Part shown: positions 1 through 51,473 of the stretch, in pieces | Numbering within the stretch: position 1 is the first letter of the stretch | How the letters are laid out: every line of letters starts with the position of its first letter | Source: an uncultured Puniceicoccaceae bacterium | GTDB lineage: Bacteria; Verrucomicrobiota; Verrucomicrobiia; Opitutales; Oceanipulchritudinaceae | DNA length: 51,473 bases | Assembly: GCA_964629165.1 (NCBI GenBank) | Contig: CAZVQJ010000001.1 | Coordinates: 1 to 51,473 of the forward strand | Direction of reading: 5' to 3' | Notes under the pieces: model-generated | Told to the model about the DNA's origin: nothing | The model's database searches: none | What the model saw: only the letters and a program-made list of their open reading frames with translations | Position numbers and translations under genes: made by a program

Positions 1-1
1 G

Positions 2-109
2 GGCCTGATCGCGGCTGGCGTGATTGCCGCGCGCAAGGGATGGCTGACGCCTCAACACGTGCTGAACACGCGCACAAAGGAAGAGATCGAATCATTCTTT
101 CGCGGTTGA
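2..109 (+). CDS. 3' end of an unidentified CDS (partial; ...GLIAAGVIAARKGWLTPQHVLNTRTKEEIESFFRG*)
   Basis: Open frame from the window edge to TGA at 107-109. No recognisable motif in the 35 visible residues. Confidence 0.3.
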   Translation, partial: GLIAAGVIAARKGWLTPQHVLNTRTKEEIESFFRG

Positions 110-203
110 TGGGCAAACGTTTCCGTCTGTTTCTGTCTTGTCGGCGGATCGCCTGCAGCTTCAGATGCATTCCCATGCAGATCGATCCGCCCGCAGATCG
201 GCG

Positions 204-1088
204 ATGATGCCGCCCCGCAAAGCACTTGTCCCCGTCGCAGGGCTCGGGACCCGCTTCTTTCCGGCATCCCACGCGATGAGGAAGGAACTGTTTCCCGTCG
301 TGGGACCTGACCATTCCGTCCGACCGCTGCTCCACTGGCAGCTGCGGGATCTCGTGCGCGCCGGGTTCGATGTGATCGGTCTGGTCGTCTGCCCGGGAGC
401 CGAACGGACTATCCGCACGTATTTTGAGGGGCCGCGGGGAGCGTTTCTCGATGCCATCCGGACCGGACCCGCGAACGAGGACGAACTCGCAGAAATGCGG
501 CAGATCCTCGCCGCCCTGCATTTCATTGAGCAGCCGGAGCCAGAGGGTTTCGGGCATGCGGTGTATCAGGCGCGGTCATTCGCCTCGGGCGAACCGGTTC
601 TCCTCTGCACGGGCGACCATCTTTTCCGCGGATCGTGCCACCGGGAGGTCGTGGAGGCGTATGCAAAAGGGGGCGGGCGTTCCGTTTCTGCCGTCACGCC
701 CGTGCATGCGTCTCGGCTTTATGGATACGGAACGATTGGTGGTGAGCGTTGGGAATCGGACTCGCGGATGATCGAGGTGGCCGCGATCCTTGAAAAACCC
801 TCCGTGGAGTCCGCCCGGGCGAGGCTGCACGTCAGCGGTCTTCCCCCGGATACCTGGCTCGGCTGGTTTGGGCTGCATGCGCTCGCGCCTTCGATTTTCG
901 ACATTCTGGAGGAGCTGATCCGGGACGGAATTCGCGACAACGGCGAGATTCAGCTGACCCGCGCCAAGCAGATTCAGCGGGAACGCTTCGGTTATCTCGC
1001 ATGTGAGATCACCGCGAGCCAACGCTTTGACTTCGGCCTGCCCGAAACATTTGTCTCAACCCTCGCGGCTTTTGCTGAAGCGAAATAA
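204..1088 (+). CDS. galU: UTP--glucose-1-phosphate uridylyltransferase-like sugar nucleotidyltransferase
   Basis: N-terminal KALVPVAGLGTRFFPASHAMRKELFPVV matches the GalU/GtaB G-loop (AGLGTRxLPATKxxPKEMLP). Also EPEGFGHAV, an EKP motif and QLT. ATG at 204 is preferred over TTG at 138 because the motif then sits at the N-terminus. Confidence 0.7.
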   Translation: MMPPRKALVPVAGLGTRFFPASHAMRKELFPVVGPDHSVRPLLHWQLRDLVRAGFDVIGLVVCPGAERTIRTYFEGPRGAFLDAIRTGPANEDELAEMRQILAALHFIEQPEPEGFGHAVYQARSFASGEPVLLCTGDHLFRGSCHREVVEAYAKGGGRSVSAVTPVHASRLYGYGTIGGERWESDSRMIEVAAILEKPSVESARARLHVSGLPPDTWLGWFGLHALAPSIFDILEELIRDGIRDNGEIQLTRAKQIQRERFGYLACEITASQRFDFGLPETFVSTLAAFAEAK

Positions 1089-1102
1089 GGTGAGAGCGTG
1101 CT

Positions 1103-1573
1103 TCAGTGGGAGTAGGTGCACGCGATCTTCTCGTTCTTTCGGGGACCGGTGATGCGCCATTCGGCGTGGATGGCCGCGTCCGCCAAGTGGAGGTCGAGGC
1201 GGTAGCGGTCTTCGCCGCAAACATGGGGTTCCCAGCTGCGGAAATGTGCGGGAGAGTCCATTCTCAGCTCGACGATGAAAACGGGAGGGCCCTGCCTGCA
1301 ATGGAAGACCTTCAAGCGCCGGTCTTCCTGTTGCCAGCGGTAATGGTTGTGGATACGAATCGTTCGGGCGCTTCGTGCGGCCGGTTGAAAAACCCCTCGC
1401 TCCAGAAAATCAAGGGTATCGCCCGATTCCGTGATTTCGACCGTTCCCCGGGCGTCACCGGTCCACCCGGTTTGAGAACCGTGCCTCGATGTGATCACAG
1501 AGGTGAACCCGAACACGCGCCGGAGGCTGTCCCAGAGTGGCAGGATTGAATCGTTGTGATCTTTCGTCTCCAT
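1103..1573 (-). CDS. hypothetical protein, DUF6314-like (lipocalin-like beta-barrel family)
   Basis: C-terminal pattern H.CGEDRY...W.ITGP.K...I.C.Y recalled from DUF6314-type proteins. Internal ATG at 1573 chosen. Family assignment is from memory only. Confidence 0.45.
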   Translation of the reverse strand: METKDHNDSILPLWDSLRRVFGFTSVITSRHGSQTGWTGDARGTVEITESGDTLDFLERGVFQPAARSARTIRIHNHYRWQQEDRRLKVFHCRQGPPVFIVELRMDSPAHFRSWEPHVCGEDRYRLDLHLADAAIHAEWRITGPRKNEKIACTYSH

Positions 1574-1694
1574 GGAAAGTTCCTGTTGTGGATCTCTTTG
1601 GACGGAAGGCCAATCTCGATCCTTTCGGTCCGCAGGGCTCCCGGTGGATTTCACTCGACGGCTCAGGGCGATTGGCCCGCGATATTGCGCGGAA

Positions 1695-2564
1695 ATGAGC
1701 TACCTCTGGTTCACCACCGCCTTGTGGGCGTTCTCGTTCAGCCTGATTGGGGTATATCTTTCCGGCCAGGTGGACCCATGGTTCATGGTCATGACGCGTG
1801 TGGGGCTGGCGGCCCTCGTTTTTCTGCCATTTCTGAGGCGGGCCGCTCTGAGCACAGTCGCTTTACCGCTGATGGGGATTGGCGGCGTACAGCTTGGGCT
1901 GATGTACGTTTTCTACTATCAGTCGTTCCTCCTCCTGACGGTGCCCGAGGTGCTGATTTTCACGATTTTCACGCCCCTCTACGTGACGTTGCTCTACGAT
2001 CTTCTGGAACGGAGATTCAAGCCGGTCTACCTCGTTACGGCAGCGCTTGCGGTGGGAGGTGCGGCGGTCATGCGCTACGGTGCACTCTCGGACGAATACT
2101 GGCTCGGTTTCCTCGTTGTCCAGGGGTCGAACCTTTGTTTCGCCCTGGGGCAGGTGGGCTACAAGGCGTGGCAACGACGATGGGCGGCGCCGGTGCCCCA
2201 GTACTCGGTTTTTGGATACTTTTATCTCGGTGCGTTTGTTGTGGCGGCGGGCGGATGGCTCCTTTTCGGGACTGCGAAATACCCCTCGAGCGGCCTCCAG
2301 TGGGGGATTCTGGGATGGCTCGGGGTGGGCGCGAGCGGGCTCGGCTACTTCCTCTGGAATTTCGGCGCGACGCGCGTCAATGCAGGTGCACTTGCGATCA
2401 TGAACAACGCGCTCATCCCGGCCGGATTGATCGTCAACGTCGTGATCTGGAACCGGGAAGCGGATCTGGTGCGCCTCGGCATTGGAGGATCTGTGCTCGT
2501 GGGAGCGCTCCTTCTCAACGAGTGGGTAGTACGACGGAGGCCGCTTGCGCCAGTTGCGAGCTAA
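1695..2564 (+). CDS. EamA/DMT-family transporter (10-TM drug/metabolite transporter superfamily)
   Basis: About 10 hydrophobic helices with two EamA-like halves. ATG at 1695 (MSYLWFTTALWAFSFSLIG) begins the first TM helix. The upstream part of the ORF is a non-membrane extension. Confidence 0.75.
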   Translation: MSYLWFTTALWAFSFSLIGVYLSGQVDPWFMVMTRVGLAALVFLPFLRRAALSTVALPLMGIGGVQLGLMYVFYYQSFLLLTVPEVLIFTIFTPLYVTLLYDLLERRFKPVYLVTAALAVGGAAVMRYGALSDEYWLGFLVVQGSNLCFALGQVGYKAWQRRWAAPVPQYSVFGYFYLGAFVVAAGGWLLFGTAKYPSSGLQWGILGWLGVGASGLGYFLWNFGATRVNAGALAIMNNALIPAGLIVNVVIWNREADLVRLGIGGSVLVGALLLNEWVVRRRPLAPVAS

Positions 2565-4720
2565 GCCAGTATCTTGGCGATGGCGGACTGCAGGCGCCCG
2601 AAGTCGACGGGTTTGGTGAGGTGCTCGCCGAACCCGGCTTCGTGACAGGCGTCGATGTCGTCTTCCATGCCGTATCCACTCAGGCAGATTCCCCGGATAT
2701 CTGCCTGCAGGGAGCGCATCCGCTTCATGAGTTCGATGCCGCTTTCGTCGGGCAGTCCTACATCGGAAACGACGAGATCGAAATTCATTTCCTGGAAAAG
2801 TCGGTAACCTTCGGCGGCGGTTTCGGCATGTTCCACCGTGTATCCCGCACTTTGCAGGAGGCGTTTGAGAATCTTACCGGTGTCGCCATGATCCTCGACG
2901 AGGAGGATGTGTGGGGGCGCGTCTCCGTTGACTGGGGAGTGGACGGGAGAGGCGCACGGAGAGGAGGCCGGAGCATCGGGAAGCTCGGATGCGGGAAGGG
3001 TGACGACAAAGGTGGAGCCGTGTGAGTGACCCCGCGATTGCACTTCGATTGTGCCGTCATGGATCTCGATAATTGCCTTGGCGATGGCGAGGCCGAGACC
3101 GAGGCCACCCTCCGTTCCCTGCCTCGGTTTGCTATGGGTTTGCTCGAAGGGGAGGAAGATCCGTTCGAGGTCTTCGGAAGCGATTCCGAGGCCCTCATCG
3201 TGCACTTTCACGACGAGGCGTTGGTCCTGGATCTGTGCATGGAGGCGGATGGTGGCTCCGGGAGGGCTGAATTTTGCCGCGTTCTTGAGGAGGTTCCAGA
3301 AAACCTGTTGCAGGCGGGGCCCGTCTCCGACCACTCCGCAGCCTTCGATCTCGTCGATTTCAAGCTGCAGGTGCTGGGACTTTGCATCGATATCACCGTC
3401 GATAATCTGAACCGCATCGCGAAGCAGATCATCTGCCGCATGCAACTGACGATCGAGCTCGATCTTGCCGCGACTGACGCGAGTGAGATCGAGCAGGTCA
3501 TCGATGAGCCGGCTCTGGATGCCCGCGTTGCGTCGGATCATGGCGATGTCTTCGCGCACATCCGCCGGGATGCGAGGATCTTTCTCGAGAACTCCCGCCG
3601 CTGCGAGGACGGGTGTCAGGGGTGTGCGCAGTTCATGGGAAAGCATCGCAAGGAAGCGATCCTTGGCCTGGTTGGCCGCCTCCAATGCGGCCGCGTGCTC
3701 CTCCAGTGACTGCTGGCTGCGCAAGGTTTCGATCATGAGTGCACCTTGGGCGGCTATCCACTCGATCACCCGGAATTGCTCCTCTGTCCAGTGGGCGACT
3801 TCAGGGCTGCAGGCAACGAGCAAGCCAGCGGGTCCACGCTTGTGCGAGAGTGGCGTTGCCAGCATTGAGTGCACCGTGCGGTCGTTCCCGAAGGGCTCCG
3901 AAAGATCCGGTCGTTGCGACAGGTCGGAGACATAGGCAGTCCGGTTCTCGCGCAGGACGACGCTGGCGATCGAGTTGGATAGCGGCCATGCCCGTGGGAG
4001 TGAAGGTTCACCGGCCGCGAGAGCCTGCGACGCGAGCTCCATCTGGCCGCCATTTTGTTCGAGGATACCCACGCTTGTGGCGGGTGCCCCGATGATGGAG
4101 AGGGCGCGCTTGCACAGCTCCGCCAACATTTCTGCGGTCGAATGATTTTGGCGGAACGATTTGATCAGCCCTTCAAGGATCTCCTCACGCCCTGAAAGCC
4201 GGGTATTGAGGTCAACGAGATCTTCGTTCTGCCGCGTAACCTCTTCACTTTGTGCCTCGATTTCCTCATTCTGTTCGGCGAGTTCCTCGGCCTGCGCCTT
4301 GATTTCCTCGTTCTGCTGCAGGACCTCTTCGGTCTGCGCATCGAGTTCTGCGTTCTGGGCGGAGATCATCGCATTCCGCTGTTCCAGATGGGTCCTCAGG
4401 ACTACGATTGCGTGGACGACAACCGCACCGACCAGAATGTTGATGAGCGTGCTTCCGAGATAGAGCAGCGCGCCACGCGTCGAAACCACGTCTTCCGGCA
4501 TGACCCAGAACACCTTTGCGAGCGCCATGAGGACAAAGGAAACCGCCATCAACCAGACGTGCCAGAGGCGTCGGGTCCAGACGCATAACAGGATCGGAAG
4601 AACGAAGGTCAGGGGCAAAATGGTATCGTCGAACAGAAAGACGCGGACGTAGCCCCATCCCGCGATAAGCAGGACGACAACCGCAGTTGCGAGAAAAAGA
4701 GACGGTCGCGAAGTTTTCAT
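2561..4720 (-). CDS. hybrid sensor histidine kinase (TM region, repeat coiled coil, GAF, HisKA, HATPase_c, C-terminal receiver)
   Basis: H-box FLAMLSHELRTPLTPV. N/G boxes (NLLKNAAKFSP, DEGLGI, GGLGLGLAI). Receiver ILLVEDHGD...DLVVSDVGLPDESG...TKP. Start at ATG 4718-4720 (MKTSRPSLFLATAVVVLL), 4 nt after the cheR-like stop. The longer ORF to 5086 would overlap that gene. Confidence 0.9.
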   Translation of the reverse strand: MKTSRPSLFLATAVVVLLIAGWGYVRVFLFDDTILPLTFVLPILLCVWTRRLWHVWLMAVSFVLMALAKVFWVMPEDVVSTRGALLYLGSTLINILVGAVVVHAIVVLRTHLEQRNAMISAQNAELDAQTEEVLQQNEEIKAQAEELAEQNEEIEAQSEEVTRQNEDLVDLNTRLSGREEILEGLIKSFRQNHSTAEMLAELCKRALSIIGAPATSVGILEQNGGQMELASQALAAGEPSLPRAWPLSNSIASVVLRENRTAYVSDLSQRPDLSEPFGNDRTVHSMLATPLSHKRGPAGLLVACSPEVAHWTEEQFRVIEWIAAQGALMIETLRSQQSLEEHAAALEAANQAKDRFLAMLSHELRTPLTPVLAAAGVLEKDPRIPADVREDIAMIRRNAGIQSRLIDDLLDLTRVSRGKIELDRQLHAADDLLRDAVQIIDGDIDAKSQHLQLEIDEIEGCGVVGDGPRLQQVFWNLLKNAAKFSPPGATIRLHAQIQDQRLVVKVHDEGLGIASEDLERIFLPFEQTHSKPRQGTEGGLGLGLAIAKAIIEIHDGTIEVQSRGHSHGSTFVVTLPASELPDAPASSPCASPVHSPVNGDAPPHILLVEDHGDTGKILKRLLQSAGYTVEHAETAAEGYRLFQEMNFDLVVSDVGLPDESGIELMKRMRSLQADIRGICLSGYGMEDDIDACHEAGFGEHLTKPVDFGRLQSAIAKILA
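4190..4357 (-). repeat. four tandem 14-aa (42-nt) coding repeats inside the histidine kinase: QNAELDAQTEEVLQ / QNEEIKAQAEELAE / QNEEIEAQSEEVTR / QNEDLVDLNTRLSG
   Basis: Read directly from the translation between the last TM helix and the GAF domain. Double-heptad periodicity with an invariant QN(E/A)(E/D) start. Confidence 0.8.
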
Positions 4721-4724
4721 GGGC

Positions 4725-5588
4725 TCAGGCAGGTTTTCGAAAGATGCAGGGACCAAGTTTTTCGAGGGCGACGCCCCCGGGCGGGTGTTCGGCTTTTCCG
4801 CTGACGAGAAACCCTCCGGGAGCGAGTTCACGGATGAGGGAATGCCAGATGGTCTCTGCGGCGTTGACTTCGAGGTAGATCGCCATGTTGCGCCAGAGGA
4901 TGAGGTCCCATGGGCCCGGCTCTGCCTGTTGGAGAAGGTTGGCCTGCTTCCAGCGCAAGCTCTGGTGCAGGCGTGCGGTCGGCCGCACATTCCCCCGATA
5001 ATGGGAAAAATGTTGTTTCCAGAACGACCCGAGGTTGTTGATCGACTCGGTCGGGAATTCGCCTGCCTGCGCCTGCCGGATGGCATCTTCGCGACAGTCG
5101 GTACCGAGCAGATCGGACTCGTCGAGGAGGCCCGCCTCGTTCAGGAGGATCGCCACCGAGCAGAGTTCGCGTCCATCAGAACACGCTGCGCTCCAGACGC
5201 GAAGTGGCCGACCGAGGCAGGCAAGCCCGGGCACGACCAGGCTCCGGAGGTGCGCGAAGACGGTTTCGTCACGACAGAAGTCGGTGACTCCGAGGAGGAC
5301 GACGCTGACCGTCGCAGGCGCGAGTTCAGGCCGTGCTTTCAGTTTTGCTCGGGCATCCCGCAAATCGTTGACCCGCAGGAATCGCAGGCAGGCGGGCACC
5401 CGACGGTTGAGCGCACGACTGCGGTAGGAATCCGGTGACAATCCGACCAGATGGAACAATTCATGGAAGAATGTATCGACGCCTTCGATAGCGGAGGATG
5501 AATCCGTTTCACGCCCGCCCGTGGGGTGGGAAGGAAGCACCCTCCGGGGTTCCTTGACGCCGTGGAAGTAGAGACATTCAGACACCAT
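4725..5588 (-). CDS. CheR-type protein-glutamate O-methyltransferase-like protein
   Basis: CheR N-terminal helical part (FFHELFHLVGLSPDSYRSRALNRR), TDFCRDETVF, SAM-binding core LRVWSAACSDGRELCSVAILL, then DLILWRNMAIYL. ATG at 5586-5588. Confidence 0.85.
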   Translation of the reverse strand: MVSECLYFHGVKEPRRVLPSHPTGGRETDSSSAIEGVDTFFHELFHLVGLSPDSYRSRALNRRVPACLRFLRVNDLRDARAKLKARPELAPATVSVVLLGVTDFCRDETVFAHLRSLVVPGLACLGRPLRVWSAACSDGRELCSVAILLNEAGLLDESDLLGTDCREDAIRQAQAGEFPTESINNLGSFWKQHFSHYRGNVRPTARLHQSLRWKQANLLQQAEPGPWDLILWRNMAIYLEVNAAETIWHSLIRELAPGGFLVSGKAEHPPGGVALEKLGPCIFRKPA

Positions 5589-5770
5589 TTCTGGTAATGG
5601 TGGAAACGTGATATCCCTCGTGAGTCAAAGGCATTACGAATCGGGACCGATTGAAGAGCCTGACCGGAGGCCGAAGAAGGGCGCGTGCGGCCCGAAACCC
5701 AAGCGTGGATGAGGGACAAACGGCAATCTCTTTTCGGACGGAGCGTCCGGATGGACGTCAGGGAAGGCGC

Positions 5771-6388
5771 TCAGCCGGACTCGGCCGTTTCCTCCCAATC
5801 CCGTAGTTGAAGGAGGAGGCTCTCCCGCCTCGGTGCGAGGTCTTTTTTCACTACCCACGTATTCAGTTTCCAGATACCGGCAAAGGCGATCAAGGTACAT
5901 CCGCCCAATAGCACCGCCGGAACGGGCCATGGCATCGGACTTTCGACACCGACGGCGACGGCGAAGAGGAAAACAGGCACCGCGAGCGGCAGAAGATACC
6001 ACCAGATTACCCGCCGGAGTAGAAGAATCTGGTGTTCCACCTGAGCGAGGGCGCGGTGGATTTCGGCGAGGGGCGTGTCGGGAAGAGCCGCCAGCTTCCG
6101 GCGTTGCGTCGTGCGGTCAATCACGAGGAAAAGGGCGACGCCGAGGGAAGCGATCGCGATCAGGTAGGCGGAGGCCGTCGTGAGGGCGGGCGCTGATTGG
6201 CCGATCCAAACAAAGATCGTGGCCACGAGAACGGCGGCGGCGATCTCACGGGCGTCGCGCCAGACGATCGTACGGTTGAATGTGCGGGCGTCGAGGCGCA
6301 CCCGTTCGAGTTGTCGGGCAAATGGCATGGTGTCGGGGGGTTGGTTGTGGCTGGCTTTCCAGTGTTCCTTGCTCTCTTCAAAGTTCAT
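5771..6388 (-). CDS. 4-TM membrane protein co-transcribed with the ECF sigma factor (candidate non-canonical anti-sigma factor)
   Basis: Its start ATG overlaps the sigma-factor stop (ATGA at 6385-6388). About 45-aa cytoplasmic N-terminus, then four hydrophobic helices. No HxxxCxxC zinc anti-sigma motif. Confidence 0.6.
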   Translation of the reverse strand: MNFEESKEHWKASHNQPPDTMPFARQLERVRLDARTFNRTIVWRDAREIAAAVLVATIFVWIGQSAPALTTASAYLIAIASLGVALFLVIDRTTQRRKLAALPDTPLAEIHRALAQVEHQILLLRRVIWWYLLPLAVPVFLFAVAVGVESPMPWPVPAVLLGGCTLIAFAGIWKLNTWVVKKDLAPRRESLLLQLRDWEETAESG

Positions 6389-6891
6389 CGCGGTTCCTCC
6401 TGAAGGATGTTGTTGAGGCGTTGCCGGGCCCGGTGCAGGCGCACTTGGGCGGCGTTTTCGGAGATCCCGAGGATCTCCGCCATCTTCCGTCGGGGCGTCT
6501 CTTCGAGCGCGAGGAGGAGGATCGCCCGATCCAGTTCGGTTACCTGACGCAACGCTGCGTAGACGGCGGCGAGCCGGGCGGAGGACTCCGCATGATCATC
6601 AGCAGCGAGTTCTTCGGCCCGCGCCTGCAGTGGTTCCGGGGTGGGATGGCGTCGCTCCGTCCGGGCGCTTCTCATCGCCGTGTTGAGCCCTACCCGGTAG
6701 GCCCAGGTCGAAAGCATCGACTGTCCGTTGAACCGTGGCAGCCCCAGCCAGATCTGGAGGAGCATCTCCTGGAGGAGATCCTCTCGTTCGGCCGGCGCCA
6801 CAAAAGCGCCCGTGATCCTCCAGAGCATCGGGCGGAGGTCTTCGGCGCATTCGCGGAACATGGACTGTTTCTTTTCGTCATTCACGCTCAT
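6385..6891 (-). CDS. RNA polymerase ECF-type sigma-70 factor
   Basis: Region 2 (REDLLQEMLLQIW...FNGQS.LSTWAYRVGLN) and region 4 HTH (LDRAILLLALEE...KMAEILGISENAAQVRLHRARQRL). Confidence 0.9.
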   Translation of the reverse strand: MSVNDEKKQSMFRECAEDLRPMLWRITGAFVAPAEREDLLQEMLLQIWLGLPRFNGQSMLSTWAYRVGLNTAMRSARTERRHPTPEPLQARAEELAADDHAESSARLAAVYAALRQVTELDRAILLLALEETPRRKMAEILGISENAAQVRLHRARQRLNNILQEEPR

Positions 6892-6947
6892 GGAAATCAG
6901 TATCCGCCTTCACGGAAACCTTACACGAAAAGAGCCCATCAATGAAT

Positions 6948-8225
6948 TTAGAGCGCGCGGATGGCCCCGCAGAGGACGTCAGCCGTCTGGTCGATGTCTG
7001 CGTCGGTGTGTGCGGTGGAGAGAAAACACGTCTCATAGGCGCTCGGCGGAAGGTAGACTCCATTGTCGAGCGCATGGTGAAAGAGTTTCTTGAAATGAGA
7101 GGTCGTGCTCTTGACGGCGTCGTCGTAATTGCGCACGGGCTCGTCCGCGAAAAAGAGGGCAAACATGGAGCCCGTCTGCGGAACCTGGAGAGGCAGCCCC
7201 TTGTCGGAAGCAGCCGTGCGCAGGGCGGCTGCGAGGCGCGCGGCTTTCCGGTCGAGATCTGCGAAGGGCTGGATAGTCTCCAGTTCCGTCAGGGCGGCCA
7301 GTCCGGCGGCCATCGCGAGCGGGTTACCGGAGAGGGTTCCGGCCTGATAGACGGGACCGAGAGGAGCAATATGCTCCATGAGGTCACGGCGACCTCCGAA
7401 AGCGCCCACGGGCAGCCCGCCGCCGATCACCTTGCCCATCGCGGTCAGGTCTGGTCGCAGGCCTTCGATCGATTGCACGCCGCCAAGCGCGAGCCGGAAC
7501 CCCGTCATGACCTCGTCGAAAATGAGGATGGCGCCGGATTGATCGCAGAGGGCCCGCAATGTCTGCAAGAATCCCGCTAGGGGCAGGATCAGTCCGCAGT
7601 TGGCGGGGTAGCTTTCTACAATGACTCCGGCGATATCGTCGCCGTGTTCCTGAAAAGCGGCTTCCAGGGCAACGGGATCATTGTAGGGCAGGACAATCGT
7701 GAGCGCGGCAAGCTCGGCCGGGATGCCTGCGCTGTCAGGATTGCCGAGGGTGAGCGCACCGGAGCCGGCTTTGACGAGGAGGGAATCTGCGTGCCCATGG
7801 TAGCAGCCTGCAAACTTGACGATCTTTTTTCGGCCGGTGGCACCCCGAGCGAGTCGGATGCAGCTCATGCAGGCCTCTGTCCCGCTGTTGACGAACCGCA
7901 CCATTTCCACGCTGTCGACGAGATCGACGACCCTCTGGGCGATGGCCACTTCTGTCGCGTTCGGCGTGCCGAAGCTGGTCCCGCGCTGTGCGGCATCGAC
8001 GACCGCTTCGCGAATACCTGCGTGATTGTGCCCGAGAATGGCGGGACCCCATGTGCAGACGTAGTCAATGAGTTCGCGTCCATCGACGGTATGGAGCCGC
8101 GCACCGTCGGCGCGTTCCGTGAAAAAAGGAGCGCCGCCGACAGAGCGGAATGCCCGCACAGGACTATTGACGCCTCCGGGAAGGATCCGCTGCGCGTGTT
8201 CGAAAAGGGCGGAAGACGATGCCAT
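6948..8225 (-). CDS. hemL: glutamate-1-semialdehyde 2,1-aminomutase
   Basis: [32 protein letters not shown], the FDEVMTGFR motif and [16 protein letters not shown] (PLP lysine region). ATG at 8225 preferred over the TTG at 8237. Confidence 0.95.
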
Positions 8226-8276
8226 CCTTCCATGCAAACATCGGGAGCGAAGCAGGGGAAGCGAAAGTGGCGCCGG

Positions 8277-9725
8277 TTACGGCACGCGGGGGAGGCGGGG
8301 GAGGAGCGCGGAGCCGAGTTCGCGCGCTCTTTCCCGATCGAATTGCGGACCGATCGGCAACTCGGCCTGCGTGTTCAAGCGTTCGAGCAGCACCCCGCGC
8401 TCGGGCTCCACCATCAGTCCCATCAGGCGCCCGGTTTTCGCAAAGACATAATCGCCACGGCTCGGCTGAAACTCACCCCGCAGTTGACTGAAAAGGCTGC
8501 GGTTCACCGAGAGGTATCGTTGGCCACCCGGGACCAGTCGAAAGTCGGTTTCACCATAGAGGCCGAGCTGGTTCGAGATCAGCACGGCCTGGGGGAAGCG
8601 AAAGGGTTCTTCCGCAAGTTCGAAGGGTGTGAGGGCGGTTCCCTCGAGGAAGCGCGCGGGAATCTCGACGCCGATGAGGCGTGGGTCGGCGGCGAGAAAG
8701 CTGATTTCAACGATTTCGAGGTTTCTTCCTCCGAGCGTGAAGTTCCCGTGGACCGATCGAAGGCGATTGAGAGAAGACGGCTGGAAAGGCCCCTGGGATG
8801 CCTCGAAGACTGCCAGAACCCGTCCGCCTTCGCGCACAAGAACCGCATCGAGAGAATGTGTCTCCGTCCGGGATCCGATGAAGGCGTCGAGGGTCGCTTC
8901 GAAGGTGAGCGGCAGCCGGTTATTCTCATAGCGGGAGAAAATGAGATTTGAGGACACCGGCTGGGCCCGGCGCATCTCCTCCTCGATCGCTCCGGAACGT
9001 TCGGCAAGCTCTGTTACGCCGATGGCCAGTTGCTCGGACCGAACTTCAGCCCGCTGTCGTTCGAGGCGGGCGAGTTCGACTTCGGTGCGGGCCGTTGCGA
9101 GATTTTCCTGGAGAATCGCACGCTCGGTCTGGGCAACTTGCAGTTGTCCTTCCAGTTGCTGTCTCTGGCGCGTCAGTTCCTGTGCTTCCTGCGTGGTCTG
9201 GTCGAGGAGGGACTCGGCTTCAGCCAAGGCTGCGAGGCGCTCCTGCAACTCCTCCTGCAGGGCTCGAGCCCGCGAGGCTTCTGTTTCCAGGTTTTCCGCG
9301 AGGGAAGCCCGCGACTGGAGCGTTTCCTCGAGAGCGGCTTCCGTCGCTGCCTTTTCCTCTGCGAGGATGGCGCTCTGTTCGCTGAGTTGGCGGGCTTCTT
9401 CTTCGAGACGCGCCCGTTCTGCCGCGAGTTCATCGCGTTCCGCCTGGGTCAGGTTCAGGTCCTCCGAGAGCGCCGAGCGCTCTTCTTCGAGGGCCACTTG
9501 GGCGGCTTCGAGGGCTTCTTTTTCAGCTGCGAGGGCCTCCCGTTGAGCGGCTTCACTTTCGAGGGATAGCTGGAGCAGTTCCAACATGTCGTCCTGCATG
9601 CCTTCATCGACAGCAGGCGCCGTATCCAGCTCGGGTGCTGGTTCCCGTGTGGCGTCAAAATCAACCAGCGCAAGCATGCTCAGCAGGAGAAAATCGCAAA
9701 TGATGAGCAGGATCGACTTGTTCAT
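8277..9725 (-). CDS. single-pass membrane protein with Asp-containing TM helix, ~200-aa Glu/Ala/Leu/Gln-rich coiled coil and beta-rich C-terminal domain (function unknown)
   Basis: N-terminus MNKSILLIICDFLLLSMLALV (D11 inside the helix). Residues ~45-260 have heptad-like composition (EALAAEKEALEAAQVALEEERSALSEDL...). The C-terminal ~220 aa show alternating beta-like patterns. Starts 37 nt downstream of the preceding gene. Confidence 0.75.
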   Translation of the reverse strand: MNKSILLIICDFLLLSMLALVDFDATREPAPELDTAPAVDEGMQDDMLELLQLSLESEAAQREALAAEKEALEAAQVALEEERSALSEDLNLTQAERDELAAERARLEEEARQLSEQSAILAEEKAATEAALEETLQSRASLAENLETEASRARALQEELQERLAALAEAESLLDQTTQEAQELTRQRQQLEGQLQVAQTERAILQENLATARTEVELARLERQRAEVRSEQLAIGVTELAERSGAIEEEMRRAQPVSSNLIFSRYENNRLPLTFEATLDAFIGSRTETHSLDAVLVREGGRVLAVFEASQGPFQPSSLNRLRSVHGNFTLGGRNLEIVEISFLAADPRLIGVEIPARFLEGTALTPFELAEEPFRFPQAVLISNQLGLYGETDFRLVPGGQRYLSVNRSLFSQLRGEFQPSRGDYVFAKTGRLMGLMVEPERGVLLERLNTQAELPIGPQFDRERARELGSALLPRLPRVP

Positions 9726-9762
9726 GCGGGAGCGGAGGGGGGCGGGAAGCGGCGACGGGCGA

Positions 9763-11454
9763 TCAGTCCGATAATCCTGGGGCGAGGGAGGTGGCGGGGC
9801 GGCTGTCGGTGGCTTCGAGAATCAGGCGACGTCGAAACGGGCGCAGAAAAAAGATCTTCAGGATCGCGACGAAAACGATCCCGAAGAGGGAGGACGTATA
9901 GGCCGCCATGAGGCTCGCATCGACAAATTCGAGGACGATAAAGACGAGCGAAGAAACGGTGCCGCCGAGGCCGACGTAAAGCCCGAGATCGAAGAGGTTT
10001 TCCTCGTTGTCGAGCAGACGCAGCTTCAGGGGCGCGGATCCTGGGTAGTGTCGGATCTCGTTGATCTTGAGCATACTGAATGTGAAAATCAACACCTGCA
10101 GCACAAAGAACAGGATCAGGACAAGGATGGTCGCTTGGTCGATCATGGTGGATTCTGAGTCGGTTTCATTGAACGGAGCAGAGGGTACAATCTGGGCAAA
10201 TTGAAGGCGAAGGCTGCCCGCTTCGTTCGGATCAAATTGCAGGAGTTTTGGTTCGGTGGCGATCCAGAGGAAGCCGGCGAGGGTCATCGCGCTGACGAGG
10301 TGGAAGGCGTGCACCGCTTTGCCCCGATTGATCGGAAGAGGGCGTGTGAAGAGCCGGATGAACGTCTCGACGGCGAGGGCACAGGCAAAACCCCCGATGA
10401 TGAGGAGCAGCGCCTTGAGGCCCAGAGCAAACTGCGGCTGGCTCTCGCTGAACCCCCGCATGAAGGCCTGCCCGGGTTCGAGGGGAAGTGCATGCATGAA
10501 GGCGGGGGCTTCGTAGAGCGGACGATCGAAGGCTGACATGGAAGCGAGCGCCCCCTGTCCCATCCCGGTCGCCAGTTGCACAACCGGCCATCCTTCTTCC
10601 GGCCGGGCGAGAATATAACGGGCGACAGAGGCAGGGTTCCCGCTCAGGAGGGCGGCTGCGTAGAGTGTCGGAAAGCGCTCCTCCGCCAGCTGGGTGGCGG
10701 CGTTGAGATCGTTCAGCTCCTCCGGAGAGCGGACGTGCTGGAGAAGCGCAGAGAGCTGTTTCCAGTTGGTGCGTTTGCCGATCGTGAGGAGGGCGAGATA
10801 GACGTTTTCAAGGCGGGCGAGAGACGCCGGATTCTGCGAGGATTGTGCCGCTTGATCGCGTATGTAGCGCGACATGTCGGGACTCCATGCCCCGCTTTGT
10901 TCGAGCAGTGCGGTTGTCAGGATGGTCGCGTCGAGCGGGTGACCGGCGGCGGAGTAAACAGGCAGGAATCTCTGGTAGCCTGACAACTCCCGGGTTGCGA
11001 GGAGGGTCTGAACGGTCTGGTTGCTTGAATGGCGCAGGTACCCGAACAGGTGTTCGCGGTGACTGCCAGGCAGGAGCATGGCGAGGACGGTACGGGAACC
11101 GGCTTCCACCGTGTCGGGAGTGAGACCAGCCCGTTCCAGCCATTGCTCGTAGTAGGGTGCCGGGCCCCCGCTGAGCTGATAGTCGGGATGTTCTGCAAGG
11201 ATCTGCTGCAGCTGCGCTTGCAGATTGGCATCCCGTGCCGAGCCGCCGGCAAGGATGAGTTCGGCGGGTCCCGTGTCCCCCGCGTAAAGGAAATCCATTG
11301 CGAGGTCTTCGAGGGTGGGCGTGCCCTTGGCGGCCTCCGCGAGGACGAGGGGTGAGACCGCGCGAAAGTGAAGCGGGATGCTCAATGCGAGCCAGGCAAA
11401 GGCGGCGGCCAACAAACCATAAAAAACCGGCTGCAATCCACGAGGAAGTCGCAT
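9763..11454 (-). CDS. polytopic membrane protein with large N-terminal helical domain and MotA/ExbB/TolQ-like C-terminal TM hairpin (function unknown)
   Basis: The C-terminal LGLYVGLGGTVSSLVFIV...ASLMAAYTSSLFGIVFVAILKIFFL resembles the MotA_ExbB signature (GLLGTV.G....AL.TT..GL.VAIP). ATG at 11454 (MRLPRGLQPVFYGLLAAAFAWLAL) chosen. The longer ORF to 11607 would run into the def promoter region. Confidence 0.65.
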   Translation of the reverse strand: MRLPRGLQPVFYGLLAAAFAWLALSIPLHFRAVSPLVLAEAAKGTPTLEDLAMDFLYAGDTGPAELILAGGSARDANLQAQLQQILAEHPDYQLSGGPAPYYEQWLERAGLTPDTVEAGSRTVLAMLLPGSHREHLFGYLRHSSNQTVQTLLATRELSGYQRFLPVYSAAGHPLDATILTTALLEQSGAWSPDMSRYIRDQAAQSSQNPASLARLENVYLALLTIGKRTNWKQLSALLQHVRSPEELNDLNAATQLAEERFPTLYAAALLSGNPASVARYILARPEEGWPVVQLATGMGQGALASMSAFDRPLYEAPAFMHALPLEPGQAFMRGFSESQPQFALGLKALLLIIGGFACALAVETFIRLFTRPLPINRGKAVHAFHLVSAMTLAGFLWIATEPKLLQFDPNEAGSLRLQFAQIVPSAPFNETDSESTMIDQATILVLILFFVLQVLIFTFSMLKINEIRHYPGSAPLKLRLLDNEENLFDLGLYVGLGGTVSSLVFIVLEFVDASLMAAYTSSLFGIVFVAILKIFFLRPFRRRLILEATDSRPATSLAPGLSD

Positions 11455-11545
11455 CTCGTTGAAAGGCTGTCGAACTGCGTGCGTAATTGCAACCGCTGGA
11501 GATTGCCCTTTACAGTTGTTGGGCAGGCGGCTGATTTGAAGAACG

Positions 11546-12118
11546 ATGATCCTGCGTGTGACGGAATACGGGGAGGACGTGCTCCGACAGAAGGGGGAGG
11601 CGGTCAAGGTCTTCGACGACGGCCTCCGGCAGCTCGCTGCCGATATGTTGGAAACGATGTACGCGGCGGAAGGGATCGGTCTCGCCGCCCAGCAGGTGGG
11701 GTATCCCGTTCAACTCTGTGTAATCGACATCAAGGACATCGATGACGAGCTCCTTGCCTATGAGCTCGATGGCAAGCGTCCCCCGATCGAGATCATCATG
11801 CCGATGGTCCTCGTGAATCCGGTGGTGCGGGTGCTTCCCGGGCCGTCCCAGACGGAGGAGGAAGGCTGTCTTTCATTTCCTGGACTTCGCGGTGAAGTTC
11901 CGCGGGGTGATGCGATCGAAGTCCAGTATCAGGATCTTGACGGTGCTTCGCATCGCCTGCTGGCGCAGGGTTGGTTTGCGCGCGTCGTCCAGCACGAGGT
12001 CGATCACCTCAACGGCGTGCTTTTCATCGACCACATGGAAGCGCGTCAGATCCGCTTGCTGGAGAGTAAGATCAAGAGAATCCGTCGAGCGAGCCGGGAA
12101 CGCCTGCGGGGCGTCTGA
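11546..12118 (+). CDS. def: peptide deformylase
   Basis: GIGLAAQQVG, EGCLSFPG and QHEVDHLNG, the three canonical PDF motifs. Confidence 0.95.
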   Translation: MILRVTEYGEDVLRQKGEAVKVFDDGLRQLAADMLETMYAAEGIGLAAQQVGYPVQLCVIDIKDIDDELLAYELDGKRPPIEIIMPMVLVNPVVRVLPGPSQTEEEGCLSFPGLRGEVPRGDAIEVQYQDLDGASHRLLAQGWFARVVQHEVDHLNGVLFIDHMEARQIRLLESKIKRIRRASRERLRGV

Positions 12119-12135
12119 ACCGGAATGTTGGCTGC

Positions 12136-12528
12136 ATGATCCGTCAAACACGGCAGCGTCAAGCGATCATGACCGCCCTGGAATCTGCCGGTGGGCCACT
12201 CACGCCGCGCGAACTTTTCGAGGTGGCCCGCGAGCACTTCCCTGAGCTGGGCCTGCGGACCGTATATCGGCAGATTCGGGAAATGGTGGCGGCGGGACAG
12301 TTGGTCGGGACCGACTATCCGGGACAGCCGGTGCGCTACGAACCCGTCACGGGCGAGCACCGTGCGCATTTCATCTGCCGGACTTGCGATCGTGTCTTCA
12401 CCTTTCCGAGAGCCGTCCCGGATGTGGAGGTCGAAGCGCCCCCATCCTTCGAGATCACGGGGCAGGAAACCGTTTTTTACGGCAAGGGGCGCGGCTTGTG
12501 CGAACGCTGCGACGGGCAACCGGGCTGA
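12136..12528 (+). CDS. Fur-family metalloregulator (Fur/Zur/PerR type)
   Basis: Winged-helix N-terminus (RQRQAIMTALESAGGPLTPRELFEVAREHFPELGLRTVYRQIREM), HFICRTCDRV and LCERCDG (two CxxC pairs). Starts 17 nt after def. Confidence 0.85.
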   Translation: MIRQTRQRQAIMTALESAGGPLTPRELFEVAREHFPELGLRTVYRQIREMVAAGQLVGTDYPGQPVRYEPVTGEHRAHFICRTCDRVFTFPRAVPDVEVEAPPSFEITGQETVFYGKGRGLCERCDGQPG

Positions 12529-12580
12529 TATCCGCACAGCACGACCTGGCTCCCGCTCCGTCAGCCCCGCCGGGTCTTTC

Positions 12581-13864
12581 TCAGAAATGCGCAGTGAGAG
12601 CGAGTGTAGCGCGGAAACGATCATAGTCGCCCGTCCCGTAATCGGAGTGGTAGTCGGACCAGGAGATGGACGCGCGGGCGGTGCCCCAGGTTCCGACCGT
12701 GCGGCTGAGGCCTGCCGTTGCCGTGATTCGACTGGTTTTGCGGTCCCGGTCGATGAACTCGATGTCGTCCTCGTCACTGGAATCGCTCCGTACCGTCTCA
12801 TAGTCGGTGTAGGTCCAGTCGAGGCCCGTGAAGAAGGACATCCGCTGGGAGAGGCGGCGGTTGGCGGAAATGGAGATCGAGGTGCGGTCGGAATCGGAAC
12901 CGTCGAGCAAGGCTTCGAAACGTTTGGTGGCGGAAATACGGGCGGAGGTTCGCTCGTTCATAGCCCAGTTCAGGCCCGCCGTGAAGGTGGGCGTGGTGGA
13001 AGTGCTTTCGCCATCACGTTCTCGCCGCTGGAGTCCGGCGGACAGGTTGCCGGTAATTTTGGCGGTGAGCTGTCCGTTGACGCCGAGGTTGGCCCCGTAG
13101 GTGTCGGTGTCGGCGCGGAAATCGCTGTCAAATTCGGTTTTGCTGTAGGTTCCGGTCAAACGATAGCTGAGGCGCCGACTCTGTTCCCAGTCGATATAGG
13201 TCGAATACCCGAAGCGCTCCGAACCGACCGCTGGATTTCCTTCGACAAAATCGTCGATCGCCGGTTCATAGCGAAGTACTTCCCCGCGCGGATCCCGCTT
13301 GTTGTAGGTAAAACCGGCGCCGATGCTGGTTTGGCGGCTGAGGAGATAGCTGACCCGGGCGTTCCCGCGGTAGTCCCGTTCCCGGACACGCCCCTGGAGC
13401 GCATCATTGGTTCCGGTATCCTCCTGAATATCGAAGCCCACCGTATAGCGGAGCCTGCGTGTGCCTGCGGATTCAGACGTGTCGATAATCCACCCGAGAT
13501 AGATGTCTTCGTAGTCGAGGGTACCGTAATCGAGGAACTTTGCGGCGACGGCCGTGATTTCGACCCCGAGGCGAACGTGGCGATAAGGCTGAACCAGTCC
13601 CACGTTGGCCTGCCCCATGATCATGAAATCCTCCGCTTCGTACCGCTGGCCGGTCACGTTGGTGTCATAGGTCAGCGACGCCGTGACCGACGGGGTGACC
13701 TCAATTCGGTCGAAAAAGGAATCCTCGTACTGTGCAGTGGCGGCAGCGGCGAGTGCGAGGGATGTTCCGGAGGCGAGCACGTTCAGGAGCTTCCGCTTCC
13801 GTCCGCGCTGGCGGCGGGTGAAACAGCAGTTGGGAGCCATAAGAGCAAGAATAACGAATTTCAT
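12581..13864 (-). CDS. outer-membrane beta-barrel protein, exopolysaccharide-locus associated
   Basis: Signal-like N-terminus (RKRKLLNVLASGTSLALAAAATAQ). Alternating hydrophobic/polar beta-strand pattern throughout. C-terminal ...ATLALTAHF with terminal Phe. Last gene of the minus-strand GT operon. An alternative ATG exists at 13840. Confidence 0.8.
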   Translation of the reverse strand: MKFVILALMAPNCCFTRRQRGRKRKLLNVLASGTSLALAAAATAQYEDSFFDRIEVTPSVTASLTYDTNVTGQRYEAEDFMIMGQANVGLVQPYRHVRLGVEITAVAAKFLDYGTLDYEDIYLGWIIDTSESAGTRRLRYTVGFDIQEDTGTNDALQGRVRERDYRGNARVSYLLSRQTSIGAGFTYNKRDPRGEVLRYEPAIDDFVEGNPAVGSERFGYSTYIDWEQSRRLSYRLTGTYSKTEFDSDFRADTDTYGANLGVNGQLTAKITGNLSAGLQRRERDGESTSTTPTFTAGLNWAMNERTSARISATKRFEALLDGSDSDRTSISISANRRLSQRMSFFTGLDWTYTDYETVRSDSSDEDDIEFIDRDRKTSRITATAGLSRTVGTWGTARASISWSDYHSDYGTGDYDRFRATLALTAHF

Positions 13865-13876
13865 TCTTCCGCAACG

Positions 13877-15115
13877 TCAAACCAATGATTCCGAAGTCCC
13901 CATGCGGTCGAGGAGGCGAGCCCAGCGCCCCAATGCGAGCGATTGCTCGTAGTGGCCATGGAAGAGGGCATGCGCTCGCTGTCCCATCGTCGCGCGCAGC
14001 TCCGGCTTCTCTGCGAGAACCTTCACGGCATCGGCCAGGGCGGAGCCGTTTCCCTGCGCGACAGAGATGCCAACTCCTTCGTGTTCAAGGACTCGTGAAA
14101 GGCTCGCGGAGGGTTCGCCCACGAAAATGGCCGGGCGTCCCGCCGCCATGACCCCATAGAACTTGCTTGGGAAAACGAGGGGCGTGCAATCCGGCTGGAG
14201 GGAGATCCAGTGCACATCGGGCACGGACAGGCTCTGGCTCAGCAAGGAGCGGTCTTGGTAGGGCTGAAAAATCGTATAATCCTTCAGCTCATCCGGGAGG
14301 TTTGTCCTCATTTTGTCGTGCAAAGCGCCGGAACCGATGAACAGGAAGCGGATCTTCGGAAGGCGGTCGACGAGCAGTTTTGCGGCCGACAAAAAGGTAT
14401 CGTAGTCATGGACGCGCCCGAGATTGCCCGAGTATCCAAGGACAAACGCATGATCCAGCCCCCAAGCCTTCCGGAGCGGATTATCTTCGGGATCGACGGG
14501 AAAAACGGTGTCGCCGCTCGACCAGTTCGGGAGGACGGAGATGGCCTCCGGTGCCAGGCCCTGGCAGATAAAGTGAGCCCGCATGTCTTCGCTGATCGCC
14601 ACGACATGCATTCGTGGGCGGAGGCTGAGGTTGCGCAGGACCTGGAGGAAACGGAGAGCGATCCGCGCAACGCGGGCAGGGCGCTGCACCGCGCTGACTA
14701 TTTCCGGAAAAACATCCTGACTCCAATGAACCTGACGGACTCCTTTCAGAAACGAAGGCAGCCACGTCACCACGGTCATCAGAGGCGGATCGGTCAGCGT
14801 CACGAGGACCGCCCGCCATGGCAGTTGAAAGGTGAGATAGAAGGCGAGGCTGAGATAGAAGGTCAGGTAGTCGATGGCGCGACCGACGAGTTCTTGACGA
14901 CCAAAGTTGGTCGACCACAACCGCCGGATCTCGACGCCATCGCGTGTTTCCCGCGCTTCGAGATCGGCGTTCGGCTTCCGGTAGAGCTGACGGCTCGCAA
15001 TCACAGTGACCCGGTGTCCCCGTTGAACGAGATCGGAGGAGAGATCGGAGAGGAGCTGGGCGGTTGCCGAGTCATCCGGCGCGGCGAATCGATTGACAAA
15101 AACAAGCGGGCGCAT
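13877..15115 (-). CDS. GT4-family glycosyltransferase (WcaI/WbuB-like)
   Basis: MRPLVFVNRFAAPDDSATAQLLSDLSSDLVQRGHRVTVIAS is the typical WcaI-type N-terminus. The C-terminal half is GT-B fold (GYSGNLGRVHD..., FPSKFYGVMAAGRP). ATG at 15115. Confidence 0.88.
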   Translation of the reverse strand: MRPLVFVNRFAAPDDSATAQLLSDLSSDLVQRGHRVTVIASRQLYRKPNADLEARETRDGVEIRRLWSTNFGRQELVGRAIDYLTFYLSLAFYLTFQLPWRAVLVTLTDPPLMTVVTWLPSFLKGVRQVHWSQDVFPEIVSAVQRPARVARIALRFLQVLRNLSLRPRMHVVAISEDMRAHFICQGLAPEAISVLPNWSSGDTVFPVDPEDNPLRKAWGLDHAFVLGYSGNLGRVHDYDTFLSAAKLLVDRLPKIRFLFIGSGALHDKMRTNLPDELKDYTIFQPYQDRSLLSQSLSVPDVHWISLQPDCTPLVFPSKFYGVMAAGRPAIFVGEPSASLSRVLEHEGVGISVAQGNGSALADAVKVLAEKPELRATMGQRAHALFHGHYEQSLALGRWARLLDRMGTSESLV

Positions 15116-15125
15116 GGGCGATCGT

Positions 15126-15689
15126 TTAGAAGCGTCGTTGGAGGGTGCGCACGACGCGGGCGGGATTTCCGGCGACAAGGGTGTTCCGGGGGACGTCTTT
15201 GACCGCGACGGCGCGGGCTGCGACAACAGCACCGTCGCCCACCGTCACCCCGGGGCCGACAAAAGCGTCCGCACACACCCAGACACCGGAACCGATCGTG
15301 ATCGGAGGGCGCAGGAGGGGAAGTTGCGGCTGCGTATAATCATGGGAGCCAGCGCAGAGATGGGCGCGTTGGGAAACGATTGTATGGTCGCCGATCGTGA
15401 TCCGGCCAAGGCTATAGATCTCCGCATCCCAGCCGATCGTCACCGCGTTCCCCACCTCGAGGCACCACGGGTAAAAAATCCTAGCACTTGGATACACGCG
15501 CACACCGCGCCCGATCCGTGCGCCCATCAGCCGAAGCAGACTATTGCGCCATCCATAGAGGTGTCGGGGGCTGAAGCGGAAGAACAGTTGCAGGCATGCC
15601 CAGACAACGCGCGCGAGAAGGACCCGGCGCGAATAATTGGCATTCCGGCGGTGCGCCGAGGTGTCGATCGTGGGCGGCGGGCTTGTCAT
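15126..15689 (-). CDS. hexapeptide-repeat O-acetyltransferase (WcaF-like)
   Basis: Left-handed beta-helix repeats (IGWDAEIYSLGRITIGDHTIVSQRAHLCAGSHDY...ITIGSGVWVCADAFVGPGVTVGDGAVVAARAVAVKDVP). ATGA overlap with the upstream GT at 15686-15689. Confidence 0.85.
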   Translation of the reverse strand: MTSPPPTIDTSAHRRNANYSRRVLLARVVWACLQLFFRFSPRHLYGWRNSLLRLMGARIGRGVRVYPSARIFYPWCLEVGNAVTIGWDAEIYSLGRITIGDHTIVSQRAHLCAGSHDYTQPQLPLLRPPITIGSGVWVCADAFVGPGVTVGDGAVVAARAVAVKDVPRNTLVAGNPARVVRTLQRRF

Positions 15690-16747
15690 GAGCGGGGGGA
15701 ACTTCGGGTGTGGAGGATTTCTTCGTAGAGGGCCGTGTAACGCAGGGCAAGCCGGTCCCAGTCGTAGTGAGTCCGTGCCCACTTCGCGGCAGCGGCGCGA
15801 TCCTCTGTGCAGGGCCGTGGTTTCCCGGCGAAATCCTGAAGCGCTTCAACAAAGGCTTTGCGGCCGACGGATGTCACCCAGCCGAACCCCGCCTCGGCAA
15901 CCGGTTGCCAGGGGGTTTCGATTGTCGTGAGGACGGGCGTGCCGACCTCGAGGGCTTCAAGGACGATGAGGCCGAAGTTCTCCGAGTAGGTTGGCAGGCA
16001 CATGAGGTCGGCACCCTTCAGATAGCGCCACTTGTCTTCGCCCCAGATGGCGCCATGCCAGTCGATCTGGATTTTGTTTTCCAGCCCGCGAGCTTCCCGG
16101 TGACAGGCATCCACGTAGGCCTTGGGTCCGTCGCCGACCACGACCAGGCGCCACTTCTGATCCGGCGGGAGGGTGACATCGTGAAGGGACTGGAGGAGTT
16201 CCTGCAGGCCCTTTTTCGGATGGACCCGGGAGAGGTAGAGGAGGATCCGTTCATCGGGAGGCCAGCCGAGCTGGCTGCGTGCTGCTTCGAACCCGGGCTC
16301 CTGATTGAAAAAGCTGCCCAGCGGAAGCACCTCGACCCGCGCTCCCGGGACCCGCACCCGGATCCGTTGCCCTTCTTGATCGGCCGTTGCGAGGACGGCC
16401 GCACTTTTGCGCAACCGGTGCTGTTCCACGATACGAAAGTAGAGCAACTTCTTGAGTCGTTTGGCTTCCATCGCCCACGGTTCGAGCATTCCATGGGGCG
16501 AGGTCACGATGGGAATGCCTCGTGCGCGTGCGCGCCGGGCGAGGCGGGCATGAGCGGGCGACCAGAGGCCGTGAAAATGCACCAGGTCGACATCGGTTGC
16601 CGGCATCGAACCCTCCGTCAGACGGATCGCATGGCCCGCCTTGAGCAGCGCATGTTCGAGTTCCCGGCAGGCTTTTTCAAGCCCGCCGACACGCAGGGGT
16701 GCAGGGAGTTCAGCGAAGAGTATCTTCACGCTGCCTCTGATATACAT
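15686..16747 (-). CDS. GT4-family glycosyltransferase
   Basis: GGLEKACRELEHALLKAGH, the LYLSRVHPKKG motif, and the E-x7-E region PTYSENFGLIVLEALEVGTPVL. ATG at 16747 overlaps the upstream gene by 38 nt. An alternative GTG exists at 16729. Confidence 0.85.
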   Translation of the reverse strand: MYIRGSVKILFAELPAPLRVGGLEKACRELEHALLKAGHAIRLTEGSMPATDVDLVHFHGLWSPAHARLARRARARGIPIVTSPHGMLEPWAMEAKRLKKLLYFRIVEQHRLRKSAAVLATADQEGQRIRVRVPGARVEVLPLGSFFNQEPGFEAARSQLGWPPDERILLYLSRVHPKKGLQELLQSLHDVTLPPDQKWRLVVVGDGPKAYVDACHREARGLENKIQIDWHGAIWGEDKWRYLKGADLMCLPTYSENFGLIVLEALEVGTPVLTTIETPWQPVAEAGFGWVTSVGRKAFVEALQDFAGKPRPCTEDRAAAAKWARTHYDWDRLALRYTALYEEILHTRSSPRS

Positions 16748-17870
16748 TGAGGTAATCCCGCACCATCCGCTCGACCGAATAATGTTCCCGGGCGGTTTCG
16801 ACCGCGTGTCGCGAGATCCTCTTCCGGTATTCTGAATCGGTGAGCGGGCGGATCCAGTCATCATTTTCGGGCCCGACCACGACGCAGGCATCGCGGCATG
16901 CGGTGGGAAGCTCGGCCGCGAGATCGTCGCAGATGACTGCCGGCAATCCCCATGCCAGCGCCTCGAGCAGACCAAAGGGGAGTCCTTCGAAGGCAGCCGA
17001 ATGCACGAACAGGTCGGCCGCTGCGAGGTACGGCTGGACGGCATCCTTCCAGCCGAGCCGCTCGGGTCTTGTCTTGAAGTCCATCTGTTCGACGGCGGTG
17101 TCCCACTCGGCTTCCAGTCGCCCGGCCCCGACCCACCAAATCTTCGGATTCGGAAATGCCCGATGGGCCGCCTCGACCATGCGGAGGAATCGTGTTGGCC
17201 GTTTCTGCGCCTCCAGTCGCCCGAGTCCGAGAATGAGAAAATCGTCAGGGCAAAGTCCGAGAGATTCCCGCGCCTGCTTCCTCGCCTCCGCTCTTTCCTC
17301 TGGTCCCGGCACGACCACGCCATTGTCGATTCCGACGACCGTCTGCGGATTCCCCACAAAACGAACAAGCTCGGCCGCGCGATTGGTTGTGGTGATGAAT
17401 CGACCGCGGAACCGCCGGAGGAAAAACCGGGCCGTGAGGTCCCGCAGAAGGGCGTTTCGCGCTTTCAGGTAGCGGGCCGATTGCGTGATATGGATCATGC
17501 TCACGGCAGGCAGACCCGCACGGTTGGCGGCGAGCAGGAGATCGAGCCCGTCTTCGAGGTTCTGCTTGTTGATATGAATCACATCCGGCGCGACCGCCTT
17601 CCATGAGCGCTCGATGTTGCCGGTCCCCCCCGTGTAGCTGCGCCAATGGCCGAGGGCGCGGGCCGGGTAGTCATAGGTATTGCGGTAGGAGAACCGCACG
17701 ACCTCGCCGATCGGACCAAAGGCTTTCACGAGCCCATCCATCCGCGGATGCGTGGAAGTCCAGAGAACGACTTCATGAGCCGCCTCGCGGAGACCCTTTC
17801 CGATGAGCGGCAGGCAGAGTTCACCTCCGCCCTGGGAGCCACTCGAAGTACTGACCAAGAGGATCTTCAT
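16710..17870 (-). CDS. GT4-family glycosyltransferase
   Basis: MKILLVSTSSGSQGGGELCL, LGLGRLEAQKRP, and HSAAFEGLPFGLLEALAWGLPAV (E-x7-E). ATGA overlap with the upstream gene at 17867-17870. Confidence 0.85.
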   Translation of the reverse strand: MKILLVSTSSGSQGGGELCLPLIGKGLREAAHEVVLWTSTHPRMDGLVKAFGPIGEVVRFSYRNTYDYPARALGHWRSYTGGTGNIERSWKAVAPDVIHINKQNLEDGLDLLLAANRAGLPAVSMIHITQSARYLKARNALLRDLTARFFLRRFRGRFITTTNRAAELVRFVGNPQTVVGIDNGVVVPGPEERAEARKQARESLGLCPDDFLILGLGRLEAQKRPTRFLRMVEAAHRAFPNPKIWWVGAGRLEAEWDTAVEQMDFKTRPERLGWKDAVQPYLAAADLFVHSAAFEGLPFGLLEALAWGLPAVICDDLAAELPTACRDACVVVGPENDDWIRPLTDSEYRKRISRHAVETAREHYSVERMVRDYLNVYQRQREDTLR

Positions 17871-18973
17871 GATTTCCGGCTGACAATGGATTGCAGAATG
17901 TCGACCCAATGCTGCGCGCCGACCTTCGGGAGTAACGTTTGCGAGCGCGCACGGGCGGCGATCCCGGCCTCGCGGAGCCACTCGGGATGGTCGATCGCCT
18001 GAAGGAGGCCGTCGCGCAAGGCAGCGACGTTCCCCGGTTCGACAAGCTGCCCGCTGCGCCCGTCCTCGAGGAGGTCACGAGCCGCGCCAACGGCGGTTGT
18101 CGAAAGGACGGGAAGACCGGCCGCGAGCGCTTGGTTCACGACGACACCCCATCCGTCATAGCGACTGGGGAGGACAAAGAGGTGCGCCTGGGCAAAGAGT
18201 TCGGGCAACGCTTCGGGAGCTTTGAAACCGAGGAAATGCACCCGTTGGCGCACTCGCTCTGGGAGGGCTTGCAAACGGGCGGACAGGTCGGCCTCTCTCC
18301 CGACGAGGATCAACTCGACAGCGCGCCCATCGGTAACGATCTCGGTGAAGGCGGCAAGGAGCACGTCGATTCCCTTGCGCTCGATCATCTGGCCGCAGAA
18401 GAGGATTTTGAGCGGACCTTTGCCGAGTGCAAGTGGCTCGATCCGGTGGAACGCATCGAGGTCGCAGAGATAGGGAATATTGTCGACCGGCTTGTCCGGC
18501 CAGCGGGTCCGGTAGGCTTCCTGCGCAAGCTTTCCGATGGCGACGACATGGTCGACCCGGTTGAGAGGTGCCGACATGACGCGCTGGAATCGGCCCCTCA
18601 GTCCGCCCGAGGGCGGGTGCATGCGTTCCGCCCAGAAGACGATCGGGCAGCGGTGTCTCGATTTTGTTCGCAGGATCCACTGAGCGGTCGTGTTCATGTA
18701 GCCGTTGAGCACGACCACATCCGCATTTCCGAGGCGGGGAAAGTATCGGTTGAGATGAAAGCGCGACGTTCCGAGCGAAACCGGGCGGCCTGGCATCACT
18801 TGCTCGTACCGCTGGAGTGGCTTCTGCGGCCAAGGTGAGTCCGGGGTCGAGGCTTCCCAGTAGAAGACGGAGAGCGCCAGTTCCTCGCGCTTCGCCAGCT
18901 CCGCGAAGAGGTCCCGCTGATAGGGCGAGGGCGTGATGGTGAAAATGGATACACGTAGCTTCTCCATGGTCAT
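17867..18973 (-). CDS. GT4-family glycosyltransferase
   Basis: ILFCGQMIERKGIDVLL, PSRYDGWGVVVNQALAAGLPVLST. ATG at 18973 (or 18967) lies just downstream of the polymerase stop at 18993. Confidence 0.85.
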   Translation of the reverse strand: MTMEKLRVSIFTITPSPYQRDLFAELAKREELALSVFYWEASTPDSPWPQKPLQRYEQVMPGRPVSLGTSRFHLNRYFPRLGNADVVVLNGYMNTTAQWILRTKSRHRCPIVFWAERMHPPSGGLRGRFQRVMSAPLNRVDHVVAIGKLAQEAYRTRWPDKPVDNIPYLCDLDAFHRIEPLALGKGPLKILFCGQMIERKGIDVLLAAFTEIVTDGRAVELILVGREADLSARLQALPERVRQRVHFLGFKAPEALPELFAQAHLFVLPSRYDGWGVVVNQALAAGLPVLSTTAVGAARDLLEDGRSGQLVEPGNVAALRDGLLQAIDHPEWLREAGIAARARSQTLLPKVGAQHWVDILQSIVSRKS

Positions 18974-18992
18974 TCCTGGGCCGGCGGCACGC

Positions 18993-20504
18993 TCAGGCTC
19001 CGGCCTCGTCTTCTGCACCGGCGAAAGCGCGCGGCAGCACAATGAGCCCGAACGCAACAAGCGCAAGCGCGGGCAGCAGGGCGGTGGTGAACATCGTCAT
19101 GCTGCGCATCGTGATGAGCGCGGCGAAAAATCCCGCTGCGTAGACGAGAACGGGAAAGGTGGAGTCTGTCCGGGAGCCGAGTCGGTTCCAGTACATGAAG
19201 AACATCCCGAAGCAGATTCCCGTGAGGACGACGCCGACGTTGCCCCACATCATATAGGCTTCTCCCACAAAGGTGCAGGAAAGGGTAAGGCCCTGCACTT
19301 CGAGCGCATCTTCGATGCTTACTTTGAAATCGGTCGGTTTATCGGGCCAGAAGGCGCGGGGAATTGGCTTGGTCAGCGCGACAAACGGCATATTGAATCC
19401 CAGGTAGGGATACTGCGAAGGGAAAACCCGGTGGATGCCTGCGATGTTCCGCAGGTTCAGGTCGACAAAATAGGCATCGGCGGACTCCTCCCCACCGGCG
19501 AACTCATCGCTGCCTTCGAAGATGTCACCGACGCCCAACAGGTTGTCCTGCCAAAGATTGTGCTCCACGTAGGTCCAGAGTCCCATGTTGCGGAACCTCA
19601 ACTGATGGGAGCTCAGGACGAAGAAGATGACGATGACGGCGAGACCCGCCATCACGACGCGTGAGATCCTCAGGTTCTTCTGGAAGATGAAGTATCCGCC
19701 GGTGAGGCCCGCGAGGTTGACCGCGAGGATATTCCTCGTTCCTCCCACAAACCCGACGAACAGGGTGGCGAGGAGGATCACCGTGACGATGAGGAGTTGG
19801 AGAAGACTGTATTTCTGGCGGCGGGCGTAGATCAGGCCCGCGAGGGGAGGGATGAGCTGGTTGAGCAGTTCCCCCTCATGGAGGATCGTCGTCAGGTTGC
19901 CCAATTGACCGCGCTGCCAAGGCTGGGAAAATCGCGGGCCACCAAGATGCCGCAGCCAATCGACAAAGTTGAAGTCCACGGCGATCCACTTGTAGAGATT
20001 GGCGAGGATAAAGGCACCGACGATGATCGAGAGGTAGACTGCGGGAGAGATGTGAGGGGTTTTGTCGAACGGAAGATTGCCGCGCCCTGCGCGGATGAGA
20101 TGCCGCCCGACGACCAACCCGAAGAAGCCGAGAAGGGTCGAGAAAACCGCACTCCGGGTGTCGATGCTGAAGACCGTCTCGTCGAAAATCGGTTGGTCGG
20201 ATATGACAAACTCGGCCAAAGTCAGGTAGTACAACGCAATGATTGCGAAGAGATCGATGCGGATGAGATTGCGGAGCGAAACCCGCCAGTCGCAGAGAAT
20301 CGAAACGACAATTCCGACGAAGACAATGAGACCCGCCCGCCGGGCAATTTCAGAGGGCAAGCCATCGCCCATGAAAATGGCGGCGGCCAGAAGGCTGATG
20401 AGAATCGCTACTGTCCCGGCTGGCGTGGGATGCAGATAGGGCTCCTCTCGGAGCTGATACCATGGACGCGCGGAGGCTTCGGAGATGGCTTCGGTCGTGG
20501 TCAT
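18993..20504 (-). CDS. polytopic membrane protein, Wzy-like oligosaccharide repeat-unit polymerase candidate
   Basis: About 12 predicted TM helices with one larger loop, embedded in the glycosyltransferase operon. The start shares one base with the upstream stop (TGATG at 20502-20506). No sharp sequence motif, so the call rests on context and topology. Confidence 0.6.
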   Translation of the reverse strand: MTTTEAISEASARPWYQLREEPYLHPTPAGTVAILISLLAAAIFMGDGLPSEIARRAGLIVFVGIVVSILCDWRVSLRNLIRIDLFAIIALYYLTLAEFVISDQPIFDETVFSIDTRSAVFSTLLGFFGLVVGRHLIRAGRGNLPFDKTPHISPAVYLSIIVGAFILANLYKWIAVDFNFVDWLRHLGGPRFSQPWQRGQLGNLTTILHEGELLNQLIPPLAGLIYARRQKYSLLQLLIVTVILLATLFVGFVGGTRNILAVNLAGLTGGYFIFQKNLRISRVVMAGLAVIVIFFVLSSHQLRFRNMGLWTYVEHNLWQDNLLGVGDIFEGSDEFAGGEESADAYFVDLNLRNIAGIHRVFPSQYPYLGFNMPFVALTKPIPRAFWPDKPTDFKVSIEDALEVQGLTLSCTFVGEAYMMWGNVGVVLTGICFGMFFMYWNRLGSRTDSTFPVLVYAAGFFAALITMRSMTMFTTALLPALALVAFGLIVLPRAFAGAEDEAGA

Positions 20505-21652
20505 CAAGAGGTCGTGGGCGCTTGCCCGGACCGGGCATCGGTGAGGTGAAGAAGCGCCTCCGCAGGGCGCTCCCAATCGTGATTGTCGGGCACCGTTGTG
20601 GGATGATCCCGCCAGAAGGTCAATGCGGTCGCCAGCGCGTCGGCATCAGCGAAGGGAACGATCGATCCGTTCACGCCTTCCTCGATGAGGTCTCCTGCGC
20701 CCACCCGATCGCTGACGACGCAGGGCAGACCGACCTGGAGCGCCTGGCTGACGACAAGTCCGAAGGCTTCTTCAGCCGAAGGAAGCACGAGGACAGACGC
20801 GCGGGCCATCTCTCCCGCCAGCCTGGACTGGCTGACAGGTCCGTGGCGCCGGACGAGAGCGGCTCCCGTGTAGTTCCCGAAATCGGCCTCCGTTTCGGGT
20901 GAAAGGGGTCCGAAGCAGTCGAGCTGCCACGCGCGCGAGTCCGCCTGTTCGAGCGCTTTGAGCAGGTAATGAACGCCCTTGCGCAAGGAGAGCTGTCCGG
21001 CGAAGACGATGCGGAACCGGTCCTCCGGGGAGGCCGTCCGCTTGGGAAAAATCTGCGGATCAGCCCCGTAGGGAACCACGATGATGGCCTCACCGTCGAT
21101 GCCGTCCTGCGCCAGCTGGGAGGCGACGATCGAGGAGGCGGCGCAGTGGTAATGAGCGAGCTCCGCCTCCTGGCGCATGCGTTCGATCCACCAGGAAGGA
21201 TAGATGTGCTCGCGCGTAAAAGGGAGATTCGCTCGCACATACTCGGGTTCGACGAGGTCGAGTTGTTGTTCCAGTGGGCCGCTTGCGTGATTGAGGACGG
21301 TCGTCAGATTCTTCTCCCGGGCGGCCTGAAACAGTTCGAGGCATTGGCCGGGAATGCCGTGCACGACACCTGAATCGGGGAGCGCCCGGACCGCCCGGCG
21401 CGCGAAGCCGACATCCTGCCACCGGAAGAGCCGACCCTGGTCCGGTTGCCAGCGGCGGGGCAATCGCAAGAGGCCATAGGTCGCCAGCGTGCGCCAGCCG
21501 ATCTGCCGATACGGGAAGCCAGCCGGTGGGTGCAGCTTCCACTCCGGATACCCGCAGAGAAACCGGCTCAACCGGTTACGCCGATGCAATGCCAGCGCCA
21601 TCTCGTAGACGTGGCAGGGATTCGTGGCAGCAAAGCAGAAGCGGAGAGACAT
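20504..21652 (-). CDS. GT4-like glycosyltransferase (first gene of the minus-strand operon)
   Basis: C-terminal GT-B half: IVFAGQLSLRKGVHYLLKAL..., PSAEEAFGLVVSQALQVGLPCVVS (E-x7-E). Confidence 0.8.
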   Translation of the reverse strand: MSLRFCFAATNPCHVYEMALALHRRNRLSRFLCGYPEWKLHPPAGFPYRQIGWRTLATYGLLRLPRRWQPDQGRLFRWQDVGFARRAVRALPDSGVVHGIPGQCLELFQAAREKNLTTVLNHASGPLEQQLDLVEPEYVRANLPFTREHIYPSWWIERMRQEAELAHYHCAASSIVASQLAQDGIDGEAIIVVPYGADPQIFPKRTASPEDRFRIVFAGQLSLRKGVHYLLKALEQADSRAWQLDCFGPLSPETEADFGNYTGAALVRRHGPVSQSRLAGEMARASVLVLPSAEEAFGLVVSQALQVGLPCVVSDRVGAGDLIEEGVNGSIVPFADADALATALTFWRDHPTTVPDNHDWERPAEALLHLTDARSGQAPTTS

Positions 21653-21966
21653 GAAAGCGTGAGAGAAAGACTTCCAATTTGGGAAGCCGAGCGAATTGTG
21701 GGAACAACTGGCCGCACGTCCAGAGCGATGGGCGGATTGTTGGAATCGAAAGGGCCTGCTGACGATTCCGCGCGCGGTGTGGGGGCCTGCATGGTGACGG
21801 GCGAGGCCTTTCCTTTGCCCTTGCTTCGGAATGAAGCCTTATGCAAAAAGCCGCATCGGAGGTGGAAGATCTGGCGCAATGGCCGATAATCCGCCGGGTC
21901 GAACCTGTGGGAAGAGGCGACGGCGTCACCGCGACGTCAGCTTCTCCGGGTCCTCATCCAACGGTT

Positions 21967-23787
21967 ATGGCATTCTTTCGCTTTCAGCTTCTGCGTGATG
22001 TATATTCGCTGGTGCGGCCTTTCGGTCGGCGCCGGTTGGCGGGCATCGTCGGCTTCAATATCGTGCAGGCCGGTTTCCAGGCGCTGTCGGTCATCGCGAT
22101 CATGCTCTTTACGATGGCGGCGACCAATACGTCGGAGAACGCGCGTGTGCCGGGGCTTTCGGCGGTGCTCGATCAGGTCTACCCGGAGGCAACCGCCCGG
22201 GATCTGATCGTCATCATGAGCGGCCTCACCGTTTTCGTGATCGTTGTTTCAAACCTCTTGAATATCGTCGGCGAGTACCTGCGTTCCCGCTACACGACCA
22301 AGACCGGATACCTGCTGACGACCGGGATTCTGCGAACCATCGCGGTGCGGCCCTATTCCTTCCATTTGAGGAATAATTCATCGCTCCTCACGAAGAAAGC
22401 GAACGGCGACGTCGCGGCCTTCGTTTCCGGGGTGCTCGCGCCTCTCCTCGACCTGATGGCTCGCGTTCTTGTGGCGTCCTTCACGTTCGGAGCGATGGTT
22501 CTTGCGGAACCAGTCCTCGCGCTTGTCCTGAGCGCGCTCTTCCTGGTCTTTTACTACCTCGTTTATCTGGGGGCGCGCCGGTTCTGGAAGCTTCTCAACC
22601 AGCAGTTCAACGTCCTCGCGCAGATCGCTTTCAAGAGCATTTATCAGTTTCTCACGGGCATCAAACCGATCATTGTTCATGATGTGCGGCGCCATTTTCT
22701 GGAGACCTACGAGACGGCCGCGGCCAAGCACGTGCGTTACAAAGCGCTCTCTCCGGTCGTCGCGAACGGACCCCGGTATATTGTCGAAATCCTCGTTTTT
22801 GGCGGGGGCATCGCCATTTTTGCGAGCCTCATCCTCGGAGGGGCGCAGATCGAGGATCTCGCTCCGGTTGCGGTGACCTTCATGTATGGTGGCTACAAGC
22901 TGCTGCCGAACTTCCAATTGATGTTTGGCACGCTTGGGTCGATCCGGACCCATGAGTACACCATTTACGAGATCCTCGCCGACTTTTCCCCGAAGGATCT
23001 GCATCGTGTGCACGGTCCCCTACCGGAACCGCAGCGGGAAGCCCTGGACTTTCGTGACCGGATTTCCGTCGAGAACGTCTCGTTTCGCTACACCGACGAT
23101 TCCCGGCTCGTTCTCAAAGACCTGACCCTCGAAATCAGGCGCGGCCAGAAGGTCGCTTTTGTCGGACAGACGGGTTCGGGCAAAAGCACCCTTGTCGACA
23201 TGATCCTGGGTCTGCACATCCCGGTGTCGGGACGGATTGCGGTCGATGGCACGACATTGGACCCGACCACGATTGCGGCCTGGCGCCGCCGGATCGGCTA
23301 CGTGCCGCAGGATATCTTTCTCGTCGACGAAAGCGTGCGCAAGAACATCGCGTTCGGGATCAAGGACAGTGAAATCGATGAGGAGGCGGTGAAGGAGGCG
23401 ATCCGGATGGCTCAGGCCGAAGAATTCGTCTACCACCGGTTGCCCGAAGGCCTGGATACGGTCGTGGGGGAGCGCGGAGTTCGCTTGAGTGGTGGGCAGC
23501 GCCAGCGCATCGGGCTCGCTCGCGCGCTTTACCATCGCCCCGATGTCCTCATCCTCGACGAGGCGACGAGCGCGCTGGATAACGCCACCGAGGCCGCGAT
23601 CATGCGGGTCATTGACGACCTTTCCAGCCACCTGACGATTCTCATGATCGCCCACCGGCTCACCACTGTCGTGCACGCAGACCGGATTTTCATGCTCACA
23701 CAGGGCGAGATTTCCGCCGTGGGCAGCTACGATGAACTGATCCGGCAGTCGGATGAATTTCGCTCGCTGGCGGAAGTGGCTCGGTAG
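21967..23787 (+). CDS. fused TMD-NBD ABC exporter (MsbA/PglK type)
   Basis: Six-helix N-terminal ABC_membrane domain. Walker A GQTGSGKST, signature LSGGQRQRIGLARAL, Walker B VLILDEATSALD, H-loop IAHRL. ATG at 21967 (MAFFRFQLLRDVYSLVRPF). Confidence 0.9.
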   Translation: MAFFRFQLLRDVYSLVRPFGRRRLAGIVGFNIVQAGFQALSVIAIMLFTMAATNTSENARVPGLSAVLDQVYPEATARDLIVIMSGLTVFVIVVSNLLNIVGEYLRSRYTTKTGYLLTTGILRTIAVRPYSFHLRNNSSLLTKKANGDVAAFVSGVLAPLLDLMARVLVASFTFGAMVLAEPVLALVLSALFLVFYYLVYLGARRFWKLLNQQFNVLAQIAFKSIYQFLTGIKPIIVHDVRRHFLETYETAAAKHVRYKALSPVVANGPRYIVEILVFGGGIAIFASLILGGAQIEDLAPVAVTFMYGGYKLLPNFQLMFGTLGSIRTHEYTIYEILADFSPKDLHRVHGPLPEPQREALDFRDRISVENVSFRYTDDSRLVLKDLTLEIRRGQKVAFVGQTGSGKSTLVDMILGLHIPVSGRIAVDGTTLDPTTIAAWRRRIGYVPQDIFLVDESVRKNIAFGIKDSEIDEEAVKEAIRMAQAEEFVYHRLPEGLDTVVGERGVRLSGGQRQRIGLARALYHRPDVLILDEATSALDNATEAAIMRVIDDLSSHLTILMIAHRLTTVVHADRIFMLTQGEISAVGSYDELIRQSDEFRSLAEVAR

Positions 23788-23820
23788 AAACCGCCATCCC
23801 TTGTCCACCGGCATCGCCCA

Positions 23821-24858
23821 ATGAAGGATCCTCGTGTTTCAGTGATTATGCCCGTCTATAACGACGCGGCCTATCTGCGGAAGGCGATCGAGAGTGTCCT
23901 GAACCAGTCATTCCGCGATTTTGAACTGCTCGTTCTGAATGACGGATCTACCGATGAGACGGCGGAGGTCGTTGCGGCGTTTTCAGACAAGCGCCTCCGT
24001 TTCATCGACGACGCTGCCAACCGGGGTCCTGCATACCGGCGGAATGTTGGCCTGCGGGAGGCGCGGGGAGAATTCATCGCATTGATGGATGGCGACGACA
24101 TCGCCGTCTCCGATCGCCTTGCGAAGTCCGTTGCGGCGATGGAGGCGCACCGGGAGGTCGGCATCCTGGGGGGCTTTGCGCAGCTCTTCAGCGGGAAGGG
24201 GGATCATGCCTGCTGGACGTTTCCGCTCCATCACGAGGAGATCTGCGCCCGGCTGTTTTTCCGCGGGGCTTTTTCCAACCCCACCCTCATGCTGCGGGGG
24301 TCGGTTATGCGAAGTCACGGGATCCGCTTCGACGAATCGCTGCCCCTCTCCGAAGACTACAATCTCTGGTATGACGTGCTGCGGGTGAGTCGTGGTAAAA
24401 ACCTGCCTGAGGTGCTCGTGCGTTACCGTGTTTCGGACAGCCAATTGACGCGTTCGCGCGTCGATGAGAAATGGCAAACGCTGGCCTTCGTGCGCGGCCG
24501 AATGCTCTCCGATCTCGGGTTTGACCGCCCGGATGACGAGTTTCACGCCAAGGTCGTTCATCCTCAATGGGCTGAGGATCGCGCATTCCATGATGCTGCC
24601 CTTGACTCGTTGCTCGAGATTGTCCGGGCGAACCGCGTGCGGGGAATCTTTCCTGCGGAGGCTTTCGAGAGGGAGGTCGTCCGTTTTGTCTATTTCCGGT
24701 TCCGGGTCTCCGGAATGTATCCGGCGAGCGAGGCTTTTCGAAAATATCGCAGCTTTACGAAGGCGTTGGGCATCGGTTGGCCCCGGAACGGGTTGCGACT
24801 ATTTTGCGCAAGCCTCATCAAACGCTCGCGTGCTCGCGCAACTTCTGGTCACAGTTGA
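23821..24858 (+). CDS. GT2-family glycosyltransferase
   Basis: VSVIMPVYNDAAYLRKAIESVLNQSFRDFELLVLNDGSTDET and the DGDD motif (ALMDGDDI). Confidence 0.9.
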   Translation: MKDPRVSVIMPVYNDAAYLRKAIESVLNQSFRDFELLVLNDGSTDETAEVVAAFSDKRLRFIDDAANRGPAYRRNVGLREARGEFIALMDGDDIAVSDRLAKSVAAMEAHREVGILGGFAQLFSGKGDHACWTFPLHHEEICARLFFRGAFSNPTLMLRGSVMRSHGIRFDESLPLSEDYNLWYDVLRVSRGKNLPEVLVRYRVSDSQLTRSRVDEKWQTLAFVRGRMLSDLGFDRPDDEFHAKVVHPQWAEDRAFHDAALDSLLEIVRANRVRGIFPAEAFEREVVRFVYFRFRVSGMYPASEAFRKYRSFTKALGIGWPRNGLRLFCASLIKRSRARATSGHS

Positions 24859-24863
24859 GTTCG

Positions 24864-26066
24864 ATGCGAATTTCTGGTCTCGCAGGGGTCCCCCAGGTGG
24901 CTCCGTCCACCGAATCCGACAGCGGACAGACGGCATCCCCTGTCGCTGCCGATAGGTCGAACAGGGCGGGGGCCGATCCGCGGCGTTTACGTGCTGCGAT
25001 GTTTCCGGACTATCGTGCCTCGAACCCCTATCAGCGTCTCCTCGTGGAAAGTCTCGGCCAGGAGGGCGTCCAGTGTGATTTCCCGAGCGGTTACAAGCGG
25101 GGCCTGCATTTTTCCCGTCGACTCGGGATAGGCGGGGGATCGGGGGCGGGATACGATCTGATCCACCTGCACTGGCCAGACAGTTACCTCCGTGGAAAAA
25201 GCCTCTGGAGCCGCCGGCTCTACGCGGAGAAACTCTGGTGGGATCTGCGAATGGCCACCCGCCGCCGACCGCTCGTATGGACGGTCCACAACCTCAACCG
25301 GCACGATCTGAACGAAGATCCGGTGGAAAAGCGCTTTTACCGCCGCTTGGCCCGTCTCGCCCGCCGGCTCTTTGTGCACGATGACAGCCTCATTGCGCCG
25401 GTCGTGGAGCGTCTTCGGGTCGAGCGTGAAAAGATCGTGGTCATTCCCCATGGGCACTATGGAGACTTCTACGGTCCTGTGCCACCGCGCAAGGAGGCGC
25501 GCGCCCGACTGCGCATTCCCGACGACGCCCGGGTGGTCCTTTTTCTGGGCATGATCCGTCCATACAAGGGTTTGGAGGATCTCATCGAGGTCTGGCCAGC
25601 GGTGCGCGCAGCGGTTCCAGAGGCGCTTCTCCTCATCGTGGGCGGCGGACGTTTGGAGGGTTATATCGAAGAAATCCGGCAACGCGTGAACGCGGTCGAA
25701 GGCGTGCGTCTTGACGCCCGGTACGTAGCGGACGCGGAGATCCCGTGCTATTATGGCGCGGTCGACGCCGCAGTCTTTCCCTTTCGCTCGATCACGACAT
25801 CGGGCAGCCTCATTCTCGCTCTCAGTTATGGTAAACCGGTTGTCACTCCCGATGTTCCCAGTATTGCCCGAAAGCTGGATTTCCTCGGTCCGCTCCTGTA
25901 TCCTCCCGGCTCTCAAGCGGGTTTGCGGAACTCTCTTATCACCTCTCTTGATGAACCACTTGGAGATTGGGAAAAGGAGTTTGCGGCGGTCCGTGAAGAT
26001 TATTCATGGGAGCACACGGCGGCTCTCACGGCAGCGTCCTACCGAGCCGTCCTCAACGAAATCTGA
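24864..26066 (+). CDS. GT4-like glycosyltransferase
   Basis: LIHLHWP, the FLGMIRPYKGLEDLI motif, and a C-terminal GT-B half (FPFRSITTSGSLILALSYGKPVV). The start is uncertain: ATG 24864 gives a low-complexity 45-aa leader, and ATG 24999 (MFPDYRASNPYQRLL) is a good alternative. Confidence 0.78.
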   Translation: MRISGLAGVPQVAPSTESDSGQTASPVAADRSNRAGADPRRLRAAMFPDYRASNPYQRLLVESLGQEGVQCDFPSGYKRGLHFSRRLGIGGGSGAGYDLIHLHWPDSYLRGKSLWSRRLYAEKLWWDLRMATRRRPLVWTVHNLNRHDLNEDPVEKRFYRRLARLARRLFVHDDSLIAPVVERLRVEREKIVVIPHGHYGDFYGPVPPRKEARARLRIPDDARVVLFLGMIRPYKGLEDLIEVWPAVRAAVPEALLLIVGGGRLEGYIEEIRQRVNAVEGVRLDARYVADAEIPCYYGAVDAAVFPFRSITTSGSLILALSYGKPVVTPDVPSIARKLDFLGPLLYPPGSQAGLRNSLITSLDEPLGDWEKEFAAVREDYSWEHTAALTAASYRAVLNEI

Positions 26067-26135
26067 CCGGGCGAACCTTGCCGGCCCGCTTCTTCGTCGT
26101 AAGCTGGCAGGGGCGGTTGCGTCTCCAAGCGTTCG

Positions 26136-27101
26136 ATGAAGCCGCTTGTGAGCATCCTGGTGCCTTGTCACAATGCTGCGCAGTGGGTGGAGGAAGCCGT
26201 CCGCAGCGCATTGACGCAGACCTGGCCGCACACGGAAGTGATCGTGATCGACGATGGTTCCAGCGATGAATCGGTGGCGGTCCTCAAGCGATTTGGAGAC
26301 GCCATCCAGCTCATTGCGCGGGAGAACCGGGGAGGCAACCCGACCCGCAACGAGCTTGCCGGACACGCTCGGGGAGAGTGGCTTCAGTTTCTCGACGCCG
26401 ATGACGCTCTCTTGCCGGACAAGATCGAGAAGCAGATGGAACGGGTGGAAGCGGTACCCGCGGCCGACGTCATCTACGGGCCCTTGGTCATCGAGGACCA
26501 CACGGTGGGCGACGTCGTCAGGCGGGAGTGGCGGCCGCATCGGACGGACGGTCGGCACGATGCCTGGACCTACCACCTGAGCTGGCGGTTGACGCAGACC
26601 GGCGGCGCGCTCTTTCGGCGTTCAGCTTTGCTCTCGGTCGGCGGGTGGAACAACGACCAGGCATGTTGCCAGGACAATGAACTGTTTTTCCGGCTCCTCC
26701 AGGAGGGGCGTACATTTGTCCATTGTGATCACGCCGGCGCGATGTATCGTCGTTTTTCCGGAACCTCGGTCAGCACCCGGAAGGACGGTGGCGTCCGCGA
26801 CGAAATTCTCCGGCTCCTGCAGGCGGCGGAATCCTGGCTGCGAAGCGCTGGTGAATGGACGCCCGAGCGACGTGAAGCCGCCAACAACTACCGGTTCGGG
26901 CTCGCGCGTCAGGTCTGGCCGGAGGATCGTGCGAAAGCGGCCGCCATTATGCGGCAGGTGCGCACCGGTTCCGGGCGCTTCTTACCCGCTCCGGGGCCTC
27001 ACGCGCCCGGTCTCTACCGGTTCTGTTTTCAATTGTTTGGATTTGAGGGGGCCGAACGCATCTCGTTGTGGCGCCGCAAATTGAGACCTGCTTCCGCATG
27101 A
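26136..27101 (+). CDS. GT2-family glycosyltransferase
   Basis: VSILVPCHNAAQWVEEAVRSALTQTWPHTEVIVIDDGSSDES and the LDADD motif. Confidence 0.9.
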   Translation: MKPLVSILVPCHNAAQWVEEAVRSALTQTWPHTEVIVIDDGSSDESVAVLKRFGDAIQLIARENRGGNPTRNELAGHARGEWLQFLDADDALLPDKIEKQMERVEAVPAADVIYGPLVIEDHTVGDVVRREWRPHRTDGRHDAWTYHLSWRLTQTGGALFRRSALLSVGGWNNDQACCQDNELFFRLLQEGRTFVHCDHAGAMYRRFSGTSVSTRKDGGVRDEILRLLQAAESWLRSAGEWTPERREAANNYRFGLARQVWPEDRAKAAAIMRQVRTGSGRFLPAPGPHAPGLYRFCFQLFGFEGAERISLWRRKLRPASA

Positions 27102-27967
27102 AACGCATTCCGATTACCGCGATGATCCCGGCCTATCGGCGTGTGGCACAAACGATTTCAACGATCGGAAAGCTACAGGCCTGCAACCCCGCGCCGGACG
27201 AAATACTCGTCCATATCGATTCCCGGGTGGAGGAGATGCGGTCAGCTTTGCGTGAGCCCCCTTTGGGGGTTCGGGTGCTTGAGAGTGAGGAAAACCTCGG
27301 GCCCGGCGGTGGGCGCAACCGGATGCTGGAGGAGGCCACTCACGAAATCGTGGTCAGCTTTGATGATGATTCGTACCCGCCGGACGCCGACTTTTTCGCC
27401 CGGGTGGCGGCGTGGGTGGAACAGGTTCCGGAGGCTGCCATCCTCGCCACCAATATCTTCGAGCCCGGCGATCCTGTGCCGTCCGCGGACGGAGAAGCCC
27501 GGTGGGTTGCTGATTTTGTCGGTTGCGGATGCGTCTATCGTCGCAGTGTCTTCCTCAAAGCACCGGGGTATGTGCCCATCCCGATTGCCTACAGCATGGA
27601 GGAGGCGGATCTTGCCCTCCGCTACACGGCCCGCGGTGAACGGATCCTTTTTGTGCCGGACCTGCGGGTTTATCACGATACACACCTCACGCATCATGCG
27701 AGTGCAGAAGTAGCCGCCGCCCAAGTCGCGAACGTCGGCCTGTTTGTCATCTTGCGTTATCCATGGCAACGCTGGCCACTGGGCATGGTTCAATTCGCGC
27801 ACAAATGGTGGGATGCCCTTCGCCGCAAGCGGTTTCGCGGAGCGCTGCGAACGCCGCTCGCGCTTAGGCGGCAGATCGCAGGCTATCACACCTATCGGGC
27901 TCCCGTCACAAAGGAGGCTTTCGATCGCCATCGCTTGCTCCGCAAGCGGGGGGGATTTCCCCTGTAG
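27098..27967 (+). CDS. GT2-like glycosyltransferase
   Basis: ITAMIPAYRR, the NLGPGGGRN motif, SFDDDS (DxD) and GCGCVYRRSVF. ATGA overlap with the preceding GT2 at 27098-27101. Confidence 0.8.
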   Translation: MKRIPITAMIPAYRRVAQTISTIGKLQACNPAPDEILVHIDSRVEEMRSALREPPLGVRVLESEENLGPGGGRNRMLEEATHEIVVSFDDDSYPPDADFFARVAAWVEQVPEAAILATNIFEPGDPVPSADGEARWVADFVGCGCVYRRSVFLKAPGYVPIPIAYSMEEADLALRYTARGERILFVPDLRVYHDTHLTHHASAEVAAAQVANVGLFVILRYPWQRWPLGMVQFAHKWWDALRRKRFRGALRTPLALRRQIAGYHTYRAPVTKEAFDRHRLLRKRGGFPL

Positions 27968-28044
27968 TCTTGATTCAGGCTGGAGATTCCGCATGGTGAG
28001 CACCCGCGGTCTCCATCGATTCTATTCACGGTTCCGTCCCTGTC

Positions 28045-30159
28045 ATGAGTGCGAGCAACAAACTATTTAATGTCATCCTCATCGGTGCGCTTGGGCTGGT
28101 CGGTGTCTTCGCCAGCCTTTTCCTGCTTCTGGGCTCGGATCGCGCGGTCTCCGCACTCTACGAAACCGGGATGGAACGCCTTGAGGCAGGTGATCACGTG
28201 CAGGCGAAGCGCGCCTTCGAGCGCGCTCTCGACCGCAGTGACAACAAGGCACCGGCCGCGTTCCAGCTCGCCCTCCTGACCGCGCGCGAGGATCCCCCGG
28301 CGGCCATGCGCTATGTGCGTCTGGCAATGGACGAAGGTCGCCCGACAGGAACGATGTATGCGCAGATGGTCCGCCTCGCGGTGCGTGGCGATGAGCTGGA
28401 TCTGGCGACGGCGCTCCTCGACAGGCTTCAGCACACCGACCCTTCACACGATGAGCTGCTCACATTGCGGGGATTGCTGGCGGTCAAGCGGAACCAGTTC
28501 CCCGAAGCGATCAGCATATTCGAGGAAATCTACAGCACCGGGGGTGCCTCTTCCGAAGTGACGCTGATCCTCGGGCAACTTCTTTCGAGAAGTTCGACCA
28601 CGATCGACCGGACCCGGGCAAAAGTCATTCTCATGGAGACGGCAAGAGACGACAACGATCACGCGAAGAACGCACTCCTCTACATCGTTGGTTCCGGGAC
28701 CGTGCAGATGGAAGCGCGGGATTGGACGACTCTGATGCAAATTGGCGCGGAACGGGATTTTCTCACCTGGGCCCCGGTTCGGGACAACCTGCCGTTGCTC
28801 CGGCGTCTGATGCTCATCGCGGGCATGCACTACCGGGAACTCGCGGGTGAGATTGCGGAAGTGCGGGCGGCCCATCCGGATGCGGATGCGGTGGATTTTC
28901 TCGATGCCGCAGCGATGGCTCAGAAGAACCGCGCGCTGCGTCGTGCGGAGGCCTATCTGGAAATGGTTCCGGAGGCGGAGCAGGATTCTCTTCGGGCCCG
29001 CATTGTGCGCGCCCACCAGATTATCCTTGAAGGCCGACCAGGGGTCGGCGTTCCGATCCTCGAGGAGGCCAACGAAGAGGCGCCGGAGGATCTTTCCATT
29101 CTGGCGATGTTGCGCGACCTCGCGAAGATGCCCGAGGGAATCCTCACGGTACGGGAACAGATAACGATCCTCGAGATGATCACCCATCATCCTTATGCGA
29201 CCCTCCATGATCAGCTGTCCAGTTACCGGCTCCTCATCGGGGTGCGCCCACTGCAATCCCGGCGAATTCTCGAGGAAGTGCGGGATCGGCTCGGTGAGGC
29301 CGCGCCCGGTCCGGTTGGACAATGGTTCCTCGACCAGGAAGAGCCGGAGTTCACGCTGGAAGTGGTGCCTCCCGAAAAGGCGCGTACAAACGGTAACTTC
29401 TTCGAGCTTCGCCTTCTGGCCCTCCTCAGTGCCGGTCGAATTGAGGAGGCCGAGGAGATGGTCGCGAACCGGCCTGCCGCGATTCCGTCCTCGCTCGTTG
29501 TGGTCGCGCGCCTGCGCGTGGCGATGGCGCGGGAAGACGATGTACTGGCCCGGGAACTCTGGGCTGAAGCGGTTGAACTTTCAGACCGCGCCGGATCCCA
29601 GCAAGGTCTCCCGATCCTTGCCCGGATGGCCCTGCGATTCGATGCGGAAGACCTCGCCCTCGAAGGATTTGATCGCGCCTATGCCCGCGGGGCGCAGATG
29701 TCCGAGCAGGACTGGTCTGACTACACCCGCCTGGCGGGGGCGAACCGCTCCCTTGAGCGACAGTTACGGGTGGCACAGGCTGCCCGATTGGCGTATCCGG
29801 AGAATGCGGACTTTATCAACAATGCCGCTTACCTCGAGCTGCTCGCAGGCCTGAATGTCCGGGAAAATCTTCAGCGCATGGAGCGCATCGTCGAGGGCCA
29901 CCCCGAGGAAGATGGCTACCGGGTGACACTCGCCCTCGCCTATCTGCGCAGTAACCGGCCATCGCTGGCCGTGCGTACGGTGGAGCGGGTGGATCTGGAC
30001 TGGTCTCCGGCGGGTGCCTCGGCGCAGGCCATCTACATCGCTTCGCTGGCCGAAGGCAATCAGCGCCCCATGGCAGAAAACTTCGTGAAGAATGTAGACA
30101 CCTCGTCGCTCCTGAACGAGGAGTACCAACTCATTCAATCGCTGCTGAATCGTCAATGA
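28045..30159 (+). CDS. membrane-anchored TPR-repeat protein (PrsT-like, exosortase-locus associated)
   Basis: N-terminal TM helix LFNVILIGALGLVGVFASLFLLL, followed by ~650 aa of helical-repeat sequence with TPR-like A/L/Y spacing. Ends 14 nt upstream of the exosortase gene. Confidence 0.8.
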   Translation: MSASNKLFNVILIGALGLVGVFASLFLLLGSDRAVSALYETGMERLEAGDHVQAKRAFERALDRSDNKAPAAFQLALLTAREDPPAAMRYVRLAMDEGRPTGTMYAQMVRLAVRGDELDLATALLDRLQHTDPSHDELLTLRGLLAVKRNQFPEAISIFEEIYSTGGASSEVTLILGQLLSRSSTTIDRTRAKVILMETARDDNDHAKNALLYIVGSGTVQMEARDWTTLMQIGAERDFLTWAPVRDNLPLLRRLMLIAGMHYRELAGEIAEVRAAHPDADAVDFLDAAAMAQKNRALRRAEAYLEMVPEAEQDSLRARIVRAHQIILEGRPGVGVPILEEANEEAPEDLSILAMLRDLAKMPEGILTVREQITILEMITHHPYATLHDQLSSYRLLIGVRPLQSRRILEEVRDRLGEAAPGPVGQWFLDQEEPEFTLEVVPPEKARTNGNFFELRLLALLSAGRIEEAEEMVANRPAAIPSSLVVVARLRVAMAREDDVLARELWAEAVELSDRAGSQQGLPILARMALRFDAEDLALEGFDRAYARGAQMSEQDWSDYTRLAGANRSLERQLRVAQAARLAYPENADFINNAAYLELLAGLNVRENLQRMERIVEGHPEEDGYRVTLALAYLRSNRPSLAVRTVERVDLDWSPAGASAQAIYIASLAEGNQRPMAENFVKNVDTSSLLNEEYQLIQSLLNRQ

Positions 30160-30172
30160 GTGACCGCCCGAC

Positions 30173-31975
30173 ATGAGCCGAAAATCGAACCCTTTCATAC
30201 CGTGGAAGTCTTCCGTGGTGGCGGATGAGTCGCTCGGGCGCGACATGCCAATGGCCGCGGCTGCAGGGCGAGCCGGAGGAGGCGGGGGACATGCTGTGGA
30301 ATGGTGGTGGATTCCTGCGCTGGCGATGCTCGCGGGAGCCTTTCTCTGGCAGGCGCATTTCTTCTGGGGTGCGGAAAGTTACTACAATTACGGTTTTGCG
30401 GTCCCGCTGCTCGCCGGGATCTTGATCTACTGGAGGTTTCGCGACGCCCCGCCGGCGTCGCCCGATCCCGCTCGCCAGAGGGTAGGCGTGATCTGGATCA
30501 TCGCGCTCATCGTCTGTGCCATCCCTTTTCGGATGCTGGCGGAGATCAATCCCTTCTGGCGGGTTCCGATCCTCGCCCACGGGCTCATTCTCGTGGGGAT
30601 CGGTTGCCTCGTCTTCTGGATCCGCGGGGGTGTCAGCGTGATGCGCCACTTCGCCTTCCCCGTGCTTTTTCTGCTGACGATGCTGCCGTGGCCCTACCGG
30701 ATCGAAGTGGTCGTGATCCAGGAGTTCTCGGATCAGGTCATGAAGCTGACCGAGTCGCTTCTGCTTTTTCTCGGCCATCCCGCGCGCCAGAGTGGCAGTT
30801 CGCTGCTCATCGGAGGAGACCGCATCGACGTGAACGACGCCTGCAGTGGCATCCGTTCGATTCAGACGCTGACGATGTCCGCTCTCTTTCTGGGGGAACT
30901 GTTCCGTCTCCCCGTCTTTCGTCGGGGACTTCTGCTCGTCATCACCGTGCTGCTCGTGCTCGTTTTCAACTCCGGGCGCGCGCTCGCGCTCGCGCTGATT
31001 TTCCTGCAGGACGGTCGCGACGCCTTCGAGCACTGGCACGATCAGGTGGGCCTGATTTCCTTTCTCCTCAGTCTTGGGGCTCTCTATGGTATCAGTCTCT
31101 GGCTCAAACGGGGCCATGACACCGTGGTGCCGCGCAAAACCCTGCGCTGGGGGACGGGATTGCTCAGCCCGCGCGGGGGCGTCTTCCTGTTTATTGCTGC
31201 CGTGGCGTCGCTGACGGTGTCCGAAGGCTGGTTCCGGATCAATGAGATGGGAGCGGATACGCGCCCGGGCTGGACGCTGCAATGGGAGAGGGCACCGGTT
31301 CCGGCGCACCCGCAGGAGTTTTCCCAGAGCGTTCTCGATATTCTCAACTTTGACTTCGGCGAGCAGATGTATTTGCAGCTCGATAACCGGCGCGAGGCGG
31401 ATGTATTTTTTTACGGATACACCGGTGAGGACCGAGTGAAAAGCGTCTCCACATTCGGTCATTCTCCCATCATCTGCATGGCGGCGGCAGGCATCCCCAT
31501 CGCGGCCGAACGCGCTCCGCTGAACGTGCGCAAGGGCGATCTTTCCCTGAATCTGAACCACTATGTTTTTGCGCCCTCCCACCTCTACGAGAAAGGCGAC
31601 CTCCATGCTTTCTGGCTCGTCTGGGAATCCCGCTTTTCGGGCGTTCCGGCGGAGGATCTGCTTTCCCTCAACTACGGGGTGCAGCTTCGGTTGTTGCTTG
31701 AAGGGAGGAGAGATTTCGGCCGGCAGGTCCTCCTCATCGCGATCAAAGGCACCCGCACAGCGGAGGAAGCACGCGATGAGGCGCGGCGACTCGTGACGAG
31801 CATTCTTCAACCGGAAACGGTTGCGGCCGAGCCATCACCCTCGATTGCCCGGATAAACGCGGAGCGATCGGGAGCGCGGAAAAAGGCGGTGCCGGCAACG
31901 AAGGTATCGACGCCTGCGGTCGCGCAGAGAGGCGCGGTATCGAGATCGATTCCGCCATCCACCTCGAGCCGGTAG
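30173..31975 (+). CDS. exosortase fused to an EpsI-family domain
   Basis: Polytopic N-terminal half with YNYGFAVPLL, catalytic-type DACSGIRS (Cys codon at 30842-30844), FNSGRALAL (Arg) and HWHDQVG (His). The C-terminal half has one TM helix plus an EpsI-like domain (GHSPIICMAAAG). The exact start is uncertain: ATG 30173, or Met25/27. Confidence 0.85.
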   Translation: MSRKSNPFIPWKSSVVADESLGRDMPMAAAAGRAGGGGGHAVEWWWIPALAMLAGAFLWQAHFFWGAESYYNYGFAVPLLAGILIYWRFRDAPPASPDPARQRVGVIWIIALIVCAIPFRMLAEINPFWRVPILAHGLILVGIGCLVFWIRGGVSVMRHFAFPVLFLLTMLPWPYRIEVVVIQEFSDQVMKLTESLLLFLGHPARQSGSSLLIGGDRIDVNDACSGIRSIQTLTMSALFLGELFRLPVFRRGLLLVITVLLVLVFNSGRALALALIFLQDGRDAFEHWHDQVGLISFLLSLGALYGISLWLKRGHDTVVPRKTLRWGTGLLSPRGGVFLFIAAVASLTVSEGWFRINEMGADTRPGWTLQWERAPVPAHPQEFSQSVLDILNFDFGEQMYLQLDNRREADVFFYGYTGEDRVKSVSTFGHSPIICMAAAGIPIAAERAPLNVRKGDLSLNLNHYVFAPSHLYEKGDLHAFWLVWESRFSGVPAEDLLSLNYGVQLRLLLEGRRDFGRQVLLIAIKGTRTAEEARDEARRLVTSILQPETVAAEPSPSIARINAERSGARKKAVPATKVSTPAVAQRGAVSRSIPPSTSSR

Positions 31976-32505
31976 GTGAGCGCGCGTTCCGCCCGCCAGC
32001 GGGAAAGCTCCTGCATTTTTTCGACCGTCTCCCGGATGAACGACTGTCCGCCAAATCCGGGCCAGACAGTCATGACGAGAACGAGGTCAACCTCTCCGAG
32101 AAACGGTTCGACGGCGCCTGCCTCTGTCGCCGGATTGAGGGCGATCCCCGTCCGGAGACCGTGCTTCCGAATGGCGGCGAGTGTCCTCTTGATATCGTAG
32201 TCCGGCTCGACATGAAGGGTGATGCCATTGGCTCCGGCATCGGCAAAGGCTTCAATATAGCGATCCGGTTGATCCAGCATCAGGTGGACATCGAAAAAGA
32301 GATCCCGATTCCGTTCGCGCAGCGCCTTCACGGTGGCCGGACCGAAGCTCAGATTTGGCACAAAGTGCCCGTCCATGATGTCAAGGTGCAGCCAGCATGC
32401 GTTGGTTTCCTCGACGATGCGGAGGGCGCTCGAGAGGTCGGCGTGATCACCCGCAAGGATGGAAGGGGCGAGGATGGAGGCGTTTGGTGAAGTCGGAGGG
32501 ACCAT
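31807..32505 (-). CDS. rpe: ribulose-phosphate 3-epimerase
   Basis: ILAPSILAGDHADL, HLDIMDGHFVPNLSFG, DVHLM, MTVWPGFGGQSF and VDGGI, the canonical Rpe motifs. Confidence 0.95.
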   Translation of the reverse strand: MVPPTSPNASILAPSILAGDHADLSSALRIVEETNACWLHLDIMDGHFVPNLSFGPATVKALRERNRDLFFDVHLMLDQPDRYIEAFADAGANGITLHVEPDYDIKRTLAAIRKHGLRTGIALNPATEAGAVEPFLGEVDLVLVMTVWPGFGGQSFIRETVEKMQELSRWRAERALTYRLEVDGGIDLDTAPLCATAGVDTFVAGTAFFRAPDRSAFIRAIEGDGSAATVSG

Positions 32506-32517
32506 GAATCAGTGCGA

Positions 32518-33915
32518 TCAGAGAAGGAGCCAGCTTCCGAGGCCGAGAAAGATGAAAAATCCACCGGTGTCGGTGACGGCGGTCAGGAGGATGCTCGAAC
32601 TCGCCGCAGGATCCCGGTTGATATGCCGGAGAAAGAGGGGGACAAAGGCTCCCGCAAGCCCTGCCACGAGCATGTTCAGGATCATGGCCGCGAAAACAAC
32701 CGTGGCGAGTCGGAATCGAGTCTCCATGCCCCCACTGATGGCATAGACGAAAGCCGCCGCGATGAGACCGACGGCCACCCCGTTGACCAACCCGATCATG
32801 GTTTGTCGAACGACGACCATGCGCCCTTCTCCGGGTTGGAGTTGCCCGAGGGCGAGGCTGCGAATGGCGACGGCCAGTGCCTGTTGGCCGCTGTTCCCGC
32901 CAACCCCCGCGATGATCGGCATGAGGACCGCCAGAATGGGTAGCGCACTGATCTGATCCTGGAACTGTGAAACGACAAAGGCCGCGAGAAAGGCGGTGAC
33001 GAGATTGATCAACAGCCACGGATTCCGTCTCCGGACACTGAAAAGGATCTGATCGTGGACGGACTCGTCGCTCCCGGCACCGGCCATCATGAGGATGTCC
33101 TCCGTCGCTTCCTCCTGCACGACATCCAGAATGTCGTCGTGCGTGATGATCCCGAGGAGGCGCTGCTCCCCGTCGACGACCGCGATATCGGGCAGGTTCA
33201 GCTCCGCCATCAGCTGGGCGACTTCTTCCTGGTCCATTTCGGGAGGAACGACTCCGCGGATGTCGCTTTGCATGATATCGCGGATCCGGTAGTGAGGTTT
33301 CGCCTGGATCAGCTTGCGCAGGGAGACAGTCCCTCGGAGGCGGCTTTCCTCGTCCACCACATAGACGTAATGGAGATCGTGATGATCGTCCGCAAATTCC
33401 CGGATGAGCGAGATCGCCTCGTCGATCGTCATGTCCTCGCGGGCGAGATCGACGCTGGTGGTCATGATGCCTCCGGCGCTTTCGGGATCGTAGGCGAGGA
33501 GACTCTGGAGGTTTGCCCGGTCGGAGACGGAGAGCTTTTGCAGCAAGCGGTCGCGATCCGCCGCTGCCATCTCCGCGATGATGTCGGCCGCGTCATCCGG
33601 CTCGAATGAGTCGAGAATCCGGCCCGCTCGCTGGTGGCGGATCGCGACGAGAATCTCGGCCGCCATCTCTTCGTTCATCTCCGCGAGGATCCGCGCCACC
33701 TTATCGACCGGAACCTGACGGAGGACATCGCGCGCCTGATCTACCTCGAGACGTTCGAGGAATTGCCCCAAGGCGTAGTCGGAGGTTTCCTGAAGCCGCA
33801 GGATGTCCAGTGTCTCAAGCGTGTCCTTTGGCCAATCGAGCAACTCCTCGGGACGATAGGCATCCGATTCCGAAGGAGGTGTCTCGGCGGGCGGTTGAGC
33901 ATTTTCCTCGGCCAT
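32518..33915 (-). CDS. mgtE: magnesium transporter MgtE
   Basis: MgtE_N helical domain, tandem CBS domains, and a C-terminal 5-TM domain with PIIAGVGGNSGQQ and LLTAVTDTGGFFIFLGL. Confidence 0.95.
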   Translation of the reverse strand: MAEENAQPPAETPPSESDAYRPEELLDWPKDTLETLDILRLQETSDYALGQFLERLEVDQARDVLRQVPVDKVARILAEMNEEMAAEILVAIRHQRAGRILDSFEPDDAADIIAEMAAADRDRLLQKLSVSDRANLQSLLAYDPESAGGIMTTSVDLAREDMTIDEAISLIREFADDHHDLHYVYVVDEESRLRGTVSLRKLIQAKPHYRIRDIMQSDIRGVVPPEMDQEEVAQLMAELNLPDIAVVDGEQRLLGIITHDDILDVVQEEATEDILMMAGAGSDESVHDQILFSVRRRNPWLLINLVTAFLAAFVVSQFQDQISALPILAVLMPIIAGVGGNSGQQALAVAIRSLALGQLQPGEGRMVVVRQTMIGLVNGVAVGLIAAAFVYAISGGMETRFRLATVVFAAMILNMLVAGLAGAFVPLFLRHINRDPAASSSILLTAVTDTGGFFIFLGLGSWLLL

Positions 33916-34078
33916 GTCGGGGACGTGTTGCGGGATTTTTTGCGGTCAGCGGCAGCGATCCATCCGTTTCCTACTGCGTCTCACAACCGCCCCCTGCGCA
34001 ACTCCGAAAAGGGATTCAAGACCGGCGTGGGTGGTTTCGTCTGACGCCGAACGGGGGGAGCCGGTCGAGGCATGCCGG

Positions 34079-34741
34079 TCAGAGGTCGGCGTAGTGTCGT
34101 GCGGCCTTCACCTGACAGAGCGTGGCTTCGGGATAGATGAAGGCGGTCAGGGTGCCTCCGAAGACGCAGGCGGTATCAATACCGATCGAAAATGGCCGTC
34201 GGAAGACCGTGCGGCGGGGAGTGTGGCCGTAGATGACCGTTTCCGGGCCTTTCCAGAATTCGGCCCAGGGGCGGCCCTTGGCATGGTCGCTCCGTTTGCG
34301 CGGTCGGCCGTAGCGATCGATCACCTGGATATGGGCAACCACTTCCTCTGGTTGTTGGCTCCAATGCGGGTGGGGGAGGAACCCGCCATGGACGGCGATC
34401 GCGTTGTATTCCGGGAGCGGGATTGTCAGGGGAAACGTGCGGAAAAAGTCCACCTCGTCCGGCCCGAGCGATTTGAAGGTTTTCCAGTCTGGCTTCTTCA
34501 GGCGATAGGCACCGCCGGAGTCGACATGCCGAAGAATGCGGGCTTCGTGGTTGCCGAGCAGCGAACGGGCGCCCATTTTCCGGACGCACCGGACAACACC
34601 GGCCGAGTCGGGCCCCTTGTTGATGAGATCTCCGAGGAAGATGATCTCATCGTCGGTGCCGGGTTCCAGACGCTCGAGGAGGCGTTCGAGCTCGCGCAGA
34701 CAACCATGCACGTCTCCGATAATGATCGTTCGTCCAGCCAT
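34079..34741 (-). CDS. metallophosphoesterase (ApaH/PrpE-like Ser/Thr or diadenosine tetraphosphatase family)
   Basis: IIIGDVHGC, FLGDLINKGPDS and GNHE motifs. ATG at 34741 places GDVHG near the N-terminus. The ORF extends to 34798. Confidence 0.85.
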   Translation of the reverse strand: MAGRTIIIGDVHGCLRELERLLERLEPGTDDEIIFLGDLINKGPDSAGVVRCVRKMGARSLLGNHEARILRHVDSGGAYRLKKPDWKTFKSLGPDEVDFFRTFPLTIPLPEYNAIAVHGGFLPHPHWSQQPEEVVAHIQVIDRYGRPRKRSDHAKGRPWAEFWKGPETVIYGHTPRRTVFRRPFSIGIDTACVFGGTLTAFIYPEATLCQVKAARHYADL

Positions 34742-34812
34742 CAGTTTCCTGTTGCGCTCCGGCGCAGCGAGCAGGGTATGGTTGAACCGCTGATCCACGA
34801 ATCAATCTCAAA

Positions 34813-35322
34813 ATGGAACTGTCGATCCGACGTGTTGCGAAACAATCCTCTGTCACGGGCGAGAGCTTTGAGCCCGGCGACATCGTCGAATCCTTCCTCT
34901 TTCGCAATACGGAGGGGGACCTGGAACGGTCGGACCTGAGGCCGGAGGAATCCGCCACCTTTACGGTGCCCGAAAATCTGCTCTGTCGCTGGCGTCATCG
35001 GGTCCGGGAACTGGATGAAAGCGATGCCGCCGCCCGGCGGCAATCGCTTGCGAGTGCAGAGGAAATGTTCAACTCGCTGCTGGAAGGGATGCCCAAAGAC
35101 ACGGGTGTGGAGGGCGCCGTCGCCGCCCGGTCCCGCGAGCAGCTCGTGCTCCTCAATCTGCTGGTCCTCGTCCTCGAACGGAGGCGGGTGCTCAAAGCGG
35201 TGGGAGGAGGTGCCGGCAACTTCTGGCATGTGCGCGAGAAGCGCCCTGTGCGGGTTCCACGGGTGGAACTCGATCCTGCGGAAATTGCACCATTGCTGGT
35301 CGAACTCGACGGCCTTCTCTGA
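34813..35322 (+). CDS. hypothetical protein
   Basis: 169-aa ORF with an ATG start and coding-like composition. No competing motif-bearing ORF and no recognisable motif. Confidence 0.45.
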   Translation: MELSIRRVAKQSSVTGESFEPGDIVESFLFRNTEGDLERSDLRPEESATFTVPENLLCRWRHRVRELDESDAAARRQSLASAEEMFNSLLEGMPKDTGVEGAVAARSREQLVLLNLLVLVLERRRVLKAVGGGAGNFWHVREKRPVRVPRVELDPAEIAPLLVELDGLL

Positions 35323-35344
35323 TCACCCGTAACGGGGCGTGCCT

Positions 35345-35626
35345 CTATGAGGGGCGGGTGCCGGCTTCTTCCGGCTTCTTTTCGGCAGGGGGGCGGGGGC
35401 TGGCGGGCTTGTCCGGCTTGTTGGGATCAACGGAGTCCATCGCCTCGCGGAAATCATCCTGTACTTCCTGGGTCGCCTTCTTGAATTCCTTCATCGACTT
35501 GCCGAGGCCGCGTGCGAGTTCGGGCAACCGCTTCGCTCCGAAGAAAAGCAGAACGATGAGAAAGATGACGAGGAGTTCGGGACCTCCGACGCCTTGGATG
35601 AATCCGAGAACTGGGCTGGCGCTCAT
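35345..35626 (-). CDS. tatA: twin-arginine translocase subunit TatA/E
   Basis: [38 protein letters not shown] is the canonical TatA TM helix plus amphipathic helix. ATG at 35626. Confidence 0.9.
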
Positions 35627-35682
35627 GGGGAAGAAGGCTAGCCTACGCCTCTCCCCTGTAAATAGCAAATACCTGATGACCG

Positions 35683-36840
35683 ATGCGCCGTTTGTTCCTG
35701 CAGGCTCTCTTCATTTTCATCCTCGCCCTGCTGCCGATGCTGGCGCTCTGGTGGAAGTTGCGCTCCGATGAACCTGTCGCCGCGCGTGCGGAGGCCGATC
35801 GGCACATCCTGACCACCGAGGTGGTGGCTCCGCCGGTGGTGGCTCCGCCGGAACATGCCGAGGATGCCGCGTTCCCGGCGCACGGGCATGGCTGGGAAAC
35901 GCTTGTCCGGGAAGCCACCGCCGTCGATGCCGCACAGACGGCTCTCGAATCGATCGGCAGGGAACTGGAGCGACTCCCGCAAGAGGTGGCGGTTTCCCGT
36001 ATCCTTGCCTATCTCGAGAGTATGCGAAACCGGGATACCGGGCTCCGGTGGCGGATGGGCGCGGGAGGTCGGCTGGAAAGCGCGCCCACACTGCGGGTCT
36101 GGCTGATCGATTGGCTGGGAAGGCTGGATCCGGCCGCCGCGGCGGGCTTTGCCCGGGGCGCGATCACAGAACCGAAGCGATCGGCCGATGAATGGGCGCT
36201 CCATCTGCGCAATTTTGCGTGGGGTGAGGAGGCCGGAGAGCCCCCTGCCCGCCTTGCCGAGTTGACGGTTGAGTTGCTGGAACATGAGCCGTGGCGAGCC
36301 GCTCCAACCCCGGGATTTCAACACGCCTTTGATGTGCTTGTTTACGCCGAAGCGGTAGGAGAACTTCCGCGGCTGCTGGCCATGTTGCCCGGTTCCCAGC
36401 CAGGAGCCCTGCAGCATCCGGCCAATCTTGCGATCGAGAACCTCATTGTGCGGACGCCGGCGTCAGCGCTCCAGGCGTTGTCGGGATCGATCGCGACGCT
36501 GGATGAGCGTCCCCGCACCCGCGCCGGATTCTTCGCCCGGGCGCAATTGGCAGACCGGGAGCAGCGGGCTGTCGTGGAGAACTACTTTCTCGATGAACAC
36601 ATCACCGCCGCCGAACGTGATTACTTTCTGCAACTTGTGCCGAACCTGAATGTGAGCATCTCGAGGAACTTGTTGACGGAGACCACCGTTCCCACCCGGG
36701 AGAGCTATCAGGCTCAGCGTCGGGAGACCGCGTCCGTCCTGCGTGCGTGGTCAAGGGACCCCCGTTTTCGTCCATGGCGAGGAGAGATCGATGGAGCGCT
36801 CGAGCGGCTCGATCCACCGCCTGTGCGGGGAAACCAATAG
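35683..36840 (+). CDS. hypothetical N-terminally membrane-anchored protein
   Basis: [24 protein letters not shown] signal/anchor, then ~350 aa of helical-looking sequence. No known motif recognised. Confidence 0.5.
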
Positions 36841-36985
36841 TTGCTTTTGGTTTCGCGGACGTCTCCCGACTCGTCTCCTCGTCCTGATCCGGAACCGACC
36901 ATGCCGGCGTCATTTCCGGCAAATGGGGATTTTATCGGTTTGGCGCTCAAGTCCGACTACTTCCGGTCCGATTTAACCCCCACGG

Positions 36986-38227
36986 GTGGCCACGTTAATT
37001 CCCATTGAAACTCCGACATTCACTGAAGTGCGAGTCCTTGTCATAGACGCAGATCCTCAGCTTCTGCGCAGCCTTCAGCGGGCGCGCCCGGAGCTGCTCG
37101 GGGAATGGGACTGCCGGATGGCAGAGAACACCACAGCGGCGGATGAGATCCTTGAAACGTTTCGGGCGGACGTGATCATTGCGGATTACCACGTGTCCTC
37201 GGAACCAAATGGTCTTGAGGTCCTGGAGGAACTCGCGACTCGCTTTCCCGCCTCCATCCGGATCCTGACGGCCGATTATGCTGACCGGCGCATGGCCGTG
37301 CAGGCCGCCTCTGCGATTCACCAGTTCATCCCGAAATCGGATCCGCCATCGGGATTTGTCGAAGCAGTCGAGCGGGCGATCGATCTGCGCAATCTCATTT
37401 CGAATCCCGGGCTGCGTGCGCTTCTGAACGGAATCAGGAGCTTGCCGAGTCTACCGTCGCTCTATCTCGATATCACGCGGGAACTGCGATCGGCGGACCC
37501 GGATATGGATGCGCTGGTCCGCAAGATTTCGACCGATCCGGCGATTACGGCCAAAGTCCTTCAGCTGGTGAACTCGGGCTTTTTTGCCCTCCCGGATCGC
37601 ATTGTCGATGTAGGCGAGGCCAGCCGGTTGCTCGGGATCGAGATGCTACAATCGCTTGTCCTCGTCTCCGGCGTGTTCACCCAGTTTGAGCAGCAGGGAG
37701 GCATCTTCTTGTCGGTAAACAGCTTCTGGAAGCATTCTCTTGCCGTCGCACGCTTGGCGCAGGCCGTTGTGCGCTACCTCCCAGGGGGCGATTCGTTGCG
37801 CCAGGAAGCCTTTACGGCCGGTCTCCTGCACGACATCGGCGAACTGGTTCTGAGCGTGCATCGTCACCGCGAGTACATTCAGGCCAGCCAGTTGGCGATG
37901 AGCGAAAAGTTGCCTCTCTACCGAGTCGAACGGCAGTTTCTGGGGGCATCACATGCCGAGGTAGGCGCTTACCTTGTCAATCTTTGGGGGCTCCCGAACA
38001 CGACCGTCGAGGCGGTTGGCTACCACCACGAACCGAGTGCCAGTCCTGTGCGCACGCCCAGCGTCCTGACTGCCGTGCACTTGGCCAATGCCCTCGAGCA
38101 CCATCGAAAATCGGGATCCCGACTTGGGCCAGGAAGTGATTTCGATCGGCCTTACCTCGCCGGCCTCGGCCTCGAGGACAAGATCGACGAGATGCTCAAC
38201 CTGCACCGGAAGATCCGGCTTCCCTGA
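36986..38227 (+). CDS. response regulator receiver fused to an HDOD domain
   Basis: REC: VRVLVIDAD...DVIIADYHV...IPKS. HDOD: LPSLPSLYLDITREL...ISTDPAITAKVLQLVNSGFF...LLHDIGELVL...GASHAEVGAYL. GTG start at 36986. Confidence 0.85.
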   Translation: MATLIPIETPTFTEVRVLVIDADPQLLRSLQRARPELLGEWDCRMAENTTAADEILETFRADVIIADYHVSSEPNGLEVLEELATRFPASIRILTADYADRRMAVQAASAIHQFIPKSDPPSGFVEAVERAIDLRNLISNPGLRALLNGIRSLPSLPSLYLDITRELRSADPDMDALVRKISTDPAITAKVLQLVNSGFFALPDRIVDVGEASRLLGIEMLQSLVLVSGVFTQFEQQGGIFLSVNSFWKHSLAVARLAQAVVRYLPGGDSLRQEAFTAGLLHDIGELVLSVHRHREYIQASQLAMSEKLPLYRVERQFLGASHAEVGAYLVNLWGLPNTTVEAVGYHHEPSASPVRTPSVLTAVHLANALEHHRKSGSRLGPGSDFDRPYLAGLGLEDKIDEMLNLHRKIRLP

Positions 38228-38239
38228 TGGGGCTGGGGC

Positions 38240-40132
38240 TCAGCGCTTTTCCAGGCGCGTCCGAAGGAGAGCGACCGAGCGTTTCGGGTTCAGGAGAAAA
38301 CGGCGCCCGTCCTCCGTCCTGTCGATTCCCAGCTCGATAAGCGCGATGACTTCGGCCGGTCTCAGGGTGGGGTCGATGGCGAGCAGCTTGCCCGCAAGAT
38401 TGGCGGTGTTCGGGGCGGCCATCGAAGTGCCGGAGAATTTCAAGCGTCGCCCGCCGGGAACAAAACTTTCGATCTCGAAGCCGCTTGCGTGCGCGCGGAT
38501 ATTCTCCCCGTAGCTGGTGAATCCGGTTTCCTCCCCCGCCTGATCGACCGCGCCGACGACGAGCACGTTCGGCAGATCGATCGAACTCGGAATCACCTTG
38601 TTGAAGGCCACATCGCTGTCTGAATTTCCCGCCGCCGGAATGAAAAGGATGTCAGGGGCGGACTCCATCGCGGCAACGAGAGCGTCGTACCCGATGCCGA
38701 AAAGGACACGCGCCATCTCCGCGCGGTGTTCCGGGGAGTCACCCACTCCATTGGCTTCGAGGGCGCCTTCGATTCCCGCCTGGGTACCGCCCCAGCTCAT
38801 ATTCACGACACGCACGCCTGCTTCCTTGAAGTATTCGACGGCATCCCGCATCGCCCGTGCGTTGCGGACCGCTTCCTCGAGAGTGGGTGCCTCCGGGATC
38901 AGGGTGTGTCCGAACGTGATCCGCGCGTTGAGAATGCGTGCCGCCGGATTCCCGGCGGATGCGATGCCTGCAACATGCGTGCCGTGGGTGTAATTACCGA
39001 TCAGGCTGAGACCTTCCACAAAGCTCTGGAACTCGTCGCGTTCCAGTTGGGTCATGCGCTGCCGGGTCGCCGCCGCTTCCTCTGAATCGACCGCCGATTG
39101 TAGATCGATGAGACCTTTTGTGAAGTCGAGGTCGGTGTCGTACGTGGCTAGTTTGTCGTTGCTGAGTGGGTACAAATTGCCCGTCGTCCGATGGCTCCAC
39201 AGGTCCCATGCGGGCCCGTGGATGTCGTCGACGAAGCCGTTGTCGTCGTTGTCGGTTCCATCGGGTTGCTCGGCGGGATTAATCCACATCTGGCCGGTTG
39301 CGAGAAAAATGTCTGCATCGACGCCACTGTCCCACACCGCGATAACGACCGGGGAGAGCCCTTCCTCGGCGGTGAGGTCCACGTCGCGCGTCTCCCAGAT
39401 GTCGGCCTTTTCGATCCGATTCTCGGCAATGTACTGTGAGGTGACGGCGACGATTTCATCGCGCAGGGGAAGAATGTGATCGAAAGTCAGTCGGGTGGAA
39501 GCCAGTCCCGCAACATCGTCGAGGCTGAGGGCACCGTTCTCATCGACCGACTTCTGCACGACACTGTCGATCCGGCCGAGGTAGAGATTGCGGGAAACGT
39601 ACTGGAAGACGCCGTTCGTCTGCTCGATCGAATCCTGCACCAGCTCCCAGGGCAAAGCGTTCACCTTCTCGGCGTAACGTGACTGGAAAATCTCTGCGAG
39701 TTCGGTCCCGGAAAGCTGATCATTTTCTTGATATATCTCCGCGATGGTTTCGAGAACCAGCCCGGAGGTGAGGCGGTCGGCGGGCTTGCTGTGGATCGCC
39801 CGGATCTGCTCGATTTTTTCGATAGCCGCGTCGTATTCGCCTTCGAGAAAGTCCAGCGTGCGCAGGATGTCGAGATACTCCCGAACGGTTGCCGGATCCT
39901 CGATCTGGTACCGCTCGAGGTGGGAGGTCACCTCGGAACGCACCTGTGTGAGGTAGGACTGCAGGCGAGGTTCGTCGTCAAGCAGCTCGGAGACACTTCC
40001 GGTGAATGGATAGGAAACCCGCGGAAGCTGATCAGCCTCGGTGATGACCGTTTTCTCTGCCTCCTGTCCGGCGAGGAACGATGGGGCGAGGAGCGAGGGG
40101 AGAAGGGCGAGGAGGAGGAAGGATCGTTTCAT
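38240..40132 (-). CDS. secreted S8-family (subtilisin-like) serine peptidase
   Basis: Signal peptide MKRSFLLLALLPSLLAPSFLAG. Catalytic triad contexts VIAVWDSGVD (Asp), HGTHVAGI (His) and SGTSMAAP (Ser). A ~250-aa N-terminal extension precedes the catalytic domain. Confidence 0.9.
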   Translation of the reverse strand: MKRSFLLLALLPSLLAPSFLAGQEAEKTVITEADQLPRVSYPFTGSVSELLDDEPRLQSYLTQVRSEVTSHLERYQIEDPATVREYLDILRTLDFLEGEYDAAIEKIEQIRAIHSKPADRLTSGLVLETIAEIYQENDQLSGTELAEIFQSRYAEKVNALPWELVQDSIEQTNGVFQYVSRNLYLGRIDSVVQKSVDENGALSLDDVAGLASTRLTFDHILPLRDEIVAVTSQYIAENRIEKADIWETRDVDLTAEEGLSPVVIAVWDSGVDADIFLATGQMWINPAEQPDGTDNDDNGFVDDIHGPAWDLWSHRTTGNLYPLSNDKLATYDTDLDFTKGLIDLQSAVDSEEAAATRQRMTQLERDEFQSFVEGLSLIGNYTHGTHVAGIASAGNPAARILNARITFGHTLIPEAPTLEEAVRNARAMRDAVEYFKEAGVRVVNMSWGGTQAGIEGALEANGVGDSPEHRAEMARVLFGIGYDALVAAMESAPDILFIPAAGNSDSDVAFNKVIPSSIDLPNVLVVGAVDQAGEETGFTSYGENIRAHASGFEIESFVPGGRRLKFSGTSMAAPNTANLAGKLLAIDPTLRPAEVIALIELGIDRTEDGRRFLLNPKRSVALLRTRLEKR

Positions 40133-40270
40133 GGTTCGGGAAAAGTTGGGTGGCCGAGGCTGACAACCGCGGGGCAGGGTGCAAGCCAGTGATCAAGCAG
40201 GGAAATATTCTCAGCCAGGCCCGCGACGCATTCAGGTTTGCTCCGGAGACGGTTCGCTGGAAGTTGGATA

Positions 40271-41953
40271 ATGATGAAACTTGTCCCTTCCCGTCCTTGC
40301 CGCACACCTCGCTTCATGAGCCGCACGGGTGCCGTCGGCGTTGTCCTGAGCATGCTCCTGGTGGCGTTTCTGGGAGGGTGCGGGAGCGGGGCGAGTCTCG
40401 TCGATGAGGCGACGGAAGAGGGCGTGTTCCTTTTTGACAACGGGGCCGAGCCACAGGGCCTCGATCCGCATCTCGTCACCGGACTCGTCGAGCACCGCGT
40501 CATCAAAGCGCTCCTCGAAGGGCTTGTCGTCGAACATCCGACGGATAGCACAAAAGTCGTTCCGGGGGTGGCGGAGAGATGGGAATCCAGTGACGAGGCG
40601 GATGTATGGACGTTTTACCTGCGAAAGGACGCCCGCTGGTCCAATGGGGATGCGCTCACCGCACATGATTTTATCTATGCCTATCAGCGGATCCTGAACC
40701 CCGAGCTGGGGGCGCCATACGTCGAGATGCTTCACATCATCGAGGGAGCGGAAGCCTACGGCCGGGGTGAAACCGATGACTGGAATGAAGTGGGTGTTAC
40801 GGCCGTCGATGATCATATCCTGCGCTTCGACCTGATCGGGTCGGCGAATTATTTCCCTCTCTTGCTGCCGCACTATACCTATTTCCCACTCCATCGAGGC
40901 ACGATCGAAGCCAGAAACGCCTTTGCCCGCCGGACGAGCGATTGGACCCGCCCTCAACACTACGTCGGGAACGGCCCTTTTGTCCTGGCTGAATGGTTGC
41001 CAAACCAGCGCATTACGGTGGAGAAGAGCCTCACCTACTGGGATGCGGAGAATGTCGCCTTGAACGGTATTCAGTTTTTCCCCTATCAGGATCGGGTCAC
41101 TGCGGTGAACAATTTCCGGGCCGGGCGACTGCACAAGGTGGATCGGGTTCCGTATAACCTGCTCGACGAATTCCGCCGCACGGGAGCCCCTTACCTGGCC
41201 GAGGATCCGATGTTTGCGACCGGTTATATCGGGATCAACACGCGTCATGCGGGGCTCGACGATTCGCGGGTTCGGCGGGCGTTGCATGAGGCGATTGATG
41301 TGCAGCAGATCATCGACCGCGTGACCCGGAACGGGCAGCCGGCCCGGGGTTTCGTGCCCCCGGGCATTGCGGGGTACGACTACATCGATGCGTATGAATA
41401 CAATCCCGACAACGCCCGCAGGTTGCTTGCGGCAGCGGGATACCCGGGAGGCGAGGGTTTTCCCGCACTCACCCTCATTATCGCGAACACGGCGAATAAC
41501 CGCAGTCTCGGTGAGATTCTCCAGAATACCTGGCGCCGGGAGCTTGGCATTGAAGTCCGTCTCGAGAACAAGGAATGGCAGGTCCTCATCTCAGACATGG
41601 ATCAGGGCAACTTCGACCTCTTCCTCATCTCCTGGATTGGAGACTATGTCGATCCCGCCACCTTTCTGAAGATCATGCTCACGGGCGGGGGCAACAACCG
41701 CACCGGATTCAGTGATGATCGCTATGACCGGCTTGTGCAGGAGGCGAGTGGGGAACCGGACCACGACCGACGTCTTGGTCTCCTTGCCGAAGCGGAAGCG
41801 ATCCTGATGGAGGAACGGCCGATCATTCCACTGACCTGGTCATCGAATATCTATCTTCTGCATCCCGACGTGCAGGGCTGGTCGCACGAGAAGCGGATTA
41901 TGGACCAGCCGTGGAAGTTCGTGGAACTTGTCCCGAGCGGCTTTGCGTTCTGA
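40271..41953 (+). CDS. ABC transporter substrate-binding lipoprotein, family 5 (peptide/nickel, OppA/DppA-like), paralog 1
   Basis: Lipobox LVAFLGGCGSG. NGAEPQGLDPH and family-5 SBP core patterns (WSNGDALTAHDF, GNGPFVL..W). Start ATG 40271 (alternatives further downstream). Confidence 0.9.
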   Translation: MMKLVPSRPCRTPRFMSRTGAVGVVLSMLLVAFLGGCGSGASLVDEATEEGVFLFDNGAEPQGLDPHLVTGLVEHRVIKALLEGLVVEHPTDSTKVVPGVAERWESSDEADVWTFYLRKDARWSNGDALTAHDFIYAYQRILNPELGAPYVEMLHIIEGAEAYGRGETDDWNEVGVTAVDDHILRFDLIGSANYFPLLLPHYTYFPLHRGTIEARNAFARRTSDWTRPQHYVGNGPFVLAEWLPNQRITVEKSLTYWDAENVALNGIQFFPYQDRVTAVNNFRAGRLHKVDRVPYNLLDEFRRTGAPYLAEDPMFATGYIGINTRHAGLDDSRVRRALHEAIDVQQIIDRVTRNGQPARGFVPPGIAGYDYIDAYEYNPDNARRLLAAAGYPGGEGFPALTLIIANTANNRSLGEILQNTWRRELGIEVRLENKEWQVLISDMDQGNFDLFLISWIGDYVDPATFLKIMLTGGGNNRTGFSDDRYDRLVQEASGEPDHDRRLGLLAEAEAILMEERPIIPLTWSSNIYLLHPDVQGWSHEKRIMDQPWKFVELVPSGFAF

Positions 41954-42014
41954 TCTTTCGTGCCGGGAGTTCTTCGCCGTTGCGCAACCCACGTCGGGCG
42001 GGCAACGATTTGGC

Positions 42015-43649
42015 ATGCAGGCAATCGCGCGCATCTTCTTCCGTTTCGCATGCGTCTGCGGCGGGCTGTTCCTCGCGGCCGGATGTGGCTCCGGCCTGCC
42101 GGATGCCGACGAAGCGGTGGAACAACAGGTCCTCTTGTACGGCAATGGAGCGGAACCGAAGAGCCTCGACCCTCATCTTGTGACCGGGGTGACCGAGAAT
42201 CACATCATATCGGCGCTTTTTGAAGGGTTGATCAATTACCATCCCACCGATGATTCCCTGCCACTCCCCGGGCTGGCCGCGCGGTGGGAGTCGAATGAGG
42301 CCGCCTCGGTCTGGACCTTCCACCTGCGTCCGGAGGCCCGCTGGTCAGATGGGGAAGCCGTCACGGCGGGTGACTTCATCTACTCCTACGAACGGATCCT
42401 CACCGCCGCCCTCGGCGCCGAATACGCACCGATGCTCTATGTCATCAGAAACGCGCAGGCTTTTCATGAGGGCTCGGTCACGGACTTCCGCGAAGTGGGC
42501 GTTGAGGCGCTCGACAGGCACACGCTGCGCATCTCGCTCGTCGGTTCCACGCCGCACTTCCTCAACATGCTCAAACATTACAGCTGGTTTCCGGTCCGGG
42601 AGGGCGTGATCGAGGCGTTTGGTGGGAGGCTCGACCGGAGCGGTCTCTGGACGAGGCCGGAGAACTTCGTGGGAAACGGTCCGTTTGTCCTCGATGCATG
42701 GAAACCAAACCAGTTCCTCCGCGTAACCAGAAGCGAGACCTATTGGGATGCTGAGACGGTCCGCCTGAACGCGATTGTCTATTTTCCCGTCGAGGACGAC
42801 GCGACGGAATTGCGCATGTTCAACTCTGGCCGGTTGCACTACACGAGCACCGTCCCGACGAACGCCATTCCGGATCTGCGGGTGAATCGGCCGGATGAAT
42901 TTCGCATCGATCCCTACATGGGCACGTATTTCTACCGGCTGAATGTCAGTCGTCCGCCGTTTGACGATGCCCGGGTGCGTGCTGCGCTGAACTGGGCGCT
43001 CGACCGCAGGCAGATCGTGGATCAGGTGACATTGGGCGATCAGCTGCCGGCAACCGCGATGGTTCCCCCGATGCTCGCAGGCTGGGCGAGCCGGGAGTAT
43101 GTCGGATTCGATGTCGGGAAGGCTCGGGCGTTGCTCGCGGAGGCTGGTTATCCGGAAGGGCGAGGCTTTCCGCCTGTCGATCTGCTCTACAACACCTCCG
43201 AAGGACACAAGAAGATCGCCGAGGCCGCCGCCGCCATGTGGCAGCGTCACCTCGGCATTCGCGTCCGTCTCCAGAACAAGGAATGGAAAACCTACCTCGA
43301 TGACCAGTCGGCCCTGAATTTCGACATCGCCCGCGCCGGCTGGATCGCGGACTACCCGGACCCGATCACGTTCCTCGATCTCTGGACGACCGGCAACGGA
43401 AACAACAACACCGGGTGGAGCGATGTCCCCTTTGATCAACTCATTCAGAAAGCGTTCCGGAGTGCCACCGAAGAGGAGCATTTCGAGGTCCTGCGCAAGG
43501 CGGAGGACCGGCTCTTCGAGGAGCTGCCGATTGTCCCCGTCTATTGGTACACCCGGGTTTACCTGATCGACAAGCGCGTGCGCAACTGGCACCCCAAGGC
43601 ACTCGACAACCGCCCCTGGAAACATGTCTACCTTGCCGACGATGATTAG
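42015..43649 (+). CDS. ABC transporter substrate-binding lipoprotein, family 5 (OppA/DppA-like), paralog 2
   Basis: Lipobox LFLAAGCGSG. NGAEPKSLDPH, WSDGEAVTAGDF, GNGPFVLDAW. Colinear similarity to paralog 1. Confidence 0.9.
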   Translation: MQAIARIFFRFACVCGGLFLAAGCGSGLPDADEAVEQQVLLYGNGAEPKSLDPHLVTGVTENHIISALFEGLINYHPTDDSLPLPGLAARWESNEAASVWTFHLRPEARWSDGEAVTAGDFIYSYERILTAALGAEYAPMLYVIRNAQAFHEGSVTDFREVGVEALDRHTLRISLVGSTPHFLNMLKHYSWFPVREGVIEAFGGRLDRSGLWTRPENFVGNGPFVLDAWKPNQFLRVTRSETYWDAETVRLNAIVYFPVEDDATELRMFNSGRLHYTSTVPTNAIPDLRVNRPDEFRIDPYMGTYFYRLNVSRPPFDDARVRAALNWALDRRQIVDQVTLGDQLPATAMVPPMLAGWASREYVGFDVGKARALLAEAGYPEGRGFPPVDLLYNTSEGHKKIAEAAAAMWQRHLGIRVRLQNKEWKTYLDDQSALNFDIARAGWIADYPDPITFLDLWTTGNGNNNTGWSDVPFDQLIQKAFRSATEEEHFEVLRKAEDRLFEELPIVPVYWYTRVYLIDKRVRNWHPKALDNRPWKHVYLADDD

Positions 43650-43701
43650 GATGCCGTTCCGTTTGCCTGTCCCGGGCGCTCCTGCACTCTGCTCATAGCC
43701 G

Positions 43702-44637
43702 ATGTTCAAGTTCATCCTTTACCGCCTCCTGCAGTCGGTGGTCGTGCTCTTCGCCATTCTCACCGTGACGTTTTTCATGGTGCGGCTGGCACCCGGCGGA
43801 CCCTTTTCATCCGAACGGAGAATGCCGGAGTATATTCTCGAGCGGGTGAACGAATACTACGGGTTGAACGACCCCTGGCTCGTCCAGTATGGGAACTACC
43901 TCGGCAATCTGTTCCGGGGCGATCTGGGTCCAAGCTTCAGCGAAACACGCACCGTGAACGAGATCATCGCGGCGACGTTTCCGGTTTCGTTGGAGTTGGG
44001 TGCCTGGGCGCTTCTTGTCTCGGTCATCCTTGGAATCCCGGTCGGGATCCTCGCCGCGGTGAAGCGGAACACGCCGCTCGACTACGGGCCGATGGCGGTG
44101 GCGATGGTCGGTATCTGCCTGCCGACATTTGTGATGGGTCCGGTCCTTGCCCTCATCTTCGGCGTCTGGCTGGGCCAGGTCGGGCCAATCAGGTTCAGTG
44201 TTTCGGGTTGGTTCACGCCAACCGACCGGATTCTTCCGGTCTTCACCCTCGGGCTGGTCTACGCCGCCTATCTCGCCCGCATCACCCGGGGCGGTCTGCT
44301 CGAAATCCTCACCCAGGACTTCATCCGCACAGCTCGCTCCAAAGGGGTGCCCTTCTTCACCATTATCTGGAAGCACACCCTCAAAGGAGGCCTCCTCCCG
44401 GTGATTTCCTTCATGGGACCCGCTCTCGCTGGTATCATCAGTGGCTCCTTTGTGGTCGAGACGATTTTCCAGATCCCGGGCATGGGCAGGCAGTTCGTGA
44501 TGTCGGCGTTCAACCGGGACTATTTTCTCGTGCAGGGAACAGTGCTTGTTTACGCCACGCTCATCACGCTCGCCAACCTCGGCGTGGACGTGCTCCAGGT
44601 CATTTTGAATCCACGTCTGCGCTTCGAAGAGAAATGA
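43702..44637 (+). CDS. peptide ABC transporter permease (OppB/DppB-like)
   Basis: MFKFILYRLLQSVVVLFAILTVTFFM and the EAA-type loop YAAYLARITRGGLLEILTQDFIRTARSKG. Confidence 0.9.
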   Translation: MFKFILYRLLQSVVVLFAILTVTFFMVRLAPGGPFSSERRMPEYILERVNEYYGLNDPWLVQYGNYLGNLFRGDLGPSFSETRTVNEIIAATFPVSLELGAWALLVSVILGIPVGILAAVKRNTPLDYGPMAVAMVGICLPTFVMGPVLALIFGVWLGQVGPIRFSVSGWFTPTDRILPVFTLGLVYAAYLARITRGGLLEILTQDFIRTARSKGVPFFTIIWKHTLKGGLLPVISFMGPALAGIISGSFVVETIFQIPGMGRQFVMSAFNRDYFLVQGTVLVYATLITLANLGVDVLQVILNPRLRFEEK

Positions 44638-45557
44638 GCCTGCGTCACCATCTTTCTCCTACTGAGGAACGGCTTCCCGCCGGGGCTATCGACCCGGAAT
44701 CCCTCGAGTCCGGAAGTTCCCTCTGGCAGGACGCGTGGGCGCGGCTGAAGAAAAACCGCCTCGCCCTGATCAGCTTCTGGATCATCGTATTGGTGGCGGC
44801 TTTCTGTTTCCTTGGCCCCTTCCTGACGTCCGCCCATTACACGCAGCAGGACCTCTCGCGCACACTGCAATCCCCCAGTTTCGCGCATCCCTTCGGCACC
44901 GACGACCTCGGGCGCGACCAGCTCGAACGCGTCATGGTGGGAGGACGGGTCTCCCTCGGCGTGGGCATCATCGCCACCACGGTTTCCCTTGTCATCGGCG
45001 TCGCCTACGGAGCGACTGCCGCCTACGTAGGTGGCAAGACAGACGGCGTCATGATGCGGTTTGTCGATCTACTCTATGCACTCCCGTTCACGATTTTCGT
45101 CATTCTCCTGATGACGATCTTCGAGCGCAGCATCCTGATCCTCTTTGCCGTCATCGGCGCGGTCGAGTGGCTCACGATGGCGCGGATCGTCCGGGGGCAG
45201 GTACGCAGCTTGCGGAAACAGGAGTTCATCGAGGCGGCGCAGTCACTGGGGCTCTCGGGCACCCGGATTGTCTTTCGGCATATTATCCCGAACGTGCTGG
45301 GGGTCGTTGCGGTGTATGCCACCCTGACGGTTCCGGCGGTCATGCTCCTCGAGAGTTTTCTCAGCTTTCTCGGGCTCGGCGTGCAGCCGCCTTTGCCGTC
45401 GTGGGGATATCTGATCAAGCTCGGCGCGGACAACATGCAACTCTTTCCACACCTCCTCCTCATTCCCGCATTTTTCTTTTCCCTCACGCTCTTCTGCCTG
45501 AATTTTCTCGGCGATGGTTTGCGCGATGCGCTGGATCCACAATCGAGCAAGGACTAA
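44634..45557 (+). CDS. peptide ABC transporter permease (OppC/DppC-like)
   Basis: SLWQDAWARLKKNRLALISF, PFGTDDLGRD and the FIEAAQSLGLS motif. ATGA overlap with the preceding permease at 44634-44637. Confidence 0.9.
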   Translation: MSLRHHLSPTEERLPAGAIDPESLESGSSLWQDAWARLKKNRLALISFWIIVLVAAFCFLGPFLTSAHYTQQDLSRTLQSPSFAHPFGTDDLGRDQLERVMVGGRVSLGVGIIATTVSLVIGVAYGATAAYVGGKTDGVMMRFVDLLYALPFTIFVILLMTIFERSILILFAVIGAVEWLTMARIVRGQVRSLRKQEFIEAAQSLGLSGTRIVFRHIIPNVLGVVAVYATLTVPAVMLLESFLSFLGLGVQPPLPSWGYLIKLGADNMQLFPHLLLIPAFFFSLTLFCLNFLGDGLRDALDPQSSKD

Positions 45558-45563
45558 CGCCTC

Positions 45564-46562
45564 ATGCCCATTCTGGATATCAAGGATCTCACGACCCGGT
45601 TTCACACCCGCAACGGGGTCGTGCGTGCGGTCGAAGAACTTTCCTTTCAGCTGAAGAAGGGAGAAACGCTGGGCATCGTCGGTGAATCGGGTTCCGGAAA
45701 ATCGGTGACCTGCTATTCGCTCCTTGGCCTGATTCCCCAACCGCCCGGACGCATCGAGAAGGGGACCGCCCTCTTTGATGGTAAAACGGACCTCCTTCAC
45801 TGTGAGCGCAGAGAACTCGAGAGCATCCGTGGCCGGCGCATCGCGATGATCTTTCAGGATCCGATGACTTCGCTGAATCCCTACCTGAAGATTTCCACGC
45901 AACTGATCGAGCCGCTCCTTGTGCACGAAAAGGCGACTCGCCGGGAGGCTCTGAAAAGGGGCATCGCGGCGCTCGAGGAGGTCGGCTTGCCCGAGGCCGC
46001 GAAGCGCATTCATTTCTACCCACACGAGTTTTCGGGCGGCATGCGTCAGCGTGTGATGATTGCGATGGCCATGATCACCCAGCCGGATGTGCTCATCGCC
46101 GATGAACCGACGACGGCCCTCGACGTGACTGTTCAGGCACAGATTCTCGAGCTGATACGGGCCCGCCAGGCGGCGAACAACAGTGCGGTCATTCTTGTGA
46201 CGCATGATCTTGGGGTGGTCGCCGGGATGTGTGACCGAATCATCGTGATGTACGCCGGCCAGGCAGTCGAAGTGGGCACCGCCGACGATATTTTCGCCGG
46301 CCCCCGCCATCCCTATACGATCGCCTTGCAACGCTCGATACCGTCGCTCGGTTCAAAGGGAAAACCGCTCTACACGATCCCCGGCCTGCCCCCGGATCTG
46401 AGCCAGCCAATTCCAGGAGATGCGTTTGCGATGCGGAAAGGCATCCGCAGCGGGGGGCGCTGGGCGAGCGAGCGTCCGCCTCTCGTGCAGGTTTCCGATT
46501 CGCATTGGGTCCGTGAGAGCGATGTTGAGCTTCCCCCGCTGGAGGAGGTGCTCGATGGCTGA
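45564..46562 (+). CDS. peptide ABC transporter ATP-binding protein (OppD/DppD-like)
   Basis: Walker A GESGSGKSV, signature FSGGMRQRVMIAMA, Walker B LIADEPTTALD, and the C-terminal oligopeptide-type extension (HPYT). Confidence 0.9.
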   Translation: MPILDIKDLTTRFHTRNGVVRAVEELSFQLKKGETLGIVGESGSGKSVTCYSLLGLIPQPPGRIEKGTALFDGKTDLLHCERRELESIRGRRIAMIFQDPMTSLNPYLKISTQLIEPLLVHEKATRREALKRGIAALEEVGLPEAAKRIHFYPHEFSGGMRQRVMIAMAMITQPDVLIADEPTTALDVTVQAQILELIRARQAANNSAVILVTHDLGVVAGMCDRIIVMYAGQAVEVGTADDIFAGPRHPYTIALQRSIPSLGSKGKPLYTIPGLPPDLSQPIPGDAFAMRKGIRSGGRWASERPPLVQVSDSHWVRESDVELPPLEEVLDG

Positions 46563-47544
46563 AGTTCCTTTCCTCGTTCTCGATCAGGTGAAGACATATT
46601 TTCCTGTCACGGCGGGTCTGATACGGAAGAAAACGGTCGGGGAAGTGCGCGCGGTGGATGGCGTTTCCTTTTCATTGCAGGAAGGCGCAATCCTCGGCCT
46701 CGTGGGCGAGTCTGGCTGCGGCAAGACGACTCTGTCGCGGACGATCATGCAGCTGCAACGCGCCACCTCCGGGCGCATCCTCCTGGAGGGAACCGACCTC
46801 ACGCGCCTCTCCGATGCAGCGGTGCGGCGGCAGCGGCTGGATTTTCAGATGATCTTCCAGGATCCGTACGCTTCCCTCAATCCGCGCATGACGGTTCTCG
46901 ATACCCTCGCCGAGGCGGTCGCAACGCGGGGGAGGCGGGACAGACGTTCGATGCTCAGGGCGGTGGGAGAACTGATGGAAACCGTGGGGTTGCGGCCGAC
47001 CCTGTTGAAAAAATATCCGCACGAGTTCAGCGGAGGGCAGCGCCAACGAATCGCGATCGCGAGAGCCCTCGCGCCGAATCCAAAACTGATCATCGCGGAC
47101 GAACCGGTTTCAGCGCTCGATGTATCGATCCAGTCGCAGATTCTCAACCTCCTCGCGCGCCTCGTGGCGGAGCGCGGACTGACGATGCTGTTCATTTCGC
47201 ACGATCTGTCCGTCGTAAAATACATCGCGGACCGGATCGCGGTCATGTACCTGGGGCGGCTCGTCGAGCTGGGAGAGGCGGTTGAAGTCATGGACAATCC
47301 GGCCCATCCGTACACGAAGGCGCTGATCAGTGCCATTCCGGTTCCGGATCCGAAGATTGAACGCTCCCGGCAGCGCATCGTGCTGGAGGGGGATCCGCCT
47401 TCACCGATCTTCAGCCACGGAACGCCGCCTCGGCCGCCAGTGGAACTGACGGAGATTCGGCCCGGGCATTTCCTGGCCGACCCTGCGCCGTTTCTGCGCG
47501 AACGCAGGCCGCAACGAATCGAGGATGCGAAAGGCATTGCATAA
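46555..47544 (+). CDS. peptide ABC transporter ATP-binding protein (OppF/DppF-like)
   Basis: Walker A GESGCGKTT, FSGGQRQRIAIARAL, IIADEPVSALD, HPYTKALISA. ATG at 46555 overlaps the preceding gene by 8 nt. Confidence 0.9.
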   Translation: MAEVPFLVLDQVKTYFPVTAGLIRKKTVGEVRAVDGVSFSLQEGAILGLVGESGCGKTTLSRTIMQLQRATSGRILLEGTDLTRLSDAAVRRQRLDFQMIFQDPYASLNPRMTVLDTLAEAVATRGRRDRRSMLRAVGELMETVGLRPTLLKKYPHEFSGGQRQRIAIARALAPNPKLIIADEPVSALDVSIQSQILNLLARLVAERGLTMLFISHDLSVVKYIADRIAVMYLGRLVELGEAVEVMDNPAHPYTKALISAIPVPDPKIERSRQRIVLEGDPPSPIFSHGTPPRPPVELTEIRPGHFLADPAPFLRERRPQRIEDAKGIA

Positions 47545-47640
47545 TCGGAACGGAAGGAAGATGCGTGAGGTCATCCGGGAGGATCGCGCGCATGCAAGCC
47601 GTTCGCACGGGCTTGACCGGTTCTATACAATCAGGCGCAC

Positions 47641-48513
47641 ATGGTAAGAACCGCACAATCATTGGCTCTCATCGGCCTGCTTCTTTGCGTTTCGGTCCTC
47701 CGGGGAGAGGCCCTTCGCCTCGCGGTCGCACTGCCCCCATTCGGGTCGGTGGCGCAGGCGATCGGTGGCGACCGGATCGAAGTGATTCCAGTTCTCCGCC
47801 CCGGCATGGACCATGAAGTTTTTGCACCCTCACCGCAGGAACTTCAGCGGCTCCTCAGCGCCGACCTCTATTGGGCTAGCGGCCTCAGCTTTGAACGAGC
47901 GCTTTTGCCAAAGCTGCAGCGCCTCGCTCCGGGAGTCCGGATTGTCGCCACCTTTCAGGAATCAACAACGGATCACAGGGCGCATGATCACGATCACGAT
48001 CACGGGCACGAAGATTTGCACCGCTGGCTCGATCCCCGTCTCATCGCGCATGACGCGCGTGCCTTGACAAACGTGCTGGTGGATCTGGATCCCGCCGGAG
48101 AAGCCTTCTATCAGGAAAATCTCGAATCGTTCGAGTCCGCCAGTGCGGCGCTCCTGGCCGATCTCAGACGGCTCCTGGAACCCTATCGCGGACGCCGTTT
48201 TTATGTCTATCACGCCGCTTTTGACCATTTCGCCGATACTTTCGGGCTCGAACAAGTCGCGCTCGAGCGGGACGGTCGGGAGGCTTCCCTGCAGACCCTG
48301 AGTCGGCTGATCCGACAGGCGCGTGAAGACGGCGTCACCGTCGTCTATGTCCAGCCCCAGCATCGCCCGGTGGCGGCGGAGACGCTTGCCCGCCAAGTGG
48401 GTGCACGACTTGAGTCTCTCGACCCGCTTGCTCCCGACTGGGAAAACAATCTTCGGCACCTCGCAGATCGCCTTGCGGCTGGCTTCGCCGAAGCGGACAA
48501 AGGACAACCGTGA
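47641..48513 (+). CDS. znuA: zinc ABC transporter substrate-binding protein
   Basis: Cluster-9 (TroA/ZnuA) SBP pattern with the His/Asp-rich loop TDHRAHDHDHDHGHEDLHRWLDP typical of ZnuA. Followed by znuC and znuB. Confidence 0.88.
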   Translation: MVRTAQSLALIGLLLCVSVLRGEALRLAVALPPFGSVAQAIGGDRIEVIPVLRPGMDHEVFAPSPQELQRLLSADLYWASGLSFERALLPKLQRLAPGVRIVATFQESTTDHRAHDHDHDHGHEDLHRWLDPRLIAHDARALTNVLVDLDPAGEAFYQENLESFESASAALLADLRRLLEPYRGRRFYVYHAAFDHFADTFGLEQVALERDGREASLQTLSRLIRQAREDGVTVVYVQPQHRPVAAETLARQVGARLESLDPLAPDWENNLRHLADRLAAGFAEADKGQP

Positions 48514-49256
48514 CAGCGGCCATCGAGTTCGAGAACGTAGCGTTCAACTATCGTCAGCAACCTGTTCTCGAGGGTGTGAGCCTGTCGATTGAACCCTGCG
48601 AGACGGTCTGTCTGGTAGGTCCCAATGGCGGGGGAAAATCGACCGTGCTCAAGCTTGCCCTCGGGCTGCTCTCACCCCGCTGTGGCCGGATCCGGGTTCT
48701 CGGGCAGAGTCCGCGTCACACGCAGACGCGGATCGGTTATATGCCCCAGCACATCCGCTTTGATCCTTCCTTTCCGGTGTCGGTCGAAGCAGTCGTTCTC
48801 GCGGGCCGTCTGCTCGGAAATCGCCCGGGATTCTATTCGCGGAAAGATCGCCTTGTCGCCGCTGGATGTCTGGCCGAAATGGAACTGACAGAGGTTTCTG
48901 ACGCGCCGTTCTCCGAACTCTCCGGGGGACAGCAGCAACGGGTCCTGATCGCGCGGGCTCTTGCCACAGAGCCCGAAATCCTCCTTCTGGACGAGCCCAC
49001 CGCAATGGTCGACGCCCATCTTGAGACCCGGTTGCTCGCGAAGATTCGAAGCCTTCACGACAAAATGACCCTCGTCCTCGTTTCGCACGACGTGGGCTTT
49101 GTCGCCGCCCTCGTCGAACGGGTCTTTTGCGTCAACCAGACCGTCAGTGAGCATCCCGCCGAGTCCTTGACGGCGGAAACGATGGCTGAACTGTACGGTC
49201 ACGGCGTCCAGGCGGTACGGCATGAACACGGGCACGGAGCGCCCGGCCATGACTGA
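48510..49256 (+). CDS. znuC: zinc ABC transporter ATP-binding protein
   Basis: Walker A GPNGGGKST, LSGGQQQRVLIARAL, LLLDEPTAMVD. GTGA overlap with znuA at 48510-48513. Confidence 0.9.
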   Translation: MTAAIEFENVAFNYRQQPVLEGVSLSIEPCETVCLVGPNGGGKSTVLKLALGLLSPRCGRIRVLGQSPRHTQTRIGYMPQHIRFDPSFPVSVEAVVLAGRLLGNRPGFYSRKDRLVAAGCLAEMELTEVSDAPFSELSGGQQQRVLIARALATEPEILLLDEPTAMVDAHLETRLLAKIRSLHDKMTLVLVSHDVGFVAALVERVFCVNQTVSEHPAESLTAETMAELYGHGVQAVRHEHGHGAPGHD

Positions 49257-50118
49257 CTTCTGGACGGGCGAGTGGGGATTTCTCTGGTTGGCAGGAGCGG
49301 TCGGATTGGCCGCAAGCGTTGTCTTCGGGACCCTCGGGACAGTCGTCGTCGCCAAACGGCTTACCTATCTCGCGGGGGCCGTGGCCCATGCTTCGGTCGG
49401 GGGAATCGGCGTCGCGCTTTACTTTCAGCAAGTCCAGGGGTGGACGTGGCTGGATCCGCTTTGGGGAGGCGCGGCGGTCGCGATCGGCGCAGGCTTTTGC
49501 ATGGAAGCCGTTCGGCGCTGGGCCCCGGACAGGGAAGACACCCTCCTCAGTGCACTCTGGGCGGTGGGGATGTCGGTCGGGATCATTTTTCTCGCCTTTA
49601 CGCCCGGTTATGCGAATCCAACCGATTACCTCCTCGGCAACCTCCTGCTGGTCTCCAGTGCCGATTTATGGCGTATCCTCGCGCTCGACGTCGTCATTCT
49701 GTTTCTCGTTGTCGCGTTCTTCCCGAAATGGCAGGCCGCGAGCTTCGATGAGGAATTTGCGCGCCTGCGGGGAATGCGGGTAGAAGTTTTTTCCACTCTT
49801 CTGATCGTTCTGGTGAGCCTGAGCGTGGTCTTTCTACTCGCGGTGGCCGGATTGATCCTCGTCGTGGCCCTGATCACGCTTCCAGCCGCTACCGCAGGGC
49901 GTTTCACGCGCTCGCTGGGGACGATGATGGTGGGAGGAACGGTGGTCGGTGCGGTCTGCACCCTTGGCGGGCTTGGGATCAGTTACGCGGGGGATTGGCC
50001 GACCGGGCCGGCGATTGTGCTGCTCGCCGCACTGGCCTACCTCCTGGCAACGCTTTTGCAACGCATCCTCGCTCGTGTGCGTCGTCAGAAACAGCCACAA
50101 AAAAACCTCCCGCAATAG
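49249..50118 (+). CDS. znuB: zinc ABC transporter permease
   Basis: ABC-3 family polytopic permease (8-9 TM helices). ATG at 49249 overlaps the znuC stop by 8 nt. Confidence 0.9.
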   Translation: MTDFWTGEWGFLWLAGAVGLAASVVFGTLGTVVVAKRLTYLAGAVAHASVGGIGVALYFQQVQGWTWLDPLWGGAAVAIGAGFCMEAVRRWAPDREDTLLSALWAVGMSVGIIFLAFTPGYANPTDYLLGNLLLVSSADLWRILALDVVILFLVVAFFPKWQAASFDEEFARLRGMRVEVFSTLLIVLVSLSVVFLLAVAGLILVVALITLPAATAGRFTRSLGTMMVGGTVVGAVCTLGGLGISYAGDWPTGPAIVLLAALAYLLATLLQRILARVRRQKQPQKNLPQ

Positions 50119-50124
50119 GGGAGG
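50099..50124 (-). terminator. candidate intrinsic terminator for the small-basic-protein gene, overlapping the znuB stop codon
   Basis: On the minus strand: CCTCCC-CTATTGC-GGGAGG (6-bp GC-rich stem, 50106-50111 pairing with 50119-50124) followed by a 7-U run (A-run 50099-50105 on the plus strand). Lies 34 nt downstream of the stop at 50158. Confidence 0.45.
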
Positions 50125-50157
50125 TGCTGGAAAATTACAGAGGGTTGGTCCCGCAGG

Positions 50158-50313
50158 CTACTCTTCGAGGAGCGTCTTCTTGAGACCCAGAACGCTCGCA
50201 CCAGGCTTCCATTCACCGCGCTTGCGCAGCAGCGTGATTCGCTCGAATCGCTTGAGGACGTTGCGCTTTTTCTTTTTGCCGCCGGCGGACTTGAAACTCG
50301 GGTGCTGGGACAT
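50158..50313 (-). CDS. small basic protein (~51 aa, Lys/Arg-rich; resembles the small basic protein family seen in Chlamydiae/Verrucomicrobia)
   Basis: MSQHPSFKSAGGKKKKRNVLKRFERITLLRKRGEWKPGASVLGLKKTLLEE. GGAG sits 8 nt upstream of ATG 50313. Family resemblance is recalled from memory and was not searched. Confidence 0.6.
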   Translation of the reverse strand: MSQHPSFKSAGGKKKKRNVLKRFERITLLRKRGEWKPGASVLGLKKTLLEE

Positions 50314-50448
50314 GGTGATACTCCGTTTTCTTGAATGGAAAAACGCTGAAAACATGCATTCGCAGGAGACGGCGCAAGGAAAAAGTCCATTTTCCGGCAG
50401 GATTGCCGGATTCTGCCCATCGTATACCCGCCCGCCGGGGGGCCGTCC

Positions 50449-51030
50449 TTATGGCAGGAGCGAAAGCATTTCCGTGTTTGATCCGGCTCTCGGAAGTATC
50501 CGGAGAAAGAACCAGACCGCGACGCCGGTGACGGAAACGTAAATCCAGATTGGATAGGTCCAGCGGGCGACGCGTCGGTGAGTCGAGAACCTCCGCAGCG
50601 CTGCCAGGCTGACCGTGCTGACAATCAGGGGAAGCGCGACTCCGGCGAGGATGATATGGGTGATGAGTAGAAAGAAATAGAGCCCTCGGATCCAACCGGT
50701 GCCTTCAAACGAGGTATCTCCATGCACGGTGTGGTGCACGAGGTAGCCGACGAGAAATGCGCCCGAAGCGACCAGCGCACTGATCATTGCAACAGCGTGG
50801 CCGGTGACATTGCGTCGGTATACAAAGACAATCCCGGCGCAGACGGCGGTGGCACTGATCGCGTTGCAGGTGGCGTTGAAATGCGGTAGCCAAAGCAAGC
50901 CGTTCCCAGCGTAGTTGCTCAGTTCGAAAACGTAGATGAGCCAGAGAAGAAACCCGTAAATCAGCACGCTGATCACGAGACTGCCGACGGCGAGGAGACG
51001 ATTGGAGGGAAAATCCGGGCGCACCGTCAC
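50449..51030 (-). CDS. DUF420-family membrane protein (commonly found in cytochrome oxidase / copper-assembly neighbourhoods)
   Basis: Four or five TM helices with LPHFNATCNAISA, the LVHH motif, LLITHIILA and HRRVARWTYPIWIYVSVTG, which are typical DUF420 patterns. GTG start overlaps the upstream stop (GTGA). Confidence 0.75.
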   Translation of the reverse strand: MTVRPDFPSNRLLAVGSLVISVLIYGFLLWLIYVFELSNYAGNGLLWLPHFNATCNAISATAVCAGIVFVYRRNVTGHAVAMISALVASGAFLVGYLVHHTVHGDTSFEGTGWIRGLYFFLLITHIILAGVALPLIVSTVSLAALRRFSTHRRVARWTYPIWIYVSVTGVAVWFFLRILPRAGSNTEMLSLLP

Positions 51031-51416
51031 CCTGCGTCCTTCACCGTGAGATCGAACGGCACAAATCGTTCCATACCGTTGAGCGAAAACTGCGCCCAGA
51101 CCCGGTACTGCCCAGGTTGGTCGACTGAAAAGATGAAATCCAGCTCCGGATTGTATGGATCCTGCCCGTCGATAAACGGGTTTTGGGGATGAAAATGGGC
51201 AAAGCCGTTCCGTTCCGGCGCAAACGCGACGACGTGCGCATAGGCATCCATGACCGGATCAAAACGGGTTTCTCCGGAGCCGCCGGAATCCTCCACGGTG
51301 AGCTCGAAGGGCGTTTCCCTGCCGGCGACGAAGCCACCATCAGCGGGGACCATGCGGACGGTGTAGCCGTCGGGAAGGACCTGTTCATACCGTTCTGTGA
51401 TCACGGGCGCGGACAC
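51027..51416 (-). CDS. hypothetical beta-rich protein (YtkA/FixH-like Ig-fold guess), His-containing
   Basis: 129-aa ORF translationally coupled to the DUF420 gene. The motif FAHFHP and beta-strand patterning are visible. GTG start immediately follows an in-frame stop, and there is no signal peptide. Confidence 0.45.
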   Translation of the reverse strand: MSAPVITERYEQVLPDGYTVRMVPADGGFVAGRETPFELTVEDSGGSGETRFDPVMDAYAHVVAFAPERNGFAHFHPQNPFIDGQDPYNPELDFIFSVDQPGQYRVWAQFSLNGMERFVPFDLTVKDAG

Positions 51417-51473
51417 CCATCAGATAAGTCACCTGGTGCGCGCTTTCTGGATTATTGGTCCAGAAATCCCATT

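Follow-up and report, generated by a model that had tools for sequence, protein, structure and literature searches.

A divergent CheR-like methyltransferase encoded directly upstream of a hybrid histidine kinase, its probable methylation target

Introduction

Sensor kinases in which CheB and CheR are fused to a histidine kinase, which we take to be the proteins filed as KEGG K13924 ('two-component system, chemotaxis family, CheB/CheR fusion protein'), have to our knowledge not been studied with regard to their function. Judged by analogy, the nearest published counterpart of the locus described here is the cfcABCDE cluster of Pseudomonas putida. In this cluster, CfcA is a CHASE3/GAF hybrid histidine kinase, and CfcB and CfcC are a CheR/CheB pair that was found to have no part in chemotaxis (PMC4951495; PMC6849547). 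The CheB/CheR genes of the cluster are mentioned in passing, with no report of CfcA methylation (PMC4951495), and a preprint on CfcA/CfcR mentions neither cfcB and cfcC nor protein methylation (bioRxiv 10.1101/2024.11.25.625174). We found no paper reporting the methylation of a histidine kinase by a CheR.

Here, we describe a cheR-like gene and an adjoining kinase gene in a window (the whole stretch of DNA analysed) of 51,473 nucleotides. We consider it somewhat probable that the two genes form a module in which a CheR dedicated to the kinase, and not to chemoreceptors, methylates exposed glutamate pairs of a coiled coil in the kinase and in this way tunes its signalling.

Results

Gene organisation and kinase domains

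The two genes lie on the minus strand, with the gene of a predicted CheR-like protein-glutamate O-methyltransferase (5588-4725 including the stop codon, 287 aa, PF01739) followed by that of a hybrid sensor histidine kinase (4720-2561, 719 aa). As read straight off the sequence, the TGA of the first gene (4727-4725) is separated from the ATG of the second (4720-4718) by the four nucleotides GCCC (4721-4724), which confirms the previously claimed 4-nt distance between the stop at 4725 and the kinase start at 4720 and indicates translational coupling. An alternative kinase start at the upstream in-frame ATG at 5086 is disfavoured by the N-termini of the orthologues (M....PS...ST.VV), which back 4720. 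At the orthologous loci examined, the distance from the CheR stop to the kinase start ranges from -22 to +5 nt, the commonest arrangement being a 4-nt ATGA overlap, and such tight coupling suggests stoichiometric co-production of the two proteins.

The kinase begins with a membrane region (residues 1 to ~107; 4400-4720) that contains the motif PLTFVLPLLVCVWTRR, conserved among orthologues, and four hydrophobic segments, from which the assignment of four transmembrane helices was read; no Pfam model matches this region. The coiled coil described below is followed by a GAF domain (residues 193-331; 3728-4144; PF13185, 8.9e-11, and PF01590, 9.2e-6), a HisKA (DHp) domain with the phospho-accepting His362 in SHELRTPL (residues 352-416; 3473-3667; PF00512, 1e-14), a HATPase_c catalytic domain (residues 465-578; 2987-3328; PF02518, 1.9e-25) and a C-terminal REC domain with Asp653 (residues 605-714; 2579-2908; PF00072, 1.7e-22). 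The same domain architecture is found in more than 100 orthologues, among which HisKA is the most conserved segment.

The Glu-rich coiled coil and its linkage to CheR

The last transmembrane helix and the GAF domain are joined by a Glu-rich heptad coiled coil (residues 112-185; 4166-4387, minus strand), a candidate methyl-accepting or CheR-docking segment. According to the heptad table, it comprises seven Q-[N/A/S]-E-E-[L/I]-x-x heptads with Q at position g, N alternating with A/S at a, E-E at b and c (six pairs) and L/I at d, and residues 122-171 carry a net charge of -15. The four tandem 14-aa repeats that the sequence-only reading had placed between the transmembrane region and the GAF domain are located exactly as given, at residues 122-177 (nt 4357-4190), and resolve into these heptads. 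They are also present in the orthologous kinases, as one of their most conserved parts: an alignment of 100 orthologues shows the repeat in register and its E-E pairs conserved at 89-99%, and the coil ranks second among the kinase segments, its mean top-residue frequency being 0.74 compared to 0.57 for GAF and 0.54 for the transmembrane region. Since, in addition, this kinase is the only ORF with at least three consecutive heptads of this type in the 2.67-Mb genome, the repeat is real and more than a product of chance. The likeness to the MCP methylation consensus that had been pointed out for the repeats is a loose one; the strict ten-residue form, [ASTG]2-x2-[EQ]2-x2-[ASTG]2, is matched by none of the heptads of this coil and by 4 of 105 kinase orthologues, whereas each of the four MCPs encoded in the source genome matches it. 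Recognition of the coil would thus have to differ from that by canonical CheR.

The linkage of the two genes was assessed in 201 genomes of the class, using cut-offs of E<=1e-30 for orthologues of the CheR and E<=1e-20 for orthologues of the kinase N-terminus. Each was found in 10 genomes, and in all nine genomes that have both, the genes are adjacent and co-directional with the CheR upstream. The pair has different neighbours in Opitutus terrae, a Terrimicrobiaceae MAG and two further contigs from metagenomes. In O. terrae, two MCP genes, transcribed divergently from the pair, are located upstream of it. In the same 201 genomes, 35 ORFs match the 66-aa coil, 32 of which are linked to a CheR domain, either as CheR-fusion ORFs (24) or as kinases adjoining a CheR of the present clade (8). 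One distant kinase homologue (G130:C25) has kept the coil with no adjoining CheR, which counts against our reading. As the CheR is always directly upstream of a kinase with the Glu-Glu coil, even where chemoreceptors are lacking, sequence evidence suggests that the kinase is probably the methylation target of the adjoining CheR.

All of these linkage results would fit equally well if the CheR acted on or with the kinase and the coil provided no more than a place to dock or a signalling helix of the usual kind, with the methylated residues elsewhere (GAF, DHp or REC) or with binding alone being regulatory, a possibility that we regard as unlikely but deserving of attention. Conservation of the coil together with its linkage to CheR is as compatible with docking and methylation elsewhere, the coil does not match the MCP site consensus, and canonical CheR uses a separate tether, the pentapeptide (structure 1BC5), a role that the conserved LFFxG motif in the disordered N-terminus of the present CheR could play. 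On the other hand, the invariant residues of the exposed face are Glu-Glu pairs, the chemistry on which CheR acts, the same coil follows straight after the CheR domain in CheB-CheR fusions, and the invariant catalytic motifs of the CheR make it unlikely that binding alone is the whole story. It is quite improbable that the CheR methylates some other protein and that the kinase controls the methyltransferase, e.g. via REC, or shares its regulon. The kinase is indeed a hybrid that ends in a REC domain, neither an HPt domain nor a response regulator was found nearby, and with CheB an adaptation enzyme is already known to be under the control of a REC domain; however, this would leave unexplained why the coil accompanies CheR whether the two are fused or adjacent, why the pair is conserved amid varying flanks and why the two genes are so tightly coupled in translation.

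Phylogenetic position of the CheR and relation to chemotaxis genes

A library of 1.84 billion representatives contains 354 clusters with a match to the CheR at E<=1e-30. In the tree, these CheRs do not group with canonical CheRs but form a long-branched clade of their own (support 100/98, stem length 1.64), which also excludes the CheR domains found in CheB-CheR fusion kinases, and phmmer scores are 325-360 bits inside the clade and do not exceed 81 bits for CheRs outside it. The CheR reaches 52 bits against the NCBIfam CheR equivalog with its cut-off of 435. The partners of deep-branching clade members are different kinases built around the same coil-GAF core, one of which is a GAF-containing CHASE3-DUF4118 kinase of 1922 aa.

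The CheR-kinase pair is independent of MCPs: five genomes carrying it (G182, G206, G100, G226 and G004; 96-99% complete) have no match to PF00015, the first four of them have no CheW and the first three neither CheB nor CheD, and in G182 and G206 the CheR of this clade is the only CheR in the genome. Profile matches across the source genome gave no MCP, CheA, CheW or CheB in the window (contig C1), as had been noticed before, all such matches being on contigs C53, C47, C129, C28, C55 and C121; outside the window, the genome encodes four MCPs, CheA and CheB.

Since no other protein of the source assembly (91.7% complete) matches PF01739, and since MCP genes flank the pair in O. terrae, one might regard the present protein as an ordinary chemotaxis CheR that is encoded away from the che genes, methylates the four MCPs and adjoins the kinase by accident. 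We consider this very improbable in view of the MCP-free carriers, the additional canonical CheRs in MCP-bearing carriers, and the separate clade and low equivalog score. Moreover, a genome of the same genus (G001) has cheR-cheB-hk2 where contig C121 of the source assembly starts inside cheB, so that a canonical cheR was probably lost at the contig break. As the only assembled CheR in a genome with four MCPs and CheA, the protein may nevertheless have a dual role there. The proposal of the sequence-only reading that the CheR is there for the kinase rather than for chemoreceptors is supported in part, by the outcome of both sequence-based tests (the position of the CheR and the repeats in orthologous kinases), by the five MCP-free genomes and by the link of the coil to CheR in 32 of 35 ORFs.

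Fold and active site of the CheR

The CheR matches PF01739 at 104 bits (cut-off 27), compared to 190-220 bits for canonical CheRs. It consists of a disordered N-terminus with the LFFxG motif (residues 1-30), a helical N-domain (residues 31-97) and a SAM-dependent methyltransferase domain (residues 101-268), and it has no TPR domain. The AF2 model (pLDDT 91.7) shows a complete two-domain CheR fold, for which Foldseek returned CheR of Bacillus subtilis (5FTW; target-normalised TM 0.86, rmsd 2.6 Å, 251 columns) as well as Salmonella CheR (1BC5/1AF7). The motifs TxFFRD, WSAACSxGxE, GTDxR and WRNMAIYL show little or no variation across 75-106 CheR orthologues, and these SAM-binding and catalytic motifs line up with 5FTW, a structure with bound SAH. 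Judged from sequence and model, the protein is a divergent SAM-dependent glutamate methyltransferase that is predicted to be catalytically intact. That the protein is a non-catalytic pseudoenzyme and forms a subunit of the kinase with a structural or regulatory role, as the low PF01739 score and the long branch might suggest, is hardly credible given the (near-)invariance of these motifs in 75 orthologues and their alignment with 5FTW.

Discussion

In the mechanism that we propose, the CheR would be co-translated with the membrane-bound hybrid kinase and act on it instead of on chemoreceptors. The likeliest target would be the seven-heptad parallel coiled coil with Glu-Glu at the solvent-exposed positions b and c and -15 net charges per 50 residues and chain. 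Methyl esters on these glutamates would neutralise charge and stabilise helix packing, and the stabilised coil would shift the on/off balance that is relayed to GAF and DHp downstream, as methylation does in chemoreceptors. The lack of a demethylase in several genomes makes an adaptation-like cycle hard to picture and speaks against this part of the analogy; in carriers without CheB and CheD, the mark may act as a slow set-point that moves in one direction, and not as a fast and reversible adaptation; its reset might come from turnover of the protein, dilution or some unrelated esterase.

Canonical CheR-MCP adaptation, as represented by Salmonella (1AF7/1BC5) and B. subtilis (5FTW), shares with this locus the two-domain fold and active-site motifs of the enzyme and, for the proposed substrate, a long acidic dimeric coiled coil that lies next to the membrane and exposes Glu pairs at heptad intervals. 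The present system differs in that no MCP signalling domain, CheA or CheW takes part and the pair is retained where MCPs are lacking, in that the coil does not match the strict consensus of MCP sites and several carriers lack CheB or CheD, and in that the CheR lies outside the canonical clade. TPR-carrying CheR paralogues without a role in motility are likewise specialised for other signalling and often encoded with kinase-containing multidomain regulators, but those still act in MCP-CheA-CheW pathways, whereas the module described here contains neither TPR nor MCP.

With the CheB/CheR fusions, the locus has in common the Glu-rich x-N-E-E-L-x-x heptad coil physically tied to a CheR domain, directly C-terminal to it in the fusions of relatives, and the histidine-kinase core downstream; hhalign aligns the two coils in register (92.5% probability, E 4.7e-7). 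In contrast to the fusions, CheR is here a separate gene 4 nt upstream, CheB is absent, and the coil comes after a four-transmembrane region and before GAF instead of PAS. The earlier suggestion of a split version of the CheB-CheR-PAS-kinase architecture was right about the shared coil, but a recent split is rejected because the CheR belongs to a clade other than that of the fusion CheR domains, with the missing CheB and the GAF domain pointing the same way. Compared by description, the cfcABCDE cluster differs by CheB and further genes and by the periplasmic CHASE3 sensor of CfcA. It resembles the present locus in that a GAF hybrid kinase is clustered with a methyltransferase of the chemotaxis type that functions outside chemotaxis, and the pairing of a deep member of this CheR clade with a CHASE3-DUF4118-GAF kinase adds to the resemblance.

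Organisation of the CheR-kinase gene pair

The CheR-like ORF of the window (287 aa, minus strand, 5588-4725, with a match to PF01739) ends in a TGA stop codon at 4727-4725. Four bases separate this stop from the ATG (4720) of a 719-aa hybrid kinase ORF ending at 2561 on the same strand. On re-reading the sequence, every coordinate that an earlier, sequence-only reading had assigned to the pair, its junction and the repeats within the kinase proved correct. The kinase consists of four N-terminal hydrophobic segments, a Glu-rich coil (residues ~112-185), a GAF domain (193-331), HisKA (352-416), HATPase_c (465-578) and REC (605-714). PF00512, PF02518 and PF00072 were all matched above their cut-offs and His362 of HisKA and Asp653 of REC are in place, identifying the protein as a hybrid histidine kinase.

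Upstream of the CheR gene, also on the minus strand, lie the genes of an ECF-type sigma factor (6891-6385; 168 aa with Sigma70_r2 and r4_2) and, overlapping it by 4 nt, of a 205-aa membrane protein without Pfam match (6388-5771), which is probably the anti-sigma factor of the adjoining sigma factor. Between the end of this pair and the CheR gene lie 182 nt. Downstream of the kinase follows a convergent EamA transporter gene. A further minus-strand ORF (1103-1654, 183 aa) matches DUF6314 (4e-15), for which no function is known. Counts of predicted promoters and terminators across 2300-7100 were at chance level and thus uninformative on operon limits.

CheR and the kinase are linked across genomes

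The match lists obtained with CheR and with the N-terminal half of the kinase had dozens of contigs in common. Among 201 genomes drawn evenly from the class, ten carry an orthologue of CheR and ten an orthologue of the kinase; both are present in nine, and in all nine (9/9) the two genes are adjacent and co-directional with CheR first. The exceptions to this pairing are a partial CheR-like ORF in one genome (G151) and a distant kinase homologue without adjoining CheR in another (G130). At the loci examined, the kinase starts between -22 and +5 nt from the CheR stop. In both a Terrimicrobiaceae MAG and the cultured Opitutus terrae PB90-1, the CheR and kinase genes share 4 nt. The flanks of the pair in these two genomes and in the window are mutually unrelated. 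We therefore rejected the sigma factor and membrane protein genes (6891-5771) as parts of the module, the flanks being unrelated also on two other contigs. In two deep-branching members of the CheR clade, an overlapping kinase gene comes next, in one case encoding a 1922-aa CHASE3-DUF4118-GAF-PAS kinase, and both kinases have the same coil, followed by a REE-x-LQ-x-LL lead-in to GAF. PF28019 and PF28175 are annotated on some orthologues in a precomputed table. A search of genome contigs with the CheR protein alone returned a single match, from Lysobacter, at 25% identity.

The distant kinase homologue (G130:C25, L064, 3122-4963) is a 614-aa ORF of 32% identity with four Q-x-E-E-L heptads and no neighbouring CheR gene. 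As it retains these four E-E heptads, it was uninformative as a test of coil decay after loss of CheR. The same genome carries five other CheR-domain genes, a fusion among them.

CheR has the fold and motifs of a methyltransferase and forms its own clade

CheR matches PF01739 over residues 101-268 with 104.3 bits (cut-off 27), compared to 190-220 bits for the chemotaxis CheRs of related genomes. The model of the CheR N-domain, PF03705, did not match; despite this, an all-helical N-domain is present in the AlphaFold2 model, with helices at 31-97. This model, built on 75 orthologues (pLDDT 91.7, pTM 0.84), was superposed by Foldseek on full-length Bacillus subtilis CheR 5FTW with a TM-score of 0.86 and an rmsd of 2.6 A over 251 columns, and also on Salmonella CheR 1BC5/1AF7 (264 columns to 1BC5), while phmmer aligned residues 45-267 to residues 12-235 of 5FTW. 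The motifs TxFFRD, WSAACSxGxE, GTDxR and WRNMAIYL are invariant or near-invariant in the orthologues, and R106, D107, W132, S133, A134, G139, E141, D164, R166, R233, N234 and Y238 are invariant in 75/75. From the alignment, we take residues of these motifs to be the equivalents of the catalytic Arg and Tyr of Salmonella CheR. Since the SAM-binding and catalytic motifs are kept within a CheR fold, CheR looks like an active enzyme. Residues 1-30 are predicted to be disordered (pLDDT 57-70). The first ten (window 5561-5588) form a conserved M-x4-L-F-F-x-G, with F8 invariant and G10 in at least 90% of the 75 orthologues, and may serve in tethering or docking.

By sequence, the protein is not a canonical chemotaxis CheR. 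Against NF007902, the NCBIfam equivalog model of CheR, it scored 52.1 bits where the cut-off is 435, and phmmer gave 325-360 bits to its orthologues as opposed to at most 81 bits to other CheRs of related genomes. In a maximum likelihood tree of 52 CheR domains, the orthologues, grouped by similarity with adjacency checked separately, formed a single clade (support 100/98, stem 1.64). Stand-alone canonical CheRs formed a separate clade (95/92) and the CheR domains of CheB-CheR fusions their own group (88/96); the tree supports no branching order among the three. CheR thus falls outside the canonical CheRs, as expected if, as the sequence-only reading proposed, it serves a histidine kinase rather than a chemoreceptor. 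At 50% identity, its clade comprises 354 clusters.

The CheR clade occurs in genomes without chemoreceptors

The most telling result of this comparative analysis is the independence of the pair from chemotaxis genes. Three genomes carrying the pair, G182, G206 and G100 (97%, 98% and 99% complete, respectively), have no match for MCP (PF00015), CheW, CheB or CheD. A fourth, G226 (98%), has no MCP, CheW or CheD match and, for CheB, one 216-aa ORF. CheW was searched in these four as PF01584. In a fifth, G004 (96%), the search covered MCPs and found none. The only CheR of G182 and of G206 is a member of the kinase-linked clade, and the MCP-bearing genomes G192, G186 and G086 have canonical CheRs too. 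The presence of a kinase-bound CheR clade in genomes without chemoreceptor, CheW, CheB or CheD is strong comparative evidence for a CheR substrate other than an MCP.

Two of these genomes hold further CheR-like genes. The 216-aa ORF of G226, a stand-alone CheB methylesterase, adjoins a second CheR-like ORF (288 aa, 113 bits; C1:257243-258414, L075), and the two may be another receptor-independent methylation pair. In the MCP-free G004, a very divergent CheR-like ORF (L061, C22, 4852-5883, minus strand; 344 aa, 86 bits to PF01739, terminal branch 4.18) adjoins an ORF of 771 aa that has a single NEEL-type heptad.

The genome of the window itself has four MCPs, CheA and CheB on other contigs and no second assembled CheR. 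Its only CheB methylesterase gene lies at the very start of contig C121 (L006, 2-706), which begins inside it, and overlaps by 4 nt (ATGA) with a PAS/HisKA-like gene, hk2 (703-2157), with the H-box HDFRN and without NEEL coil. In G001, a genome of the same genus, the order is cheR-cheB-hk2 (C293, L063), with a cheB 76% identical to that of C121 and a canonical cheR before it, so that a chemotaxis-type cheR-cheB pair also precedes a kinase-like gene. From this order and the position of the contig end, the canonical cheR of the window's genome is most likely missing at the contig break (assembly of 226 contigs, 91.7% complete). On these grounds we largely rejected the possibility that the window's CheR is the canonical one because it is the sole CheR of the genome.

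The kinase coil is a conserved candidate substrate

The four 14-residue repeats described in the sequence-only reading (kinase residues 122-177, nt 4357-4190) resolve into seven heptads when 100 full-length orthologues are aligned, and the segment is present throughout these as one of the most conserved parts of the protein. Heptad position g is Q (94-99%), a is N (82-100%) alternating with A/S, b and c are E-E (89-99%; six such pairs in the window's kinase), d is L/I (92-100%), and e and f are variable. Asn at alternate a positions is typical of parallel, in-register dimers. In such a dimer the Glu pairs would face the solvent, and from the heptad register we infer that they are exposed. Residues 122-171 contain 17 acidic and two basic residues (net charge -15). 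With a mean top-residue frequency of 0.74, the coil ranks second in the kinase after HisKA (0.81) and before GAF (0.57) and the membrane region (0.54), and its putatively exposed face is more conserved than a purely structural linker needs. At least three consecutive heptads of this type occur in a single ORF of the 2.67-Mb assembly, the window's kinase.

The proposed resemblance of the coil to MCP methylation sites held in part. As in MCP helices, Glu pairs, exposed by their register, are spaced by heptads in a long coiled coil and are sometimes followed by x-x-A/S; the strict 10-residue consensus, [ASTG][ASTG]-x-x-[EQ][EQ]-x-x-[ASTG][ASTG], has no match in the kinase and matches four of 105 orthologue coils, compared to one to three matches in each of the genome's own four MCPs. 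The MCP signalling domain PF00015 did not match the kinase either. It is plausible that this divergent CheR would recognise a motif that has diverged as well. The comparative data single out this 50-residue coil segment as candidate CheR substrate, and our favoured reading, held with some reserve, is that the kinase-dedicated CheR methylates its Glu pairs. Alternatively, the same conserved segment, short of the strict consensus, could be a docking site for CheR and not its methylation substrate, which we regard as unlikely; still less probable is that CheR, encoded next to the kinase, acts on another substrate.

CheB-CheR fusion kinases carry the same coil

That the same xNEELxx coil occurs in CheB-CheR fusion proteins was borne out in three ways. 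In the six long CheR-fusion ORFs of related genomes that we examined (~890-1330 aa, CheB-CheR fusion type), x-N-E-E-L-x-x heptads stand right after the CheR domain. A search of the 201 genomes with the kinase coil, as a 66-residue consensus, gave 36 matches in 35 ORFs, counts given without a statistic since related genomes are not independent. In 24 of these ORFs, assigned by their contig and length, a CheR domain precedes the coil by 0.6-0.8 kb; a further eight are kinases adjoining the kinase-linked CheR clade, and three (G130:C25, G234:C16 and G094:C5) have no CheR link. Finally, hhalign aligned kinase and fusion coil in register (probability 92.5%, E 4.7e-7), although repetitive coils inflate such scores. 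At three loci (L056, G008:C40; L057, G005:C64; L058, G019:C39), the ORF of a CheB-CheR-coil fusion (888-897 aa) overlaps with a subsequent ORF of 530-560 aa, which starts with a single LHELQVHQI(Q/E)LEMQN(E/A)ELR helix and continues into a PAS-like region; here the fusion may have its kinase partner in a separate gene.

Proposed mechanism and comparison with known systems

Reversible glutamate methylation is regarded as the hallmark of chemoreceptors and is not known to tune two-component kinases. Methyl groups on the Glu pairs of the coil, if CheR places them there, would lower the charge of the coil and stabilise helix packing, and the altered packing would bias the signal passed from the membrane sensor on to GAF and DHp. 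Without CheB or CheD, methylation would be a slow or one-way set-point. Extending this, we tentatively propose a covalent memory on a two-component sensor that needs one enzyme and no receptor, in which CheR would methylate the Glu pairs of the kinase's own signalling helix, effectively one-way in lineages without CheB/CheD. The sensitivity of the kinase would then depend on how it had been methylated before, and only turnover of the protein or its dilution would reset it. If true, such a memory would have no described precedent in two-component regulation. In the literature on CheB/CheR fusion kinases, the NEELQ motif, CheR3/CfcA and bms, we found no report of a CheR methylating a histidine kinase, nor did we find an earlier description of the variant with CheR only, in its own clade, with a 4TM-coil-GAF hybrid kinase and chemoreceptor-free carriers.

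The closest described relatives of the pair are the functionally unstudied CheB/CheR fusion sensor kinases and cfcABCDE of Pseudomonas putida. The fusion kinases share the x-N-E-E-L-x-x heptad coil with the window's kinase, but hold CheB and CheR in the polypeptide of the coil, whereas CheR is a separate ORF in the window, where PF01339 has no match, and their CheR domains group apart (88/96) from its clade. In cfcABCDE, the CHASE3/GAF hybrid kinase CfcA comes with a CheR/CheB pair that was excluded from a part in chemotaxis (PMC4951495, PMC6849547); we likened this cluster (CfcA, CfcB, CheR3/CheB3) to the window's pair by the domain descriptions in these two papers. Methylation of the coil, if true, would also explain the very large, unstudied family of CheB-CheR fusion kinases and the cfc-like clusters of Pseudomonas.

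What the first reader, a model, noticed from the sequence alone, without database searches (positions are those of the whole stretch)
8277..11454. Candidate undescribed ion-driven membrane motor: MotA/ExbB-like protein plus Asp-in-TM coiled-coil partner
Two same-strand genes lie 37 nt apart, upstream of hemL. Gene 1 (about 563 aa) has an N-terminal TM helix, a ~350-aa helical soluble domain and a C-terminal TM cluster. The last hairpin of that cluster (LGLYVGLGGTVSSLV....ASLMAAYTSSLFGIVFVAI) resembles the MotA/TolQ/ExbB channel signature, but the loop before it is only ~27 aa, against ~90 aa in ExbB. Gene 2 (482 aa) starts with one TM helix containing an acidic residue (ILLIICDFLLLSMLAL, D11, codon 9693-9695). 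That position is reminiscent of the essential Asp of MotB/ExbD/TolR. It then has a ~200-aa continuous Glu/Ala/Leu/Gln coiled coil instead of a plug or peptidoglycan-binding domain. It ends in a ~220-aa beta-rich domain whose strand pattern loosely recalls a chymotrypsin-like fold but lacks a GDSGG catalytic motif. I do not recognise this architecture as Mot, Tol, Exb, Agl, GldLM or Zorya. It could be a new stator-like unit that transmits force through a long coiled-coil stalk.
Basis: partly seen in the sequence, partly recalled or inferred. Interest (0 to 1): 0.7.

Follow-up and report, generated by a model that had tools for sequence, protein, structure and literature searches.

The report
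Possible new membrane ion-motor gene pair
Two always-adjacent, unannotated genes of Opitutales-type Verrucomicrobia look like a very divergent cousin of the ion-driven ExbB/TolQ-type membrane motors, whose partner protein carries a long rigid stalk ending in a protease-like head; the resemblance is suggestive but not proven.

Summary
Both belong to large families annotated only as hypothetical. Gene 1 has 771 cluster representatives. The pair is adjacent or overlapping in all 9 loci examined.

Pfam, NCBIfam, PADLOC, a PDB profile search and Foldseek do not place gene 1 in MotA/ExbB. Targeted profile-profile comparison does align its last two transmembrane (TM) helices to TolQ/ExbB TM2-TM3 in register: LYVGLGGTV matches PYVGLFGTV, and T499 and position 522 fall on TolQ T145 and T178. 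The hhalign probability is only 26-30% (P about 6e-4), but the score beats every shuffle and real membrane-protein decoys (Mann-Whitney p = 1e-6). Predicted topology matches ExbB.

Gene 2's Asp11 is invariant in 120 of 120 homologues. Its TM helix and gene 1's TM5/TM6 are the best-conserved segments. Gene 2's TM helix shows no sequence similarity to ExbD/TolR. An unbroken 205-residue heptad coiled coil follows it, then an HtrA-like trypsin-fold domain (Foldseek E = 3.5e-6). That domain has an H-D-S triad in 83 of 120 homologues; the window protein has Glu in place of His.

Best reading (about 50%): a new, highly divergent 5:2-type motor variant.

The parts
9763..11454 (-). Gene 1: 563-aa polytopic inner-membrane protein with six predicted TM helices (candidate A subunit)
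   Evidence: ORF. The start at 11454 is fixed by alignment with 44 homologues. AlphaFold2 mean pLDDT 87.9. 771 representatives at E <= 1e-3. No Pfam, NCBIfam or PADLOC family.
11371..11433 (-). Gene 1 TM1 (residues 8-28), predicted to run from cytoplasm to periplasm
   Evidence: Helix 8-24 in the model. The N-terminal tail has 2 Arg and no acidic residue.
10438..11370 (-). Gene 1 all-helical soluble domain (residues 29-339), predicted periplasmic, with no detectable structural relative
   Evidence: pLDDT is mostly above 90. Foldseek against PDB and BFVD gives nothing at E <= 0.001. Net acidic, and flanked by TM helices whose charge pattern places it outside the cytoplasm. Invariant residues include G96, R133, G171, P173 and E216.
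10255..10437 (-). Gene 1 TM2-TM3 hairpin (residues 340-400), less conserved
   Evidence: Helices 340-369 and 379-400. Mean top-residue frequency is about 0.44. No similarity to TolQ/ExbB: hhalign score 10.9.
9805..10137 (-). Gene 1 C-terminal three-helix core (TM4, short cytoplasmic loop, TM5, TM6; residues 440-550): the candidate TolQ/ExbB-like module
   Evidence: It aligns collinearly with TolQ TM1, TM2 and TM3. hhalign probability 26-30%, P = 5-7e-4. The score exceeds all shuffles and negative controls. It also exceeds real membrane-protein decoys.
9934..9987 (-). TM5 (residues 490-507), motif LGLYVGLGGTV with invariant T499 (codon 9958-9960)
   Evidence: This is the most conserved segment of gene 1, with top-residue frequency 0.86. 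It aligns to TolQ 138-146, PYIGLFGTV, putting T499 on TolQ T145.
9844..9912 (-). TM6 (residues 515-537), motif AAYxS(T/S)LFGI, with invariant K533 (codon 9856-9858)
   Evidence: Top-residue frequency 0.84. It aligns to TolQ 174-182, with position 522 on T178 and G525 on G181. The same register is found against MotA TM4.
8277..9725 (-). Gene 2: 482-aa bitopic protein (candidate B subunit or shaft)
   Evidence: ORF. 147 homologues, all hypothetical proteins. It lies directly downstream of a gene-1 homologue in 9 of 9 loci.
9660..9716 (-). Gene 2 N-terminal TM helix (residues 4-22) with invariant Asp11-Phe12 (D11 codon 9693-9695)
   Evidence: D11 and F12 are present in 120 of 120 homologues. The TM helix has top-residue frequency 0.82, against 0.45-0.48 for the coiled coil and C-terminal domain and 0.34 for the linker. 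K3 lies on the inside and an acidic stretch follows the helix.
8976..9590 (-). Gene 2 continuous heptad coiled coil (residues 46-250), about 30 nm long if extended
   Evidence: No Pro and 3 Gly. One heptad phase holds throughout. Periodicity exceeds 1000 of 1000 shuffles. Only generic coiled-coil matches, such as SMC-type. The length in nm is inferred from 0.15 nm per residue.
8316..8975 (-). Gene 2 C-terminal trypsin/HtrA-fold domain (residues 251-470). Triad positions are E308 (8802-8804), D347 (8685-8687) and S422 (8460-8462)
   Evidence: AlphaFold2 mean pLDDT 89.8. Foldseek matches Deg2, DegS, DegP and HtrA1 at E = 3.5e-6, probability 1.0, TM-score 0.4-0.5. H-D-S is present in 83 of 120 homologues; the window's clade has Glu at 308.

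Best explanation
The two genes encode one inner-membrane complex. It is most likely a very divergent relative of the ion-driven MotA/ExbB/TolQ-type '5:2' motors.

Proposed mechanism:
- The last three TM helices of gene 1 (TM4-TM6) are the ExbB/TolQ-like core. Several copies would form a ring whose TM5/TM6 hairpins line a central pore. The pore-lining residues would include the ring of T499 and the hydroxyl residues at 521/522.
- The N-terminal helices of a gene 2 oligomer sit in that pore. Asp11 lies at about the same membrane depth as the Thr ring.
- Protons or Na+ entering from the periplasm would bind and leave Asp11, possibly making and breaking a contact with invariant K533. This would drive relative rotation or a power stroke.
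- The cytoplasmic loop of gene 1 is only about 20-27 residues, so the output must be periplasmic. Gene 2's uninterrupted coiled coil (about 30 nm) would act as a shaft. It carries an HtrA-like head to the peptidoglycan or outer-membrane region.
- Gene 1's 310-residue periplasmic helical domain would form a collar or anchor around the shaft.

What is shown: the anatomy, the conservation, the gene pairing, the HtrA-like fold, and a weak but specific in-register similarity to TolQ/ExbB.

What is inferred: physical interaction of the two proteins, stoichiometry, ion flow, movement, and the target of the head domain.
For: - The pair is conserved and adjacent or overlapping in 9 of 9 loci, while the flanking genes vary.
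- The best-conserved segments are gene 1 TM5/TM6 (0.86 and 0.84) and gene 2's TM helix (0.82), against 0.34-0.69 for every other structured segment of the two proteins.
- D11 is invariant in 120 of 120 homologues. T499, S521, G525 and K533 are invariant in the 45-sequence alignment.
- hhalign aligns TM5 and TM6 to TolQ TM2 and TM3 in register, with T499 on TolQ T145 and position 522 on T178. Scores are 28-30, P = 5-7e-4. The local-shuffle null is 15 +/- 3 with a maximum of 23.5, and 0 of 60 shuffles per target reach the observed score. Negative controls score 11-18.
- The same register is recovered against MotA, at 16% probability.
- 17 single ExbB/TolQ sequences score higher against the gene 1 profile than 27 real multi-TM decoys from verrucomicrobial loci (Mann-Whitney p = 1e-6) and than 201 decoys of all kinds (p = 4e-10).
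- For homologue P0043, MotA_ExbB is the best Pfam hit, and it falls on TM5-TM6.
- The charge distribution gives the TM4-TM6 core an ExbB-like topology: outside to inside, inside to outside, outside to inside, with the C-terminus in the cytoplasm.
- Established 5:2 families are themselves barely visible to each other with HMMER. An ExbB+TolQ profile finds MotA only at E = 0.035-0.17, and no other kind of 5:2-motor subunit appears among the matches at E <= 10.
- The literature already proposes Asp-bearing pore helices fused directly to periplasmic effectors, without a TolR gene (PMC12204202).
Against: - No HMM-level match to PF01618, to ExbD or MotB models, or to any PADLOC model.
- Profile search of PDB sequences finds nothing relevant.
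- Foldseek with the full-length gene 1 model finds no ExbB, TolQ or MotA.
- hhalign probability is only 26-30%, against 96% for the TolQ-versus-MotA positive control.
- The conserved Pro of TolQ TM2 (P138) is Leu492 here.
- The cytoplasmic domain typical of A subunits is missing.
- Gene 2's TM helix is not more similar to ExbD/TolR than decoys are (p = 0.98).
- HtrA-family protease domains are trimeric (established knowledge). This sits awkwardly with a dimeric B subunit.
- No multimer model could be run.
Confidence: 0.5

Rival explanations
1. A static membrane-anchored periplasmic HtrA-like protease or pseudoprotease, together with its polytopic scaffold or regulator. Gene 2 would be a quality-control or regulated-proteolysis enzyme held on a long stalk. 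Gene 1 would anchor or gate it. D11 would only form a structural salt bridge, for example with K533. No ion flow or movement would be involved.
For: - The C-terminal domain has an HtrA/DegS fold.
- His-Asp-Ser is present in 83 of 120 homologues, in the right order. The Asp-to-Ser spacing is 75 residues, which matches that of DegP (D135 to S210, from memory).
- N-terminally anchored HtrA and DegS proteins are common (established knowledge).
- An invariant Lys sits in gene 1 TM6 near the depth of D11.
- The homology of gene 1 to ExbB is statistically weak.
Against: - The Ser motif is PS-R-G-D rather than GxSGG.
- Retention of Ser and Asp is not coupled to retention of His. The window's clade has Glu308 yet keeps D347, S422 and the whole cassette.
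- This model does not explain why the TM helix and gene 1 TM5/TM6 are far more conserved than the head domain.
- It does not explain why the gene 1 core resembles TolQ/ExbB specifically.
Confidence: 0.25
2. An envelope-spanning structural tether or spacer, or a division or morphogenesis factor. Gene 2's coiled coil would set or sense the distance between inner and outer membrane, in the way Lpp does, or resemble the TolA domain II stalk. Gene 1 would be its membrane receptor. No energy transduction would occur within the pair itself.
For: - An unbroken coiled coil of about 30 nm, comparable to the width of the periplasm (the length is inferred).
- Housekeeping neighbours (def, fur, hemL) and apparently one copy per locus.
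- TolA-like three-part layout: TM helix, long helix, globular head.
Against: - An invariant acidic residue buried in the TM helix is unusual for a passive anchor.
- TolA and TonB use an SHLS/His motif rather than Asp (PMC12204202).
- Coiled-coil length varies from 193 to 301 residues among homologues, without strict heptad multiples.
Confidence: 0.1
3. Gene 1 is an independent channel, transporter or sensor whose TM5 motif resembles TolQ by convergence or chance. Gene 2 is functionally coupled only through operon organisation.
For: All HMM and Foldseek searches fail to link gene 1 to any family. hhalign probability is below 30%.
Against: - Strict adjacency, with overlapping stop and start codons in several loci, holds down to 30% identity.
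- The conservation peaks fall in the TM segments of both proteins.
- The match is in register over two helices and to two reference families.
Confidence: 0.1

Closest known systems
ExbB-ExbD / TolQ-TolR (Ton and Tol 5:2 proton motors; Pfam PF01618 and PF02472)
   Same: Adjacent A and B genes. The three-TM core has the same predicted topology. The TM2-like motif Y-[VI]-G-L-x-G-T-V and the TM3-like x-T-x-x-G align in register, including the two pore threonines. The B-like partner has a single N-in TM helix with an invariant Asp about 8 residues from the cytoplasmic boundary. The output is periplasmic.
   Different: No HMM-level match. The roughly 90-residue cytoplasmic domain is reduced to about 20-27 residues. 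Three extra TM helices and a 310-residue periplasmic domain are added at the N-terminus. The TM2 Pro is replaced by Leu. The partner has no ExbD/TolR periplasmic fold; it has a 205-residue coiled coil plus a trypsin-fold head. No TonB- or TolA-like third gene is present.
TPH-vWA proteins paired with TolQ-like genes (proposed in Mol Biol Evol 2025, PMC12204202)
   Same: The concept is the same: no tolR/exbD gene, and a periplasmic effector protein that carries its own Asp-bearing 'transpore helix', predicted to sit inside the pentamer and turn directly. These are reported in Proteobacteria and Verrucomicrobia.
   Different: Their head domain is von Willebrand A, not trypsin-like. Their linker is described as disordered or proline-rich rather than a rigid coiled coil. 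They mostly occur as heterologous pairs. Their motor gene is recognisable as tolQ, whereas gene 1 is not.
GldL-GldM / PorL-PorM (type IX secretion and gliding motor)
   Same: A small A subunit without a torque-generating cytoplasmic interface. The B subunit has a very short N-terminal tail, one TM helix, then a long periplasm-spanning dimer with a helical part followed by beta-rich domains. A TM charge pair may operate (GldL E49 with GldM R9, compared with D11 and K533 here, with polarity inverted). This comparison rests on established knowledge.
   Different: No Pfam match to any family, GldM included. The head domain matches HtrA rather than Ig-like domains. Gene 1 has six TM helices and a large periplasmic domain. 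GldL has two TM helices and a cytoplasmic domain.
MotA-MotB / PomA-PomB flagellar stators
   Same: TM5/TM6 align in the same register to MotA TM3/TM4 (hhalign probability 16%). The partner has a TM Asp.
   Different: No cytoplasmic torque-generating domain, no plug, no OmpA-like peptidoglycan-binding domain, and no conserved flagellar gene context.
HtrA/DegS/DegP family (S1C serine proteases)
   Same: The double beta-barrel fold of gene 2's C-terminal domain (Foldseek probability 1.0). Order and approximate spacing of His, Asp and Ser in most homologues. An N-terminal membrane anchor, as in DegS.
   Different: No sequence-level similarity. No PDZ domain. The Ser motif is PS-R-G-D instead of GNSGG. 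The window protein has Glu in place of His. A 205-residue coiled coil separates the anchor from the fold.
Zorya ZorA-ZorB
   Same: A divergent 5:2-type pair in which one subunit carries a very long helical extension.
   Different: No PADLOC match for gene 1 at all, and only generic coiled-coil matches for gene 2. In Zorya the long tail is on ZorA and is cytoplasmic. The genomic context here is housekeeping rather than a defence island.

Membership tests
MotA/TolQ/ExbB A subunit (PF01618) | Profile-HMM match above the family threshold | tested here: not met
   The window protein gives no hit. Only 1 of 45 homologues hits, at E = 0.17 and 12.1 bits against a cut-off of 22.9. The family consensus sequence gives no hit.
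MotA/TolQ/ExbB A subunit (PF01618) | Profile-profile similarity of the TM2-TM3 (or MotA TM3-TM4) hairpin | tested here: inconclusive
   hhalign probability is 26-30%, P = 5-7e-4, in register over both helices. The score is above all shuffles (0 of 120 full column permutations; 0 of 60 local shuffles per target alignment), above the negative controls and above the decoys. The TolQ-versus-MotA positive control gives 96%.
MotA/TolQ/ExbB A subunit (PF01618) | Three-TM core with N-terminus outside and C-terminus inside, and a short periplasmic turn between the last two helices | tested here: met
   AlphaFold2 helices at 440-469, 490-507 and 515-550. The charge distribution follows the positive-inside rule. 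This is a prediction only.
MotA/TolQ/ExbB A subunit (PF01618) | Conserved pore-lining Thr in both hairpin helices (TolQ T145 and T178; ExbB T148 and T181) | tested here: met
   T499 is invariant. Position 522 is Thr in at least 90% of homologues and Ser in the window. Both align to TolQ T145 and T178. The alignment itself has low confidence.
MotA/TolQ/ExbB A subunit (PF01618) | Conserved Pro at the start of the first hairpin helix (TolQ P138, MotA P173) | tested here: not met
   The aligned residue is the invariant Leu492.
MotA/TolQ/ExbB A subunit (PF01618) | Helical cytoplasmic domain between TM1 and TM2 of the core | tested here: not met
   The loop is only about 20-27 residues and contains one short helix, 474-488.
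MotA/TolQ/ExbB A subunit (PF01618) | Pentamer enclosing a dimer of B-subunit helices | not testable with these tools
MotB/ExbD/TolR B subunit | Single N-in TM helix with an essential, invariant Asp near the cytoplasmic side, encoded next to the A gene | tested here: met
   D11 is present in 120 of 120 homologues, 8 residues after K3. TolR D23 lies 8 residues after E15. The gene is directly downstream of a gene-1 homologue in 9 of 9 loci.
MotB/ExbD/TolR B subunit | Sequence or profile similarity to ExbD/TolR/MotB, and their periplasmic fold | tested here: not met
   No Pfam or NCBIfam hit. hhalign probability is below 1%. The TM profile is not closer to 19 ExbD/TolR sequences than to 193 decoys (p = 0.98). 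The periplasmic part is a coiled coil plus a trypsin fold.
HtrA / S1 trypsin-like serine proteases | Double beta-barrel chymotrypsin fold | tested here: met
   Foldseek matches Deg2, DegS, DegP and HtrA1 at E = 3.5e-6 to 1e-3, probability 1.0, using a model with pLDDT 89.8.
HtrA / S1 trypsin-like serine proteases | His-Asp-Ser catalytic triad with a GxSGG nucleophile motif | tested here: not met
   The window protein has E308, D347 and S422. 83 of 120 homologues have H-D-S, but the motif is PS-R-G-D. The positional assignment rests on secondary-structure register rather than a residue-level superposition.
GldLM / PorLM | Matches to GldL/GldM family models; Ig-like periplasmic domains in the B subunit | tested here: not met
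   No Pfam or NCBIfam match. The head domain matches HtrA.
Zorya ZorAB | Match to ZorA/ZorB models in PADLOC-DB | tested here: not met
   Gene 1 has 0 PADLOC families at E <= 10. Gene 2 has only coiled-coil noise such as JetC, DndD and LmuB.

The most novel reading that the evidence does not exclude
A widespread (771 cluster representatives), so far unrecognised class of ion-driven rotary or power-stroke motor in Opitutales/Puniceicoccales-type Verrucomicrobiota. The Asp-bearing axle protein would itself be a rigid coiled-coil shaft of about 30 nm that crosses the periplasm. It would carry an HtrA-like protease or peptide-binding head. The ring subunit would carry a novel-fold periplasmic collar. 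The result would be a PMF-powered, periplasm-spanning 'drive shaft' delivering work, or a protease, to the peptidoglycan or outer membrane. It would be so divergent from MotA/ExbB that no current profile library detects it.
Probability: 0.35. Interest if true: 0.85.

Novelty: new variant of a known kind. Interest (0 to 1): 0.62.

Why it matters
Only a handful of ion-driven membrane motor families are known: Mot/Pom, Exb/Tol, Agl, GldLM and Zorya. Each new one has revealed a new way of delivering inner-membrane energy to the cell envelope.

If this pair is a motor, it would do three things:
- It would extend the superfamily well beyond what sequence profiles can see.
- It would show a new output design: a rigid coiled-coil shaft with a protease-fold head, plus a periplasmic collar on the ring subunit.
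- It would give Verrucomicrobiota, whose envelope biology is poorly known, a testable energy-coupling system.

If it is not a motor, it is still a large, conserved and entirely unannotated two-protein envelope module. It has a novel-fold 310-residue periplasmic domain and a coiled-coil-tethered HtrA-like domain.

Tried and rejected
- **Library scans.** Pfam, NCBIfam and PADLOC scans of both proteins and of 45 and 55 family members gave only coiled-coil noise, plus one sub-threshold MotA_ExbB hit. Consensus sequences of the gene 1 core hit nothing relevant against Pfam or NCBIfam.
- **PDB sequence search.** The gene 1 profile against PDB sequences gave nothing.
- **Foldseek with gene 1.** The full-length model against PDB and BFVD gave only meaningless low-TM hits. 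The model could not be cropped to the TM core, and no coordinates were available in the sandbox.
- **TolQ HMM against the family.** hmmsearch with the TolQ HMM against 233 family members scored no better than against reversed sequences. Even so, the best-scoring domain fell on TM5 in most of them.
- **Gene 2 N-terminus against TolR/ExbD.** Tried three ways, with no signal.
- **Gene 2 head against DegS by sequence.** No signal.
- **Search of 1.84 billion representatives.** The top 150 were all full-length family members, so the distant tail, where a linking family might lie, could not be seen.
- **Promoter and terminator scan.** No informative sites in the intergenic regions.
- **Readings rejected.** GldLM, Zorya and flagellar-stator readings were rejected on the membership tests. 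Flagellar genes lie 4 kb away in one Pelagicoccus locus, but this is not conserved. The UPF0242 (chlamydial) Pfam hits in 10 of 55 gene 2 homologues were not resolved and are probably coiled-coil noise.
- **Co-variation.** Inter-protein co-variation was not attempted, because only about 25 gene pairs could be matched.
- **Unused search.** The third word-indexed protein search was left unused. Its top-120 listing would again have been filled by the family itself.

Full report
**1. Observation**

Gene 1 is the ORF 9763-11607. Alignment with 44 homologues fixes its start at the ATG at 11454, giving 563 aa. Its TGA stop is at 9763-9765. Gene 2's ATG is at 9725-9723, so the spacer is 37 nt. D11 is the GAT codon at 9693-9695.

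hemL follows at 6948-8237 (Aminotran_3, E = 2.7e-68). def and fur lie divergently upstream. No terminator-like site falls in the short intergenic gaps. The nearest named homologues come from Opitutales and Puniceicoccales (Verrucomicrobiota).

**2. A conserved, unannotated cassette**

Gene 1 has 304 word-indexed homologues, and every one that carries a source name is called hypothetical. In an exhaustive profile search it has 771 cluster representatives at E <= 1e-3 and 326 at E <= 1e-30. The top 150 are all full-length proteins of about 550 aa. Gene 2 has 147 homologues.

In all nine loci examined, a gene of about 550-580 aa with no Pfam hit sits directly upstream of a gene 2 homologue. These loci are the window, L001, L002, L087-L089 and L104-L106, and they reach down to about 30% identity. 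Stop and start codons often overlap. Each of the five downstream products I translated begins with the LLxIxxDFLL helix. The flanking genes differ, except for a frequent divergent def(-fur) pair.

**3. Gene 1 anatomy**

AlphaFold2 (mean pLDDT 87.9) predicts the following elements:
- TM1 at residues 8-24.
- A 310-residue all-helical domain.
- TM2 at 340-369 and TM3 at 379-400.
- A disordered acidic loop.
- TM4 at 440-469.
- A loop of about 20 residues containing one short helix.
- TM5 at 490-507, a 7-residue turn, and TM6 at 515-550.

The charge distribution puts the N-terminus, the 370-378 loop, the 470-489 loop and the C-terminus in the cytoplasm. The large domain is therefore periplasmic.

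That periplasmic domain has no structural neighbour at E <= 0.001 in PDB or BFVD.

Conservation is sharply uneven. TM5 scores 0.86 and TM6 0.84, against about 0.5 elsewhere. Invariant residues include Q453, N483, E484, L492, Y493, G495, G498, T499, S521, F524, G525, K533, R538 and R541.

**4. Is the core MotA/ExbB-like?**

Profile-against-sequence methods say no:
- Pfam, NCBIfam and PADLOC find nothing. One homologue of 45 (P0043) has MotA_ExbB as its best Pfam hit, on residues 492-532, but only at E = 0.17.
- The family consensus sequence does not hit MotA_ExbB.
- hmmsearch of PDB sequences finds nothing.
- The TolQ HMM scores family members no better than reversed sequences.

This negative result has limited weight. 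An ExbB+TolQ profile itself sees MotA only at E = 0.035-0.17, and no other kind of 5:2-motor subunit appears among its matches at E <= 10.

I therefore built reference alignments from 80 TolQ loci, E. coli ExbB/TolQ/MotA and 15 diverse plasmid-borne ExbB-like genes. I then ran hhalign against the gene 1 core. The results were:
- Against a 233-sequence alignment of the core, TolQ/ExbB gives a score of 28-30, P = 5-7e-4 and probability 26-30%.
- The alignment is in register over both helices. LYVGLGGTV aligns to PYVGLFGTV, with T499 on TolQ T145. AAYxS(T/S)LFG aligns to ALIATAIG, with position 522 on T178 and G525 on G181.
- A relaxed alignment is collinear, with TM4 on TolQ TM1.
- The same register appears against MotA TM3/TM4, at 16% probability.

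The controls were:
- Full column shuffles: mean 13.3 +/- 2.4, maximum 23.8, 0 of 120 reach the observed score.
- Local 12-column shuffles: 15 +/- 3, maximum 23.5, 0 of 60 per target alignment.
- Other parts of gene 1 and the ExbD alignment score 11-18.
- 201 ORFs from the same kind of genomes: 12.7 +/- 2.8. One outlier, probably non-membrane, scores 25.8.
- 27 multi-TM decoys: 13.8 +/- 2.1, maximum 19.7.
- 17 single ExbB/TolQ sequences average 19.1, and 8 of them exceed every multi-TM decoy. Mann-Whitney gives p = 1e-6 and p = 4e-10.
- The positive control, TolQ/ExbB against MotA, gives 96%.

If gene 1 is a relative, it is therefore far more remote than MotA is from TolQ.

Two features that define A subunits are absent: the TM2 proline (Leu492 here) and the cytoplasmic helical domain.

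**5. Gene 2 anatomy**

*TM helix.* The N-terminus, MNK-SILLIICDFLLLSMLAL, is the most conserved part of the protein (0.82). D11 and F12 are present in 120 of 120 homologues. D11 lies 8 residues after K3, which is the same spacing as TolR D23 from E15. However, the helix shows no sequence similarity to ExbD/TolR above decoys (p = 0.98).

*Coiled coil.* Residues 46-250 have no Pro. One heptad phase holds throughout, and periodicity exceeds 1000 of 1000 shuffles. This argues for an unbroken stalk of about 30 nm (inferred from 0.15 nm per residue) rather than a hairpin. Stalk length varies from 193 to 301 residues across the family.

*Head domain.* The C-terminal domain (pLDDT 89.8) matches HtrA/DegS/DegP/Deg2 protease domains, with Foldseek E = 3.5e-6, probability 1.0 and TM-score 0.4-0.5. 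There is no sequence-level similarity.

Even so, positions 308, 347 and 422 are His, Asp and Ser in 83 of 120 homologues. They sit at the strand ends expected for a trypsin-fold triad. The Asp-to-Ser spacing is 75 residues, as in DegP (D135 to S210, from memory).

The window's clade has Glu308. The Ser motif is PS-R-G-D. Retention of Ser and Asp is not coupled to retention of His. The head may therefore be an atypical protease in most lineages and a binding module in this one. I could not settle this.

**6. Mechanism**

The most economical model is a stator-like complex:
- A ring of gene 1 subunits, whose TM5/TM6 hairpins surround the Asp-bearing helices of gene 2.
- Ion binding and release at D11, possibly alternating with a contact to the invariant K533. 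This would echo the GldL-E49/GldM-R9 pair with inverted polarity (established knowledge).
- Mechanical output carried through the coiled-coil shaft to the HtrA-like head.
- The periplasmic domain of gene 1 acting as collar or anchor.

Interaction, stoichiometry, ion flow and movement are all inferred. HtrA domains trimerise (established knowledge), so a 5:2 stoichiometry is not assured.

The main rival is a static, membrane-anchored HtrA-like protease or pseudoprotease with a scaffold partner. It explains the head domain. It does not explain why conservation peaks in the TM segments, or why the core resembles TolQ/ExbB specifically.

**7. Comparison with what is known**

The closest mechanistic relatives are ExbBD and TolQR. 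GldLM shares the layout of the B subunit.

The closest published concept is the TPH-vWA proteins of PMC12204202. In those, an Asp-bearing transpore helix is fused to a periplasmic effector and pairs with a tolQ-like gene, without a tolR gene. They are reported in Proteobacteria and Verrucomicrobia.

The pair here differs in four ways: the head fold, the rigid stalk, the single-copy B gene, and an A subunit that no profile library recognises.

A recent survey of MotAB relatives notes non-flagellar members with large periplasmic domains. That survey was built from sequence-detectable homologues (PMC12505986).

Full-text searches found no description of this family.

**8. Verdict**

The pair is best filed as a candidate new and highly divergent variant of the 5:2 ion-motor kind, at about 50% confidence. 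It cannot be called a member of PF01618 on present evidence.

Noticed in passing
window 8802-8804 (E308), 8685-8687 (D347), 8460-8462 (S422); gene 2 homologues P0121-P0240: Most gene 2 homologues (83 of 120) have His-Asp-Ser at these three positions of the trypsin-fold head. The window's clade (about 17 sequences) has Glu instead of His but keeps Asp and Ser. This may be a lineage-specific loss or change of catalytic activity.
   Followed up: partly
gene 1 homologues P0043 and P0055 (TM5): Two family members carry YVGLFGTV, the exact TolQ/ExbB TM2 motif, instead of YVGLGGTV. In P0043, MotA_ExbB is the top Pfam hit, although below threshold.
   Followed up: partly
window 9856-9858 (K533) and 10096-10098 (Q453): There is an invariant Lys near the cytoplasmic end of gene 1 TM6 and an invariant Gln in mid-TM4. 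K533 could pair with gene 2's D11, like the GldL-GldM charge pair with inverted polarity.
   Followed up: no
gene 2 homologues of 523-544 aa (e.g. P0163, P0199, P0230), just before the C-terminal domain: One subfamily has an insertion of tandem seven-residue GxxVSQL-type repeats ('X-X-X-Leu-X-X-Gly heptad repeat' in one JGI annotation). It lies between the coiled coil and the head domain.
   Followed up: no
window 5771-6891 (minus strand): An ECF-type sigma factor (6385-6891; Sigma70_r2 and r4_2) overlaps by 4 nt a 205-aa membrane protein with no Pfam hit (5771-6388). This is probably its anti-sigma factor. Both lie just downstream of hemL.
   Followed up: partly
window 2561-5588 (minus strand): A CheR-type methyltransferase (4725-5588) lies next to a GAF-HisKA-HATPase-REC hybrid kinase with a coiled-coil segment (ORF 2561-5086). 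The two ORFs as listed overlap by about 360 nt, so the kinase start is probably further downstream.
   Followed up: no
window 12581-17368 (minus strand): A BBP2-type beta-barrel porin (12581-13864) is followed by two GT4 glycosyltransferases (13877-15232 and 15686-17368). This looks like part of a surface-polysaccharide locus.
   Followed up: no
L106 (Pelagicoccus sp. SDUM812003) 11885-13482: Flagellar basal-body genes (rod protein, fliE, fliF) lie about 4 kb downstream of the pair in this one genome. This is not seen in the other eight loci, so it is probably coincidental.
   Followed up: partly
window 11546-12528 and loci L001, L087, L089, L105, L106: Peptide deformylase, often together with fur, is divergently transcribed immediately upstream of gene 1 in 6 of 9 loci. 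It is the only recurrent neighbour.
   Followed up: partly
gene 2 homologues (alignment A2): 10 of 55 members give weak Pfam hits (best E = 5.8e-5) to UPF0242_N, a chlamydial family. This could be coiled-coil noise or a real link across the PVC superphylum. It was not resolved.
   Followed up: no
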